Assembly: GCA_013416795.1 (NCBI GenBank) | Contig: RQSC01000006.1 | Coordinates: forward strand, 131,018-195,017 | Direction: 5' to 3' | Source of the DNA: Prasinococcaceae sp. CCMP 1430 | Taxonomy: Eukaryota; Plantae; Prasinodermophyta | DNA: 64,000 nucleotides | Shown here: positions 1-64,000 of the stretch, in pieces | How the letters are laid out: each line of letters opens with the position of its first letter | How positions within the stretch are numbered: position 1 is the stretch's first letter | Notes under the pieces: model-generated | Databases searched by the model: none | Seen by the model: the letters and a program-made list of their open reading frames with translations, nothing else | What the model was told of the DNA's origin: nothing | Translations under genes and position numbers: made by a program

Positions 1-782
1 TCGACCTCGACGTCCTGGCCGTGCGGATCCTCCCCTTCTTCCCCGTGCGCCTGCTCCTGCTCCCGCTCCTGCTCCCGCTCCTGCTCCTGCTCCTCCTCCT
101 GCTCCTGCTCCTGCTCCTGCTCCTCCTCCTGCTCCTGCTCCTGCTCCTGTCCCGTTTCCTGCTCTTCTCGTCGGCCATCATCCCGGTCCTTCAGCCTCGC
201 CGCCGATGGTCTGCCGAGCGCCTCTGCCCTGAGGCGCGCAGCATCCTCTGAGCGCCGCGCGGCTCGCACGCGCGCCGCGCGCGCACGCGCCAGGTGGCCG
301 CGCACGTGCGCATTGATGACGGTGGCCGCGCGCTCGCGCTCGGCGCTGGCATCGTCTCCCCTGCCCGCGCCCTGAGCGCCCTCACCCTGTTGCCTGGTGA
401 CGTTCTCGCCCCCGGCGACGCTGTCCGCAACGTCCTCAGCACCTTGGGGAGCTTGCCCGGTGTCTGCCCTGACCTCGGCGACGCCGCCGTCAGCGTCTTC
501 GCCGCCGCCAGCGTCTCCGCCGCCGCCAGCGTCTCCGCCGCCGCCAGCGTCTTCGCCGCCGTCAGCGTCTCCGCCGCCGCCAGTGTCTCCGCGAGTGTTC
601 CTGCCATCATCGCCGTCGTCATCGGCGTCTGTGCCGGCCGGCACCCCAGCCTCAGCCTCAGGGGCCCCCGGCGCATCCTCGTCCTCTTGTGCGACCCTCG
701 CCACTGCCGGTGGCGGCCCCGCCTCGGAGTCCGCGGAAGCAGCCGCCACCTCGGCTCCGGCGCCGGCGTCCGCGTCTGCCAT
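1..782 (-). CDS. Acidic low-complexity protein with an IQ (calmodulin-binding) motif; runs off the window start
   Basis: Not in the ORF track; translated by hand from ATG at 782: MADADAGAGAEVAAAS...GGGGDA repeats...RAATVINAHVRGHLARARAAR (IQ-like IxxxxRGxxxR)...EQEQEEEQEQERE, open to base 1. Confidence 0.7.
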   Translation of the reverse strand, partial: MADADAGAGAEVAAASADSEAGPPPAVARVAQEDEDAPGAPEAEAGVPAGTDADDDGDDGRNTRGDTGGGGDADGGEDAGGGGDAGGGGDAGGGEDADGGVAEVRADTGQAPQGAEDVADSVAGGENVTRQQGEGAQGAGRGDDASAERERAATVINAHVRGHLARARAARVRAARRSEDAARLRAEALGRPSAARLKDRDDGRREEQETGQEQEQEQEEEQEQEQEQEEEQEQEREQEREQEQAHGEEGEDPHGQDVEV

Positions 783-1287
783 CGGGCGAGCGGACGCGAG
801 CGCTTCCGAGCGCGCGCGCGCGCGCTGCTCTGCGCGCGCGCTCTGCCGTGCCCTGCCCCCCCAGCGGCCGGCCTCGCCTTCCCACGCATCCGCATGCGCG
901 CGCACACGGTGCGCGCGCGGGGAACTGCGTAACCACCGCACCAAAATCCATAGCGCCGATTCTATACATACATCAACATAGCGTACAAATCCCACAATAG
1001 TTACGGATTGCTCTTCTGAAATTGTTGGCATCGGAGCCGCGTGACGTTGGTTGGGTCCCCGCGGCCCTGGCGTCAGCGAAGCAGCGCCTCCCTCGCGTTC
1101 GGTGTGACGCGAGCCACATAAAAAAGCAGGCGATTGCGTTTTTTCTTTTTTCTTTTTCATTTCTTTTCTTCGGGGGAAATTCGAACGGGCGCCGCGCGAG
1201 ACGAGTTCGAGGCGCACCGCGCGGCCAAGGAGGAGGAAATGGGCTCCGGCGGCCGGCAGCGACGCGCGGCGCGCTCCGCGGGACGCG

Positions 1288-3403
1288 ATGTCGGCGTCGC
1301 GCAACCTCGCCATCCGCGAGGCGTTCCGGCAGCACCGCGAGGAGATGCTGCAGGCGATGCGCGCGTGGCGGTGCGTGCGCGCGCTCGCGCACGGCCGGCG
1401 GTGCGACGCCCAGGGCGTGCCCGCGGAAATGGGTGAGGCGGCTGGCGCGTGCCCGCTGGCGATGCTCGATGCGCAGCTGATGTCCAAGGTGGTGGACATG
1501 GCCTATCCGGGCCGCGGCAACCTCGTGGGCGCCTTCGACGCGCGCTCACGCGGCGCGCGCCTCGCGGCGGCGAGGCAGCGCGCAGCAGCGTTCCGCGTGT
1601 GCGTGCGCTGCCGCCCGCTGCTCGCCTTCGAGCTCGAGGCGGGCGAGTTCATGGCGGTGGACGTTGACCGCCGCCGCGCCGAGGTCGCGTGCCATGACTG
1701 CAGGCTGAGCAGGAACGGGCGACGCCTCAACGTCTCCCACCGGCTGTACGCGATGGACAGGGCATGGGGCGCAGCGGCGACGCATGCCGACGTCTACGAG
1801 TCCGTGCGGCCGCTGGTGCAGCGCTCGCTCACTGAGGCGCGCGACAGCGCGACGGTGCTGTGCTACGGCCAGACGGGCACAGGCAAGACATACACTCTGA
1901 ACGGCCTGCTCCAGCACGTCGCCGCCGACTTAACAGCCGAGACGCGCGTGGAGATGAGCTTCGTCGAAGTGCACGGCGCAAAGTGCTACGACCTGCTCGC
2001 AGATCACAAGCTGGTGCATCTACGACAGGGAAGCGACGGACGCGTGCACGCGCGGGGCGCCACCCTCGTCACGGCCGCGGGGGGCGCAGAGCTGCTCGAA
2101 CTGGCGCGCGCGGCGCTCGATGCGCGCGCCTCCGAGTCGACCGAACGCAACGAGGCGTCGAGCAGGTCCCACGCTGTCTGCACGCTCACGATGGTCTGCG
2201 GTCAGGGACAGCACACTACTGAGCAGGCGAATTCGACCCCAGCCCAGGAAAGCGCGGAGATTGGAGCTGGCGAGGAGTCGGCGGGCGCAGAGTCGGCTGC
2301 GCCCACGCCCGCCGCGCCGCCCAGCAGGCCGTGTCTTCGCTTGGTGGACCTCGCCGGCTCGGAGCGCAACTACGAGACGACCAAAATGAGCGCCGCGCAG
2401 CATCGCGAGTCTAGCGACATCAACAAGGCGCTCATGGCGCTCAAGGATTGCTTTCGGGCCCACGCCGCCGGCGTGGCAGCAGCGGCGTGCGGAGGCGAGC
2501 CGCCCCGCGTGCCCTTCCGCGCGCACCGTCTCACGCAGATGCTCAAGGACTGTTTCGTCGATGGCACACACCGCACGCTCGTCATTGCCACGGCCTCGCC
2601 CTCGCCCACCGATCTGATGCACACGATGAACACGCTGGACCACGTTGCGCTGATGGCCGCGCCTCTGGAGCTCTTGGTGGACACGGTCACCTGCGAGCTG
2701 GTGCTGGGGGCGGCGCAAATGGCAGGCGACGCGGACCCCCTCGAGGAGTTCAACGCGGTGCCCGTGCAGAAGTGGGACAGCGAGACGACCGCGCGCTGGG
2801 TGGCCACCATTGAAGACGGCCGCTTCAAGGACTTCGTGCTCCCGCCCGGAACTAAGGTGCGTCCTCGCCGAAGCAGCTGGGCCTTGGCGTGCGCGTCTGT
2901 GTGCGCCTGCGGCTGACCGCTCGCACACCTCGCAGGGGGTTGACCTCCTCCGCCTGAGCGCTGAGAGGCTGTCGAACCTGTGGGTGAACCCGGATGTGCG
3001 GCACGGTGGCGGGGTGGGCGAGGGTCCCGCGTGGACGCTCGGGGCCGATAGCGAGGACGATGAGCACGCCGCAGAAGCTGTCGATGGCGTGGGGGTGGCT
3101 GGCGGCGAGCATGACGGCGATGCCGTGCGCGTCCGCCGCAAGCGCGATGTGGGTCGGGCGCTCTTCGCCGCCCTGCGCAAGCAGATCCGGCGAGGTGCCG
3201 CTGCCGAGGCCAAGCGCCGCTGGGCGAAGCAGAGCCGCGACGTCGACGTCGAGCGCGCCGCGAGCCTCGCGCGTGAGGCGTGCGCCCCGTCCGTGCAGCG
3301 CACCGTCGGCGGCCGGCAGGTCGTCTTCTGGTCTGACGGCTTCTCCGCTGAGGACGCCGACGACGTCGCCGAGCGCGCCCAGTCCCTCCTCCTCGACGGC
3401 TGA
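1288..3403 (+). CDS. Kinesin motor protein (kinesin-13 / diatom spindle kinesin-like) with a C-terminal SAM-like region; exons 1288-2856 and 2936-3403
   Basis: VCVRCRP, P-loop YGQTGTGKTYT, switch I SSRSHAV, switch II LVDLAGSER, VPFR..RLTQMLKD. GTGCGT...GCTGAC...CGCAG intron 2857-2935 joins in frame. The subfamily is inference. Confidence 0.9.
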
Positions 3404-3531
3404 GCGCCACGCTGAGCGCCACGAGCGCGACGCTCGCGCCGCGCCTCACCCACCACCACCACCACCACCACCACGACCGCCGCTACGCTCCGCTCCGCCC
3501 CTGCCCTCGAGGCCCACACCCCACCCAGAGT

Positions 3532-3562
<31 letters not shown>

Positions 3563-4194
3563 GGGGGGGGGGGACGCGGTCGGTTCCCCAGGTGGCACGT
3601 GCACCATTTTTCTATTTAAATACGTGGTGATCTCCCGTTGTTGATTATGATGTATTTGTAAATTATATATTGATGCGTGTGTGGGCTGACGCAGCATGCG
3701 CGTGCGAATTGCGTTCACTTTGACGAGCGCGCGGCACGCACTTTTTAATTTTTATTCTAAATTTTCAAAAAAAAAATAGAACGAAGTCTCGCAGCGATGA
3801 AAAAGTTTTGCACCTGTGACCTCATATCAAAATGAACTACAGAGAAGAAAAGGCGAGTTTTATTTTTTTGTCCCCTTTTTTTCGCGCGCCGCGCTCGGAA
3901 GCGCGCGCGCGAAAGCGGCGATTCGAACGCAAAAACGGCGCCGCGCGCCCGAATCGCGTTCCGCGAAACTCCGATCCGTGGAGCCCCGCGGTGCGCGGCG
4001 GGCGTGCGGAATCGCGGAAGGCGTCCCGCGAAATGCGGATGCGATGCCCGCGCGTCGCCCCAGCGGGGCTCGCCGGGACTCGGCGGCGACGCCCGCGCGC
4101 ATGGCGCGCCACGAGGACGGGATCCTCCGCGATCCTCCTCTCCCTCGCGCGCGCGGCGGGCGAGGAGCCGCTCCGCTCCGACGCTTGCTTGAAG

Positions 4195-4341
4195 CTCCTT
4201 GCCGCTCGCTAGCTCGAGCATGCCGCCGGTCCTGCTCCTGCCGGTCCTGCGCGCGCATGCGCAGACTCCTTGCCGCTCGCTGCAGCTCGTCGAGCACGCC
4301 GCCGCTCCTGCTCCTGCCGGTCCTGCGCACGCGTGCGCAGA
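4195..4341. repeat. Imperfect 2-copy tandem repeat, period about 71 bp
   Basis: ctccttgccgctcgct...ctgctcctgccggtcctgcgc..gcgcagac at 4195 and 4266. Confidence 0.75.
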
Positions 4342-4587
4342 CGCCCGCGCGCGCGCGCGCGCGCGCGCGCGGCGGTTGACGCCCGGGGAACCACACCTTT
4401 TGTACCCGCGAACATTCGGAATCCATTCAGAACGCAATCCATGATGGAATGTATGTAATGTAATGGGATTTGTACGGATTTGGATACGTTTGGGTTCCGT
4501 TTATTTGAGCCGCAAGAACGCGCGCGCGCGCGCGCGGGCCTGCGCGCGCGACAGAGGGGGCTTGCGGGGGGTTGCGCGCGCGGCCAG

Positions 4588-4630
<43 letters not shown>

Positions 4631-4732
4631 GGGTGGGTCGCGCGGTGCGCACCACACGCAGTACATCACACACCGCCGGCCGTCCTTCCCTCCCCTTCCC
4701 CCCCCTGCACTTCTCTCCCACCACAGGCGACC

Positions 4733-5303
4733 ATGCCGGCCACCACTGTTATCGACTACGCCGCGGGCGGCGAGAAGCGCTTCGACAAGGCCGTCGTGAA
4801 CAGCGTCAACGCCGCGGACGGCTTCACGACCATGCAGATTACGATGAAGCCCGGCTTCGACTGGCAGGCTGAGATCTCCCCGAAGCTGCCGGGCTGCCCC
4901 AAGTGGTGCCCGGCGACGCACTTTGGATTCCTCAAGGTTCGTCCCTCGCACGCGCACGCGCACGCACACACGCGCGCATGCGCATGCATGCGGTTCGAAC
5001 GCGCACATCCATGCACACGCGCGTTCGCTCACGCACGCACGCACGCACCCGCGCGCGCGCACGCGCCCACACGCGCGCGCGCACAAACGCACGCATGTGC
5101 GTACGTCTGCGCCTCTCGCGTCCATGCGTGCGCAGTCCGGCACGATGAAGGTCAAGTACGAGGATGGCAGCGAGGCCACAGTTCACGCCGGCGAGTCGTA
5201 CATGATCCAGCCGGGCCACCTGCCCGTCGTCGAGGGCGAGGAGGACGCGGTCATGGTCGAGTTCTGTCAGGCAACCAAGAAGGTCCTCGACAAGATGGAG
5301 TAG
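4733..5303 (+). CDS. Small cupin-domain protein; exons 4733-4936 and 5136-5303
   Basis: Spliced product MPATTVIDY...MKPGFDW...CPATHFGFLK|SGTMKVKYEDGSEATVHAGESYMIQPGHLPVVEGEEDAVMVEF carries cupin motifs 1 and 2. Phase-0 GT-AG intron. Confidence 0.85.
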
Positions 5304-5652
5304 GACGCCGCCACGGCCGAGCTCTCGCTGGCGAACGAGTCTGTCCTCGACGAGGCGGAGTGTGCACCTGAGCATACTGTACACGGACGCAAACCCGCGC
5401 GGTGAGCGCGCTACTGTACGCCGCACCACAGACCACGCTGCCCGGGACTGTGCGTTGCGCGCGCTCCCACCCACTACTGTAAGCACTTCTTTACCAGCGA
5501 GATGGGGCGTTCGCGCGCGTTGTGGCGCACCCACGCGCGCACGAGAGAGGTCGAGAGGGAGGGAGGGAGGGAGGAAGGTTTGGAGGGATGGAGAGAGCGC
5601 CCGCACCGACGCGCGCGCCCGCGCGCCCCGCGCTTAGGCGCCCCGCGGGCGN

Positions 5653-6189
5653 TGGTGTGGTGGTTGCCAAGGAACGCCCAGACCTAGAGGCTTCGAAGAA
5701 CGAGCTGGTAGTGCAGGGCGCGACCAACGCGCGCAAGCTGAAGGAGATTGAAGACAAGATTCTGCACGTGCTGTCTTCGTCGGAGGGCAATATTCTGGAG
5801 GACGAGACGGCCATCTCCATCATCACGGAAGCAAAGTCGCTTGGCAACGAGATTGCCGAGAAGCAGGTGCTGGCCGAGCAGACCGAGAAGGAGATCGACG
5901 CCGCGCGACAGAACTACGCGCCATGCGGCAAGTACACGGCTGTGCTTTTCTTCGCAATTTCGGATTTGGCCAACATCGAGCCCATGTACCAGTATTCGCT
6001 GCCATGGTTCGTCAACCTTTTCGTCGGCTCCATCGCGGCCGCCGAGATGTCCGACGACGTGGGCCAACGCCTTGATCACGTGAACGACCACTTCACGTAT
6101 GCCCTCTACGTCAACGTGTGCCGCTCGTTGTTTGAGAAGGACAAGCTCATGTTCGCGTTCCTGCTGTGCTCGCGCATCCTGGGCGCCGA
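5653..6189 (+). CDS. Axonemal dynein heavy chain internal fragment (chimeric contig piece)
   Basis: VVAKERPDLE...LKEIEDKILHVLSSSEGNILEDE...LFFAISDLANIEPMYQYSLPWFVNLF...VCRSLFEKDKLMFAFLL is the conserved dynein region after the stalk. It starts at a single N (5652). Confidence 0.9.
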
Positions 6190-6853
6190 GGGGGCGGCGC
6201 GCTACGACCTGTACGCCATCCTGGGCATCGATGCGTCGGCGAGCTCGAGGGAGATAAAGCTCGCGTTCCGCGCGCGCGCCTTCGAGCTGCACCCCGACAT
6301 GAACGGCGCTTCTGGTGCCGCTGATGCGCACGGTGACGCCGAGGGGGGGACGGGACACGCGCACAGCAGCGCCTTTTCCGACGCGATGGCGGCGGCGAAC
6401 GCGGCATACGCGGTGCTGAGCGACGTCGAGGCGCGCGCAGTGTACGACGCCGCGCACGCCTCCTTCGGCTCCGACTCGCTCTTCGGCGGGTACGACGGGC
6501 GCCCGCTGTCCGCCACGCTGCGCCCCAACGCGGAGCGCGCGCTCTTCATCGACGAGAACGCCTGCATAGGATGCATGGCGTGCGTGCACGAGGCGCCGCA
6601 CACCATCGCGATTGAGGACGAGCGCGGGCGCGCGCGCGTGGGCACGCAACACGCCGACTCGGAGGACGCACTGGAGTCCGCGAGGCTGGTCTGCCCCACC
6701 TCCGCGGTGCATTGGGTGGCATCCGACGCCCTGGCCCTGCTTGAGTGGGTCCACCGCTCGCAGCCGCGCTCGAACTTCGTTTTCCTCAGAGAGGGCAGCG
6801 GCACGGGGGGACTGCGAGGCTGCGAGGAGGACCCCTTCGTGGCGGCCAGGTGA
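6190..6853 (+). CDS. Plastid J-domain/ferredoxin protein (CDJ3-5 / DJC76-like); 5' end missing, probably continues to 7331
   Basis: DLYAILGI...IKLAFR...LHPD J-domain, then FIDENACIGCMACVHEAP...CPTSAVHW 4Fe-4S ferredoxin motif. Confidence 0.88.
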
Positions 6854-7503
6854 GGGGCTCGGCCGCGCGCGCGCGCGCGCGCGCGCGCGCGCCCTCGCTC
6901 GAGCGCTGGCGGCAGGCCCTGACGGCGCCTCTTACACCTGCGACTCTCTGTTTCGCACACGGCGCTCCGTGGCGCGCGTTGCGATGCGCCTGCGCGACGC
7001 TGCCAGGCTGCTCGAGCGCCGCGCGATGGAGGCCGTCCAGGAGACGATGGCCGGCTATGGGGGGATGGTCGGTGCAAAGGGCATTGGCCGAGCAAACGCA
7101 GAGGGCCCCGCGAATGGCGGCGGTCGTCACGACGGAGAGCTCGGCGGCACGGTGCGCCGCCGCCGCCGCGCTGGTGCCTGGTGGCGCGGCGGGGGCAGGC
7201 GGCTCTCACACAGTGAGCTGGAATGGGCGCTCGTCGGGCAGGCGTGTCCGTGGCGCTCGCCGGGCGCGGTCATGCTGCTCCCCCCGCCACAACATCGCGC
7301 GCCGCCGCGAGCGGATGCCGCCGCCGTGTAGTCTCCACCGCGAGTGCTGAGAGTAACGACATCGCTGCGTGTACCGGCATTACCACGGGCAGCTCGCCAG
7401 CTAGTACTGATGCTCTTGCGCGAGGGCGAGGGGTTCGAGGCGTTGCACGTGCGCGGCCACCAGCTCCTCTCGATGCTGCCCGTTGTCTCCATGAGGCTCC
7501 ACC

Positions 7504-8127
7504 TCATGCACAGTCGCCACCTATGTGCGCCGACGGAGCCGACGGGTCAGCTCGCGCAGCGCCCGGGTACGTCTGGAGGACGGCCGCCGCGGAGGCCGAG
7601 TAGCGGAGCCACGCGCCGCCCGCGCCGTCGGCGTCGCGGCTCGCGAGCTCGAAGCCCCGCCGCGCGAGCAGCGCGCGCATCGGCGCATTGGCCTCGCGCG
7701 TGCGCGCCGCGAGGCGAAAGACGCCACGCGCAGCGTGCGCGCCTGTCGCGACGACCTCCGCGCACACGCGCAGCGCGTCGTCCGCCAGCCCCCGTCTGCG
7801 GTGCGCGGCCGCTATTATACACCCCCACTCGGCCTCGCCGGCGGCGGGCGCGAACGCGTGGAAGCCCGACAGACCCACGAGCTCGCCCGTTCGCGGGTCG
7901 ACCACGTCGAGGAACGCGCTCTCGCCCGAGGCCAGCTCGGCACGCTGCCGCGCCCGCCGCGCGTCGTGCTCCGCTCGTGGCAGCGCGTGCAGCTCGGCGG
8001 CGTGCGGCAGCGCCGTCGCGGGGTCCTCGTAGAGCGCGTAGGCCGCGGCGTCGCGCGAGACCGTAGGGTACAGGTACAGGGCGAGCTCCGTGCGACGCAC
8101 GACGACGTCGTCGCTGGCCGGCGGCAT
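7504..8127 (-). CDS. GNAT acetyltransferase (RimJ/RimL-like)
   Basis: ATG at 8127; GELVGLSGF...AEWGCIIAAAHRRRGLA...TREANAPMRALLARRGF. Confidence 0.85.
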   Translation of the reverse strand: MPPASDDVVVRRTELALYLYPTVSRDAAAYALYEDPATALPHAAELHALPRAEHDARRARQRAELASGESAFLDVVDPRTGELVGLSGFHAFAPAAGEAEWGCIIAAAHRRRGLADDALRVCAEVVATGAHAARGVFRLAARTREANAPMRALLARRGFELASRDADGAGGAWLRYSASAAAVLQTYPGAARADPSAPSAHIGGDCA

Positions 8128-8453
8128 CGCCCGCGCCGGGCGCGGGCACTGTGGCGCGGGGGCAAGGCGCTCGGCTGCGGGGGGCGTCCCGGATCTGCCG
8201 CGGGCCGACCAGCGCTCTGCAGCGGAGAACTGCCTACGCGCAGGCGCGCGCGCACTCGCGCGTGCTCGAGCTTGCGCCTGAGTGTATCTGGTCGGCGCTA
8301 CACAGGGGCACAACCTGCCCTCGAGCGCGCACGCGATGCCGCTGCTACCTCGTGCGGTGAGACACATGTACTGTACATACACTGATTCGCGAATGCGGAC
8401 CCTGGGCACTGGCGCAGCGCAGCGGTGCGGCGCGCGCCGCCGCCGCGGGTCCA

Positions 8454-9230
8454 TCACAGCAGCAGCTGCAGCAGGATGCGCTCGTGCGGGTCGTAGTTGG
8501 CGGCGTCCGCTGCGTCCGAGCGGCCCGCCCACCCGCGCTCGGCGTCGACGGGCTCGAAGCCCGCCCTGCGATACAGCTCGGCAGCGCCCGAATTGCTGCG
8601 GGCGACGTGCGCGACTATGCGCTGGGCCCCGTCCCACTTCGCAACCGCCTCGACCGCGGCGTCGACGAGCGCGGTGGCAACTCCCCGCCTACGCGCGCTC
8701 TCCGCGACACACACGTTCTCCATGTAGCACACGCCGCCCGCGCTCAGCAGCCCTTTTGCTTGCGGGTCGCCGCTGAGGTCGGCCGCGGACTGGCCGTCCA
8801 AGATGTCGAGCGTGCCGACAACAGCGTTCGTGTCAGGGTCGAGGGCGATGAGGCACTCCGCCTGGAAGGCCGGCGGCGTCGGCGATGTGGACGCATTGTT
8901 CATGATGAGCGACAGCCAGCCCCTCTTTTCTCCGCCACTGCCGGCGTCCTCGCCCTCGCCCTCGCCTGCACCGCTGCCCGCGCCCTCCGCCCGCCTCGCC
9001 AGCAGCGTCTCGTTCGCCTTGGCTCTTGCGACCATCTGTGCGAGCTCTGCCTCCGCGTGCTGTCTCTTGTACGTCTCTGCGTAGCGCCCACCCCCACCGT
9101 TCTCGTAGTATGCCTCGGCGCGCAGGGCCGCCGCGGCCTCCAGCAGGGGCAGGTCGTCGCCGCCGGCCGCCGCGCGGCGCACGGCCCACGCGCTCCCGCG
9201 CGCCGCAACGGGGCCGGGGCGAGCGAGCGC
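8454..9230 (-). CDS. GNAT acetyltransferase; start not resolved
   Basis: VVGTLDI...CYMENVCVAESARRRGVATALV...HVARSNSGAAELYRRAGF. No in-frame ATG at the apparent 5' end. Confidence 0.85.
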   Translation of the reverse strand, partial: ALARPGPVAARGSAWAVRRAAAGGDDLPLLEAAAALRAEAYYENGGGGRYAETYKRQHAEAELAQMVARAKANETLLARRAEGAGSGAGEGEGEDAGSGGEKRGWLSLIMNNASTSPTPPAFQAECLIALDPDTNAVVGTLDILDGQSAADLSGDPQAKGLLSAGGVCYMENVCVAESARRRGVATALVDAAVEAVAKWDGAQRIVAHVARSNSGAAELYRRAGFEPVDAERGWAGRSDAADAANYDPHERILLQLLL

Positions 9231-9270
9231 ATGCGCGCGCGGGCGGGCGTGGCGACACACCCTACAGTAG

Positions 9271-9497
9271 AATGAAACCCCCAAACACAAACCTTCACGC
9301 TTGGGCGGGCGACCGGCGCGACACCCCCGAAACCGACCCGGAAACGGGGGGGACGGACGGCGAGCCGAGCGCAACCGCGCGGCTCGCCCCCCTCCAATGA
9401 ATACCCCAAACACAAACCTTCACGCATGGGCGGGCGACCGGCGCGACACCCCCGAAACCGACCCGGAAACGGGGGGGACGGACGGCGAGCCGAGCGC
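9271..9497. repeat. 2-copy tandem repeat, period 125 bp, between divergent genes
   Basis: aatgaa..ccccaaacacaaaccttcacgc.tgggcgggcgaccggcgcgacacccccgaaaccgacccggaaacgggggggacggacggcgagccgagcgc at 9271 and 9396. Confidence 0.92.
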
Positions 9498-9648
9498 GGC
9501 CGCGCGGCGCGGGCGATCCCGGGTGGAATCCTGCGCCGCGTCAGCCCTGACGACTCGGAGGGCCCAACCCGAATGGCATCCATCGCGCGTTCGATCTGAT
9601 ACCAATGATCGCCCGTGGGTATTACAAACGTATAATTACATGTTGTGA

Positions 9649-10635
9649 TTCGGGCGGCCCGCTGCGGGCGCCGGCGCGCCGCGCGGCGTGGTGCACTTCG
9701 TAGGGGGCGCCGCAGTCGGAGCTTCGCCACAGCTCGTGTACGCGCTGCTACTCGAGGAGCTCTCAGCGGCGGGGTTCGCGGTGGTCGCCACGCCGTACGA
9801 CCTCACCTTCCGCCACGCCGAGTGCGCCGGGCGTGTCGCCGCGGCGCTGCCGCCCGCGATCGGCGCGCTCAGCGAGCTCTCCGCAGGCGGAATCGCGGCA
9901 GACACGCCCGTATTCGGCGTCGGCCATAGCAACGGCGCGCTTCTGCAGCTGCTGATGGGCGCGACCGCCGAGGCCGGCGGGCGCGAGCCGTACGACGCCG
10001 TGGTGCTCATGTCCTTCAACAACCGCCAGGTGGCGGATGCCATCCCGGTGCTCCCCGAGGGCGTGCTGCCGCCGGAGGTCGCCTCAACGCTCGCGGCCGC
10101 TCGCGGCACGCCCCTCGAGGGCGTGTTTGCCGCGTTCGCGGAATCCGCGCGCGGCTCGCTGCCGCCTCCGCTCGCGCCGCTCGGCGAGGCTGCGGCGCCA
10201 GCGCTCGCGCAGTTCGATTCGCTCGCGGGCGAGCTCGCCGATGGGGCGGACGATTTCGTGCCTGTGCCGCAGGAGTCGCGGCGCATCATCGAGGAGGGAT
10301 ACGCCGTTGAGGACACGCTGGTGGTGTCCTTCAAGGACGACAACCTCGACGACTCGGAGAGCATCATGGGCGCGCTTCGCGCGCGGGGCGGGCGCGTGCG
10401 TGCGCTCACGCTCCCAGGATGGCATGGCGCGCCATGCGCGCCGGGAGGCGCGGGCGCAGGCACGAGCGCGCCGGACGCTTCTCTCGCCGCTGCGCACACC
10501 ACCGCCTTCCTCGCGGACGCAGCGCTGCGGATCGCCAGGAAACGCGACTCCGCTGCCTCCACAGAAGACGACGACGCTGTCGCTGCTGACGATGCGACCA
10601 CCGACGAAGATGTTCCCGACGCCCCTGAGCAGTAG
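9649..10635 (+). CDS. DUF1350-family alpha/beta hydrolase; N-terminus missing
   Basis: PRGVVHFVGGA.VGASPQLVY..LLE.L...GF.VVATPY, nucleophile elbow GVGHSNGA, LMSFNN, TLVVSFKDDNLD. Confidence 0.85.
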   Translation, partial: FGRPAAGAGAPRGVVHFVGGAAVGASPQLVYALLLEELSAAGFAVVATPYDLTFRHAECAGRVAAALPPAIGALSELSAGGIAADTPVFGVGHSNGALLQLLMGATAEAGGREPYDAVVLMSFNNRQVADAIPVLPEGVLPPEVASTLAAARGTPLEGVFAAFAESARGSLPPPLAPLGEAAAPALAQFDSLAGELADGADDFVPVPQESRRIIEEGYAVEDTLVVSFKDDNLDDSESIMGALRARGGRVRALTLPGWHGAPCAPGGAGAGTSAPDASLAAAHTTAFLADAALRIARKRDSAASTEDDDAVAADDATTDEDVPDAPEQ

Positions 10636-10682
10636 GCAGCGCCTGGCACCCTTGAGTCGTGTTATGTGTGTATTTTATTTAT

Positions 10683-12385
10683 TCAGTCACCGCCCTTCTG
10701 TTGCCCGGCGGCCGCGCCCAGCGTGATCATGCGCCGCACCTCCGCAGCGCTGCAGCTGGCCTCTTGGCTGTCGTCGGCGACGCGCCGCAGGACGGCGAGC
10801 GCGCCCTCAAACGCCACGAAAGACACCGCGGCCATGGGAACGATCTTGGTCGAGGCCACGCGCAAGCCGCGGTAGAAGACGGGAAGCCCACCCTCGCGGT
10901 ACATAGCGCGCGCGACGGCGGCAGTGCTCATCTCCGCAGCGCTCAGCGAGCACCCGCCAAGGCACTCAAGCTGCACGCGGCGCCGAAGCACCTCTATTGG
11001 ATAAGAAACGAACATCGCCGCCCACCCCGCGACGACGCCGCACGCCAGGGAGCCCGTCGCGCCGATGGGCGCCGAGGGGTCCCCTACCACGCGATTGAGC
11101 CACGCGCCTTTCAGCGCGTCGTACATGCCGTAATTCACACCCGCATACGGGAGGATCCCCACCAGCGAGATGCCCAGGCCGCGCCCGAGCGCCACCGCGC
11201 CCCCCTCGGCCGCGACCGTGCACCGCAGCCTCGCAAGCAGCGACATGCCGTCATAAAACATCGCACCCTTCGGCACCATGGCTCGATTGCTGAGTAGATC
11301 AAGCGGATAGGTGAGCGCCTTCGAGATGCAGCCTGCCGCGGCGCCTGCGACGAAGCGCTCCCCGCTGCTCAGCTCCACTACGGCGGCCGCCTCGTCTGCG
11401 CCGCCCTCGGCCGCGGCACTCCCCCTCAGCGCCTTGCGCTTGCTCGCAAGCATCGCGTCCTTGAATTTGGTGTAAGCGAACCAATCGAGCGCGCGGTTGG
11501 GGGCCACCGCGAGGCACTTGAGTCCGTTTCCGGCGAACAAATTGCGCCAGCCTCCGGGCTCGCCCATCACCGACGCAAGGGCCTTGGCCATGCCGCCGCC
11601 CGCCGCGCGAGACGCGATGCGCCGCGCCTTGAGCACCTCTAGCGGGGCGGTCGCGGTCATGGACGCCACTCCAGCGAAGGCACCGGCAGCGAGGTCTAGC
11701 AGCGCCGAGTGGCCTTGCAGCGCCGCCAGGCCCCCACGCCCCTCGCAGCGGGTGATCGTGCCGTCGTCGTGCAACGCGAGCGTGAGCTCCCAATGTTCCG
11801 TGAGCGACTGGACCTCCCGCTCTTCCATGAGCGCTAGGAAGACGCCGAACTCATCCAGCGTGAGCGTGCGCGTATTGTCCACGTCCAGCGCGCGTAACAG
11901 ATTGGTCGCCACGTTGCGCGCGCGTAGCTCGCTCTGACTGCGCGCGCGCGGCCCTTCGGCGGCCGTGCCTATCGCCACCATTTCGGCCTCGGCGAGGGCG
12001 CGGTGCAGTTCCGTGGCGGTGATCCTCCCATCGCCGTCGCGGTCGATGACGGCGAATGCCGCCTGAATCTCTTCGGCGCGCAGGCGCACCTCTTCCGCGA
12101 CACACGCGGCGAACGCGTGCGTGCTCATCTCCCCGCGCGCCGCCAGCTGCGTGCCAACAGAGGCGAAGGGTGCGCCCAGCACGTCCACGAACGCCCGTAT
12201 CTCATCGGGAGTGACCACGCCGTCGCCATCGGCATCCACCCCCGCAACTAGTGCAACCAGGGCTGCCGACGCCTCGTCCTCGGCACCTTCGTTCTCTGCT
12301 CCCAGCACTAGCGCCGTCAGCGCCTCGGGGCCCTGACCCCGCTGCGCTGCTGCCGCCGCCGCCGCGGCCGCGGCCGCAGCTGCCG
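10683..12385 (-). CDS. EF-hand (Ca2+-regulated) mitochondrial carrier, ATP-Mg/Pi carrier-like; 5' end disrupted
   Basis: EF hands DADGDGVVTPDE, DRDGDGRITATE and DVDNTRTLTLDE. Three carrier repeats with Px[D/E]xx[K/R]-type motifs (APLEVLKAR, YPLDLLSNR, YPIEVLRRR). Confidence 0.9.
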
Positions 12386-12389
12386 CTAG

Positions 12390-12566
12390 GCCTGGTAGAT
12401 GGCGTCTTGCGGCGACATGCCCTGCTCGCGCTCGGCCTTGAGCGCGAAGTCGATCATCATGATGCCGTTCTTCTTCACGATGCCGATCAGCAGGATGATG
12501 CCGATGATGCCGATCACCCCCAGGTCGTTGCCGGTGATCATGAGCGCCAGCAGCGCCCCCACGCCA
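12390..12566 (-). other. Fragment of a bacterial RND efflux permease (MdtB/MdtC-like); probable contaminant join
   Basis: [58 protein letters not shown] matches the RND TM10 motif GIVKKNxIxxxDFA. Confidence 0.85.
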
Positions 12567-12660
12567 GCGCGGGCAGCGTTGCAGGCAGCGCAGCGACACG
12601 TCAGCACTCGCGTCGCCCTCCGATGTGGACGTGTTCGACTGAATTGCGCGGGCTTCCCCC

Positions 12661-12831
12661 ACGTCAAAACGCATTGCATGGGTCAATACCCGGTCAAAAC
12701 GCACGTCAATACGCATTGCATCGGTCCCACCCCGGTCGAAACGCGCGTCTAAACGCAGTGCATCGGTCCATACCCGGTCAAAACGCACGTCGAAACGCAG
12801 TGCATCGGTCCCACCCCGGTCGAAACGCATT
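12661..12831. repeat. Minisatellite, 4 x 42 bp
   Basis: Units cgtc(a/t/g)aaacgca(t/g)tgcatcggtc...cccggtc(a/g)aaacgc at 12662, 12704, 12746 and 12788, alternating atacccgg/caccccgg. Confidence 0.9.
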
Positions 12832-13144
12832 GCCACCACCCTTCGATCTGCAGAGGGCCCATCCGCCGCCGCGCCTCGCCCCCCTGCAAAAAAAAAAAAA
12901 AAACGGCGGCGGTTGGAGATTCAGTTCAACTGGGCGGTTATTGCGGGCGACGACGCCCGCCACGTGGCAGGGAAAATATTTAGATTACATTCGAAGTGAC
13001 GTGCCGCGCGAATATGCTGCGAATAATTCGGTGGGAGAATTGGAGGGGGGCGGCGCGCGCCGCCGGCGAGCCTGCAGCAGCAGTGTCCGCGGTGGGCGAG
13101 GCGATGGGCGTGGCGCTGGAGGGAGAGGCGGGCTCGGGCCCTGC

Positions 13145-14140
13145 TCAGGCCCAGGCGGAGGCGGAGGCGGCTGTGGCGGCTTGGGCGTCGTCGTCGGCGT
13201 CATGCGCGGCCTCAGGGGCGGGCTCGGCCGGTGCTGCCCCTGCGTCGTCAGCGCCCGCTGCCACGGCTGCTCCTCCTGCCGCAACCACCGCCGCCGCCGC
13301 CGCAGCCGCTGCGTCCGGGCCGCCGTCAGGGCGGACGCGTGCGAGCAGCTCAGCCTTCTTCGCGTCGAACTCGGCGTCCGTGAGCACGCCGGCGGCGTGG
13401 AGGTCGGCGAGCTTGCACAGCAGGTCGATGGGGTCGGCGCTACCCGCAGGGCGCGTCGCCAATTGCTGCAGCGGCACCCCCTGGTCTTCCTCGTCGCCGT
13501 GAACAGCGTCGCCGCTCACGCCGCGTGCCGGCGAGCCCGGCGGTGGGTGCGCGAGCGGAATGGCCATCATTGCGGCCACCCTCGAGGACGCGAGCGTAAA
13601 AGAGTTGCCACTCGCCTCCGACTCCTTGACAGCCTGCGTAATGCGGAGGATGGCGTCGGTGGGGTCGCGCACCGCGAAGTGCTTCACGCCCGGTCCCTGG
13701 CCGAGTGCGACAAGGTGCGGCTGGATGAGCCACCCGTTGCACAACCGTCGCGCTGGAGAGAACCGCGCGAGCGGCGGTAGCGAGCGCAGCGGGTAGTCCC
13801 AGCCGCCCTGGGTGCCATTCGTCGCGAAGAGCCGCGTTCGCGTGAGGACGACCGACCACTCCGGATGCTTGGTGTGCAGGTCGCCGTTGATGCCGCTGTT
13901 GCACAATGCGGCGCACAGGGGCGCGCACCACACGAACGGCACCAGCAGGCAGTTGAGAAGGCAGAGCTCCGCGCACGGAGTCTCCGTCCAGCGGCGGTCG
14001 AAGCCCGTCCACGCGTAGAGGAAGTCGGTGGCGCGCTCCCCTCGCGCTGCGAGCTCGCGCTCGATGTCCGGCGTGAGCACCGGCCCCTCCCTGTACGACA
14101 CCGGCGACCGCGCCGCGGGCGCGACGCGCACCGACGCCAT
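13145..14140 (-). CDS. Hypothetical protein with a hydrophobic Cys-rich segment and a SHOCT domain
   Basis: DPIDLLCKLADLHAAGVLTDAEFDAKKAELLAR matches the SHOCT consensus. ATG at 14140 lies next to a gap. Confidence 0.75.
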   Translation of the reverse strand: MASVRVAPAARSPVSYREGPVLTPDIERELAARGERATDFLYAWTGFDRRWTETPCAELCLLNCLLVPFVWCAPLCAALCNSGINGDLHTKHPEWSVVLTRTRLFATNGTQGGWDYPLRSLPPLARFSPARRLCNGWLIQPHLVALGQGPGVKHFAVRDPTDAILRITQAVKESEASGNSFTLASSRVAAMMAIPLAHPPPGSPARGVSGDAVHGDEEDQGVPLQQLATRPAGSADPIDLLCKLADLHAAGVLTDAEFDAKKAELLARVRPDGGPDAAAAAAAAVVAAGGAAVAAGADDAGAAPAEPAPEAAHDADDDAQAATAASASAWA

Positions 14141-14185
14141 CACCTGCCCTGCGCGCCCGCGCGCGAGCGCGCGCGCGCGCCCGCG

Positions 14186-14617
14186 NNNNNNNNNNNNNNN
14201 NNNNNNNNNNNNNNNNNNNNNNNNNNNNNNNNNNNNNNNNNNNNNNNNNNNNNNNNNNNNNNNNNNNNNNNNNNNNNNNNNNNNNNNNNNNNNNNNNNNN
14301 NNNNNNNNNNNNNNNNNNNNNNNNNNNNNNNNNNNNNNNNNNNNNNNNNNNNNNNNNNNNNNNNNNNNNNNNNNNNNNNNNNNNNNNNNNNNNNNNNNNN
14401 NNNNNNNNNNNNNNNNNNNNNNNNNNNNNNNNNNNNNNNNNNNNNNNNNNNNNNNNNNNNNNNNNNNNNNNNNNNNNNNNNNNNNNNNNNNNNNNNNNNN
14501 NNNNNNNNNNNNNNNNNNNNNNNNNNNNNNNNNNNNNNNNNNNNNNNNNNNNNNNNNNNNNNNNNNNNNNNNNNNNNNNNNNNNNNNNNNNNNNNNNNNN
14601 NNNNNNNNNNNNNNNNN
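14186..14617. other. Assembly gap
   Basis: Run of N flanked by (CG)n tracts. Confidence 1.
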
Positions 14618-14686
14618 GCGCGTGCGCGAGCGCGCGTCCGCGCAGGCCCTCGCGCGCGCGCGGGGGGCGTGGGCGCGCGACACGCG

Positions 14687-15892
14687 ATGGCGCCGACGCT
14701 CGTGTCGTTCGACGTGGACGGCACGCTCATCCGCGCGCGCGGCGCGAGCGCCAACGCCTTCCACAAGGCGGCCTTCGCCGCGGCCTTCGCCGACGTGTAC
14801 GGCCTCGATGCGAGCATCGACGAGATCGACCACCACGGCTCCACCGACCAGCTCGTGCTGCTCGCCGTGCTCGCACACAGGAAGGTGCCCGCAGAGGAGG
14901 CGGAGGCGAAGGTGCGTGCGCGCTTGCGCGCGTACGCACGTGCGTGGCGCGCCGCTGGCGCTGACGTGAGCTGGCACACCCTCACGCGTTGCGCCACATC
15001 ATTCAATTCCCACCTCACCTCACCACAACCACACGGACGCGCGCACACGCACACGCACACGCACACGCACGCACGCGTGCGCGCACACGCACGCACGCGT
15101 GCGCGCACGCACGTACACACACGCACGCGCACACGCACGCACGCACGCACACGCATATGCGCGTGCGCGCGCGCGGCGCCCGCGCAGATCCCCGCGGCCT
15201 GCGCGCGGATGGTAGAGTACGCGCGCGCGGCAGCCGCGCACGAGGTGTCCGCCGGCCTCGAGGTCCTCCCCGGCGTGGAGGCGCTGCTCGCGGCAATCGA
15301 GGGCGCGGGCGTCGAGCGCGCCGTGTCGTGCCTCGTCACGGGCAACCTCGAGGACATCGCGTGGGCCAAGATGCGTGCGCTGGGCGTCGAGGGGCGCTTC
15401 AGCGCGCCCAGGTTCGGCGGGTTCGGATCGGTGCGCGCGCGCATGCGTGCGCGGACGACGCGCGTGCGTGTGCACGTGCGTGCACGCGCACGTGCGTATG
15501 TGCTTGGGTGTGTGGCTGCGCGCGTGCACGTACGCCGAAGCCCGCTGCGCCTGAGCGCGCACACTCACACAGAATCGCGCATACACGCACACGCACGCAC
15601 ACGCACACGCCCGCGCACGCAGGACGCCCGGGACCGCGCCGAGCTGGTCGCCGCCGCCGCTTCGCGCTGCGCCTCGGCGCACGCCGCCCCCGGAGCGCGC
15701 TTCCACCTGGGCGACACCCCCAACGACGTGCGCGCCGCTGAGGCGTGCGGAGCGACACCCATCGCGCTGCTCACCGGCGTCTTCGGCGAGGCAGAGCTGC
15801 GAGCCAGCAGCAAGGCGCCCGACGACCTCGTCGTGCTCGAGGACCTCGCAGATACCGACGCCGTCATGCGTGTGCTGGGGCTCAACGCATGA
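14687..15892 (+). CDS. HAD-like hydrolase; exons 14687-14911, 15188-15430 and 15623-15892
   Basis: Motif I FDVDGTL, motif II LVTGN, motif IV HLGDTPNDVRAA. Two phase-0 GTGCG...CAG introns. Confidence 0.92.
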   Translation: MAPTLVSFDVDGTLIRARGASANAFHKAAFAAAFADVYGLDASIDEIDHHGSTDQLVLLAVLAHRKVPAEEAEAKVRARLRAYARAWRAAGADVSWHTLTRCATSFNSHLTSPQPHGRAHTHTHTHTHARVRAHARTRARTHVHTRTRTRTHARTRICACARAAPAQIPAACARMVEYARAAAAHEVSAGLEVLPGVEALLAAIEGAGVERAVSCLVTGNLEDIAWAKMRALGVEGRFSAPRFGGFGSVRARMRARTTRVRVHVRARARAYVLGCVAARVHVRRSPLRLSAHTHTESRIHAHARTRTRPRTQDARDRAELVAAAASRCASAHAAPGARFHLGDTPNDVRAAEACGATPIALLTGVFGEAELRASSKAPDDLVVLEDLADTDAVMRVLGLNA

Positions 15893-15985
15893 CGTATGTG
15901 TGTGTATGGCGGATGACAGCGCATTGGTATGACACTTTCATTTACAACATGCTGCGGGCACCGCCCCAATCCCGGCGGCGCTCAC

Positions 15986-17245
15986 TCACGAGCGCGCGCC
16001 GAGCGTGGACGTCGCCGCGAGCCTGCCGCGGCGCACCGCCTCGCCGAGCGCGCCGCCGAGCGCCTCGGCGGCCAGCGAGGCGCGCCTGCGCACCTCGGGG
16101 CCCGAGAGGGTCGCGCGCCAGCGCGCGGAGGCGGAGGGGGAGGCGGAGCCCCCACCCCGCAGCGCGTGCGCGTGCGCGAGGGAGGCGTCGGGCGACGGCG
16201 CGTTGAGCGCTTCGTAGACGTCGATCTCGCTCGCCGAGCTAGACGGCGGCGGCGGCATCTCTGGCCTGTCCACCGACTCCCACCCCTCCGCGCTCGGCGA
16301 CAATCCGAAGTCAAAGTCGCGCCGCCTGGTTGGGCTGCGCGTGGCGTTCTCGGCTATCCACGACGATATGGCGCTACTCTCGGGGCTGTCCGCACCGAAG
16401 CCGGCGTTGTCGGCGATCGCGAGGCCCTCGTCGGCGTACCCACACGGGGCGGCGTCGGCGGCCGATACGTGCGCGCCTTCGCCGGTGGCGCTCGCGTTGC
16501 CCAGCCGGCGCGACACGCGCCTGGAGGCGGCGACACGCGCGGCGGAGGCGGCGTTGGTCGCGGCGGTGCGCGGCTCCTCTCCGGCCGCCCACGCGGAACA
16601 CAGCGCGGCCGCGGCGACGAAGGGGAACCAGCCCGGCGGCTGCGGCGGCGGCACTCCCGCCGAGCACAGCGCCAGCGAGCACGTGCTGCCGACCGTGCGC
16701 GCGAGGAGGTGCGCTCCGGCATTCAGCAGCTTGAGGGAGGCCTCGTCGCGCACGCTCGGGTGTGGGTCCGACGCGGCCTGCGCCTTCGCGGCGTCCGCGT
16801 CCGCATCCGCTGCGGGCCTCCACAGCACACACTCGCCTCTGTCCTCAGGAGGCCCCGTGTGCCAGTGGGCGTCTCTCTGCCACACCGCGCTGCGGGAGCC
16901 CCTGAACGTCCCATCGTGGAGCAGCGGCGAGCCGGTGTACGCCGCGAGCAGCTGGGCGTGGCGGACGGCCTCGCCAAGCGCTGTGCCGAGCTCCTCGGGG
17001 GGGAGGGCGCTGAGGGCGGCCGGGCCGTCCGGCAGGCGCGCGCCGCAGAGCCTGACCACGACCGGCGCCACCAGGGAGCCCGCGGCACGGCCCACCGCCC
17101 TCCCGCGCCCGTAGTCCTCCTTGGCCGCGGTCAGCGGCAGGACGCGCTGCAGCTGCTCCAGCAGCTGCCGCCGGCGCGTCGCCAGCGCCGCGGTGGCCTC
17201 CGCCAGGGATTCCCGCTCCGCTGCTGCGCGCTCCGCGCGCGCAGC
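15986..17245 (-). CDS. ATG14/UVRAG-like autophagy protein, C-terminal part (copy 1)
   Basis: Coiled coil ...RRRQLLEQLQRVLPL, then RLCGARLP...EELGTALG...QLLAAYTGSPLLH...FRGSRSAVW. Broken at N 17246. Confidence 0.7.
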   Translation of the reverse strand, partial: AARAERAAAERESLAEATAALATRRRQLLEQLQRVLPLTAAKEDYGRGRAVGRAAGSLVAPVVVRLCGARLPDGPAALSALPPEELGTALGEAVRHAQLLAAYTGSPLLHDGTFRGSRSAVWQRDAHWHTGPPEDRGECVLWRPAADADADAAKAQAASDPHPSVRDEASLKLLNAGAHLLARTVGSTCSLALCSAGVPPPQPPGWFPFVAAAALCSAWAAGEEPRTAATNAASAARVAASRRVSRRLGNASATGEGAHVSAADAAPCGYADEGLAIADNAGFGADSPESSAISSWIAENATRSPTRRRDFDFGLSPSAEGWESVDRPEMPPPPSSSASEIDVYEALNAPSPDASLAHAHALRGGGSASPSASARWRATLSGPEVRRRASLAAEALGGALGEAVRRGRLAATSTLGARS

Positions 17246-17371
17246 NCGCGGCGCCGCGCGCGGCGGCGCCCGCGCCGCCGCCGTCGGTCTCGACAGGCCC
17301 GGGCGTTCAGACGATGGGTCCGCAGACGAACCTGATTAGAACCCTGATTAGTCCAAACCGCAAATGCGCCC

Positions 17372-17405
17372 CATCCGATCCGATTCCGATCCGATCCGAT
17401 CCGAC
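17372..17405. repeat. Short (CCGAT)n pentamer repeat
   Basis: catccgatccgattccgatccgatccgatccgac. Confidence 0.8.
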
Positions 17406-18419
17406 GCCGGCCCGACGCCGGCCACTTTCGAAGGTGCCCGCGCGCACGACGTGTCCCTCCGCAGCACGCCAAGAGCAAAGCACGCGCGAGCGCGGGGCGC
17501 GCGCCGGGGGGCAACGGGACTCGCAGCAGCGCCACAGGGCGGCGCGGAGCGGTGGGGGCGCGGAGGAGAAGAGAAGTGGGGAGAGGGGTGGGGGGCCAGG
17601 AGCGCTTCGCCCCCCCCCTTGCGCGCCTGCGCAGTGTGTGGCGCCAGCGCGTGCGCGCGCGCTCTTTTGCGGGCGCGCGCTCCGCGAAAAACTCTGCGGA
17701 AAATCGCCCGTCGCTCACACGCTTTTCGATATGGCTTCCGTTTCGGCGGTGACGTTTTCGCCGCGGTTGGTTCGAATTTTCTGGCGATGGGACTTTCGGA
17801 GGCATGTCCGCGGAAACGGGCGCGAAGAGAACCTCCATTGAGTATATCAAATGCGCACACCAAATATTCGATTCCGCTATGTTTTTTTGTTTTTGTTTTG
17901 TTTTGTTTTTGTGGCAGGGTGCGCGTGCCCTAACACACGCAGCTGCTGGGGTGGGGGGAGGGGGGTTGCTCGTGGCAGGGGAGGGCGTGCCACACGGCGC
18001 GCGGCGGCGTGCGTGCTCCTGAGTCGGGTGCGCCGCCGCCGCCGCCGGCAGTGGACCGGCGCGCGCACGTGTGTGCGCGTGCGCGCCGCGCGGAGGGGCA
18101 CCCGCGCTGCGAACGCACCACCCGCGGGCGCGCGCGCGCGCCCGGGGAACGGAACCCGCCACGGGGAGGATACGAGCGGATTCGCCGCCGGGGATGCCGC
18201 GCGCGACCCCGGGGCGGCCGTCTCTCGTTCCCGGGTCACCACGCTCTGACCGGGATGCACCATCCTAAATACTAGGATGTGTTGTTCGCTTCGAGGGGAT
18301 GGCGACCGCGGTACTGGACGATTGTCACACAAAATAAACCCTAAAAGAGAGTACCCAAAAAGCGGCGTCCAACGCGCGCGGCCCAGCGGCACGCCCGTGT
18401 GCGCGTCTGCGTGGGCGGT

Positions 18420-18468
<49 letters not shown>

Positions 18469-18481
18469 ATGCGTGTGTGCA

Positions 18482-18520
<39 letters not shown>

Positions 18521-18664
18521 GTGTGCGTGTGTGTGCGTGTGTGTGTACGGAGGCGTGTGAGTACGCGTGCGCGTGTGTGTGCGTGCGCACGTGCGCGCGC
18601 GGGCGAGCTGCGGCGGCCACCGACGCTCACCTGCTGCCGCCGCCTCGGCGGCGGGCGCGCCGGN

Positions 18665-19473
18665 CCGACCGGGAGGAGGGTCGGCGCGTGATGGGCGTGT
18701 GCGTCGGCGAGGCCGACACTGTCGACCGAGAGCCCGAGGAGTTCGACCTCAGGCACTGCGACCGATGTTGCGTGTCGCTGCTGGCGGATTTTTACACGTG
18801 CCAGGTGTGCGAGCGCACGGACGACGGCCCCTGCCACGACCTGTGCCCGGCGTGCTTCAACCTGCTGCAGGCCAACTCGAAGGGCTCGCGTCGCAAGCGC
18901 AAGACGTGGCACGCGCACGGGCCCGAGCACTTCAAGCGGACCATCGGTGATAGGTGTGACATCTGCTTCGAGTACTTCTTCGTGCGCGCGCCACACGACG
19001 GCAGCGGCATGGTGCCGCCGTACGTCCCCAACGAGAGGTGCAAGTGCGGTGCGGGGGAAGGCGTGACGACAGTGGCGCAGCCCGCGCAGCAGCCCGTGCA
19101 GGCCATCGGGACGGGCTCGGCATTTGCGCCCGTGTCGGCGACCGGCAGCGCCAGCGGCGCTGGGGTCGGAGCCGGCACGGGTGGGGGCGCCGGCGTGCTC
19201 GGAAACCCGGACTGGGAGGCGAGGTTCCCCGCTGCTGCCGCAGCAGCGACTCTGGCCTCGGCCGCCGCCCCGCAGCCGCAGCCGCAGCCGCAGCAGAGGC
19301 AAAACCAGCTCCGTCAGCAGCAGCTGACAATACCCAGCGAGCTGCCGCCGCTGCCGTCGCCCGCCGACCTGGGCGTGCTCGGCGACGCGGGCGCCTTGAC
19401 TGCGGATACCTCCATCCCTGCCGTGGGCGAGCCCCAGTATGAGGAAGGCGAGCCGCAATGCCCGCAGCAGTAG
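18665..19473 (+). CDS. C-terminal fragment of a ZZ-type zinc-finger protein
   Basis: HCDRCCVSLLADFYTCQVC...HDLCPACF...H.HGPEHF, followed by a Gly/Ala/Gln-rich tail. Begins at N 18664. Confidence 0.65.
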
Positions 19474-19670
19474 CGCCTGGGCTTCGCCTCGGATGATTAA
19501 AGCGTTGCGCGACTTTTTTGTCCTACATGCAGGAGCGGTGCGCGCGCGCGCGCGTGCGTGCGACAGCGATGCTCGTTCCGAGTCGGACGCGTCCCCGACT
19601 AGGCATTGACCTCACCGAGCCGGAGTGGCGAGTACAATATCCATTTGTTACACGGGTGGTTGTCAAGCGT

Positions 19671-20863
19671 CCGCCGAGCGCCTCGGCGGCCAGCGAGGCG
19701 CGCCTGCGCACCTCGGGGCCCGAGAGGGTCGCGCGCCAGCGCGCGGAGGCGGAGGGGGAGGCGGAGCCCCCACCCCGCAGCGCGTGCGCGTGCGCGAGGG
19801 AGGCGTCGGGCGACGGCGCGTTGAGCGCTTCGTAGACGTCGATCTCGCTCGCCGAGCTAGACGGCGGCGGCGGCATCTCTGGCCTGTCCACCGACTCCCA
19901 CCCCTCCGCGCTCGGCGACAATCCGAAGTCAAAGTCGCGCCGCCTGGTTGGGCTGCGCGTGGCGTTCTCGGCTATCCACGACGATATGGCGCTACTCTCG
20001 GGGCTGTCCGCACCGAAGCCGGCGTTGTCGGCGATCGCGAGGCCCTCGTCGGCGTACCCACACGGGGCGGCGTCGGCGGCCGATACGTGCGCGCCTTCGC
20101 CGGTGGCGCTCGCGTTGCCCAGCCGGCGCGACACGCGCCTGGAGGCGGCGACACGCGCGGCGGAGGCGGCGTTGGTCGCGGCGGTGCGCGGCTCCTCTCC
20201 GGCCGCCCACGCGGAACACAGCGCGGCCGCGGCGACGAAGGGGAACCAGCCCGGCGGCTGCGGCGGCGGCACTCCCGCCGAGCACAGCGCCAGCGAGCAC
20301 GTGCTGCCGACCGTGCGCGCGAGGAGGTGCGCTCCGGCATTCAGCAGCTTGAGGGAGGCCTCGTCGCGCACGCTCGGGTGTGGGTCCGACGCGGCCTGCG
20401 CCTTCGCGGCGTCCGCGTCCGCATCCGCTGCGGGCCTCCACAGCACACACTCGCCTCTGTCCTCAGGAGGCCCCGTGTGCCAGTGGGCGTCTCTCTGCCA
20501 CACCGCGCTGCGGGAGCCCCTGAACGTCCCATCGTGGAGCAGCGGCGAGCCGGTGTACGCCGCGAGCAGCTGGGCGTGGCGGACGGCCTCGCCAAGCGCT
20601 GTGCCGAGCTCCTCGGGGGGGAGGGCGCTGAGGGCGGCCGGGCCGTCCGGCAGGCGCGCGCCGCAGAGCCTGACCACGACCGGCGCCACCAGGGAGCCCG
20701 CGGCACGGCCCACCGCCCTCCCGCGCCCGTAGTCCTCCTTGGCCGCGGTCAGCGGCAGGACGCGCTGCAGCTGCTCCAGCAGCTGCCGCCGGCGCGTCGC
20801 CAGCGCCGCGGTGGCCTCCGCCAGGGATTCCCGCTCCGCTGCTGCGCGCTCCGCGCGCGCAGC
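19671..20863. repeat. Apparently identical duplicate of 16053-17245 (ATG14-like, copy 2; the frame extends to about 20935)
   Basis: Offset 3618 bp; ORF-track translations of the two copies are identical. Confidence 0.95.
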
Positions 20864-20935
20864 CTTGGCTCCCGGCGCGCGCGCGGCGGCGAGGTGCTCG
20901 AGCGCCTCGGTGAGCTCGCGCTCGCGCTCGGCCGT

Positions 20936-21695
20936 CGGGCCCTGGACGCCACGGTGCTCCACCGCGCGGACCTGCTGCCGCGGCACGAGGTGCACAACGT
21001 GGTGGTCGCCGACTCGACCCTGGACGACGAGCTCGCCCAGCTGTCGGAGCACCCCAAGTCGCTGCTGGTGGTGCACGCCTCTCGGCTTGAGATCATCCTG
21101 GGGCTCATTCTGGCGATGCGGTCGGGCGCCTTCCCGCCCCTGGCTGGCATCGTGCTCGGTGGGGGCGGGGAGGTGCCGCAGGTGCTGCGGAAGGTGCTCG
21201 CCACGCTGCAGGAAATGCCGTTGCCAATCCTGCACACCGCGCACAACGTCCGCGACACCCTCGCGCTCGTCTCCGAGAGGCAGAGGAAGCTGCGCTCGGA
21301 GAGCGTGGAGCAGGTGGAGGCGGCGGAGCGGCTGTTCGAGCGAAACGTGGACGCTGAGGCGCTGTGCAGGATCATCGGCGAGCCGGCATCGCCCGAGCTC
21401 ACGCCGAAGCTCTTCCAGCACCGCATCTTCAAGTCGGCGCGCAATGACCGCAAGCGCATCGTGCTCCCTGAGGGCAACGACCCGCGCGTCGTGCGAGCCG
21501 CCGCCGAGCTCTCGCGCCGGGGCCTGTGCGACGTGCTTCTGCTCGGCAAGCCCGAGGAGGTGGCAGCGCTGGCCAAGAGGCACCACCTCGATATGACGGG
21601 CGTGGAAGTCGTGTACCCGCCCGCGTCGCCCGACTACGAGCCGCTGATCGACGCATACACCGAGCTGCGGAAGGCCAAGGGGATGACGCGCGAGA
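20936..21695 (+). CDS. pta: Phosphate acetyltransferase internal fragment (DRTGG region plus start of the catalytic domain)
   Basis: LAGIVLGGG...TPKLFQHRIFKSARNDRKRIVLPEGNDPRVVRAAAEL..RGLCDVLLLG...YTELRKAKGMT. Ends at N 21696. Confidence 0.88.
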
Positions 21696-21696
21696 N

Positions 21697-22021
21697 CCTC
21701 GCGCCGGCGCTCGCCAGGTGGGCGGGCTCGTCCTTCGCGCCCGCGTCCGCGGCGGCGGACGCGGCTGCGGCGCTCACAGAGTCCATGTGGCTGGGGCGCG
21801 GCGACCGCAAGACGCGGCGGGGGAAGATTTTCGCCGGCTCGAGCGGCCTCGCGCGCCCGTCAGCGCGCAACGAGCGCCGCGCCACCGAGCGCAAGTTGCT
21901 CGGGCCGTTCCAGTCGCCGCGCGCGTTCTCCGACTTCGACCCGGACGCACGCAAGGAAACACGTGCGGCGCGGCGGCTGAGGGAAAACGGCGGCATCGAG
22001 ACAGACCCCACGCAGGTCTGA
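21697..22021 (+). CDS. PSRP4: Plastid 30S ribosomal protein bTHXc / PSRP4; 5' partial
   Basis: Thx signature GRGDRKTRRGKIFAGSSGLARP. Confidence 0.85.
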
Positions 22022-22491
22022 GGCGCTCGAGGCGAGGCATGGCGCGCGCATCGCTGGTGCCGCCGATGTTGCAGGTGCGCCCGCACACGCACGACACGAT
22101 TTTTTCCCACCCCGCCGCAGTCACGGTCTGGCCGTGCGCCTCGAGGTGGCGCCACATAATAATAACAACAGCATCGAACCAACGCCGGCCCGCGAGTGCA
22201 CCCACGCGCGCATGCGCAAGCGCGCGTGCGGCCAGGCGCCCAGCCGGCGCGCCTGGAGGCCGTCAAGTACGAAATGTGGTGCTGCAGAATCATTACATGA
22301 AAGGTGCATCCTACGCTTGGACGGTGCATCCCTGCGCTGCTGAGCGAGGGCGCGCGCGCGCCCGCCGGCTTGCCACGCGCGACGACGTCGCATCGCGCGG
22401 GCGGCGGGGCGGTGCCGCGGCGCTATCCGCTCGTGGTTGTCGTATATCACATTGAAGTCGAGGAGCGCCGAGCTCACGGGACGGGCCCCAT

Positions 22492-23979
22492 TCAGTTCTT
22501 GGCGATGCTCGTAGCATTGTACAGGTCGCCGAGGCCGACCGCGGCCTTGGACTTGCGAGCTGCCAGCGTGACGAGGCCGGCGGTATGGTACATGTAGCGC
22601 ACAGCGGCGTCCTTCGCGTCCTGGGTGCCCATGCTCGAGAGGGACACGAGGCGCTGGTGTGCGATGGCGAGCGCCCATGGTGCGGAGCCGACCGTCGCTG
22701 CGGCATCGGCCGACGCGGGCTTGGGCGGCAAAGGCGCGCGCGAATCGGAGGAGACCGGCGACGAATCCACCTCGGCATCCCGCTCGCCGTTCCTAGCGAC
22801 GCCGTCGACGTCGGCAGTGAGCGCAGACAGTGACGGCACCGGGGAGAGGCTGCGCTGCTTGCCGAGGCCGCGCCAGGCAACCCTCGGCAGCAGCCGCCTG
22901 TTCTCCGCGAACAGCGAGGCGCCGCGCACGAGCACCGTCGCCGACATCGCGACGCCCAGAGCGGCCCCAAATGCCGTCGCTGCGCCCAGCTGCGTCACGC
23001 CTGACGTGAGCCACGCGACGTCCTCCTCGAGCTTTCCTCCCCAGCGCGCCGGAGTCACGTGGCTCAGCAACCCGCCCAGCCCCTCCCCGTCGCCCGGCGC
23101 CAGCGCGCCCCGATGCGACGAGCCGCTGGCCACTGCGTCGTCCCGGAAGGGCGCGTGCGGCTGGCGCTCATGCGCGGCGGACGGCACGCAGTACGTCGAC
23201 GGGCGGACGCACCATTCCCTCGAATCGTCGGCGTGGACCGCGTCCCGCCCATCGCCGCCGCCGCCGCCGCTCTCGCGGGCCCCGTTCCCGGCGCCGGCGC
23301 CGCTGACGGACGTGTCCTCACGAATGACGTCGAGAGGGGAGAACGACAGGCGCCGCTGGCGGAAGGCGGCAGGCGCGACCGGCGCGCGCGACACCAGCGC
23401 GGCCACCTCTCGCCCATCACCGAAGCTGCCGAGCAGGCTGAATTCGGCGCACTGCCGTGTGCGCGTGCCGCCGCCCGCCGCCGTGCTCGCCGCCGTGTCC
23501 GCCGCCGCGCCTGCCTTCGGGCTGTCTGGCGGCGAGTCCTCCGGCGAGGAGGCCGCGTCGCCGTCGTCGTGCATGAGTTGCAGGCCCTCGGGTCCGGCGG
23601 TGCCCTTGAGCACGAGCGCGCCCGACCCTGCCGTCACCACGAAGCGCACGCGCGCGCCCTCGAAGATGACCTGCGAGCTCGCGAGGAACGTCACGGCGTC
23701 GTCCCACTGCCGGCGCAGCACCGTCGTCGCCGCCTCGCCGGGGCGCAGCGCGCGGCCGTCGACCGAGATGCTGCCACGGCCGCCCTTTAGCGCCGCCTGC
23801 GACCCGTCCCCGTCGCTGCCCTCGCCGTCGTCGAGCTCGAGCGTCAGCGCGAGCGTCGCGGGCACCGTCTTCGCGGGCACGCCCCGCAGTACGAGCTGCA
23901 CGCAGCGGATCTCGCAGCGCGGCGGCGGCAAAGCCGCCGCCGCCGTGCGCGCCACGGCCATGCTCCCCTGCTCGCACAT
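22492..23979 (-). CDS. Conserved green-lineage protein resembling the At1g01500 family
   Basis: Beta-rich N-domain (ISVDG...TVLRR...VTFLASSQVIFEG.RVRFVV...LVLKG), LDVIRED, and a C-terminal Gly-rich hydrophobic helix (VAWLTSGV...FGAALGVAM). The family call is from recalled architecture. Confidence 0.55.
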   Translation of the reverse strand: MCEQGSMAVARTAAAALPPPRCEIRCVQLVLRGVPAKTVPATLALTLELDDGEGSDGDGSQAALKGGRGSISVDGRALRPGEAATTVLRRQWDDAVTFLASSQVIFEGARVRFVVTAGSGALVLKGTAGPEGLQLMHDDGDAASSPEDSPPDSPKAGAAADTAASTAAGGGTRTRQCAEFSLLGSFGDGREVAALVSRAPVAPAAFRQRRLSFSPLDVIREDTSVSGAGAGNGARESGGGGGDGRDAVHADDSREWCVRPSTYCVPSAAHERQPHAPFRDDAVASGSSHRGALAPGDGEGLGGLLSHVTPARWGGKLEEDVAWLTSGVTQLGAATAFGAALGVAMSATVLVRGASLFAENRRLLPRVAWRGLGKQRSLSPVPSLSALTADVDGVARNGERDAEVDSSPVSSDSRAPLPPKPASADAAATVGSAPWALAIAHQRLVSLSSMGTQDAKDAAVRYMYHTAGLVTLAARKSKAAVGLGDLYNATSIAKN

Positions 23980-25206
23980 CGCCGCGCGCTGCCCGAGGGC
24001 CGCCCCCGCGCCGCAAAAATCCCCCCGCCGCGCGCGAAAAAGCGCGGCGGGGGGCGCGCCGCGCCCCCTTCCCCCTCCCGCGTGCGCGCGCGAGGGGTGG
24101 GGGTTGGGGTGGGAGAAGGCCGTGCGGCGCGTCTCCCGCGCCCTCGCGACGCGCCTCACTCCCCACCCCGCGGCGCGCGTCGCCGCGCGTGTGGCCCGGG
24201 GTGGGGGTGGGTAGGTGTGTGTGTGGGCGGTGGGGGGCGGCGCTGTGGCGCCGCCGATTTGCGCGCGTAAATCGCATCGGATTCCACATTTTACAGATCA
24301 AATGTAATGCATTTACATATAAACATGGATTCAAAATATCCCGATTCCCGATGGAATGCCCGTATGGATTCCACAGCGCGGTGCAGGCGCGCGCGCGCGC
24401 GGGACGCCCCCCGCCCGGCCGTCCCTACCAACCCAAACCTCTCCAAACTCCAAAACCCTCATCACAATGAATGTGAAAAGGTATGAAGATAAACCCTAAA
24501 AGGGTGTTTACCCCAAACACGCCTCGGACGCCGCCGCCGGCCGCAGCAGGGTGCGGCGAGCGCACCCAAATCCGCGCGCGCGCGCGCGCGCGCCTCTCCC
24601 GCAAAGAGTGAAAAAAAACGCGACGTTTCGGATCAAATCTTCGGTCAGTGCGCCGCGAAGGCGGCGCCATGCCGCCCATACCCCCGCCGTATCTCCAAGA
24701 ATCCCCCGTCAGGCGCCCACCGCGCTTTTCATCCGCTTTTTTAGTTTTTCCCCAAGATCGGGCTTTTGCGGATCGAAGCGTGGGCGAGCGCATCGCGCGC
24801 GGGCGCGTCCCCGCGCGCGCGTCCGCGTCTTTTCCCTGTCGTGTGCCCGGCCCGAGCGACGCTTCTGCTCCGCCGCACGCGACACGTGGACGGAGGCGCG
24901 TGCACACGTGTGCACCGCGACCCGTGTCAAAACAAAGCATGCGCACCCAACCTAAAAATCTACCCATTTAGGGTTCATTTGTAGGGTTTAGGACACACGC
25001 AGCTAGGAGGATGAGGAGTGGGCGGCGCCTGTCGCCGCCGCGGCGCGCCAGGCCTCCCCTCTCGCCGCGGGGCTGGCGCGCCAGCGCACGCACAAAGGTG
25101 GATTTACATGCGCGTATCCCCGGCAGGTGCCGCCGGCCGCCGGCGGCCGGTCCCCTGCGTAGCTCCCGCCGCCGCACATTCACCAGCTCCCGCGGCGCCG
25201 CGGCGC

Positions 25207-25751
25207 TCACGAGGGCCAGGCGCCGAGGCCGACGTCGTCCAGAAACGACTGCGCCACCCACGGCCTCTTCGCGCTCGCCGAGGCCTTATAAGACGGCGAC
25301 GCCGGCGACGCCGGTCCGTGCTGCTGCCCGCGGGCGTCAGCTGCCGCGCCGTCGGCGGCAGCGGCGGCACCCCCCCCGCCATCGGGGGGCGTCCCCGGCT
25401 GCGCGTGGCTGGGCTTGTGGAAATGCTCGAGCAATGCCTTGCGGCCCTGCACGCGAGCGAAGGTCACCTCGCACACCTTCTTGCTGTTGAAGTCGTCCCA
25501 CGTGCGGCCCTGGAAGGCCTTGTGGAACGGCACCGTGTCGGCGGCCTCGATGAAGTTGATGAAGGCGTAGCCCAAATTGCACTTATTCTTGGAATCCGTG
25601 GGCAGATAGAAGAAGTCGAACGTGTCCTTGAGCTCCTTCTCGAGCAGCGCGAGCAGCATCGGCTGCGTGTACTTGTTTGGTATGTTTCTGATCATGAGGG
25701 TCGTCCGCGCGCCGGCCTTGCCGCTCTGCGCCTCCTCGGCGCTGAAGGCAA

Positions 25752-25787
<36 letters not shown>

Positions 25788-27658
25788 GGTGGTCAGCGCC
25801 GCCTCCACTCGGTGGCGCGCCACCGTCGCCCGATGGGCCCGCCGACGCGGCGGCGGCGCCCGCCGACGCGCCCGCGGATGGTGGCGGCGGAGGCGGCGGC
25901 GGCGGCGAAGGCGGCGCAGTCTCGCAATGAGCTTCGTGAAGTCGGCGGGTGAATTCCCGCTCGGCAGCGCGCCCTGCGCGAGCATCTTCTCCTTGATGGC
26001 CGGCGTGCCCAGCGACTTGGCCACTTCCTGCTGAATGCGGTTCACGACCTCGGGCGGGGTGCCGGCCGGCGCCAATGGCAGCCTGATGACGATCCAGACC
26101 TCGGTCGCGACCCAGGTGAACCTGATCTACGGCACACCGGCGGCGACCACGATCCAGTTCTGGGATGGCACCGACAATTCGGGCGACGGCATCGCACAGG
26201 GCGGCAGCGGCAGCTGGACCAACAGCTTCCCCAACTGGACCGACGCGGCGGCGACCAACAACAGCGCCTGGTCCGGTGCATTCGGCGTGTTCGGCGGCGC
26301 CGCCGGCACGGTGACGGTGGACGACGCAATCCTGTTCACCGGCGCGCAGTTCATGACCGACGGCTATGAGATCGCCGCCGGCACGGGCTCGCTGAGCGCC
26401 GACAGCCCGCTGACCAATATCCGCGTCGATCCCGGCGTGGCCGCGACGATCAGCGCCGGCATCGGCGGCAGCGGCGGGGCGAAGCCTACGGCCGTGGACA
26501 CCTGTGGCGCGTGGGCGGCGTGGCCGGCGAGCGCATGCTGCTGCGCGCGCCACTCCGCCACCTGGGTCGGCGAGACCATGCCCATGTGCCCGCCGAGGCC
26601 GGGCGAATGCGCCAGCTGCTGCTGATGCCACGCGAGAAGACTGGCGCCCCCCCCGGCGTGCGGCGCGCTCGACACCCCGCCCGCCGCCATCGCCGCGGCG
26701 TGCGCCAGCGCCTGCGCCTGCGCGTGCAGGCGCTCGACCTCGCTGTTGGCGCGCGCCTTCGCCTTCGCCGGCCCGCCCTTTGGCCTGCCGAACTCCACGC
26801 TGATGGTCCTGCCGTCGATCTCCGCCTTGTCGAGCGCCGCCCTCGCGCTCGCCGCGTGCCGCACGTCAAAAAATTCCACGAAGCGGTGCGCCTTGTTGCG
26901 CTGCGCCTCCCGCACCCCGCGCACCTCGCCGTGCGACGTGAATGCCGACATGATGGTCTGCGTGATGGACTCCCCGGCGCCCTCGGTGACGTTGAAGACC
27001 ACCAGGGTGCCCTGGTTGGCCACGAAGGGGTCCGGCGGGGTGAAGAACACGTTGGCGTCCAGGCTGGTGTCGCCGCCGAGCCAGGCTCGCGCGACCTGGG
27101 TGGCGAGCCCGTCCACGGCGGCCATCGCGTGCCGGATGTCGAAGTACGACCCCACCGCGTAGGGCAGCGCGCCCGTCGCCGGCGAGCCCGGGTACTGCGT
27201 CCACGAGCGCAGCGGGCCGAAGATCTCTGCGAGCAGCTGGAGCGCGGGCTGGTGCTCGAGCGACGCGCAGAGGCCCTCGACGCAGATGCTGCGCGACGCG
27301 CCCGACTTGCTCGGCCTGAGCGGCACGAACCCGTGCGCGTGCTGCGCCAGGAGCGCGCCCGCGTGCGCCTGCTGCGCGGCGCCCATCATCGCCATCGCGA
27401 CTGGCGAGGCCGCGTGCGGCGAGGACGAATGCGACAGCATCTGCGCCGGCATGCCGCCAGGCATCGCGCCGCCGCCCGCCGCCGCCGCCGCGAGGAGCAT
27501 GGCCTCGTGCTGCTGCGCCTGCTGCTGCGCCTGCTGCTGCTGCGCCTGCTGCTGCGCGTGATGGTGCGCCGCGGCCATCGCACTTGCGGCGTCGAACTGC
27601 GGCTGCGCCGCATGCAGTGTCGGGTCTGCTCCGTAGTACATCATGCTCTGCAGCGCGG

Positions 27659-27716
<58 letters not shown>

Positions 27717-28508
27717 CACGTGCGCAGCCATGCGCGCATGCTTCGCATAGTGTTCCTGCTGCTGGGCCGCGAAGTGCGCTTGCTGGTACTGCTGCAACGC
27801 CGCCACCTGTTGCGCCTGGGCGTGCGCTTGCGCCTGCATGCGCGCCGCCTGTGCCTGTGCGAAGAAGTCGTAGTACGCCTGCTGGTGCGCCTGCTGCTGT
27901 TGCGCCTGCTGCTGGTGCGCCTGCTGCTGTTGCGCCTGCTGCTGGTGCGCCTCCTGGTGCGCCTCCTGGCGCGCCTCCTGGTGCGCCTGCCGCTGCCCTG
28001 GCTCTGGCTCCGGCTCTGGCACCGCAGCCGTCGGGGCGTCCGCGGCTCCCCCGGCGTCCCCCGGGGCAGCTCGCTGCTCCGCCCGCTGACCGCCGCCCAG
28101 TTCGGGCGGTGCGGCGGCTTGCGGCGGCAGGCCAGCGCGGCCGGTGCCCGCCTCGCCGCTGGCGTCGCGGTCGCCGTCACTCGGCCGACTGCTGCCGCGC
28201 GGTCGCTGCCACGCGTCGTCCGAGTCCGCCGAGGAGACCAGACTGCACCCCGCGACGTCCAGCGCCTCGAGCAGCCCCGCGTGTTCGAAAATGCCGAACA
28301 GGTCCTGGCCCGCGTCGGAGGCGCGCCCTTCGGAGGTCCGCAGCGGCAGCAGCGCGCGGTGGGACGCGCCATGATCCGCCTTGTCGGCCACGATCGCCGC
28401 GAGGCTCACCGCGCGGCGCATCCCCCCCGGCGGCGAGCTCTCCCTGCTCCCGGCGCCGCCGGGGGCGCCGCCGAGGACGGGCGCCGGGCTACCCGCTCCG
28501 CCGCTCGC
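25207..28508 (-). CDS. MEI2-like (AML/TEL) RNA-binding protein with polyQ tracts; 5' end in the gap, interrupted by foreign DNA at about 25922-26475
   Basis: RRM2 NQGTLVVFNV...HRFVEFFDVRHA. Diagnostic RRM3 RTTLMIRNIPNKYT...DFFYLPTD.KNKCNLGYAFINF...FNSKKVCEVTFARVQG. Confidence 0.92.
25922..26072 (-). other. Fragment of a bacterial Bug/TctC solute-binding protein; probable contaminant join
   Basis: APAGTPPEVVNRIQQEVAKSLGTPAIKEKMLAQGALPSGNSPADFTKLI is the typical TctC C-terminus. Confidence 0.8.
26073..26475 (+). other. Fragment of a bacterial autotransporter passenger domain; probable contaminant join
   Basis: IQTSVATQVNL...QFWDG...GGSGSW....NWT...FGGAAGTVTVD...GAQFMTDGYEI...IRVDPGVAATISAGIGGSG. 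Confidence 0.75.
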
Positions 28509-28929
28509 NNNNNNNNNNNNNNNNNNNNNNNNNNNNNNNNNNNNNNNNNNNNNNNNNNNNNNNNNNNNNNNNNNNNNNNNNNNNNNNNNNNNNNNNNNNN
28601 NNNNNNNNNNNNNNNNNNNNNNNNNNNNNNNNNNNNNNNNNNNNNNNNNNNNNNNNNNNNNNNNNNNNNNNNNNNNNNNNNNNNNNNNNNNNNNNNNNNN
28701 NNNNNNNNNNNNNNNNNNNNNNNNNNNNNNNNNNNNNNNNNNNNNNNNNNNNNNNNNNNNNNNNNNNNNNNNNNNNNNNNNNNNNNNNNNNNNNNNNNNN
28801 NNNNNNNNNNNNNNNNNNNNNNNNNNNNNNNNNNNNNNNNNNNNNNNNNNNNNNNNNNNNNNNNNNNNNNNNNNNNNNNNNNNNNNNNNNNNNNNNNNNN
28901 NNNNNNNNNNNNNNNNNNNNNNNNNNNNN
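28509..28929. other. Assembly gap
   Basis: Run of N. Confidence 1.
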
Positions 28930-29139
28930 AAAAAAAAAAAAACAAATCCACGGTACAAATTTGAAAGAGTCGTAATTCCGAGTGTTTTCATCACTTTACA
29001 CCCTTCCCCGGCGCGGGAAATGCCCGGACTCCGCCGAAACGGATTCCGAAACGCGCCGGACCGCGCGCTTCGCGCCGCGAAAAAAAAAAAAAAAAACCGC
29101 ACGCGCGCGCGCGCGCGCGCTGCCGCGCCCCCCGCGACG

Positions 29140-29389
29140 CCCGCCTCCGCCCCCAACCCCTCGAAGCGCCGCTCGAAGGTCAAATTACATCACAATTTGA
29201 GATTTGGTTAGACCCTAATACCGTCCCGACCGCAAAGGGCGTGCGGGCGCGCGCGCGCGCGCGCGCGCGCGCCCCCGCGCCCCGCGCGCCTTTGCGGTCA
29301 GAACCTGCAATAGGGCCTAACCAAATCTCAAAATGTGATGCGGGTTGACCTTCGAGTGGCGCTCCGAGGGGTTAGGGGCGGAGGCGGGG
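29140..29389. repeat. Long imperfect inverted repeat (foldback / MITE-like), about 100-bp arms around a (GC)n loop
   Basis: gcctccgcccccaacccctcgaagcgccgctcgaaggtcaa...catcacaatttgagatttggttagacccta...gaccgcaaagg pairs with cctttgcggtc...tagggcctaaccaaatctcaaaatgtgatg...ttgaccttcgagtggcgctccgaggggttaggggcggaggc. Confidence 0.93.
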
Positions 29390-29618
29390 GAACCGCGCGC
29401 GCGCGCGTGCGCGCGCGCGCGCGCGCGCCTCGGAGCCCCGCGCGCGTGGCGCCGACGCGCCGCCGACCGCGGAACCCGGATAGGATAGGGTTTAAACCCT
29501 ACGTGTAATACCTAACATAAATCGTGCCGACGCGGAGGAGGACTTGGGGCACGAACCTCAACTTAGCGACGGGACGCGCGCGACCCGGGCGGGCGCAGGC
29601 CAGAGTGTTGCTGTGCAG

Positions 29619-29755
29619 GTACGTGTACAGGTACCTGGTACAGGTACAGCACGAGCTGTACGCACGTCTGCCTCGCACACGCACGTCTCGTGCTGGGGAC
29701 AGACTGCTACTGTACGCGTACAGTGTACTGTAGTGACTGCTGGGACTGTACGTAC
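29619..29755. promoter_or_regulatory. Cluster of 11 GTAC cores (candidate SBP/CRR1 copper-response elements)
   Basis: GTAC at 29619, 29625, 29631, 29638, 29644, 29658, 29712, 29718, 29725, 29748 and 29752. The function is inference. Confidence 0.45.
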
Positions 29756-30101
29756 GTATGCTTTTGGGTTGCGGGTGGTGCGTCGCTGGGCCTCGCTCGC
29801 TCGCTCGCCCCCTCGCTCGCGGGCGTCGCCGGCCCGGCCGCAGCTGCCGCGCCGCGGCACCTGCGCGCAGCACTCGCCACGCGCCGCGCGAGCGCCGGCC
29901 AGCGCACGAACGAGCGCGCGCCGAAGTCCACCACCAGCGCGCACGTCGCCAGCGGCGGCTCCGGCGGCTCCGCCCCCTCCCTCGGCACCTCCTTCACCTC
30001 CCCCCTGCGACGGTCCTCCGACACCGCGGCCTCGGGCGCGCCCGTGATGACGATCGGCGGCCTCGGCGGCGCCGATCGCCTGCCGTCCCTGCCACCCCCC
30101 T

Positions 30102-30161
30102 GCGTGTGTGCGTGTATGCGCGTGTGTGTGTGCGCGCGCGTGTGTGTGTGTGCGTTCATGC

Positions 30162-30245
<84 letters not shown>

Positions 30246-30404
30246 ACGACGCCGTCGACGCCGTCGACGCCGTCGACGCCATCGACGCCATCGCCGGCGG
30301 CGGCAACGGCGTGTGCGCTGGCGCGCGCGCAGTGGCACTCGCGCACATCCACTCGTGCACACACACACACACACAACCACGCACACGCACGCACACGCAC
30401 ACAC

Positions 30405-30437
<33 letters not shown>

Positions 30438-30555
30438 GACACACACGCACACACACACACACACGCACACGCACGCACACGCACACGCACACACACGCAC
30501 ACACACACACACGCACGCACGCACACACACACGCACGCACGCACGCGCGCGCGCG
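30102..30555. repeat. Opposed (TG)n and (CA)n microsatellite blocks around a (GACGCCGTC)n nonamer repeat
   Basis: TG-rich 30102-30243, nonamer 30248-30293, CA-rich 30358-30545. Confidence 0.9.
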
Positions 30556-31577
30556 AGCGCGCTGGGCCACACGTGGCGGGAACCGCCGCGGTCACTTTTT
30601 CGCGGTTCCGCAGGTCACTTCGAAACCTCTTTCGAACTCGTTGTTGTCGCTCAATTGCAATTCGCTCGATGTCAAACTCGATTGCATAAGGCATTTCTAA
30701 TTTAAACTGACGTGGGATATTTCGGTGGTCAAATCGCATGCGGTTGGCAGGGGCGTTGGCGCTCGACGCGCGCGAGGCCGCCGGCGAGGCCACGTCTGCG
30801 GCGCGCCTCGAAAAAAAAAACGGAAGGAGGGGTCTCCCCGCTCAACTTCGGGACGCCGACGCTGTACTAGTCATAGCATTTACATTACCGGGTAATTTTC
30901 GGTAAAGTTAAATTCGAGTGAACTTTACGGGAAACTAGTCAAAACGGGCTTAAACGCATTATTTTATGGACCCTGTTTTCACATCGAGATGATACCTCAA
31001 AAGCCGCGAGTCGAAACGCGCGTCGAAACCTCAACCATCGACGCGCCGGCGCGCGCGCGCGTGCGCGCGTGCGCGTGTGCGCGTGTGTGCGCGTGTGCGT
31101 GTGAGCGTGTGTGTGTGCGTGTGTTGTGTTGTGTGTGCATGTGCGTGCGTGTGTGTGAGTGTGTGTGTGTGCGTGTGTGTATCTCTTCGTGTGTGTGTGT
31201 CTCTTGGTGTGTGTGTGCCTTCGTGTGTGTGTGTGTGCGTTTGTGTGCGTGTGTGTGGCCGTGGCCCCGCCCTGCGGCGGTGCGCTGACGTGTGTGTGCG
31301 CCTGCCGCGGTGTGTGTGCGCGTGTGTGTGTGCGTGTGTGCGTGTGTGTGCATGTGTGTGTGTGTGTGTGCATGTGTGTGTGCATGCGTGCGTGCAAACT
31401 CGGCGTACACGCGCGCGCGCGCGCGCACGTGGCGCGCGCATGCCCGCGCGCCGCGCATGGCGTTTGATGGCCGCGCTCGCCGAGCGCCCGTTTCGCGCGC
31501 GCGCGCGCAGGCGCGCGCGCGCGCGGGGGAGCCACACCGCACACCTCGCGCACGCACACACACACCCCTCGCACACC

Positions 31578-31671
31578 ATGGCCGCCGTCGCCCGCGCCTC
31601 GTTCAAGGCCACCGCCGCCCCCAAGGCGGTGCGCGCCAAGGCCACCATGGCCGCCCCGGTGGTGCGTACAC

Positions 31672-31709
<38 letters not shown>

Positions 31710-32810
31710 GCACACACACACACGCGCGCGCGCGCGCGCGCCGTTTGCCCTAATCCGCAATCCGCGCGGGCCCGCCCAACCCGCGGACGCGAAATGCATT
31801 CGAATCCCATAACGACGTGCGTTTTGGGCACGTCGTTCGCGGATTGGCACGCGAATGTGGGGGTTTGTTGCGATTTGGGTATCTTATCCGCTCGCGCGCG
31901 GGGTGGAGTGTGCGTGTGCGCGGGGGTGCGGGCGGGTGTGCGGGGCGGGGCGGGCAGTGGGGGTGGCGAGGGTGGGCGAGGGCGCCCCCTCGTCGCACGC
32001 CCCGCCTCCCTCCGCTGCTCGACGCCGCCGCCGTGTGAGCGATCGAGGGCGATCGCGAGGGAGAGCCCGCCGCGCGCGCGCGCGGAGGCATGCGCGCGTG
32101 CGTGCGTGTGCGCGCGTGTGTGTGTGGGAGAGCAGGGGCGCTGGAGGCAGGCGGGCGCCGGATATGCGCGCGGGCCCGCGCGCGCGCGCGAGCGATGGTC
32201 GCTGACACCCCCGGCGCTGTTGCCGCCCCACGCCCGCGCAGAACAAGGCCGCCTCGTTCGCCGCCGGCGCCGCCGCCTCGGTGCTGCTCGCCGCCACCCC
32301 GGCGATGGCCGCCAGCGTCAAGCTCGGCTCGGACTCGGGCGCGCTCGTCTTCGACCCGGCCACCGTCACCATCAGCAAGGTGCGATCCCTCGCGCCGCTC
32401 TCCCTGTCGCGCGCACGCGCGCAGGACCCGCGCGGTCGACCGCATGCATACGTGCATGCGCGCTTGCGCCGCCTCTGCGTACGCACGCACGCTCGTCCCG
32501 CGCTCCCGTTGCTGACGCGCATGCACACACGCGCACACGCACACGCCCACCCCCCCACACACACACACTCCTCAAACGCGCACAGGGCGACTCGGTCACC
32601 TGGACCAACAACGCCGGCTTCCCCCACAACGTCGTCTTCGACGAGGACGCCGTCCCCGACGGTGTTGACGTCGACTCGCTGTCGTCGTACGACCTGCTCA
32701 ACGCCCCCGGCGAGAGCCACTCGGCCACCTTCGACGTCGCCGGCACGTACGAGTACTACTGCGAGCCGCACCAGGGCGCCGGCATGGCGGGCAAGGTCGT
32801 CGTGAACTAG
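31578..32810 (+). CDS. petE: Plastocyanin precursor; exons 31578-31661, 32242-32379 and 32586-32810
   Basis: Bipartite transit peptide ending AMA; [14 protein letters not shown]...[14 protein letters not shown]...[20 protein letters not shown] (Cu ligands H, C, H, M). Confidence 0.98.
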
Positions 32811-33358
32811 AGAGCTCCCACCTTTGAAGGCGAACGCGAAGACGCCCGCCGGCGACGGCGACGCCGCAGGACGGGCAGGTGTACACGCACGCACGTACGC
32901 GCGCGCGCGCGCGTGCGCGCATAAGAATGTGTTCACGTGTTGATGCACACGACGGCGGGGCGACGGACGCGCGCGAGCGCGCGCTTGCGTGTGTATGTGT
33001 CTGTGTGTGGTCGTGTACAAGCGGGTGTGTCTGATGCGTGTGTTGTGTCTGATGCGTGTGTGTGTGTGTGTGTGTACGTGAGTGTTCGGGCCCCCGTGTG
33101 TGTCTCTCTGTGCACAGCAGCGTCTGCGGCGATGGCGCGCACAATCGTGTGCACTCACTCACGCGCACGCGCTGCGCTTGCACACGTGCGTGTGATCACC
33201 GCACGCGCTGCGCGTGCACGCGCGTGTGCGTGTGGTATACACCGCTTGATAACAACAATTACAGGTCCACCGAATACGCCAAGTGTACAACAGTGCCGGC
33301 GACGAGCCGCCAACGCGCGCGTGCACGCGAGCTCCCCATTCGAGAGTGCGAGTGTGTG

Positions 33359-33389
<31 letters not shown>

Positions 33390-33447
33390 ACCTACGCGCA
33401 TGGGTGTGTGTGCATGCGCGCGCGTGCGCGTTGGCGTGCCTCGGCTC

Positions 33448-33832
33448 TCAGATCGCGCCGTCGTCCAAGCCGTCGGCGTCCGCGCCGCCCGCGCCCTCCG
33501 CGACGCCCTCGCCCCCGCCGGCGAAGAGGTTGGCGCCGCAGCGCAGGCAGAAGACAGCGTCGGCGGCATGCGGCGAGTGGCCGCACGCCGCGCACTCCCT
33601 TAAACACGAAGACACGCGCGAACGAGCGCACACACGCGCGTCAGAGGCAGGCACACGACGACACACGCACGCGCACACACGCACACAGAAACACGTACGC
33701 ACACACACGCACACAGAAACACGTACGCACACACACGCACACAGATGTACGCACACACACGCACGCGCGTCAACTGACACGCGCACGCACGAGCGCGCGA
33801 GCCGGCACACAAACACACGCGCCTGCGCGCGC

Positions 33833-33875
<43 letters not shown>

Positions 33876-34665
33876 ACGCGCGTGCGTGCGTGCACACACA
33901 CCTCGGCGGCGCGCCGCCGTCGCCGCCCCCCCTCACCCCCGCCCCGTCCTCGCCCGCGTCCGCGAGCGACCGCGCGAGCTCCGAGAGCTCCAGCGGCACC
34001 ACCGCCGCGCCGGTGAGTATGGCGAGCGATACGATGGCCTTCCCCGGCGCGGTCTCGGGCACCACGTCGCCGAAGCCCACCGTTGTGAGCGTGGTGCACA
34101 CGAAGTACAGCGCGTCGAAGTAGTTGCCGAAGCCGGGGTTGGTGCGGTGCTCCGCCTCGTACACGAGCCCGGCGGCCACGAAGAAGACGCACGCCAGGGA
34201 GAAGAACACGCGGAAGGCGCGGAACTGCCACTCGCGCACGGCGCCGCCTGTGCGTGTGTGTTGGAGCGTGTGTGTGTGTGTGTGTGTGTTGATGCGTGTG
34301 TGTGTGTTTGTGTGTGTTGATGCGTGTGTGTGTGTGTGTGTTGATGCGTGTGTGTGTGTGTGTGTTGATGCGTGTGTGTGTGTTGTAGCGTGTGTGTGTG
34401 TGTATGCGCATGTGTGCGTGCGTGTGCGTGTGTGTGTGCGAGCACGTCAGCAGGTGTGCGTGCGCGCGCGTTCACGCGCGCGCGCGACGCACCGTCGGGC
34501 CCCCGCACGCCCAGCAGCTCGGCGATCTTGGCGAACTCGTCGAAGGAGCGCGAGAAGCGCACCAGCCGCAGCAGGCGCAGCACGCGGAGCAGCGACAGGA
34601 ACCTCAGCCGGTCGTCCAGCTCGCCAAGCAACGGCCCTGGTGTCCAGCCCACGATGCTCACCTGC

Positions 34666-34697
<32 letters not shown>

Positions 34698-34927
34698 GTG
34701 TGTGTGTGCGTGTGTGTGTGTGTGTGCATGCGTGTGTGTGTGTGTGAGCACGCATGCGCGCGCGTGTGTGCGAGCGTCCGTGCAGCAGCGGCCGCCAGCA
34801 CTCACCAGGTCCAGTAGCGACAGCGGCGTGAGAAGGTGCGATGGCGACCACCGCGCAGCCCACCAGCGCGCCAGATACTCCAGGATGAAATATGTGAGAC
34901 ATGCCGCCTGGCGTGTGCGCGCGTGCA

Positions 34928-34958
<31 letters not shown>

Positions 34959-35278
34959 AAGCTCGCGTGTGAGCGCAGGCGTCGCGTGCAAACGCGCGCG
35001 TGCGCAGGTGAATGCGTAGCGAGCGGACGCTGCACACACACGCACACACGTACACACACACCTACACACACGCAAACGCACACACACTCACGCAGTGGCA
35101 CACACACGCGCACCTCCGCGGCCTCGCACGCGGCGAGCGTCAGCAGGTAGAGGTCGAGCGTCTCGATGGCGTACAGCGCCGACGCGGCGACGACCACCAT
35201 GGCGCTCACCACCTCGCCGCCCGCGCTGTTGAGGTAGGCGTCCACCACGGCGCTGCGTGTGTGTGCGTGTGTGAGTAC

Positions 35279-35341
<63 letters not shown>

Positions 35342-35625
35342 TACGCGCACGCGTGTGTGTGCATGCCCGAGCGCGCAGCGGCAGCCACCGACACACACCT
35401 CGCGTCGACCCCGGTGGCGGCGTACTCTGTGTACGCGGCGGCGGCGGCAGCGCGGGCGACCTTGCCCCCCTCAGCGTCGTCGACGCCCTCGACGTCCTCG
35501 GCGTCAAAGCCGTCGCCCTCGCCGACGGCGCCATCAACATCCCCGCCGGCGCGCGCGCGAGCGCGCGTGCGCGCTCGTGCGCGCGCGCGAAGACGCGGTG
35601 CGCGAGCTCGCGCGGCCGCCGCCAT
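33448..35625 (-). CDS. Voltage-gated-type K+ channel (ion transport protein) with a C-terminal zinc ribbon; 6 exons (35625-35399, 35252-35114, 34907-34806, 34661-34493, 34247-33902, 33598-33448)
   Basis: S4 LRFLSLLRVLRLLRLVRF, pore DALYFVCTTLTTVGFGDVVP, C-terminal CAACG...CLRCG. Ala/Arg-rich N-terminus resembles a transit peptide. Confidence 0.9.
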
Positions 35626-36291
35626 GGGCGCGCGGCGCCGCGCGCGCGCGCGCTGTGCGGCACGACTGACACACACACGCACACACACACACACACACGC
35701 ACACACACGCACACACACGCACACACACGCGCACACACGCACGCGCGTGCACACGCGCGTGCACACACACACACGCGCGCGCACTTTTCCACTTTTTGTA
35801 ACGCCACGCAGCCGTGCGTTGAAACACCTCAAAAAGCATGCAGTATTAGACCCTTTATTTGTTCTGCGCGTGACGAACCCCAGGACCGCGACAGCGGGAG
35901 CTCAACCCGAAACCTCCTGTACGTACAGCACACCGCCAGCCACGCCTCCGCGTCCGCCGAGGCTGCCTCCGCGTCGGTGCACCCCAGCGCTGCTCTCTCG
36001 GCCTCCACCCGCGCGCGCTCCGCCTCTCGCTGCGCGCCCTCCATCCGCGACCTGAGGCCCTCCGTGATGGACTCGAGCGCGCCCGTCCTCTCTCGCAGCT
36101 TGTACTTTGTAGTGTACCCTGCCTATGTCTGCGCGGGTGGCGTCGGGGCGCAGGGAGGAAGGGGGGGGTGGGGGGCGCGGCGAGGCGGCGAGGGCGCGCG
36201 GAGGCGCGCGCGCGCGACGCCGGCGTGGCTCTCGCGTCGGGGTCGTGAACGTCTAGTGTACAGCGCGGACGCACGCGCGAGCGCTCGGCCC

Positions 36292-37105
36292 TCAGAACGT
36301 GTCGGTGAGGTCGCGGCAGCCGCACGGCGTGAGCCCCGAGCCCTCGCACAGCCAGCACGTGGCGCCCTTCTTGAAGGCCGGCTTGTGCCCGCCGAAGAGG
36401 TCCTCGCGGTTCACCTGGAGGACAGCGGGGGCGGCGTGTATGCGTGTGTGTGTATGCGCGCGCGCGTGTGTACGTGCGTTGTCGTGGTGGTTGTGTACAG
36501 TAGTGTGGTGAGAGATAAAACACAGGCGTCAGCGCCGTGCACGTTCCACGAGGCTGCGCAACGGCTGAGAGCGCGTGGCCGCCAGCGCGCCCCCTCACCT
36601 TCTCGCCGTTGCACTGCCCGCAGCGCTTGCGCCCCGTGCCGCCGCACAGCGGGCAGCCCGTGTCGCCGGCGAGCCAGTCCGCCTGCGAGAAGAAGCGGTC
36701 CGGCTCCCCCGCGCCCTCGAAGGCCGCCTCCTCGAAGCCCCCTGCGAGGTCCGCACCGGGTGAGCGCCGCAGCGCGAGTCAGTGAGTGCTCGGGGCGCTT
36801 CATGTCCGGTGCCTCGACGGCCATGGTGATAGCCGCGCGCGGCGGTGCGCTCGCGCGGGCGCATTGGCACACGCACCGTCCTCGCACCCCGGGGGCCCTG
36901 CCGCTCGGACCACGGCCGCGTCGCCGCGCGTCGGCCGGCGCGGCCCGCCCTGCGCTCCCGTACCGCTCGCTAGCGGCGCAGTGCCGCACACAGCGCACCG
37001 AGCGCGTCGCTGAGGGCGGGGGAGGTGGCCGGGAGGAGGGAGGGTGACGCGGGCGGCGCGTGTGGCGCACGTGGCGGTGCGCCGGCGGCGCGCGGATATG
37101 GGCAT
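36292..37105 (-). CDS. BSD2: BSD2-like DnaJ-type zinc-finger chaperone; exons 37105-36877, 36741-36598 and 36414-36292
   Basis: Hand-spliced: ...CPLCGGTGRKRCGQCNGEK|VNREDLFGGHKPAFKKGATCWLCEGSGLTPCGC, matching the BSD2 pattern VN..D.F.G.FK.G..CWLC.G. Exon phases are consistent. Confidence 0.75.
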
Positions 37106-37597
37106 TTTTTGTAAACCCTCGTTTTAGACCTTAAATGAGCGCGCGAGGCGCGGGCGACCCGCGCGGGCGGGAAACTGGCGACGTACCAACTCTGTTCGGT
37201 AATCGCGCCCTCATCTTCGAAATTGGCCTGTCTGGCCTTCCGCTTGACGACGACCTCGACATCATCGAGTAGTAGCTGGCCGTGGCGAAGCTTCTTAGCT
37301 TCAGCTCTACCTTCTGCACCGCAGCGCCTGCAGTCTTGGTCGGCGCGGCCTTCAAGCCCCCGGCCCTAAATACGGGCTGGGCGACCATATCGTGCACCTT
37401 CGGCTTTCCAGTCCACCGCCGTTGCCTCACGCCGTCCAAGGCGTCGTTGAGGGCAGCTTCGCTCCCGACTTCGGCGACTGGATACGAGTACCCGCAAAGC
37501 CCCGCCATCGCGGCGAGCATGTCGGCCGGGCCGACCGCCTTCGGCTTCGGGTCGGTTGCCCCAGACCGCAGGGGGGGCGCTTCCCAAGATCCGCCCA

Positions 37598-37965
37598 ATG
37601 GACGCGGCTACGTACGTCCGAATGATGCGCGACAAGGTCGTCCCTGCGATCCGGCGCAAGATGTGGTGGTGCAACACGACGGCGCGTCAGCGCACACGGG
37701 CCAGGCGCGGAAGACGCGTTTCGCGCGGCGGGCGTCGGGCGGCGCATGACGATCGACATCGCGCGCCATCCGCCCAAGAAGGGCGCCCGCGAGGCCGAGA
37801 AGGGCGCCCGCAAGGCCGAGCGCAAGGAGGCGGTGGCGAAGCTCACGGCCGAGGCAGCGACGTCCGAACTGATCTTCAAAGCCGAGCGCTACGTACAGCC
37901 ATTGCGGCCGATTTTCTTGGCCGCGAAGGGCGCCGTCGACGCCACGAGGAGCCTTCGGCGCCGCG
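37598..37965 (+). mobile_element. Decayed Tc1/mariner-type transposase remnant
   Basis: YVRMMRDKVVPAIRRKM, then in a shifted frame VVVQHDGASAHTG, then IDIARHPP. These resemble DKVLPAIRAKW / IQQDNAxPH / QPPNSPD of plant and oomycete mariners. No TIR found. Confidence 0.55.
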
Positions 37966-37980
37966 CGCGACCCCCCGTCA

Positions 37981-38296
37981 GACCCCTCGTCAAATCACCT
38001 CACATCCACCCACGGGCGACTACGTGGCTGTACGCCCACGACCCCCCATCAAAACGCAGGCGTTGAATATCCCGCATGGCCAATTCACATGCGGCCGCGC
38101 GCTCAGCTCAGCTACGAAAACCCCTTGGTCAAATACACCCACATCCTCCCACGGGCACCTCTCCCGAAACCCCCATCAAAACGCAAGGTTGAAGCTCCCG
38201 TATGGTCCCTCGTCAAACACAGTCACATCCACCCACGGGCACCTCTCCCCAAACCCCATCAAAACGCAGGCGTTAAGCTCCCACGAGGTCAATTCG
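37981..38296. repeat. Three imperfect copies of an 80-100-bp unit next to the transposase remnant
   Basis: cctcgtcaaa...cacatccacccacgggc...ccccatcaaaacgcaggcgtt at about 37985, 38123 and 38208. Confidence 0.85.
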
Positions 38297-38661
38297 CACG
38301 CGTCCGCGGGTACGGATCGCGCGGCCGCGAACGTGTGGCCCGCGGCGGCTCGCGCCGCTGCTGCTGTGGCCGCGCGCGCGCCCGCCGCAGGGCGCCGCGC
38401 CGGCCGCGGCGGCGCGTTGGCGCGCGGGCGTCAACGCGTGCGAACGTGTTGTGTGTGTGCAGTGCTGTACNGCGCGCCGCGCGCGCGCGCGCTCGCGTGA
38501 GCGAGCCGCCGGCGCGCCGCACGCTCCAGGTGAGAGCGCCCGCGCGTGCGCACACACACGCACGACCCTGCTAGCACGAGCACATGCGCGAGCACACATG
38601 CACGCACGCGAATTCTAACACACACACACACACGCATGCACGCACGCACACGGACACACAG

Positions 38662-40392
38662 GGCCGCGTGCCGCGCCCGGGCTCGGACGAGGAGGCGGCG
38701 CTCATCAGCGCCGAGCAGGAGGCCAAGGGCGGGCGGGCGTACATCAACGGTGCGTGCGTGTATGCGCCGTGCGCCATGCGGTCACACACACACACACACA
38801 CACGCACACACACGCACACACACACACTCACACACACACTCGACAGGCGCTCGCGTACGTCGTTGCGCGTGCTGACATCCATGCACACACGCGCGCAGCG
38901 ACGGGCTTCCCCTTTCCCCTGGCACCCTTCGGCGCGCGCCGCACGGTGCGCCGCGAGGTCGTCCGCGGCAAGGTGCGCATGTGTGTGTGTTTGCGTGTGC
39001 GTGTGCACGCACGCCGGCGTGTGTATGTGCCACAGCGGGTGTGTTAATAGTCCTGCGCATGCCTATTGCCAGCATGCGTGAGGGACCACGCGCATGCTCA
39101 CATCAACATACACACACACACGCTTACGCACACTCTCACACACTCCCCCACAAAACGCACGCACGCGCACACACACGCCCGCAGCTGTGGGCGTTCGAGC
39201 AGGAGCAGGGCATCGGCCTGGGCCTGGGCGTGTCCAACCTGGTGCGCATGACCGCCGTGCGGCTGGCGTCGGGGGGGATCGTCGTGCACGCGCCCGTGGC
39301 GCCCACGGCGGAGTGCGTGGCGCTGCTGGACGCGCTGGGCGGCGAGGTGGAGGCGGTGGTGCTGCCGACCACGCTGTACGAGCACAAGGTGCGCGCGCGG
39401 AGGCGCACACGCACGTGCGCACACAGGTACTCACACACATGCATGTGCGCGTGTGTGTATACACATGCTAACTCACACATACACACACGCACACACAGAT
39501 TTTCCTCGCGCCCTTCGCGCGCCGCTACCCTCGCGCGCGCGTGTACGTGGCGCCCGGCCAGTTCTCGTTCCCGGTGGACCTGCCGCTGCCGCTGCTGGGC
39601 GTCTTCGGCGCGGAGGTGCTCAGCGAGGACGACGCGGGGACGCCGTGGGAGGGGGAGATGGAGTGCCGCATACTCAGGCCGCCCGCACTGGTGGGGGGGA
39701 CGTACAGGTGAGCGCGCGCGCGCGTGTGTACGTGTGTGCGCGCGCGCGTGTGTATGTGTGGCGGTGTGCGATTGATGGTGCTGCTTGCAGTCAGTCGCTG
39801 ACGCACACGCACACACGCACATACACACACGTCAACGCGCACACGCACGCACGCGCGCGCCCCGCGCCTTGGCCTTCCTCACTCCGCGCAGGTACTGCGA
39901 GGCCGCCTTCTTCGTGCGCGCCACGCGCACGCTGCTCATCACCGACGCTGCGGTGTACGTCCCCGCCGAGGCGCCGGAGATCGTCGGCGCGGAGATGGTG
40001 GAGCGCACCGGCTCGGACGACAACGTGCTGCTGCGCACGCTCAAGGCCATCAACTACGGCGGGGGCTTTAGGAAGAGGGCGGAGGTGCGTGCTCGCGTGC
40101 GCGCTCGTGTGCGTGTGTGTGTATATCTGAGTGTGTGTGGGGGTGTGTGTGCGTGTACGTGTGATTGCGGCTGACAGGACGCCCACCGCAATCATTCCCG
40201 TACCACGGCCTCGTACGACACACAAACACACGCACACGCACACGCACACGCTCGCGCGCGCAGGAGCTTGAGGCGCGCGAGGCGCTGTCGCCCGCGGAGG
40301 TGGTGCGGCGCGGCTGGCAGCGCATCTGCCTCTTCGCGCTGTACATCGCGCCCGCGGGGGAGTCCATACTCGAGCCACAGGTGCGTGCGTGC

Positions 40393-40428
<36 letters not shown>

Positions 40429-40798
40429 ATGTGCGTCTTCGCGCGAGCATGAATGCGTGCGTGTCTGTGTGTGTTCAACAGTTCTCGCGGGGCCGCTGAC
40501 GGGAACATGCCATCGTCCCTCTTTTGCGCGCACACACCCACACACCCGCACGCACTTCTGTTGCATTCGCACACACACACACACACACGTGCGTGCACGC
40601 ATCAGGCGGCGTTCGACAAGGTGGCCGGCCGCTGGCTGGTTGGCCCCATCGTGTGGTCGCTGGTCTTCAAGAATGTGGCGCCTTCAGTTGCAGCGTGGGC
40701 GGACGAGGTGTGTCGCTCTCGGCTTGCATTGCGCGTGCATGCGCGAATGCGCACGCGCATGCTGACGCGCGAACGCGCACGCGCATGCTGACGCACGC

Positions 40799-40830
<32 letters not shown>

Positions 40831-41638
40831 GCGCGCGTACACACACAGGTGTGCGAGTGGGACTTCACCAACGTCATGCCGTGCCATTTCGCGGGGCCCG
40901 TCAGGGCGACGCCCGAGGAGTTCAGGGAGGCGTTCGACTTCGCTGACGCCGGCGAGGTCGCCAGGGCGCGAGGGTGCGTTTGTACGCGGGGATGCGCGCG
41001 CGTGATTGCGTGCGTGTGTGTGTCCCGCCGTGCGCGCGTGCTCATTCTGCACACTAGGTGCCCGTACACGTGCTGACATTGAAACCACGCGGTGCCCGCG
41101 GACGCGCGTGCCACCCTCTCAACACACACGCACACACAACGCACACGAACACACAAACACACAAACACACACACGCACACACACGCCCGCGTAGCTCTCC
41201 GGCCGAGGGCATCCGCCGCGCGCGCAAGTCCTTCAGCAGGGCGATGCGCAGGCTCGGCGTGAGCGGCGAGGGGGACGAGGGCGATGCCGGCGCCGGCCCA
41301 GGCCGCGGCCAGCGAGGTGCGTGAAAGCTCGCGTGTGTTTGTGCCTGAGCGTGCGCATGTGTTCGTAGACATTTGCTCGTGTGTGTGCTGGCGTGTGTGT
41401 ATGGTCTTCCTTGCACACGCGTGTGTGCACTTGCGTGCGTGTACGACCGTACACCGTCGCTGACGCCCGTACGCTCTCTCTCTCTCTCTCTCTGCGCGTG
41501 GCCGCAGCCGAGGGCCCCGAGCTGGACGCGGCGCGCGACGAGTACTACCTCGACTCGATCGGCCGCGACGACGTCGCCACGCTCGCCGGCGTGTCGGGCG
41601 CGCTCGAGAAGATCGGCCTGCTGAGGCGCGCGCGGTAG
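38662..41638 (+). CDS. DUF4336-domain protein, about 9-10 exons; 5' end broken at N 38471
   Basis: PLAPFGARRTVRREVVRGK|LWAFEQ...RMTAVRLASGGIVVHAPVAPTAEC...LPTTLYEHK|IFLAPFARRYP...|YCEAAFFVRATRTLLITDA...|WDFTNVMPCHFAGPV. Confidence 0.9.
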
Positions 41639-42050
41639 CGCGCGCGCGCACACACACTCAGGCGTGCGCTCGGCACGCACACACGCACAGGCACGTGCTT
41701 CATGCATGCATGTGTGTGTGTGCGTGCGTGCTCGTGCGTACGTGCGCTCATACACGTGCGTTCATGTTTGGGCTGCGGAGGCGCGCGCAATAGCGCGCCT
41801 CGCAAACAACACATCCGCCGAGGGGTCGGGCGCGGGGTCGGGCGGCGGCGTGTGCGCGTCGGCCGCATCGCTCGCCGTCTCGCTCTCCAACTAGTAATGA
41901 GACACACAGACAGATAAAGCGCCGGCGCGCACACGCAGGCGCTCAAACACGCATACACACACGCATGCACGTACGCACACATGACGACGAATGCGCGCAT
42001 GCGTGCACACACGCACACGCACTCGTGCACACTCAAGCGCAAGCGCGCGC

Positions 42051-42114
<64 letters not shown>

Positions 42115-42198
42115 GCACGCCCGCGCGACGCCCGGCCGCCCCTCGAACAACCACCGCCTCAATTAATGTGTACACTTTCGGGACGCGCCGCGCGGCGC

Positions 42199-42678
42199 CT
42201 ACTTGTCGTTGATGGTCTTCATGTCGCCCGCGAAGTCGCCGAGGTCGCCGTACTTGTCGTCGAACTTGTTGAGCTGCCCGGCCTCGACGATGAGGCTGTC
42301 CGTGGTGCCCTGCGGATGGCGTGCGTGCGCAGGGAGGGCACGCGCGCAGACACACGTGCACACACACGCGCGCACGCACACGCGGCGCGGTCGCAGGTGG
42401 CATCTCCGTCAGCGCACGTTTCGCGCACATTGAAACATACGCCGGCACGCGTGCGCGAGCGCACACACACACACACGCGCGCAGAGATGTGCGCACGAGC
42501 ATACACGTGCGCGTAGAGGCGCACACGCACGCGCATGAGCTCCCCCGCACGCACACACACGCGCGTGCGTGCGTGCACACGCGCATGCACACGCACGCGC
42601 CTGTCTGCATGCGCCTGCACACTCGCACGAACGCACGCACACACGCGTGTGTGGCCGCGGGCAGAAGTACGCACACGC

Positions 42679-42714
<36 letters not shown>

Positions 42715-43482
42715 GCAAACGCACACACACGCGGCAGCCTCGGCCAGGCGCGGCGCGCCGCCCGCACCTGGTACACCGGGTGGTTGCCCGACCACACGTC
42801 GACCACGTACTCCTCCTTGGTGCCGGACACGACCTTCACCTCCTCGCCGTTGCACCACACCTGCGAGTGCACGCGCGCATGCGTGCGTGTGTGTGCGTGC
42901 GTGTGTAGGTGTGTGTGTGTGTGTGTGTGTGCGTGTGTGTGCGTGTGTGTGTGTGTGCGTGTGTACGTGTGGACGCGCGTGCGCGGATTGGCATGCGGAC
43001 GAGCGCGAGTGCGTCAGCCTCGCGGGCGTCGAGGAGAAACGCGCGGCCGCGCGCACACACCCTCACGCACGCGCGAGCGAGCGGGCGAGGGGGCGAGTGC
43101 ACACACGTGCGCGCACGCAGCCCGCGGAAAGCGCGCGCACATGCGCGTGTGCGTGCACACGCTCGCTTGTGCGCACGCACGCCAGGGCGCATGCACGCCG
43201 CAGGCAGCGCGGCGGCACGCACGCGCGCGCGCGCACGCACGCACGCGCACACGCGCAGGACCGCGCGCGCGACGCACGCAGGCGCGGCGCGAACGCACGC
43301 GCAAGGTCTCGCACACGCCCGCGTGGTCACACACACGCACGCACACGCACGCACACGCACGCACACGCGCGCGCAGCGGCGGCTGCGGCCGCGAGGGTTT
43401 GAGGCCGGCNCACCGCCGCGGCCGGGCGCGCGCGCGCCGGCGCGACCGCCTTGGCGCACGTCGCCGCGCACAGGGACGCCAT
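42199..43482 (-). CDS. rpl31: Plastid 50S ribosomal protein L31; exons 43482-43411, [45319-45257, displaced], 42860-42768 and 42309-42199
   Basis: VWCNGEEVKVVSGTKEEYVVDVWSGNHPVYQ|GTTDSLIVEAGQLNKF; transit peptide MASLCAATCAKAV. Confidence 0.92.
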
Positions 43483-43874
43483 CGCGGACGGGGGGGCGGA
43501 GGGGGGGCTGCACAGCGCGCTGTGTGGCACGCAACGCGCGCAGCGTCGCACAACGCGCGGAAAACCCCCGCCATCAAAACGCCTCCCATCCAAAATTCAC
43601 ATCCCCTTCTGCGTTTTGTAACCTCACTAAACCACTAATTGTACATATGGCACAAACACGGTAAAAGAATTGAGACATGATATCATCCGTGAATTGGCAG
43701 GGCATAATGGGCGGCGGAGCAAACACGTCATCCACCGGTGCGTGCGTTTGGGTTAGGGTTGGGAGTTAGGGTATGTCTGGGAGGTGTGGAGGGTATACGT
43801 GCGGGCGGCCGAGCGCGGGCGCGGGAGCGAGAGGGAGAGGGGGAGGGGGGAGGGAGGGGGAGAGGGCGAGAGAG

Positions 43875-43906
<32 letters not shown>

Positions 43907-44183
43907 AGAGAGAGAAAGAGAGAGAGACAGGCGGGGAGGGTGCAGAGGCGAGCGCACCGGAGGCGAGCGCACCGGAGGGGGAGAGCTACTGCGCTGGCGA
44001 GCTTGCTAGAGAGAGACAGAGAGAGAGAGACAGAGCGTGGGCACGAGCCGAGCGCGAGACGGGCGCTCCTGGTGCTGCGTTGAGGCACGGCGTTCTTACG
44101 GCGGTCTTACGCGCGCGCGGCCGCTCGCGCCGTCGCGCGCTCGCGACTCTCCCCCGCGCCGCGCCGGCAGCGCGCGCGCGCGC

Positions 44184-47100
44184 TCACGCGAGGCCGTGCG
44201 TGACGCGCTCCTTGTGGATCTGGTGGCAGGTGCGGTCGACGACGTGCAGCAGCTTCTCGATGGTGGTCGCCCACGACGACAGCGTCCGCGCCGGGTCGGC
44301 GGCGCCGCCGAAGAGCACGGTGCCCGCCGGGCGGTCGATCTTGGCGGCCACGCGCCCGGCGACCACCATGTCGGAGAGGTGCTTCTCCGCCTCGGCGACC
44401 TCGAGCGAGAGGAGCGTCGCGAGCCGCTGCAGCGTGATCTTTGAGTAGTACGCCACCACGACGAGCAGGTTGTGCTCCACGATGCGCAGGCGCAGGTCCT
44501 CGAGGCGCTTGGCGCCCGCGTCGCCGCCGAAGATGGCCGCCGCGGCGTCCATCTGCGGCTTGTGTGTGGCCTGCAGGCTGCTCCAGTGGATGATCTCCTT
44601 GGTGATGAAGGTCTTGAGCAGCGCCTTGTGGCCGGCCAGCTCGTCCATGCTCTTGTCCGAGTGGAGCCGGCGCACGAGGTCGTCCTGCTCGGGGCCCGAG
44701 GGCGCGAGCAGCACGTACCACGTCGCCGCCTCGAGCAGCGGCTTCCAGCGCAGCGGCTCCGCCTTGACGCTCGGCGTGTCGTACACGGCCATGTGGCAGC
44801 GGCACATCTCGAGGTAGTCGTTGTTGCTCGCGTGGTAGCGCGCCATGTGCTCGTAGTAGGTCACCTTGAGCGCCTCGAGCTCGGGCGTTCCCTCGACGGG
44901 CTCCTGGATGACCGCGTCGGCGTTGAGCGGCTCGGGCTCCTTCTTGCCCTTCTCGCCCTCCTGCGGCTCGCGCGCGGGCGGGCGCGCGGGCGCGGCGTCA
45001 GTCGGCCGACCCGCCGGCGGGCTCGCGCAGGACCGCGCGCGCGACGCACGCAGGCGCGGCGCGAACGCACGCGCAAGGTCTCGCACACGCCCGCGTGGTC
45101 ACACACACGCACGCACACGCACGCACACGCACGCACACGCGCGCGCAGCGGCGGCTGCGGCCGCGAGGGTTTGAGGCCGGCGCCTCCGCGGCAAAAAAAA
45201 CGCCGGCGAAAAAAAAGAAAAAAAAAGCGCGCGCGCGCGCGCGCGCGCGCGCGCACCTTGGCCTCGTCGTGGAACTCCGGGTGGAGGTCGGGCTTGGCGG
45301 CGACCTTGACCGAGCGGCGCTGCGGGGGGGAAGGAGAAGGTCAGGGCGAGGCGCAGGTCGGGGGCGCGCGGCGAGGCTGGCAATTTCGCGGAATGCGNGG
45401 CGCGCTCGCGCATGTCGTCCTTCATCTCGTCGAAGATCTCCACGGCCATCTCCCAGTCGGCTGACACGCCGCACGCGCGAATGGCCAGGTTGTACGCCTG
45501 CGTGTCGAGCAGGTCGGGATACGTCGAGCGCAGGTGGCGCAGCAGCTCGCACGCGAAGCCGCCCTCGCCGTGGGTCACGCACGCGCGCAGCACCACCGAG
45601 TACACCTGAATGGGAAGAGGCTCGGAGGGGGCGTTGCGCTCGCTCCCAGGCTTCGAGCCGGCCCGCGTGGGCCGCAGCAGCAGGTTGGCGATGCGCCCGA
45701 AGTTTCCGTCGGACGCGGCCTTGGATATGGCGGCGATGCGCTGCGCCTCCGCGCCCCGCCGCCTGGCGGCCTCCGCGCGCAGGGCCGCGGCGGCCGCCGC
45801 CGCGGCGACACCCCCGTCGCCCTCGCCGTCGTCGCCGCCGATGGACGCGGCGTCGGCGCGCGCCGCTCTGTCCCGGCGCGCGCTCTGCTCCTGCCAGCGC
45901 AGCATCAGCTCGCGCACGTCGTCGATCCGCGCGGTGGCCTTGTCTCCCGCCTCGGCGGCGGCCTTCAGGAGCGAGTTGAAGATGGCCTCGTTGGGCGTCA
46001 CCCCCGTCCCGGACACGAGCGCCTCGACAACTCCAAGGGCGCGGTCCCACTGGTTCGTCTTGAGGCATGCTGCCACCACCGCGCCGTACGTGGCCACGTC
46101 GGGCGGGGGCCCGGCGCGCTGCATCGCCATCACGGCGCGCAGCGCGCGCTCCACCTGGCCTGAGCTGGCGTACGCCGCGAGCAACGCGTTGTGCGCATCC
46201 GGCGAGTCCAGCACGCGCTCCAGCGGGGGGCGACCGGCGGCCTCCGCAATGTCCGCGCGCAACCGCCGCGCGCGCTGGAAGGCGGCCTGCGCCTTTCGCC
46301 AGTCGCCGCTGGCGCCCGCCCACGTGCTCACGTATGCAGAGCAGGTGGCGGCGTTTGGCACCACCGAGTTGTCGCGCATCCAGCGCAGCACGTCATTCGC
46401 ACGCTCGGGCTCGTTGGCCACGCCGCACGCCGACACAAGCGCGGAGCACACGTAGTTGTTGGGGGTGACGCCGCGGGCCTGCATATCGCCGAAGGCCTCG
46501 AAGGCGCGAGAGAGCTCGCCGCACGAGCCATACGCGCCGATGAGCGCTGAGAAGCACTGCACATCAGGCGCCACGCCGCGCGAGAGCATCTCGCGCCACG
46601 CGGTGTCCGCACGCTTCCACTCGCCCGCCTCGCTGTACGCTGCGAGCAGCTGGGTGTACGTCTTGGGGTGGGCGGCGAACGTCCCGGGTAATCGCCGCAT
46701 GCGCGCGTCGACGCGGATCACCGCCTCCAGCGCGCGCTCGCGCCGGGCGCGCGCGGCGCACCTTGGCCGCGGCCTTCTCGGCGCGCTTGAACGTCCTGGG
46801 GTTGATCTTCTTGGACAGGATCTGCGCGCGCATGAAGTCCTTGTGGTCCAGGCACAGCCGCACCTGCTCGAGGATGAAGGCGATCTTCTCGCGGCGGTGC
46901 ATGGCGCCGAACGTCTCCACCGCGCAGCCCTGCAGCACCTCGGCGGCCTCCTTGATCTTGCCCTGCTCCTCCTTGATGCGCGCCAGCTGCCGCACCAGGC
47001 GCGCGCGCTCGATCTCCACGTAGATCTTGCCCTCCGTCACTGTGTTGAGCGTCTCGATGAGCTCGACCTTCTTGGCGATGTCCGAGGCCGCGTCGACGTA

Positions 47101-47322
47101 CAGCATGCACTCCTTGACCATGTCGGCGACGGCGTTCTTGATCTGCGCGCGGCGCTTGGCGAGCAGCACGATGTGCTCGTTGAGCGCCTTCCAGTCGCCC
47201 GCCTCGTGGCACAGCCGCACGATGGCCACCACCACCGCCTTGGTCTCCGCCACGTCCGCCGCCAGCCGGTGCGTCTTCTCCAGCGCCAGCAGCGACTCCA
47301 GCGCCTCGGGCAGCGAGCCCGC
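44184..47322 (-). CDS. RPN5: 26S proteasome lid subunit RPN5/PSMD12; exons 47322-46762 and 44960-44184, first exon missing
   Basis: [13 protein letters not shown]...[14 protein letters not shown]...[22 protein letters not shown]; PCI domain [29 protein letters not shown]...AKIDRPAG. Confidence 0.96.
45024..45181. repeat. Duplicate of 43252-43409 (rpl31 intron sequence)
   Basis: Apparently identical 158 bp at offset 1772; copy 1 ends at N 43410. Confidence 0.92.
45257..45319 (-). CDS. rpl31: Displaced exon 2 of plastid L31
   Basis: CAG|[21 protein letters not shown]|GTGCGC, the L31 N-terminal K.D.HP motif that directly precedes VWCNGE. Confidence 0.88.
45399..46735 (-). CDS. Pentatricopeptide-repeat protein, internal fragment
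   Basis: 35-aa repeats [18 protein letters not shown]...[42 protein letters not shown]. Confidence 0.92.
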
Positions 47323-47676
47323 CTGCGGGAGGACGCGAGCGAGCGAGAAAGCGAGCGGGGGAGCGCGCGTCAGGGGTGGGCGACGCGCACGCAGGGAAAG
47401 GTGGGGGGATCGAGCGCGGCAGCCTTCGAGCGGCACGCGAGAGGCGCGGCGACGCCCCGGAGGGCGCGGGGCCGCTGGGGGAGGGCCGGCCGCACCAGGG
47501 TGGGCGCGCGNGTGCGCTGCGGCGGCGCGCACCGCGCTGCCGCGGCCTTGGCGGGCGCTCGCGTGTGCGCCCCCCCTTCCTCCTCCTCGCTTGCCCTCGC
47601 CGCTCGAGCTGCGCTCCGCGGCTGACCCTGCTGCGTTTCCCCCACGCGTCATGCGTGCTCGCGCGCAGAGGATGCC

Positions 47677-47904
47677 GTGGTGCCGGCGGCGCTGCGAGCC
47701 GGCCTCACACCTGAGGCCGCGGCTATGGCGGGCGTGCGATACCACGGCCTGTCCGCCGACGCCGTGGGTGAGGCCGCCCTGCTCGAGTTCGGGGCGGCGT
47801 ACGGCACGCTGCGCGAGATGGGCTTCGGCGCGGCCGTCGTCACCGGCGCGCTGCGCCTGGCGAACAACAAGGTGGACGCCGCCGCCAACCTGTGCATGCA
47901 GTGA
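47677..47904 (+). CDS. UBA-like domain, C-terminal fragment
   Basis: TLREMGFGAAVVTGALRLANNKVDAAANLC (UBA MGF motif). Upstream part lost at N 47511. Confidence 0.7.
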   Translation: MVPAALRAGLTPEAAAMAGVRYHGLSADAVGEAALLEFGAAYGTLREMGFGAAVVTGALRLANNKVDAAANLCMQ

Positions 47905-48241
47905 GGGCTGCGCGCGCGCGCGCGCGCGCGAGCAGCCGTGTACACGAGTGTAATACCCCCGCCATCAGATCGTTGCGAACCCTTTACCGCCGCACCCACG
48001 CCGCGGCGCTACTGTGGCACGCGCGCCAGGGCCGTGCGCATCCCTGCACACATTCATCCTTCGCAATAGTGAAAATCCAGCACATGTGCATTATGTATTG
48101 ATTTCAACGGAATGTGCATCCCAAAAAGGGACGTTCCGGAAGCGGCTTCGAAACGCGCGGGCGCGCACAAACGCGATCGGAAATGGGCGCATGAAAAAAG
48201 AAAAAGAAAAAGTAGAGTATGCCCGCCTCCGAAGCGGGCAC

Positions 48242-48283
48242 ACTCACACACACACACGCGCACATGTGAACACGCGCGTGCTC

Positions 48284-48339
<56 letters not shown>

Positions 48340-48471
48340 CGTACACACACGTGTACACAGACACACACACCGCACACACGCACGCACACACACACACGCA
48401 CGCACACGCACACACACAGCCATGACACACACAGCTGACGCACACACACAGCTAACACACACACACACAGC

Positions 48472-48518
<47 letters not shown>

Positions 48519-48525
48519 ACACACC
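48242..48525. repeat. Intergenic (CA)n microsatellite
   Basis: Long interrupted CA tract between convergent genes. Confidence 0.9.
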
Positions 48526-48626
48526 GGCGCGCGCGCGCATGTCGTGCCACCCGCGTCCGCTTCTCCTCCTCGAGCGCGCGTCTCTCTTTGCCGATGGCTG
48601 CCATTGCCGCCGTTTTCTTAGCGCTC

Positions 48627-50223
48627 CTACTCGACGGCGAGGGGCTCCGCCTCCTCCGGCGCGGCGGCGGGCATGGCGAGCGGCTTGGGCGCGGCGCCCT
48701 TGGGCCTGCGGCGCCTGGCGTGGCCCTCCGGGATGGGCGGCGCGGTCTCCATGGGGATGTCGCCCCTCATCATCTTGCCGAGGTTGGCCATCTGCAGGCG
48801 CATCCCCTGGAACTGCGCCACCATGAGGTCGACGGCCTCGAGCTCCTTGCCGGACTCCTCCGCCACGCGCTCGCGGCGCGCGAGCGCGTCGGCGGGGTCC
48901 TCGGCGTCGGGCATGAGCAGGTCGGGGTTGGACTTCTCCTCCTCGGTCATCACGTCGATCATGGCGCCGAAGTCCTTCATGGACTTCTGCGCGTCGCGCA
49001 TCTGCTTGGGCGTCATCTTGTTGCCGCCGGGGAGCATGGCCATCACGTTGGAGAAGGCGCCCATGCGCTCCATCATCTTCATCTGGCCCATGAAGTCGTT
49101 GAAGTCGAAGTTGGCGTCCATGAGCTTCTGCTGGATGCGCGCGGCCTCCTCGGCGGAGACGGCCTCCTCCGCGCGCTCCACCAGCGTGAGCACGTCGCCC
49201 ATGCCCAGGATGCGGCTAGTCATGCGGTCGGGCACGAAGGCGTCGAGGTCCTCCATGCGCTCGCCGATGCCCACGAACTTGATGGGCCGCCCCGACACCT
49301 CGCGGATGGAGAGCGCCGCACCGCCGCGCGAGTCGCCGTCGAGCTTGGTGAGCAGCGCGCCCGTGATGCCGATCTGCTGGTTGAAGGTGTCCACCAGGTT
49401 GGCCGCCTCCTGGCCCGTCATCGCGTCCACCACCAGCAGCGTCTCCTGCGCCGCCACCTCGTCCTTGATGGCCTGCAGCTCCGCCATGAGCTTGGGGTCC
49501 ACCTGCAGCCGCCCCGCGGTGTCCACGATCACCGCGTCGAAGCCCTCCGCCGCGGCCTTGGCCACGCCCTCGCGCGCCACGTCCACGGGGTCCGCCTCCG
49601 TCCCCTTGTCGAACACGGGCATGCCCACCTGCTCGCCCAGCGTGCGCAGCTGGTCGATCGCCGCCGGGCGGTACACGTCGGTGCCCACCAGCAGCACGCG
49701 CTGCTGGCGCCGCCGCAGGTACGTCGCGAGCTTGCCGCACGCCGTCGTCTTGCCCACGCCCTGCAGGCCCGCCATGAGGATCACCGTCGGGCCGCTGGTG
49801 TTGGTGGCCAGCGGCGCCTGCTTGCCGCCCATCAGGTTGGTGAGCTCGTCGGCCACCACCTTGACGAGCTGCTGGTCGGGCCGCACGCCCTTGACGACCT
49901 CGGTGCCGAGCGCGCGCTCCTCCACGCGCTTGACGAAGCGCCGCACCACCGGCAGCGACACGTCCGCCTCGAGCAGCGCGCGGCGGATGTCGCGCAGCGG
50001 CGCCTTGATGTTCTCGGCGTTGAGCTCGCCCAGCCCCGCCGCCTTCTGCCACGCGCTGTTGAGGTTCTGCGTCAGGCTGCCGAAGCCGTCCGCGGTCGCG
50101 CGCAGGCGCCGCGGCGCCGACGAGCGCGGCGCGCGCGACACCGACGCGNNNNNNNNNNCGCGCCGGCGCCGCCGCTGCTGCTGCTGCTGCGCGCCGCCGA
50201 CGCGCGCGACGTCGCGCCGGCAT
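48627..50223 (-). CDS. ffh: Chloroplast signal recognition particle 54-kDa protein
   Basis: DIRRALLEADV, GLQGVGKTT, DTAGRLQ, TKLDGDSRGGAALS and a Met-rich M domain. The transit peptide spans a short gap, so the start at 50223 is tentative. Confidence 0.97.
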
Positions 50224-50830
50224 CGCACCTTCACTTTGATATCTCATACACCCACGGGCGAGCACACCAGCTGGCGCCAGGTCAGCCCGAAGGGGCGCGC
50301 GGAGATCTCCCCGCGGAATGCAACTCCGAAATACTCTTCCTCCCGCGTTGTTCTTTCGCATGTGTATGCTCTTTAATTCATATTCTGTGCTCTTTGGTTG
50401 CAACGACGGTGATGAAATCTCCGAGGTTCCCGCGGGCGCCATGCCGAGTTTATCCAGCCGCGCGCCCGCGCGCGCGCCCGGGCCGGAACCTCCGCGCGCA
50501 TTACGGTTTTACCCATCAGGGTCTAATACGCACCACCACTTCGAATGCCCTTTGACCTGCGCTCTCGTGCGCGTGCGCGACGGATGAGGTTTTGGGGTGG
50601 TGTACATGCCGTGATTAAATGTTGTTTCGAACGCAGATGCGTCGCATTTCGCACCCGCGGTTTGCGCGTCGCATAAGCCACGGATGAGGATTTCAATTCG
50701 TGTGAGTCACCGTAATTCTAAGTATTTTTATTACTTAAGCGTATGCAATTTGGGACCGTGGTTTGTGTGGTGAGCGCGGAGGTTGAGGTTCCGGCCGGCG
50801 GCCCCCGCGCGCGCGCCCCGGGGAGCGCGT

Positions 50831-51075
50831 GGATATGGATTCCATTTGGAATCCATACTACACGGCAGAAAACACGTTAAATGGAATCCATTTTGCATTG
50901 TATGTGTCATATGTGAACATTGCGTGAGATGGAATCCAGGGATCTCGCGCGCGCGCACCGCCGTGCGATATGGATTCCATTTGGAACCCACTTCAAACCG
51001 CTGTTGTACCAAATTATGGAATCCATTTTGAATGGGATGTGACTTGGGTTTGTGGTGGGGTGTGGTGGAATCCGC
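50831..51075. promoter_or_regulatory. Cluster of TGGAATCCA/TGGATTCCA motifs, including the palindrome ATGGATTCCA-TT-TGGAATCCAT, in a divergent promoter
   Basis: About 7 motif copies arranged as two units of about 135 bp. The function is inference. Confidence 0.5.
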
Positions 51076-51156
51076 GGATCTCGCGCGCGCGCGCGCAATC
51101 GGCGCCCCGATCCGCAGCCCTGCTGCGCGGCGCGCGCAGGCGGGCGCCGGCGCGTN

Positions 51157-51243
51157 GGGAAGTACCTCATTCTCATGCTCGGGCTGTGGTACTGCCTGCT
51201 CCTCGGCGGCATCAACGCGGACGCGGCGGGCGTGGTCGCCGCG
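51157..51243 (+). other. Short NhaA-like antiporter fragment joined to chlM
   Basis: YLILMLGLWYCLLLGGINADAAGVVAA resembles NhaA LW...L.SG(V/I)HA..AGV. Starts at N 51156. Confidence 0.45.
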
Positions 51244-52166
51244 GGCATGGGCGCGGCGGCGCTGCTCGCCGAGTCCGACCCGGAGAAGCGCCGCTCGGAG
51301 ATGGCCGCCGCGGCGGGCGGCGACGAGATGAAGAGCGTCAAGGACTACTTCAACGGCACGGGCTTCGAGCGCTGGCAGAAGATCTACGGCGAGACGGACG
51401 AGGTGAACAAGGTGCAGCTGGACATCCGCGAGGGCCACGCGCAGACGGTGGAGAAGGTGCTCGCGTGGGTGGACGCCGAGGGCGGCGCCGACGGCATCAG
51501 CGTCGTCGACTGCGGCTGCGGCACGGGCTCGCTCACCGCGCCGCTCGCGCTGCGCGGCGCGCAGGTGTACGCCACCGACATCTCCGACGCCATGACCGGC
51601 GAGGCCGAGAAGCGCACCGCGGCCGCCATCGAGGCGGCGGGCAAGGGCGTCATGCCCACCTTCGAGCCGCTCGACCTCGAGGTGCGCCGTGCGCCAGCGC
51701 GTGCGTGCGTGTGGTGTGCACGGGTGGGTGCGGGTGCGTTTCGGTGTGCGCGTGTGCAATGGGCGTGCCCGCGTGTCTCCTCTGCCTACCACCCGGTCGC
51801 TGACCTTCCGACGCCGGCTGGCGCCCGCGCACCCCGTAGTCCGTCTCTGGCAAGTACCACACCGTGGCGTGCCTCGACGTGATGATCCACTACCCCGATG
51901 AGAAGGCCGCCGGCATGGTGAAGCACCTGGCAAGCCTCGCCGAGGACCGCGTGCTTGTCTCCTTCGCGCCCAAGACGCCCTACTACACCATCCTCAAGCG
52001 CGTGGGCGAGCTCTTCCCGGGCCCCAGCAAGGCGACGCGCGCCTACCTGCACGCCGAGGAGGACGTCGAGAAGGCGCTCAACGAGGCGGGCTGGAAGGTC
52101 GTCAAGCGCGAGATGACCGCCACGCAGTTCTACTTCTCGCGGCTGCTCGAGGCGGTGCCCATGTAA
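51244..52166 (+). CDS. chlM: Mg-protoporphyrin IX methyltransferase; intron 51682-51839, 5' end chimeric
   Basis: VKDYFNGTGFERWQKIYGETDEVNKVQLDIREGH, VDCGCGTGSL, CLDVMIHYP, LFPGPSKATRAYLH, TQFYFSRLLEA. Confidence 0.97.
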
Positions 52167-53163
52167 TGTGAACGAAAGGTGGGGCGCGTGCCGACATTTT
52201 ATGTGCACATGCGGGCACGTGCGCGTGCGCGCGCGCACGTACACGCACATGCGCACGCACGTATGCACGCGCGCGTGGGCGGAGGGGTGCGCTCTGCACT
52301 CACACATGCACGTCTCGCATCACATCTTCAGCAGGCACAATGAAATGAAGCGTGCTTGGGATCACCTCAACATGCACGCCACCACCATCGAAATTGTGTC
52401 AATGCCAACTCGTATGGCGGGGCAGCAATGGCTTGGCCTGAGGCGGGGGCAGGAGCGAAGCAAGAGCACGCGCTCTGCGCATGGCGAGGCGCGGTCGGAG
52501 CGATTTTTCTTGGCTACACGCAGAAATCCGTTCAATCAAATCATTGAAATGACTGCTCCGATGTTACGTCTCGCACTACATTACGATGACATGACACCGA
52601 TTACTAACGAACTGGCGGCGCACACGTCGGCACGCGCCCGCAGAGCTCGTGTCTATTTGCATTGGTTGGTGTCGAAACGCGCCTCTTGGGCGGCCTGGAG
52701 GCACCCGGCACCGACCGACGCGTGACCCCGACGCGCCCGGGCAACTGGGCCAGGTCGTCATGTACTCACATGCGCAGGCCTGCCATGCGCGGCGTAAACC
52801 AAGATACGGATAGATACGCGACAGTCAACGCGACCTCCGAGGGGTCGTTAGCAGTACCAGAGAGAGGAAGAGGCCAATGGCCCGTAGCCGCGTGAAGAGC
52901 TCCTCTGAATGCGAGGCGTGACCTGGGACATGCTGGCGCTGCGGCGGTCGCGCAGCGGTGCTTGCGTGCTCCGCCATGGAAGTGCGGCACACTCGCGCGC
53001 GGTCGCACGCGTGGGCGGGCCGCCACAGGAGAGGAGACACGTGGGAGTGCGAAGAGGTCACGCCTGGCCTGTCTTGCATTCTTCTCAGCGCCGCGTGGTT
53101 GCTTGCACACCTGGGCGCGCCGTCCAGCGCGTGCTACTTCACTGCCTGCTCTCTGAGCGGGCG

Positions 53164-56100
53164 ATGAATGTGGGGTCTGCCGTCGAGAAACTCGTGCGAG
53201 GTGTGGGGCTGGAGGGCGCGTTCCGGTCGTGGCCACCGTGGCGCCAGGAACGTGGAGCCAATGTGTCGGAAGATGCCGAGGCGCAGACTTTGAAGCATCG
53301 CAGACGTATCGAGCGACTCACGAAAGCCAAGGCTAAGGCGACCGCAGATGCGGAGGCGGCCGAGTTGCGCATTGCCAAGCTGGAGGCAAAGCTCGAGGAG
53401 GCTCGCGCGCAGCAGCCGACGCAGCGAGAGGGCGTGAACTGCAAGCAGGTAGATGGCGATAGCAAGGCCACACTTCCCGAACTAAAACGGAAGAAGAAGA
53501 AAACACAAAGTCATATGCCACCGAAACAGCCCGCGAGCCCAACAGAGAAAAAAAGGAAGCCATTACACAAAAGTCCGGCACACGAGGGCGCCTGCTGGCC
53601 CGCCAGGCCCGGGAGGGCGCAAACTCGGCTCGGAGCACTGCACACGCAGGTACCTGATCATTTCTGCTGGTCTTCCGATCCTAAGTCAGAGTATCCCAGC
53701 AAAGACTACGGCTGCGAGATCGACAAGCTGCGCGCCACGCGCGCTGCGGAGCTCGCTCGTGCCGCGCTGGACAGGGCGCGGTGCGCACGGGATGCTGCCG
53801 AGGCAGCCGCCAAGTCTGTGCGCATTGAGTACATCATCGCTGGAGATACAGATGACCACCATCCACCCCGCAATCCTGCTGGCGGAAACATCGCAGGCGA
53901 AGGCAACTTGTGCACATTGGCGGATAATTCGGGGAAGGAGGCGAAGAAGGCACAAGATAACCTGGATAAGGTGGTAGAGCTGGTCAAAGACGCAACCCAT
54001 TCTGCCAACGAGACGACAAAACTCGGTGCTGCCCGTGACGAGGCCGAGAGGAGGGAAAAGTCAGACAAGACAGTGACAGATGCTCAGACTGCAGCCATGT
54101 TTGCAGACAAAGCTACGGACGCAGCCAACGACGCGCGGCGCCTGGCGAACGTTGCCTGGGACCTCGGGTCAGTGAAATCAAAGTCTGAGCAGGAGCTTCA
54201 GGAGGCAGTGACGGCCCTCCTCAACGAGTCCTGCAGACCGCCATTCGCTGAGTGCATCACCGAGCAGTACCGCACGGTCAAGCTCGAGGTCCGGCAGCTT
54301 GGACACAAGAAAGAGTACGCAAAGGCGTCTACTCACTTCAAGTTCCTCATGCGACTTTGTGATGACGAGACGACAGGCAGTCCCGTCGACTGTGACACCG
54401 AACGCGCGTGCCTCTGCGAAGAAATTATGGCAGGCACGTGGAAGGTCGAGCGACTGCTCAGAAAAGGTTACGCTCGTCAGTGGGCAATTCTGCGCGCCGA
54501 TGACGAGATCTTTGGCATCCAAGGCGCGTTCGATGATGGTTCTGAGATATGGGGCGTGCTTCCTCGGCGGTGCTTCAAGAACGACCAAGCCGCGTTCAAC
54601 GCATACGACGAAGCTGACAGGAAGGTCGACACACTCTTGGATAGGATTGACGAGAACGAAGGGATCGAACAAGAACTAAAGGGTGTAGAGACTGTTCTGA
54701 AGAAGCTGCAGATCCTGGCACAGTATTCCAAGGCAGCCATGCTGGAAGCAGACCGAGGCTGCGGCGCACACCAGAAGCTGCCAGTGGTGAGAAATTGCAG
54801 GAATCGCGGGTTGCACCCTGTACTTGAGACAGTCGTGAAGCTGCCCCTCATTGGCCCCCTCATCGAGCGCTGTCACGTAGTCGAGGTGGAGATGCGCGGG
54901 CGCGTGTTCAGGCCACGACGCCGTTTGAGCTCAAAAGAGCACCAGGCGTGTGAGCTCTACAGTGACAGCCTTGAATACGACGAAAATGAGGACAAGGAAC
55001 GCTCATCTCAAGGCCTCCACGATCAGGACGCAAACTCGGAGATCAATGAAGAGAATGCCCACACGGACGAGCAGAAGCCAAATACGACGCTCTACAGTGA
55101 CAGCCTTAAAGACGACGAAAATGAGGACAAGGAACGCTCATCTCAAGGCCTCCACGATCAGGACGCAAACTCGGAGATCAATGAAGAGAATGCCCACACG
55201 GACGAGCAGAAGCCAAATGCGACCGATGTGCAACCTGGCGAGGTATCCTTTTTTCGCAACTACTTCAATTTGTCGAACCTCGAGACATTGGAGGCCGACA
55301 GGATAGTCGACAGCTTTGCCAGCCGAGGCGCGCACTATGGGTTGCTTTTGTGGTCAAACGGTGATCTCCGCATGAACGAAGAGACGCAAAATTTCGTGCG
55401 CCAGCTCAGGCACGATGCGAGAGAGCACATGGAGACCGCGCTGGAGGGGTACCTTCGCGGAGCAGCGAATTCGACGGCCATATACCAGGCATGGGCCACG
55501 GCTATGGCAGGCTACATCCTCATCCAAGGCACATCGCGCTCTTTCCCGTTCCGCGACGAATCACGTGGCCTGCGACTATTGTTGCGCAGCGCGGTGCTTG
55601 GTAGCCCCTTCGGCATGTTTCTGTGTGGCCGAATGTACATGCACGGGTCGGGCGTCGAGCGAAACGTGGAAAGGGCGATGAAGTTCTACAGCTGCGGTGG
55701 AGCCGCCGGCTCGCGGGCGTGCTTGTTCCAGCTGGGGTTTTTGCAACAATACGGCCTCAAAGATCATGTCGAAAAAGACACGGAACAGGCGTTGATATAC
55801 TACCGCAAGGCCGCTACCGAAGACACGTTCGCCGACCCAGAGGAGCCCCTGCTTGAGTCGAGTATCCTGGCTTCGATGCTGCACGAAAATGTTGGAATTG
55901 ACTTCACTGAGGACACCCTTGGTGGCAATGTCGGCTCGTTGCTCACCTGGTCACTCGCGGGACAGGCTTTTCTCTTCAGCGCGGCAACCTTGGTGATGAA
56001 CAACAGCCAGCCGTTCCACTACGCCCCGTTGCTGATAATCCTTCCCATCGTCGGAATCGTCCTCGCGTTTAACATGCTATTGTCGAACGTAGTCATGGCA

Positions 56101-56598
56101 AGACGAAACTCCCGGCGACGACGTGAGCTACTGAAGCTGTACCATTGGAAGCGATTCGCGTACGAGATGGCCACACGAGACTACGTTCTACCTCCCGTGC
56201 TCGATGGGATCCCAGGCACTGCGATCGCCCTCTATGGGGTCATTACGTATGTAGGCTATCCGGTCTGGTACGTGTTGGGCGGTATCTTCTTCCCACTCTT
56301 TGGCATCAGCAAGAAGCACAGGAAGGAGATCGAGCGCAAGCGCAGGCCCGAGATGGTCTTGCACCTGTCCAATTTGGTAGAGGTGGTCAACGTGGTCATC
56401 GCGATCACTTTTCTGGTTGCCTGGGCCGTCGTACTCGCGAATGAGGTAACCTTGCGGGACCGCGGCTGTAGCAACTGGTGGGACAACGTCTGCATGAACA
56501 GCGCTGTCAAGTGCGCAACTGAGGACTCTGAGGACCAGTGCAACGGCGAAGTGCCATTCCGTTTCGAAGCGGAAGTAACCAATATTCTCTCGGGGTAG
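53164..56598 (+). CDS. Large protein: coiled-coil N-terminus, acidic 45-aa duplication, Sel1-like repeats, C-terminal multi-TM region
   Basis: ORF longer than 1100 codons. Sel1 motifs GMFLCGRMYMHGSGVERNVERAMKFY and LFQLGFLQQYG...VEKDTEQALIYYRKAA. About 4 hydrophobic helices follow. Start uncertain (frame open from 52909). Confidence 0.8.
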   Translation: MNVGSAVEKLVRGVGLEGAFRSWPPWRQERGANVSEDAEAQTLKHRRRIERLTKAKAKATADAEAAELRIAKLEAKLEEARAQQPTQREGVNCKQVDGDSKATLPELKRKKKKTQSHMPPKQPASPTEKKRKPLHKSPAHEGACWPARPGRAQTRLGALHTQVPDHFCWSSDPKSEYPSKDYGCEIDKLRATRAAELARAALDRARCARDAAEAAAKSVRIEYIIAGDTDDHHPPRNPAGGNIAGEGNLCTLADNSGKEAKKAQDNLDKVVELVKDATHSANETTKLGAARDEAERREKSDKTVTDAQTAAMFADKATDAANDARRLANVAWDLGSVKSKSEQELQEAVTALLNESCRPPFAECITEQYRTVKLEVRQLGHKKEYAKASTHFKFLMRLCDDETTGSPVDCDTERACLCEEIMAGTWKVERLLRKGYARQWAILRADDEIFGIQGAFDDGSEIWGVLPRRCFKNDQAAFNAYDEADRKVDTLLDRIDENEGIEQELKGVETVLKKLQILAQYSKAAMLEADRGCGAHQKLPVVRNCRNRGLHPVLETVVKLPLIGPLIERCHVVEVEMRGRVFRPRRRLSSKEHQACELYSDSLEYDENEDKERSSQGLHDQDANSEINEENAHTDEQKPNTTLYSDSLKDDENEDKERSSQGLHDQDANSEINEENAHTDEQKPNATDVQPGEVSFFRNYFNLSNLETLEADRIVDSFASRGAHYGLLLWSNGDLRMNEETQNFVRQLRHDAREHMETALEGYLRGAANSTAIYQAWATAMAGYILIQGTSRSFPFRDESRGLRLLLRSAVLGSPFGMFLCGRMYMHGSGVERNVERAMKFYSCGGAAGSRACLFQLGFLQQYGLKDHVEKDTEQALIYYRKAATEDTFADPEEPLLESSILASMLHENVGIDFTEDTLGGNVGSLLTWSLAGQAFLFSAATLVMNNSQPFHYAPLLIILPIVGIVLAFNMLLSNVVMARRNSRRRRELLKLYHWKRFAYEMATRDYVLPPVLDGIPGTAIALYGVITYVGYPVWYVLGGIFFPLFGISKKHRKEIERKRRPEMVLHLSNLVEVVNVVIAITFLVAWAVVLANEVTLRDRGCSNWWDNVCMNSAVKCATEDSEDQCNGEVPFRFEAEVTNILSG
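54955..55218 (+). repeat. In-frame tandem duplication, period 135 bp (45 aa)
   Basis: LYSDSL(EY/KD)DENEDKERSSQGLHDQDANSEINEENAHTDEQKPN twice, at 54955 and 55090. Confidence 0.97.
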
Positions 56599-56957
56599 AG
56601 TGTGTGGAAGGGCGAGCGCATGGAGTGACATGGGCCGCCCTGCTTGTCGCCGAGCAAAACGTCGACACGGCGCTCGATAGGGCCGGCTTGGAGGTCGCCG
56701 GGCGCGAGATCATCGCCGCGCAGGTTACAATCTCGAAGCTGCTGGACGGTGCCTGTGTAAGATCGGGTAGGCGCACGAGCATGTGCTGCCGACTATGACG
56801 CGCGGGCATCCTCGAGCGCGCGCGAGAGAGAACCGCACGCACGCGCAAGCGCGCGTCTCAGCGTCTACGCGTGCGTGCGTGTGTGTGCCTGGGCACGCGT
56901 CCGTGCGCGAGTGCGTGTGAACGTCATCCGACGATTCGACACTGCTGCACGCCACAC

Positions 56958-57988
56958 CTACGCCTTGGAGGCGCCGCGTCGGCGGCCGACGACAAGCTTC
57001 AGCCGGCTACTCGTTCTATGTTCCGGCGACCGGAGGCACTCGAGGAACGCGGCGGCGCGGGCGGGCAGCGCGTCGCCGAAGTACTCGGCCGGAAACTTCA
57101 TCCGCTCCAGCCGCCCCCGCCAAGCCTCGAGCACCTCCGGAGAAGCGGGCCCGTCGAACGCCAGCTCCGCGTCCGTCCAGTCGCTCTGCAACACGACCTC
57201 CAGCCCCGCCGAGCGCATCGCGTCCGCCACCGCCCTCCCGGCGAAGGCGTCGTAGCCGTGCCCCTCCGCCAGCGCGCGCTCCATCCGGCGAAACTCCTCC
57301 GCCCCGCCGTCGGCCTGGGGCTCGTGGCACGAGAAGAGGCCGTCCGTCTCGACGACGGCCAGGAGGCCGCCGGGGCGCAGCAGGGACGCCCAGGAGCGCA
57401 GCAAGGGCTCCATTTCTGCGCCGAAGTACTGCACCTGTCGTTGGTTTGCATTTGTGTGTGTCACGCGCGCTGCTTGCGTCAGCGCACGGTGGTCAAGTAG
57501 CAGCGGCACGGCGTTGCACGGAGTTGGTAGATGCAATAGCGGAAGTGTCCGACGAAGACATTAGCACCAGCGCACATAGCGACCCTCGTCCACTCGACAC
57601 TCACCGCGAACGAGCTCCAGATGAGGTCCGCCGGCCGCTCAAGCCCAAGCGCGGCCAGCGAGAGGCCCCTCAGGTCGTGCCGCACGAAGCGCACGCCCGT
57701 ATGCGCCGCCTCGGCGGCGTCCAGCATCGCGGGGTCGCCGTCGACGCCGACGACCGGGTCCCAGCCCCGAGCCCGCAGCAGCGCGGCCACCTCGCCCGTC
57801 CCGCAGCCCATGTCCACCGCCGCCAGCGGCGCAGAGAAAGGAGCGCCGGGGCAGCCGCCCCCGTCCAGATCGGCTTCGCCCCGCAGCGCCACCACGGCGT
57901 CGAGCATGGTGGGCCACTGCCGCCAGGTAGCCTGCGCGCGCCGCTGCGTGGCTGTGGCTTCTTCGGCGCTGTCCTTGGATGTCGACAT
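56958..57988 (-). CDS. Class I SAM-dependent methyltransferase; exons 57988-57605 and 57434-56958
   Basis: VDMGCGTG, VVGVDGDPAMLDAA, DLIWSSFA|VQYF, LLRPGGLLAVVE. Confidence 0.9.
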
Positions 57989-58174
57989 GCGTCTCCGCGG
58001 CGGCGCGGACGGCGGCGGGTGGCGTGACCGAGAGCACGGCGGGCGAGGTGGCGTTGGTGTATAGCAGATGAGCGCGCGGTGCCGCTGCGCCAACACCACC
58101 GGCGGCGTCCGCATCGCGCGGCGCGCGGATCCTGTGGCGCCCGCAAAGCGCGACGCTTACGCGCGCCGCCGCGA

Positions 58175-58364
58175 CTACTACACTATCCTCAAGCGCGTGG
58201 GCGAGCTCTTCCCGGGCCCCAGCAAGGCGACGCGCGCCTACCTGCACGCCGAGGAGGACGTCGAGAAGGCGCTCAACGAGGCGGGCTGGAAGGTCGTCAA
58301 GCGCGAGATGACCGCCACGCAGTTCTACTTCTCGCGGCTGCTCGAGGCGGTGCCCATGTAATGT
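58175..58364 (+). repeat. Direct-repeat copy of the chlM 3' end (51980-52169)
   Basis: 190 bp with one synonymous difference seen (acc/act). Includes the stop codon; no chlM sequence upstream. Confidence 0.96.
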
Positions 58365-58903
58365 TGTCAAGCGGGGATGCCTATTTCATGTGCGCTCACT
58401 TCGCACAGGTGCACACACGCACGCGCGCGCACTCACACGAACGCGTACGCACGCACGCGCACATGCGCGCACGCCTGAGCGTGCACACCAGGGCACAGGC
58501 ACACACACACACACACACACAAGTCATGTGAATGTGCGTGCTGCATTTTGTTTCTTGGTCAAGACGCGTGTGGCTTGTCGAAGCTGTCGCAGCCTTTTCG
58601 CAGCGCCACGTGCTGAAAAAAAAGTTTGCACTGACAGTGCACACTGCGCCACACCGTGCGCGTGCGCCGCTGGCAAGGAAGACAGCGGGGAGGGGGCGAG
58701 AGGGCGCGCGCACGTGGTCCCATCCTTTCCCTGCCTGCGCGTGCGCCCACCGTCAGCGGCGGTCTCGTGCCGCGGAGGCGTGAGGGCGGTGGCGCTGGCT
58801 GGTGCCGCACATTATTGTTGACTTCGCTGCTGTCTATTGCGTCGTTCTCTGGCCAGCGGTCGTGGTCCAGCCGCAGCCCGCAGCCTCGCGGGCTCCGTCA
58901 TCG

Positions 58904-61900
58904 ATGGCTCCTGCACGCGCGTCCGCGGGTGCGTCAGCGGCTGGACCGAGTGGGTCTCAAGCTGCTTCCGGCGCGGTTCGCGTGGTGCGCATCGCCAATG
59001 ACGAGGACAAGTGGTGGGCGAAACTCAAGAAAACACTCGGAGATGCGGCTTTCAAGGCGTTAGACTGGGGACCGGACGTGCTCGAGGTTACTGGCATCGT
59101 GTTCGAATTCACGGGCGATCTGACCAAGCTTGCGATTGACGCCACGGACGGCACCGTGCCCTTCGTGAGCATTGCCAACGCTCTGGTCACGCGGGTGCGC
59201 GACAAAATGGACGAGCTGAAGCAGGTAGACGATCTGGCGGCCAGAAAGGCAAGCTGGCGCGTCGATGCGTGGCACTCAGTGATCGAGAGCATCCCGAAGG
59301 CGGGTTATCCGGCGGAGGACGACACATATGTCAAAGTTGTCGACGCTCTCGAAGAGCTAGCGCTGCTCGCGATCAAGTGGGACTCCAAGGCATTGCACAA
59401 AAGACTGTACTGGGGCGTGGCGTCTAGATACCGCGAAGACCTCGACAAGGCCATCGAGAAGCTGGATGTGCAGTATAGTGCACTTTTAGGTAAGGCGCTT
59501 ATCATCGTTTTCGGACGGATTGAAAACATCGGCAATTCCACAGCCGCCAGCACCTCTGAGTGCATCCACAACCTGCCCGGTGGCCTGCCGACGCTGCTGG
59601 GCCGCGAGGCCGAGCTTGAAGATCTGCTCAAAGCATTGGCGACGAAAGGGACGGTCACATCGCTCACGGGCATCGCCGGCGTTGGCAAGTCGCAGCTTGC
59701 GTATCGCTGCGCGTACAGCTTTGCCTTCGATGGGCCGCCTACGACAGGGGGGCGCTTCTCATGGATCCTGGACGCATCAAACGAGGACAACCTATCGAAG
59801 AGCTATGCCGACGCACTGGTGGAGCTCAGCGGCGAGAAAGCGGAGACTTTCGAAAAAGACGCCGCCGGGCACAAGTTGCCGCCGCGGGTTTTAGCAGATA
59901 AGCTGCTCACCGAGATCGCTCGCAGTGGGCGTAGCAGCATGCTCGTCTTCGACAACGTCAAGGACGACGAGGACGACGGCGGGGTCAAGTGGCTGCGGCA
60001 GCGCTACTTCTCTTCGCTGGCACGCGCAGCAAGCGTGCACGTACTGATCACGTCGCGCAGCGATGCTTTTCGGGACGAACAAGACGGTCTCGGCCACATC
60101 TGCCAAGTGCCGGTAAATGAGCTGAGCAAGGATGTCAGTATCGCCCTGCTGCTGGGTGAAAAGAACGCGGGCGCTGCCGATTGCAAAGCCGCTGAATCAA
60201 TCTATGAGCGGCTTGGTGGCCACGCGCTAGCGCTGAGCGTTACACGCAAATACATTTCCAGCGATGAGGCCAAAGAGATGTACGGTAATCGAGCGTTACA
60301 GGAGGAGGCTGAGCGCCTCGAACAGGGCGAGCGCCCGGCAAGCGCCGACGCAGCCGTGGCCGCGGCGGTGGCGAGGGCGCTGGAGATGGTGCGCCAGAAG
60401 CACCAACGAGCGTGGGCGATCCTCGGCGTGGCTGCCCATATACACCCTAAGGACATGCCCCAGACCTTACTGCTTCGCGCAGCAGAGGGCTGCACTGCCG
60501 CAGACCTGCGCGTGCTGCTGAGGCTCAACCTGCTGCAGTGGGGCGCGTCGGGGCAGGCGCAGATGCGTTCGATGCATCGCTTGCTCCAGGGTGCCGTGCG
60601 TGAGAAGCAGGGCGCTCACGCGGCGTTGGCTGCAGTATGGGCCGAGATCGCGTTGTTCGAGGAGTCAAATGTGTCCACCTGGGCGTATGCTCGGTCCTTG
60701 ATGCCGCACGTCGAGGCGATGCGCGAGTCTGTATTGACGGGCGGCGTATATGATTCGATTCAGCTTGGATTCGTCAATAATGCAGAGGGCTTCATATGCG
60801 AGCAATTGCTCGGTGACTACGACCGGGCGCTGCAGGCGTACGATGTGACGCTGCGAGTCGAGCGCGAGGTGCTCGGCGACGACCATCCGGAAGTCGCAAC
60901 GACGCGCAACAATATTGGGTCGGTATATCACGCCCAAGGACGCCACGCCGAGGCGCTGCAGGAGTTCGACGAGGCGCTGCGAGTCAGGCGCGAGGCGCTC
61001 GGCGACGCCCACACGGACGTTGCACAGACGCGCAACAATATTGGAATGGTATATCACGACCAAGGGCGCCACGCCGAGGCGCTGCAGGAGTACGAAAAGG
61101 CGCTGCGAGTCAGGCGCGAGGCGCTCGGCGACGACCATCCGAGCGTTGCAACGGCGCGCAACAATATTGGGATGGTATATCGGGCCCAAGGACGCCACGC
61201 CGAGGCGCTGCAGGAGTACGAGGAGGTGCTGCGAGTCAAGCGCGAGGCGCTTGGCGACGACCATCCGGACGTTGCAGAGACGCGCAACAATATCGTGTCG
61301 GTGTATTGGGCCCAAGGACGCCACGCCGAGGCGCTGCAAGAGTTCGAGGAGGCGCTGCGAGTCAAGTGCGAGGCGCTCGGCGACGACCATCCGCGCGTTG
61401 CAACGGCGCGCAACAATATTGGGATGGTATATGACGCCCAAGGACGCCACGCCGAGGCGCTGAAAGAGTACGAGGAGGTGCTGCGAGTCAAGCGCGCGGC
61501 GCTCGGCGATGACCATCCGAGCGTTGCAACGACGCGCAACAATATTGGCTCGGTATATGACGCCCAAGGACGCCACGCCGAGGCGCTGAAAGAGTACGAG
61601 GAGGCGCTGCGAGTCTGGCGCGAGGCGCTCGGCGACGACCATCCGCGCGTTGCAACGGCGCGCAACAATATCGGGTCGGTATATGACGCCCAAGGACGCC
61701 ACGCCGAGGCGCTGCACGAGTTCGAGGAGGCGCTGCGAGTCAGGCGCGAGGCGCTCGGCGACGACCACCCGGACGTTGCAGAGACGCGCAACAATATCGT
61801 GTCGGTGTATTGGGCTCAAGGACGCCACGCCGAGGCGCTGCGGGAGGTTGAGGAGGCGCTGCGAGTCTTCCGCTTTGTCTTCGGCGACGACCATCCCAGC

Positions 61901-61960
61901 GTTGCAACTGCGCGCAACAATGTTGAATATGTACGTCGTGCTCAGGGACGGCACGGTTAG
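58904..61960 (+). CDS. NLR-like STAND protein: helical (MLKL/HeLo-like) N-terminus, NB-ARC, 42-aa TPR array
   Basis: NLP...GREAEL, Walker A GIAGVGKSQLA, Walker B LVFDNV, sensor VLITSR, LGGHALAL, SMHRLLQ, then LGDDHP.VA..RNNIG.VY..QG repeats. Intronless. Confidence 0.93.
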   Translation: MAPARASAGASAAGPSGSQAASGAVRVVRIANDEDKWWAKLKKTLGDAAFKALDWGPDVLEVTGIVFEFTGDLTKLAIDATDGTVPFVSIANALVTRVRDKMDELKQVDDLAARKASWRVDAWHSVIESIPKAGYPAEDDTYVKVVDALEELALLAIKWDSKALHKRLYWGVASRYREDLDKAIEKLDVQYSALLGKALIIVFGRIENIGNSTAASTSECIHNLPGGLPTLLGREAELEDLLKALATKGTVTSLTGIAGVGKSQLAYRCAYSFAFDGPPTTGGRFSWILDASNEDNLSKSYADALVELSGEKAETFEKDAAGHKLPPRVLADKLLTEIARSGRSSMLVFDNVKDDEDDGGVKWLRQRYFSSLARAASVHVLITSRSDAFRDEQDGLGHICQVPVNELSKDVSIALLLGEKNAGAADCKAAESIYERLGGHALALSVTRKYISSDEAKEMYGNRALQEEAERLEQGERPASADAAVAAAVARALEMVRQKHQRAWAILGVAAHIHPKDMPQTLLLRAAEGCTAADLRVLLRLNLLQWGASGQAQMRSMHRLLQGAVREKQGAHAALAAVWAEIALFEESNVSTWAYARSLMPHVEAMRESVLTGGVYDSIQLGFVNNAEGFICEQLLGDYDRALQAYDVTLRVEREVLGDDHPEVATTRNNIGSVYHAQGRHAEALQEFDEALRVRREALGDAHTDVAQTRNNIGMVYHDQGRHAEALQEYEKALRVRREALGDDHPSVATARNNIGMVYRAQGRHAEALQEYEEVLRVKREALGDDHPDVAETRNNIVSVYWAQGRHAEALQEFEEALRVKCEALGDDHPRVATARNNIGMVYDAQGRHAEALKEYEEVLRVKRAALGDDHPSVATTRNNIGSVYDAQGRHAEALKEYEEALRVWREALGDDHPRVATARNNIGSVYDAQGRHAEALHEFEEALRVRREALGDDHPDVAETRNNIVSVYWAQGRHAEALREVEEALRVFRFVFGDDHPSVATARNNVEYVRRAQGRHG

Positions 61961-62040
61961 GCGCTGCGAAGCGACCACGTCGCCCATGGCGGCGACCATC
62001 CGGACGTTGCACGGACGTGCGACGTTATTGGTCTGATAGT
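60826..62040 (+). repeat. 126-bp tandem TPR array: 8 full units, partial terminal units and a decayed unit beyond the stop
   Basis: aacaat anchors at 60908, 61034, 61160, 61286, 61412, 61538, 61664, 61790 and 61916; remnant ggcgaccatccggacgttgca at about 61991. Confidence 0.97.
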
Positions 62041-62723
62041 GATCGCGCTTGTTGGCTTCGCAGCAATGACAAACATGCCATTCAACGTACACACACGTGC
62101 ACTGTACCACCGCACGTACGTACCCTGGGAGCTATGCCTGCACGTGTGTGTTGCGAAGCTCCCGCCTCCCCTGCTGCGCGGGCCGGCTTCGCACACAGGC
62201 ACGGGCGGTGCGGCTGGTGGAGCGGTGGTGCCAATGCTGTCATTGCGACGAGCGCGTGCCCGCACCGGGGTCCGGGGCACTCCTCTCGCCGCGATGCGGT
62301 CGCACGCCCAGAGTTCAACCCAGCTTTTCAGCCCGTCCACGCCGCCACGGCCACAGTCAGCGCCTCGGGCGTGCCCGTGGGGGTGAGCGCGAGCGCCGCC
62401 TTTTCGCGCAGTTGCTCCGCGCATTTGCATGTACTTACACATGTACATTATACGGTGGATGCTCTCAAAGCTTCCCCATCCGTTCTATTCTTTCGCCAGG
62501 AAAGACGCGCGACGGTGCGCGTCCACCGTCGAGTGCGCGCGGTCCGCGCGAGCCGCCGAGGGGGCGGGTGCTGCTCGCGCAAGCTCCGCGAAATTACATC
62601 ACATTTTCACACACATAATTTACGCTGTGCGAACTCAAAGAGTCCAATTCCGAACGTTTTTTTTGCCGGGAAAGCGCCGGGCGGGTGCCGGTCAGATTTT
62701 TCCGGCGCGGATCGCGATTCTCC

Positions 62724-63020
<297 letters not shown>

Positions 63021-63117
63021 CGCCGCGCGGAGAAGGACGCGGGCGAGCGCTGGCGCGGGGGGGCAGGGGGGGTAAGAGGGGGAGGGTGGCACCCTGGCAC
63101 CACCACAACCACCACCG

Positions 63118-63496
63118 ATGGCGACTGCGACTGCGATGGCGCCGCTGCGTCAGCGTACGAGCCGGCGGCATCCTCGGCGGGCGCGTGCGACGCGCTCCGA
63201 GTGGGTCACCGCCGCCGCCGCGGCGGTGGTGGCCGCGTGTGTGCTCTCCGCGGCGCCCGTCGCGCGCGCGCACTCCACGGGCATCCACGCGGGGCTCATC
63301 CACGAGCCGGGCGTCGACCCGCTCAACCCCTTCGTCGGCGAGGCGGCGCAGAACGCAGACGTGTCCATCCCGGGCGGCGCGCTCTGCCCGGACTGCACCT
63401 TCGACGTGGAGGTGCGGGAGCGCGCGTGCGGGCGAGTGCGCGGGTGTTGGCGTCGACGTGCGCTCGCCGACGGATGCTGACTATGCACGGGCGCTT

Positions 63497-63535
<39 letters not shown>

Positions 63536-64000
63536 CACACACACACACACACACGCACACACACACACACACACACACACTTACACACACACACACACAT
63601 TCACACTTGCACACACTGACACCCACACTGACACGAACGCTGACGCCCACACAGGCGGTCTGCGGCAACGACCTCGTGACGTACCTCAACATCTGCTGGG
63701 CGAACTGCGCGGGCACCACGCTTCGCTCCGAGGGCGCGTGCGTGGAGGGCCTCGAGGAGATCGCCAAGGAGGAGCTGGGACAGACGGACGACGACACGGC
63801 CTTGCTCGTGGGGGACGACGCCGACGCGCAGGAGGAAGGGGTCCCGGCCGTGCCTGCCGGTGAGGGAGGCGGCGACGACGACCTCGGGGGCGCGGCGGTC
63901 GGCGCGGCCGGGCCGCAGCCCGCCGATGCGGTCGCGGACTACGAGGGCGCGGGCGAGGGGGGTGGCGAGGACGACTCGGACGTGCCGTCGCCGCCGCCGC
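63118..64000 (+). CDS. Secreted or membrane-anchored Kazal-domain protein; intron 63412-63654, 3' partial
   Basis: Hydrophobic leader, then CPDCTFDVE|AVCGNDLVTYLNICWANCAG.....EGAC (Kazal Cys pattern) and an acidic tail. Confidence 0.85.

Follow-up and report, generated by a model that had tools for sequence, protein, structure and literature searches.

Two long uninterrupted open reading frames, ORF1 (52909-56598) and ORF2 (58802-61960; first ATG at 58904), are on the + strand of a contig from the green-lineage picoalga Prasinococcaceae sp. CCMP 1430, less than 2.3 kb apart. A methyltransferase gene on the opposite strand lies between them. We analyzed a stretch of 64,000 nucleotides of this contig (hereafter the window). 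Both ORFs are intronless and contain no mono- to trinucleotide arrays (TRF), and the native genes on either side of them on this contig are GC-rich and contain introns. The GC content of the ORFs was 0.56-0.64, compared to ~0.70 for the whole window; for Prasinoderma coloniale, a value of 69.8% has been published (PMC7455551). Besides chlM, the DNA carries a kinesin gene and spliceosomal introns. GC at third codon positions (GC3) was 0.68 in ORF1 and 0.73 in ORF2, in contrast to 0.97-1.0 in the exons of chlM, the gene upstream, and 0.89-0.91 in the exons of the methyltransferase gene. The preliminary description of this DNA had reported long, intronless, microsatellite-free ORFs with GC below that of their neighbors and with internal duplications; the coordinates, TRF, GC and the GC3 comparison that it had proposed all agree with this, and the duplications are a 135-nt unit present twice in ORF1 (97-98%) and a 126-nt unit present 8.7 times in ORF2 (86%). 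None of the products of the window's ORFs had an identical entry in the sequence collection consulted.

ORF1 encodes a large protein with a Sel1-like solenoid and a hydrophobic C-terminal module. It has 1229 codons; translation probably starts at M86 (53164), for a protein of 1144 aa. The probability of an ORF of this length by chance, calculated from base composition, is ~1e-19, and GC at codon positions 1, 2 and 3 was 0.61, 0.42 and 0.68. The tandem 135-nt (45-aa) duplication (54954-55223, + strand), whose copies differ at 3 nt, is in an acidic linker. The solenoid (55390-55884, + strand) has about four helix pairs, and Pfam recognized two repeats (Sel1, PF08238; 52.3 bits, cutoff 30.7). Fold searches with the AF2 model (pLDDT 83, pTM 0.76) matched HcpC (Z 15.1, rmsd 2.8, 128 residues), SEL1L (Z 13.9) and LpnE (Z 13.9), and assigned the Sel1 part alone. 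The N-terminal 740 aa had no relatives in Pfam, ESM-Atlas or the PDB; the relatives of ORF1 are confined to the last ~390 aa.

The C-terminal module (55876-56595, + strand) consists of a helix with the motif WxLAGQAFLF, a helix with LLxxLPxxGI, a hydrophobic insert, a transmembrane (TM) helix and the tail GCSNWWDNVC, and three 19-aa windows had Kyte-Doolittle values of at least 1.5. We did not assign the module to the Pfam family 8xMP (PF24838), to which the match was 15.2 bits, under the gathering cutoff of 30; we found no literature on this family.

The module of ORF1 belongs to an uncharacterized family, with Sel1 repeats, a membrane module of three to four helices and a Cys tail, in diatoms and other marine protists. 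An exhaustive phmmer search found 43 cluster representatives related to the module (E≤1e-3), and the module was always C-terminal. Sel1 repeats were present in 23 of 35 family members, and 8xMP was detected in five of the 35 (best E 7.7e-5). The named members are from the diatoms Stephanopyxis turris and Attheya sp. and from an MMETSP transcript, and the others are on TARA and JGI contigs; a scan of JGI metagenomes for Sel1-TM relatives was empty. The best relative, P0001, was 36% identical over 387 aa. Typically, the Sel1 repeats and the membrane module make up proteins of 200-700 aa. The last ~390 aa of ORF1 align across the whole core of this 'AGQAFLF' family and retain its invariant and near-invariant columns, whereas ORF1 is accessory at its locus (see below), exceeds typical members two- to fourfold in length and has an additional hydrophobic insert.

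The hydrophobic module of ORF1 looks like the membrane anchor of this conserved family and not like an effector. The preliminary description had paired a repeat domain with a potential membrane-acting domain in ORF1; the Sel1 repeats and the hydrophobic module are there, but the membrane-acting role is not what the module suggests. It may nonetheless serve as a channel or pore, because its fold matches were only to generic long-helix proteins (CtMrs2, Z 11.8; AhlB pore, Z 10.4). Like SEL1L/Hrd3, HcpC and LpnE, ORF1 has a Sel1 solenoid of the kind that acts as a protein-binding scaffold, and like SEL1L/Hrd3 it would be anchored in the membrane at its C terminus. It differs from SEL1L/Hrd3 and the bacterial SLR adaptors in its low number of repeats (two to four), its additional N-terminal region without relatives and, as judged by inspection, its lack of a signal peptide, and from SEL1L/Hrd3, which has a single anchor, in having a multi-helix module (three to four hydrophobic helices) and a Cys tail. 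The absence of a hydrophobic N terminus, the low repeat number and the multiple hydrophobic helices led us to reject the identity of ORF1 as an ERAD adaptor of the SEL1L/Hrd3 type. Here, as in all our statements about function, we infer: ORF1 would be a membrane-anchored scaffold, neither pore nor toxin, in which the Sel1 groove and the long charged N-terminal region would recruit partner proteins to the membrane.

The gene between the two ORFs encodes a predicted bacterial-type small-molecule SAM methyltransferase that is resident and contains an intron. Exon 1 (57601-57988, - strand; GC3 0.89) starts with MSTSKD and encodes a class I SAM-binding fold. It is followed by an intron (57435-57600, GTGAGT...CAG), the junction of which was fixed by alignment to P0014 and by the sequence itself, and by exon 2 with the stop codon (56958-57434; GC3 0.91), which was found by tblastn of P0014 (57%) and is 95% identical to the TARA scaffold L003. 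The product matched Methyltransf_25 (38.9 bits, cutoff 27) and Methyltransf_11 (32.0 bits, cutoff 21.2) in Pfam, and its nearest NCBIfam models, for which all scores were far under cutoff, describe enzymes that act on small molecules (e.g., Tam and BioC). A restriction-modification or defense DNA methyltransferase was considered and rejected: the PADLOC matches (mad2, MTase_II, DrmMII) span only aa 96-172, the SAM-binding region.

The ORF1 segment is missing from a close relative. The last exon of chlM (Mg-protoporphyrin IX methyltransferase; 51864-52166, + strand; GC3 0.97) is 99% identical to L003, and its residues are the same as those of an ORF in a second, partial copy (see below) that matches the Pfam family Mg-por_mtran_C (3e-20); chlM is a native housekeeping neighbor. 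On L003, chlM and the methyltransferase gene are convergent, tail to tail, with ~105 nt between their stop codons. Positions 902-1923 of L003 correspond to 52249-51225 of the window (96%) and positions 1-887 to 57798-56955 (88.5%), and ~14 nt separate the two aligned stretches of L003. A segment of ~4.7 kb (52250-56954) is therefore absent from the spacer of the relative. Because L003 keeps the methyltransferase gene next to chlM without ORF1, this gene is an ancestral, native neighbor of chlM and not cargo; in addition, it has a GT..AG intron, a host-like composition and an orientation opposite to that of the ORFs, and it drops out of the island in which the preliminary description had placed it. 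ORF1 itself is an accessory gene, because the segment is missing from the relative's spacer. Thus, of the genes taken to be accessory in the preliminary description, ORF1 keeps this status and the methyltransferase gene does not.

Most likely, an insertion placed the segment in the spacer between the 3' ends of chlM and the methyltransferase gene, which are convergent. Alternatively, ORF1 may have been lost in the relative, as the comparison is of two genomes with no outgroup. The edges of the segment are low-complexity (CACG)n/(CGTG)n sequence, and comparison of its ends revealed no terminal inverted repeats and no target site duplication, only low-complexity matches of 9-17 nt. ORF1 is the sole gene in the segment, which contains no integrase or transposase gene. 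Given that terminal repeats, a target site duplication and an integrase or transposase are all absent, we rejected the possibility that ORF1 is the cargo of a transposon or integrated element.

The ORF1 segment could be foreign DNA, recently acquired from another protist or a giant virus, with a composition that is not yet adapted to the host, although we consider this unlikely. Its absence from the close relative, the lack of introns, the GC3 of 0.68 versus 0.9-1.0 in both flanking genes, the diatoms among the named family members, and the 740 aa without any relatives are all consistent with such an origin. However, P0001 likewise has a GC3 of 0.68, and the genes that flank it on its scaffold have values of 0.90-1.0, so low GC3 is a trait that the family stably retains in GC-rich genomes. 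Furthermore, a peptide-pattern scan of IMG/VR, a limited search, found no viral relatives of ORF1 or ORF2, and the segment ends lack the hallmarks of transposons and integrases. Low GC3 is an old trait of these families, shared by homologs that are 36-42% identical and are on other GC-rich scaffolds, and no sign of recent foreign origin.

A second structural change is found between the methyltransferase gene and ORF2. By repeat search and alignment, we identified a 190-nt block at the 3' end of chlM (copy A, the original; 51980-52169, + strand; 190/190 identical to L003) that recurs at 58175-58364 (copy B, + strand). Copy B is a non-functional fragment that extends from mid-exon to 3 nt past the stop codon. 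The copies differ by one mismatch, at which copy B has the derived base, and the repeat ends sharply within unique sequence. Copy B marks a recent rearrangement that is separate from the ORF1 insertion or deletion. The repeat is real, but we dropped the reading of a 6-kb cargo bracketed by chlM repeats because the relative already has the methyltransferase gene next to chlM.

ORF2 encodes an NLR-like STAND protein with a helical head, an NTPase with NB-ARC-type motifs, and an array of TPRs (all on the + strand), and the NLR identity given in the preliminary description is supported. The head (aa 1-172; 58904-59419) has no sequence relatives. The linker and STAND NTPase (59420-60817) include, in order, a Walker A motif (GIAGVGKS, aa 256-263; 59669-59692), a Walker B motif (MLVFDNV, aa 346-352; 59939-59959) and LITSRS (aa 381-386; 60044-60061), followed by variant equivalents, by inspection, of the GLPL and MHD motifs (GGHALAL, aa 438-444, 60215-60235; MHRLLQ, aa 557-562, 60572-60589). 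The Pfam scores for NB-ARC (PF00931; 20.9 bits, cutoff 23.5) and NACHT (PF05729; 25.1 bits, cutoff 26.7) were both under cutoff, and that for AAA_25 was 27.5 bits (cutoff 27). The match of aa 230-568 to the NCBIfam model FxSxx_TPR had an E value of 2e-20, but its score of 72.7 bits was far under the cutoff of 300. Next come nine TPR units of 42 aa each, then the stop codon (60818-61960; TPR_12, 442.8 bits; TPR_10, 362.8 bits), and a decayed remnant of a further unit is 3' of the stop codon (61961-62038). The TRF array spans 60826-61925, and the eight core units average 86.6% nucleotide identity; within the unit, variation is concentrated at positions 15, 25 and 38.

We could not match the head of ORF2 to a known family. 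There was no Pfam family for aa 1-249 at E≤0.1, the best phmmer match in the PDB was to an unrelated protein (E 0.24), and hydropathy analysis revealed no hydrophobic segment. A single-sequence AF2 model, made with no homologs found for an alignment, was helical, and its pLDDT of 39.4 was too low for use. In ESM-Atlas, the head had a feature match (0.90) to one cluster, 36% of whose members have MLKL_N; this is a lead only, and in Pfam and the PDB there was no sequence or profile match to an MLKL_N, HeLo or HeLo-like head. The preliminary description had assigned a potential membrane-acting domain to ORF2 as well; the repeat half of that pairing, the TPR array, stands, but the head has neither a hydrophobic segment nor a matching family.

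The nucleotide-binding domain (NBD) and linker of ORF2 were 42% identical to those of EukProt PRCOL_00002404 and of TARA P0013, whereas the heads of these proteins are unrelated in sequence to that of ORF2. ORF2 is probably one member of an NLR-like STAND family in the alga, and heads appear to have been swapped between paralogs that share the NBD. A scan of JGI metagenomes for orthologs was empty. [quoted passage not shown] 2014, PMC4986451) and brown-algal NB-ARC-TPR genes have the same tripartite layout as ORF2. ORF2 differs from these groups in its head, which has no HeLo, HeLo-like, Goodbye or HET match, in its just sub-cutoff NB-ARC and NACHT scores and in its green-lineage host. Among the NLR-like classes described in plants, TNP (TIR-NB-ARC-TPR) alone contains TPRs (PMC9806590). 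Like ORF2, TNPs have an NB-ARC-type domain followed by TPRs in members of Viridiplantae, with P-loop, TSR/TTR-type, GLPL-type and MHD-type motifs in the same order. In contrast to TNPs, which have a TIR domain and are conserved and low-copy, ORF2 has a helical head and belongs to a divergent family (the nearest members that we found are 42% identical). By analogy to STAND proteins, the TPR array of ORF2 would sense a ligand, the NTPase would switch and oligomerize, and the helical head would deliver the output.

Based on these results, we believe that the stretch is, on balance, best explained as three independent genes and not one system. At least two recent structural changes near the methyltransferase gene would have made neighbors of the two low-GC3 genes: the insertion or deletion of ORF1 and the templated 190-nt copy of the chlM 3' end. 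The gene structures, the family relations, the presence or absence of the ORF1 segment and the 190-nt repeat are direct observations. The three-gene defense cluster of the preliminary description finds little backing: the methyltransferase gene is ancestral beside chlM, ORF2 is past a separate scar, and examination of seven other loci revealed no pairing of a Sel1-TM gene with an NB-ARC/TPR gene. Its assignment to defense fares no better, as PADLOC gave generic TPR and SAM-binding matches only, with no specific defense family and no match for ORF1, and we found no motif common to ORF1 and the ORF2 head, including one like that of NWD2/HET-S. The case for an island is weak.

A two-component immune locus, in which ORF2 senses, the Sel1-TM protein is its membrane partner (executor, guardee or anchor) and the methyltransferase is a bystander, seems quite unlikely to us. 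Its counterparts would be the NLR/effector gene pairs of fungi or those STAND systems of bacteria that have an effector alongside. ORF1 and ORF2 are adjacent, on the same strand, low in GC3 and intronless, both have recent internal duplications, and ORF1 is accessory. In addition, among four longer contexts for the Sel1-TM family, one (L008) has the gene for a 1083-aa AAA_16 ATPase 4 kb from the family member. However, a native gene on the opposite strand and a rearrangement scar separate ORF1 from ORF2, the locus of an ORF2 homolog (L002) has no Sel1-TM gene within 10 kb, and neither the locus of the ORF1 homolog (L001) nor those of three family members (L005-L007) have an NB-ARC/TPR neighbor. 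The proximity (within 2.3 kb) of two accessory-looking, compositionally deviant, intronless genes could be more than coincidence. It is a long shot that the chlM-methyltransferase neighborhood is a break-repair landing site for fast-evolving, low-GC3, intronless accessory genes, with the Sel1-TM protein as the membrane partner or executor of ORF2; if true, the green-plant phylum that branches deepest would have an innate-immunity module of two genes. A mis-join or contaminant as the source of the low-GC genes or of the 190-nt repeat is very improbable: the window has N runs and is therefore from a draft assembly, and a repeated block is the kind of product that mis-joins can make, but 51157-62925 is free of N, native genes flank both ORFs on the same contig, the one-base difference and sharp ends of the repeat argue against it, and independent GC-rich marine scaffolds hold homologs of both ORF1 and ORF2.

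On the reading that we prefer, three independent genes, the apparent island would be the product of recent rearrangements around a native gene, and adjacency together with low GC should not be read as a functional cluster. The locus provides a clean case of presence or absence of a gene for a large Sel1-membrane protein between a pair of conserved genes that are convergent, and it defines an uncharacterized Sel1 and membrane-module family that is widespread in marine protists. The NLR-like genes are in an early-branching green alga; in plants, no TPR-containing NLR-like class other than TNP has so far been described (PMC9806590). If these genes act in immunity, then NB-ARC-TPR receptors with helical heads would reach beyond fungi, bacteria and brown algae.

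Two long open reading frames stand apart in composition from their surroundings. ORF1, the Sel1-repeat membrane protein gene (52909-56598, + strand), has 1229 codons, and ORF2, the NLR-like gene (58802-61960, + strand), has 1052 codons, with its first ATG at 58904. GC content is 0.56-0.64 in these frames versus ~0.70 in the whole window, and the difference is greater for GC3 (GC at the third codon position), which is 0.68 in ORF1 and 0.73 in the NLR gene, compared to 0.97-1.0 in the chlM exons and 0.89-0.91 in the methyltransferase exons. Using TRF, we found no microsatellites inside either frame, and they are present again in the flanks. The only repeats that TRF identified there are, in ORF1, two tandem copies of a 135-nt sequence (54954-55223, three differences between the copies) and, in ORF2, a tandem array (126 nt x 8.7). 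These measurements agree with the preliminary description, which had noted long, microsatellite-free frames of low GC.

There are no N bases within 51157-62925. Elsewhere in the window there are N runs at 14186-14617 (432 nt) and 28509-28929 (421 nt) and single Ns, which explain the dips in the GC profile and indicate that the assembly is a draft. At 62723-63019, (CA)~101 and (GT)~37 tracts are opposed across a 17-N gap, forming an inverted repeat of 85 nt that is 93% complementary, and there is a further (AC)65 tract at 63499-63628.

ORF2 is a real NLR-like gene. Its matches to the Pfam models TPR_12 (443 bits) and TPR_10 (363 bits) were very strong, and those to the P-loop models were slightly below threshold (NB-ARC, 20.9 with a cutoff of 23.5; NACHT, 25.1 with a cutoff of 26.7). 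The NCBIfam model FxSxx_TPR, describing a bacterial NTPase-TPR protein, matched aa 230-568 at 2e-20, far under the model's own cutoff. The NB-ARC-type motifs GIAGVGKS, MLVFDNV, LITSRS, GGHALAL, and MHRLLQ are present in the correct order. The TPR array has nine 42-aa units, eight of which form a core with a mean nucleotide identity of 86.6%. Variable columns in the core units are spread evenly across codon positions (13/16/13), and amino acid variation is centred on unit positions 15, 25, and 38. A decayed extra unit immediately after the stop codon (61961-62038, + strand) indicates that the array was formerly longer.

The N-terminal head of the NLR (aa 1-172) had no relatives in Pfam, PDB, or sequence searches. 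A word search identified two relatives of ORF2, EukProt PRCOL_00002404 and a TARA protein, each 42% identical. In both, similarity begins at aa 173, indicating that the heads are unrelated. A single-sequence AF2 model of the head was unusable (pLDDT 39). By ESM-Atlas features the head matched fungal clusters, including one in which some members carry MLKL_N; we take this as a lead only.

Relatives of ORF1 were found only for its last ~390 aa, the best of which, 1008 aa long, is encoded on a TARA scaffold (36% identity over 387 aa). Searching exhaustively with phmmer (E<=1e-3), with the membrane module (240 aa) as query, we obtained a family of 43 cluster representatives of 87-1008 aa, mostly 200-700 aa. 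These proteins carry the module C-terminally, in most cases after Sel1 repeats. Named members are from the diatoms Stephanopyxis and Attheya, along with an MMETSP transcript. On two Mb-scale ENA contigs, family members (L005:6647-9490 and L006:2319-7203) adjoin RVT_2 retrotransposon and DDE_Tnp_4 genes. The N-terminal ~740 aa of ORF1 are charged, in part lysine-rich, and coding-like in composition, and had no relatives in the searches made.

With the family alignment, AF2 gave a confident model of the C-terminal part of ORF1 (pLDDT 83, pTM 0.76), in which four helix pairs of the Sel1 type lead into four long helices. Fold searches assigned only the Sel1 part (HcpC, Z 15.1; SEL1L, Z 13.9); for the helical module they returned generic long-helix matches, under the level meaningful for helical bundles. 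The first two membrane helices (window 55948-56085) matched Pfam 8xMP (PF24838) below threshold in 5 of 35 family members (alignment A3), and we found no literature on this Pfam entry. We infer that the module is the membrane anchor of a Sel1 scaffold; alternatively, it may act as a channel.

The segment containing ORF1 is absent from a close relative. A TARA metagenome scaffold (L003; 1923 nt, GC 0.70) matches window 51225-52249, the chlM part, at 96% identity and window 56955-57798, the methyltransferase part, at 88.5% identity, with a gap of only ~14 nt between the two. In the relative, chlM and the methyltransferase gene are thus convergent, ~105 nt from stop to stop. The missing stretch (52250-56954), just downstream of the last chlM exon (51864-52166), comprises ORF1 together with 660 nt of sequence before it and 356 nt after it, making ORF1 a presence/absence gene. 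The segment ends fall within (CACG)n/(CGTG)n tracts, and we found no terminal repeats or target duplication there. The segment was probably inserted here; its loss in the TARA relative is the less favoured explanation.

The same scaffold indicates that the methyltransferase gene is the ancestral neighbour of chlM, and we rejected the idea that it arrived as cargo. The preliminary description had placed both genes in an accessory cluster; the accessory label holds for ORF1 and fails for the methyltransferase. The latter is a class I SAM enzyme with two exons on the - strand (57988-57601 and 57434-56958). Its intron is GTGAGT...CAG, and the exon junction was set using a 274-aa homologue (57% identical). 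In searches with each exon separately, the nearest relatives were this homologue and a fragment from a metagenome (92% identical); the rest were bacterial-type proteins of ~250 aa, one from a Planctomycetota MAG. Matches to DNA-methyltransferase and defence models covered only the SAM-binding motif. Its relatives are bacterial-type, yet it has an intron and the GC3 of the host, and judging from these features it may have been acquired from bacteria long ago.

A fragment of chlM marks a second rearrangement, in the interval between the methyltransferase and NLR genes. The last 190 nt of chlM (51980-52169) are repeated at 58175-58364, between the 5' end of the methyltransferase gene and the NLR gene, with one mismatch at which the repeat carries the derived base. 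The repeat begins mid-exon, stops 3 nt beyond the stop codon, and resembles filler copied from a template during the repair of a break. Non-coding sequences of the window and L003 differ by 4-21%, compared to 1/190 between the copies, suggesting that the repeat is a recent templated fragment, formed long after the TARA relative diverged, or has been homogenised.

The proposal that these genes form an innate-immunity island found little support at seven other loci. The NLR homologue P0013 (L002, TARA_SAMEA6030248 scaffold_1619) is surrounded by genes for kinase and bromodomain proteins and by two TPR-only genes; we found no Sel1-TM gene nearby. The two TPR-only genes follow P0013 and have the same unit type (13359-16622). 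Neither the ORF1 homologue (L001) nor the family members on L005-L007 have an NB-ARC/TPR neighbour. A STAND-like neighbour was present in one of four longer contexts, a Logan contig (L008, SRR29340341) with a Sel1-TM gene and a 1083-aa AAA_16 ATPase gene on opposite strands, 4 kb apart (5282-6614 and 10559-13810). ORF1 and the NLR head have no motif in common, and the window has no paralogue of ORF1 or the NLR, a check proposed with the island. PADLOC defence models did not match ORF1, peptide-pattern scans of IMG/VR found no viral relatives of either protein, and two JGI metagenome scans (for NLR orthologues and Sel1-TM relatives) were empty. We consider the candidate defence-island reading a minority possibility. 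Low GC3 as a sign of joint recent arrival was rejected: in homologues 36-42% identical, on other GC-rich scaffolds, GC3 is also low (0.68 versus 0.90-1.0 in flanking genes; 0.785 versus 0.82-0.99), making it an old trait of both families.

We conclude that recent rearrangements brought the NLR gene and ORF1 together around a native methyltransferase gene, and that ORF1 is a real accessory gene, whose Sel1-membrane product belongs to an uncharacterised family of marine protists.

What the first reader, a model, noticed from the sequence alone, without database searches (positions are those of the whole stretch)
58904..60800. NLR with an MLKL/HeLo-like N-terminal domain in a green alga
Seen: about 200 aa of amphipathic helices (VPFVSIANALVTRVRDKMDELK...VVDALEELALLAIKW...KRLYWGVASRYREDLDKAIEKLD) precede an intact NB-ARC of the fungal/actinobacterial TPR-linked type. 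Known: MLKL, HeLo and RPW8 four-helix bundles execute cell death. Inference: a complete effector-NOD-sensor receptor distinct from plant NB-LRRs.
Basis: partly seen in the sequence, partly recalled or inferred. Interest (0 to 1): 0.8.

Follow-up and report, generated by a model that had tools for sequence, protein, structure and literature searches.

The report
Algal NLR-like switch, orphan helical head
A GC-rich marine green alga (apparently Prasinoderma) carries an intact three-part "NLR-like" receptor gene (helical head, NB-ARC nucleotide switch, variable TPR repeats) of the kind known from fungi and bacteria. I could not show that its head is an MLKL/HeLo-type cell-killing bundle.

Summary
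An uninterrupted 1018-codon ORF (58904-61960, +) encodes three parts:
- a ~225-aa all-helical head;
- a STAND NTPase with every NB-ARC motif in place (GIAGVGKS, LVFDNV, TSR, GGHALAL, MHR);
- nine 42-aa TPR_10/TPR_12 repeats.

The NOD falls below Pfam's NB-ARC cut-off on its own. Its nearest bacterial relatives (Actinomycetota and Chloroflexota, 26-28% identity) pass that cut-off. A joint profile hits Apaf-1, Sr35, Roq1, NRC1 and CED-4, and no NACHT protein.

The TPR units are 83-94% identical in DNA, and their amino-acid changes pile up at about 10 fixed codons, as in a fungal-type variable sensor.

The MLKL/HeLo reading of the head is unproven:
- no Pfam hit, whole or in pieces;
- no relative among 1.84 billion representative proteins;
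- no PDB sequence hit;
- two AlphaFold runs at pLDDT 38 and 41;
- no transmembrane-like segment.

The only support is a language-model lead (0.89 to a fungal cluster in which 36% of members carry MLKL_N). Apart from its last helix, the head does not even resemble the heads of its own paralogues.

The scan noted paralogous genes on other pieces of this genome before, with the same open question. Expression could not be tested. Verdict: a new member of a known kind, of moderate interest.

The parts
58904..61960 (+). Intronless CDS: 1018 codons plus a TAG stop, encoding the three-part NLR-like protein
58904..58984 (+). Ala/Ser/Gly-rich leader, aa 1-27, predicted non-helical
58985..59578 (+). All-helical head, aa 28-225. 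It is an orphan at sequence level. Core helices lie near aa 87-106, 110-129, 140-165 and 170-210
59414..59608 (+). Last head helix (ASRY..DL motif) plus the LPxGLPxLxGRE linker. This is the only head segment with significant similarity to the paralogues
   Evidence: BLASTP E 2e-4; z 4.8, 0 of 500 shuffles
59579..60823 (+). NB-ARC-class STAND NTPase module, aa 226-640
59669..59692 (+). P-loop / Walker A, GIAGVGKS
59939..59959 (+). Walker B, MLVFDNV. The D-N form is shared with the bacterial NB-ARC-TPR relatives
60044..60061 (+). RNBS-B / sensor I, LITSRS
60215..60235 (+). GLPL-like motif, GGHALAL
60569..60589 (+). MHD-like motif, SMHRLLQ. The His is conserved in the bacterial relatives
60827..61957 (+). 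Nine 42-aa (126-bp) TPR_10/TPR_12 units. They are 83-94% identical in DNA, with changes concentrated at about 10 codons per unit

Best explanation
This is an intact, intronless gene for a STAND/NLR-like receptor with three parts: an orphan helical head, an NB-ARC nucleotide switch and a TPR array. The mechanism is inferred from the families involved. The TPR array, whose repeats are kept alike in DNA but differ at fixed surface codons, would hold the protein closed and bind a ligand. Ligand binding would allow ADP/ATP exchange on the NB-ARC module (P-loop, Walker B, sensor I and MHD-type His all present). That in turn would drive oligomerisation and bring the N-terminal heads together, so that the heads act by induced proximity. 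What the head does is not shown. It is a soluble all-alpha domain that evolves much faster than the NOD, or was swapped. A membrane-directed or cell-death output is the most likely guess, but only a guess. Shown: the gene, its architecture, the motifs, the NB-ARC class and the repeat variation. Inferred: ligand sensing, oligomerisation, head output and any immune role.
For: Gene and architecture: the ORF and TPR hits. NOD: weak NB-ARC and NACHT hits, and NCBIfam FxSxx_TPR at E 1.3e-20 over aa 230-606. Paralogues at 40-46% identity in the EukProt Prasinoderma coloniale set and on TARA ocean scaffolds. Bacterial relatives that pass Pfam's NB-ARC cut-off and carry TPR or TIR. The joint profile hits Apaf-1 at 1.3e-12, and also Sr35, ADR2, Roq1, NRC1 and CED-4, but no NACHT protein. 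All motifs are conserved. Repeat variation: across all codons dN is about equal to dS (0.138 vs 0.144). At 10 codons dN is 0.59 against dS 0.21, and at the remaining codons dN is 0.04 against dS 0.13. The 10 codons were chosen after looking, so this is descriptive. Fungal NLRs pair NB-ARC preferentially with TPR and swap heads between similar NODs (PMC4986451).
Against: No exact product is on record in public gene calls. The NOD alone is below Pfam's NB-ARC cut-off (20.5 vs 23.5 bits), and by itself or with its paralogues it hits nothing in the PDB. The Apaf-1 link therefore depends on adding the bacterial rows. Nothing shows a ligand, oligomerisation or an immune role. The head has no assigned fold.
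Confidence: 0.6

Rival explanations
1. The head is a very divergent member of the MLKL_N / HeLo / HeLo-like / RPW8-CC four-helix-bundle superfamily. When the NB-ARC module oligomerises, the head permeabilises a membrane and kills the cell.
For: A protein-language-model feature search places aa 30-215 at 0.89, with 176 shared features, next to a fungal cluster in which 36% of members carry PF22215 MLKL_N. A streptophyte MLKL_N cluster appears at 0.81, and 7 of the 10 best family-bearing hits share one family or clan. The core has four predicted helices of 19-35 residues just before the NOD. HeLo-like and Goodbye-like bundles are the commonest heads of fungal NLRs, and CC/RPW8-like bundles head NLR-like genes of streptophyte algae (PMC10197012; PMC10952240). 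From my memory only, the last helix (KRLY..ASRY..L..I.KL) resembles the pattern of the last bundle helix of MLKL.
Against: No Pfam hit to MLKL_N, HeLo, RPW8, Rx_N, Goodbye or SesA at E up to 10, whether the head is scanned whole or in pieces, and none for the paralogue heads either. No hit in 1.84e9 representative proteins. No MLKL, HET-S or CC-NLR chain in PDB searches by sequence or by profile at E up to 10. Both models are unusable, and Foldseek returned only generic helical proteins at E 0.5 or worse. No N-terminal helix has membrane propensity, and no MADA- or MAEPL-type start was seen (by eye). By the tool's own figures, a feature score of 0.8 or more arises a third of the time with shuffled proteins, and 0.9 or more in 4-10 of 100.
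Confidence: 0.3
2. The protein is a non-immune STAND regulator. Its head would be an adaptor or oligomerisation domain that recruits partners, as in many bacterial NB-ARC-TPR signalling or transcription regulators, and would have no cell-death output.
For: The nearest non-algal relatives are bacterial NB-ARC-TPR or TIR-NB-ARC proteins of unknown role. The best family hit is to a bacterial TPR-protein model. The head is soluble and has no membrane-type segment.
Against: Repeat variation focused at fixed codons, multiple fast-diverging paralogues and head turnover are the hallmarks of non-self-recognition NLR families (PMC4986451). No DNA-binding or enzymatic domain was detected.
Confidence: 0.15
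3. The gene is a silent or decaying paralogue: still an open frame, but no longer used.
For: No exact product is on record. The head has no detectable relative even among paralogues. Another agent of this scan reported a decayed paralogue elsewhere in this genome (s1-406004; not checked by me).
Against: The ORF has 1018 codons without a stop (P about 4e-14). All catalytic motifs are intact. The codon-position GC pattern holds in all three parts, the head included.
Confidence: 0.1

Closest known systems
Paralogous NLR-like genes of Prasinoderma coloniale (EukProt PRCOL_00002404 = P0003) and of TARA ocean scaffolds (P0001, P0002, P0004)
   Same: They share the three-part plan. NOD identity is 46-51% with identical motifs, the TPR units are the same 42-aa type, and the last head helix plus the LPxGLPxLxGRE linker are shared.
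   Different: The rest of the head shows no significant similarity (z = -0.24; hhalign aligns only 18 columns). The paralogues carry a Cys-rich loop and an intron inside the head, while the window gene has neither.
Fungal NB-ARC-TPR NLRs with HeLo-like or Goodbye-like heads (Dyrka et al. 2014, PMC4986451)
   Same: A helical head, NB-ARC preferentially joined to TPR, highly similar repeats with variable positions, and heads exchanged between similar NODs.
   Different: No fungal sequence was retrieved or compared here. The head matches no HeLo or MLKL_N model. The host is a green-lineage alga.
Bacterial NB-ARC-TPR and TIR-NB-ARC STAND proteins (Plantactinospora, Longispora, Anaerolineae), and the FxSxx-COOH system TPR protein model NF040586
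   Same: NOD identity is 26-28% over about 290-335 residues. The D-N Walker B, TSR, LPLA-type and xLHR/MHR motifs are shared. L004 also has TPR_12 repeats.
   Different: The NF040586 score is 73.5 bits against a cut-off of 300, so this is not a member. The bacterial heads differ (TIR, ParA-like or none), and here the gene is in a eukaryote.
MLKL four-helix bundle, HET-S HeLo, and plant CC/RPW8 NLR heads
   Same: An N-terminal all-alpha domain of about 130-200 aa placed ahead of a regulatory module. A language-model lead points to MLKL_N.
   Different: There is no sequence or profile match and no usable model. No N-terminal membrane-inserting helix or MADA/MAEPL-type motif was seen.
NB-ARC-TPR candidate receptors of the brown alga Ectocarpus (Zambounis et al. 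2012, as cited in PMC10197012) and plant TNPs (TIR-NB-ARC-TPR; PMC10952240)
   Same: NB-ARC joined to TPR in photosynthetic eukaryotes, with the TPR part diversified.
   Different: Ectocarpus diversifies by exon shuffling, whereas this gene is intronless and has tandem in-frame units. TNPs carry a TIR head. Neither was compared by sequence here.

Membership tests
NB-ARC (AP-ATPase) clade of STAND NTPases | Walker A, Walker B, sensor I (RNBS-B), GLPL and MHD-type His, in that order | tested here: met
   GIAGVGKS 256-263, MLVFDNV 346-352, TSR 383-385, GGHALAL 438-444, MHR 557-559. These columns are conserved with the bacterial NB-ARC proteins.
NB-ARC (AP-ATPase) clade of STAND NTPases | Score above Pfam PF00931's gathering threshold | tested here: not met
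   20.5 bits against 23.5. NACHT is also below its threshold (24.6 against 26.7).
NB-ARC (AP-ATPase) clade of STAND NTPases | Profile-level homology to solved NB-ARC proteins and not to NACHT proteins | tested here: met
   Profile A4 (algal plus bacterial rows) hits Apaf-1 at 1.3e-12, Sr35 at 1e-6, and also ADR2, Roq1, NRC1 and CED-4, with no NACHT chain. The algal rows alone give no hit. The bacterial rows pass the Pfam NB-ARC threshold.
Fungal/bacterial-type NB-ARC-TPR NLR-like receptors | Three-part head-NOD-TPR architecture with TPR_10/TPR_12 units | tested here: met
   TPR_12 at E 4e-136 and TPR_10 at 6e-112, with 8-9 stretches after the NOD.
Fungal/bacterial-type NB-ARC-TPR NLR-like receptors | Highly similar tandem repeats with variation at a few positions | tested here: met
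   8.7 units of 126 bp with 86% matches. Changes concentrate at about 10 codons, where dN is 0.59 against dS 0.21; elsewhere dN is 0.04 against dS 0.13 (positions chosen after looking).
MLKL_N / HeLo / HeLo-like / RPW8 / CC four-helix-bundle heads | Significant match to a family model (PF22215, PF14479, PF05659, PF18052 and others) or to a solved member | tested here: not met
   No such family at E up to 10, for the whole head, for pieces of it, or for the paralogue heads. No such chain in PDB searches by sequence or profile.
MLKL_N / HeLo / HeLo-like / RPW8 / CC four-helix-bundle heads | Four-helix-bundle fold | tested here: inconclusive
   The AlphaFold models reached pLDDT 37.9 (single sequence) and 41.3 (7-row alignment), so only secondary structure is usable. 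Foldseek against the PDB gave nothing below E 0.5. The feature-search lead of 0.89 to a cluster bearing MLKL_N stands as a lead only.
MLKL_N / HeLo / HeLo-like / RPW8 / CC four-helix-bundle heads | N-terminal helix with membrane propensity, or a MADA/MAEPL-type motif | tested here: not met
   The maximum 19-residue hydropathy is 1.19, and it lies at aa 195-201, at the C-terminal end of the head. The N-terminus is an Ala/Ser/Gly-rich leader. The motif check was by eye only.
MLKL_N / HeLo / HeLo-like / RPW8 / CC four-helix-bundle heads | Cell death or membrane permeabilisation on oligomerisation | not testable with these tools
   This needs an experiment.
Plant NLR (NB-ARC-LRR) | C-terminal leucine-rich repeats | tested here: not met
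   No LRR family appears among the Pfam hits shown (best 25 of 39). The C-terminus is TPR.
FxSxx-COOH system TPR protein (NF040586) | Score above the NCBIfam cut-off | tested here: not met
   73.5 bits against 300, and only the NOD part of the model is matched.

The most novel reading that the evidence does not exclude
The orphan head is a very divergent MLKL/HeLo-type membrane-attacking bundle. In that case the third green-plant phylum (Prasinodermophyta) would hold a family of fungal-style 'HeLo-like-NB-ARC-TPR' cell-death receptors whose heads turn over so fast that paralogues no longer resemble each other. That would place bundle-headed NLR cell death in a unicellular marine picoalga. It would also push the pairing of this executioner fold with NB-ARC back to, or across, the base of green plants.
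Probability: 0.3. Interest if true: 0.65.

Novelty: new member of a known kind. Interest (0 to 1): 0.38.

Why it matters
NLR-like receptors in unicellular algae are few and poorly described. Published surveys mention small numbers of NLRs in chlorophytes and charophytes (PMC12856790, PMC10952240). The full-text searches found no paper that describes this Prasinoderma NB-ARC-TPR family. An intact copy with a variable TPR sensor supports the idea that regulated non-self sensing of the fungal/bacterial NB-ARC-TPR type exists in an early-branching green lineage that faces marine viruses and bacteria. The head is the interesting unknown. It has no detectable relative anywhere and differs even from the heads of its paralogues. 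This gene family is therefore a natural set in which to ask how NLR output domains are replaced. If the head proved to be a cell-death bundle, it would give a testable case of programmed cell death machinery in a picoalga.

Tried and rejected
**Searches on the head that found nothing**
- Word search on aa 1-225: no hit.
- Exhaustive phmmer of aa 21-235 against 1.84e9 representative proteins: 0 hits.
- Pfam on the whole head, on four pieces of it, and on the paralogue heads (whole, then five pieces): no helical-bundle family.
- PADLOC on the head plus NOD: nothing.
- PDB by sequence, for the window head, the P0003 head and profile A5: only chance-level rows.

**Structure**
- AlphaFold2 on the single sequence gave pLDDT 37.9. 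With the 7-row alignment A5 it gave 41.3.
- Foldseek against the PDB with the second model returned only generic helical proteins at E 0.5 or worse. I treat that as uninformative.
- I did not run the atlas or VIA fold searches, because a model at this confidence gives meaningless matches.

**Attempts to find more family members**
- The alignment-based word search with A1 returned nothing, not even the known paralogues, so that search was wasted.
- JGI metagenome scans with the NOD alignment and with the head protein: no relatives.

**Paralogue heads**
- hhalign and a shuffled Smith-Waterman test show that only the last helix is alike. The upstream columns of A1, A2 and A5 are therefore guesses. 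A1 and A5 put the VPFV helix in different registers.
- The paralogue genes on L001 and L002 are spliced inside the head. I used their first-exon pieces only as separate rows, by reference, and left the joined step out.

**Expression**
I did not try to obtain reads by any other route.

**Rejected readings**
- A NACHT-type NOD: Pfam alone is ambiguous, and the profile search settles it as NB-ARC.
- Membership of the FxSxx_TPR family: the score is far below the cut-off.
- A chance ORF in GC-rich DNA: P is about 4e-14.

Full report
**What is there**

The window is GC-rich (0.56-0.74 in 2-kb bins). From that ATG it encodes 1018 residues and ends in TAG.
- About 1050 stop-free codons at this base composition would arise by chance with P of about 4e-14.
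- All three parts show the coding pattern GC1 > GC2 < GC3, with GC3 of 0.70-0.74.
- No second copy of the head or the NOD lies in the window (tblastn).

**C-terminal part**

Pfam gives TPR_12 (E 4e-136) and TPR_10 (E 6e-112) in 8-9 stretches from about aa 640. Tandem Repeats Finder finds 8.7 units of 126 bp at 60826-61925 with 86% matches and no indels.

Cut into 42-aa units, the seven well-kept inner units are 83-94% identical in DNA. Their differences are 174 non-synonymous against 70 synonymous codon differences, and the non-synonymous ones fall on 17 of the 42 positions, most heavily at positions 3, 5, 12, 22, 25, 26, 32 and 35.

By NG86, over the first eight units:

| Codons | dN | dS |
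|---|---|---|
| All | 0.138 | 0.144 |
| The 10 most variable | 0.59 | 0.21 |
| The rest | 0.04 | 0.13 |

The variable codons were picked after looking, so this describes the pattern and does not test it. It is the pattern reported for repeat sensors of fungal NLRs (PMC4986451). It confirms in passing another first-stage note on this array (s1-539160).

**Central part**

On its own the NOD is weak in Pfam. NB-ARC scores 20.5 bits (cut-off 23.5) and NACHT 24.6 (cut-off 26.7). NCBIfam FxSxx_TPR matches aa 230-606 at E 1.3e-20, but far below its cut-off. Neither the protein nor a profile of it with its paralogues hits any PDB sequence.

A word search on aa 226-640 found four relatives at 40-46% identity. 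One is EukProt PRCOL_00002404 (Prasinoderma coloniale). The other three come from ENA assemblies; I fetched the contigs of two of them (P0001, P0004), and both are TARA ocean metagenome scaffolds.

A scan of bacterial and archaeal genomes found relatives at 26-28% identity over about 290-335 residues in Plantactinospora and an Anaerolineae MAG, and over a shorter stretch (about 225 residues, E 1e-5) in Longispora. Two of these ORFs pass Pfam's NB-ARC threshold. One is TIR-NB-ARC and the other NB-ARC-TPR_12.

In the joint alignment the motifs line up as follows:
- P-loop GIAGVGKS
- Walker B LVFDN
- TSR
- the GLPL-like motif
- the MHD-type His, as MHR here and LHR or LHP in the bacteria

A profile of that alignment hits Apaf-1 (1.3e-12), Sr35, ADR2, Roq1, NRC1 and CED-4, and no NACHT protein. 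The NOD is therefore NB-ARC class, of the bacterial TPR-linked kind. This rests on transitive homology through the bacterial rows. I retrieved no fungal sequence, so 'fungal type' is untested.

**The head, aa 1-225**

Aa 1-27 is an Ala/Ser/Gly-rich leader. Both AlphaFold runs predict helices through aa 31-212, with four core helices near 87-106, 110-129, 140-165 and 170-210. Their confidence is too low to trust any packing (pLDDT 37.9 for the single sequence and 41.3 with a 7-row alignment). Foldseek with the better model returned only generic helical proteins at E 0.5 or worse.

Every sequence-level test of the MLKL/HeLo idea was negative:
- No Pfam family at E up to 10 for the head, and only unrelated chance rows for four sub-segments or the paralogue heads.
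- Nothing in the word search.
- Nothing among 1.84 billion representative proteins read exhaustively by phmmer.
- No MLKL, HET-S or CC-NLR chain in PDB searches by sequence or by profile.
- No segment with membrane-type hydropathy. The maximum is 1.19, near aa 200.

The one positive sign is a protein-language-model feature search. Aa 30-215 score 0.89 (176 shared features) against a fungal cluster in which 36% of members carry PF22215 MLKL_N. They score 0.88-0.89 against two unannotated Basidiomycota clusters and 0.81 against a streptophyte MLKL_N cluster. By the tool's own figures, shuffled proteins reach 0.8 a third of the time and 0.9 in 4-10 of 100, and none of this was measured for parts of proteins. 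It is a lead, not a test. My recollection that the last helix resembles the last bundle helix of MLKL is also only a lead.

**Head against paralogue heads**

BLASTP aligns only the last helix and the linker into the NOD (ASRY..DL with ATRY..EL, then LPxGLPxLxGRE; E 2e-4). hhalign aligns 18 columns there. In a shuffle test the last helix scores z = 4.8 (0 of 500 shuffles reach it), while the remaining 143 residues score z = -0.24.

So a NOD that is about 50% identical is joined to heads that are no longer recognisably alike. Either the head diverges very fast or it was replaced upstream of a retained last helix. Head exchange between similar NODs is documented in fungi (PMC4986451). The paralogues also have a Cys-rich loop, and an intron just after ...APW[LI]xPVAM inside the head. 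The window gene is continuous there. I used the paralogues' first-exon pieces only as separate alignment rows and did not join exons.

**Context**

Upstream on the same strand lies a long ORF with Sel1 repeats (53170-56595). On the opposite strand lies a methyltransferase-domain ORF (57479-58114). Neither is a known partner of NLRs, and I did not test the 'immunity island' idea of another note. No exact product of the NLR ORF is on record in public gene calls, so the public gene model may differ or be missing.

**Comparison with what is known**

NB-ARC-TPR receptors with helical heads and variable repeats are well described in fungi (PMC4986451; PMC10197012). NB-ARC-TPR genes are known in the brown alga Ectocarpus (cited in PMC10197012) and in bacteria. 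Plant TNPs are TIR-NB-ARC-TPR. Streptophyte algae have NLR-like genes with CC/RPW8-like bundles, and chlorophytes a few NLRs (PMC10952240; PMC12856790). Full-text searches found no paper that describes this family in Prasinoderma.

Other agents of this scan followed up paralogues on other pieces of the same genome. They reached the same position: an NLR-like switch with an unassigned head (s1-389842, s1-399971).

**Verdict**

This is a new member of a known kind, and an orphan, fast-turning head is its only unusual feature.

Noticed in passing
L001:9441-10100 and L002:1123-1800: The paralogous NLR-like genes on the TARA scaffolds have an intron inside the head domain, just after ...APW[LI]xPVAM. 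Prokaryote-style gene calling there split off the first exon as a separate small 'gene', so P0001 and P0004 start too late. EukProt PRCOL_00002404 (P0003) is spliced correctly at this point but breaks off at ...VSTWAP, before the TPR array.
   Followed up: partly
window 53170-56595 (+): A long ORF has Sel1 repeats (E 5e-14), hydrophobic stretches near its C-terminus, and an almost exact internal duplication of about 50 aa (LYSDSL..DENEDKERSSQGLHDQDANSEINEENAHTDEQKPN, twice). It sits in a stretch of lower GC (0.56-0.62) than the rest of the window (about 0.70).
   Followed up: partly
window 56958-58114 (-): Two overlapping minus-strand ORFs lie between the Sel1 ORF and the NLR gene. The upstream one carries a SAM-methyltransferase domain (Methyltransf_25, E 1e-9). 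They are probably two exons or a frameshifted gene model.
   Followed up: no
window 62600-63000: Long (GT)n/(AC)n microsatellite tracts flank a short run of N (an assembly gap) just downstream of the NLR gene. More such tracts lie at 58400-58530 and 63480-63620.
   Followed up: no
L003:1390-5409: The Plantactinospora relative is a four-part protein: a ParA/MinD-like P-loop domain, TIR_2, NB-ARC and DUF7779. This is an unusual bacterial STAND architecture.
   Followed up: no
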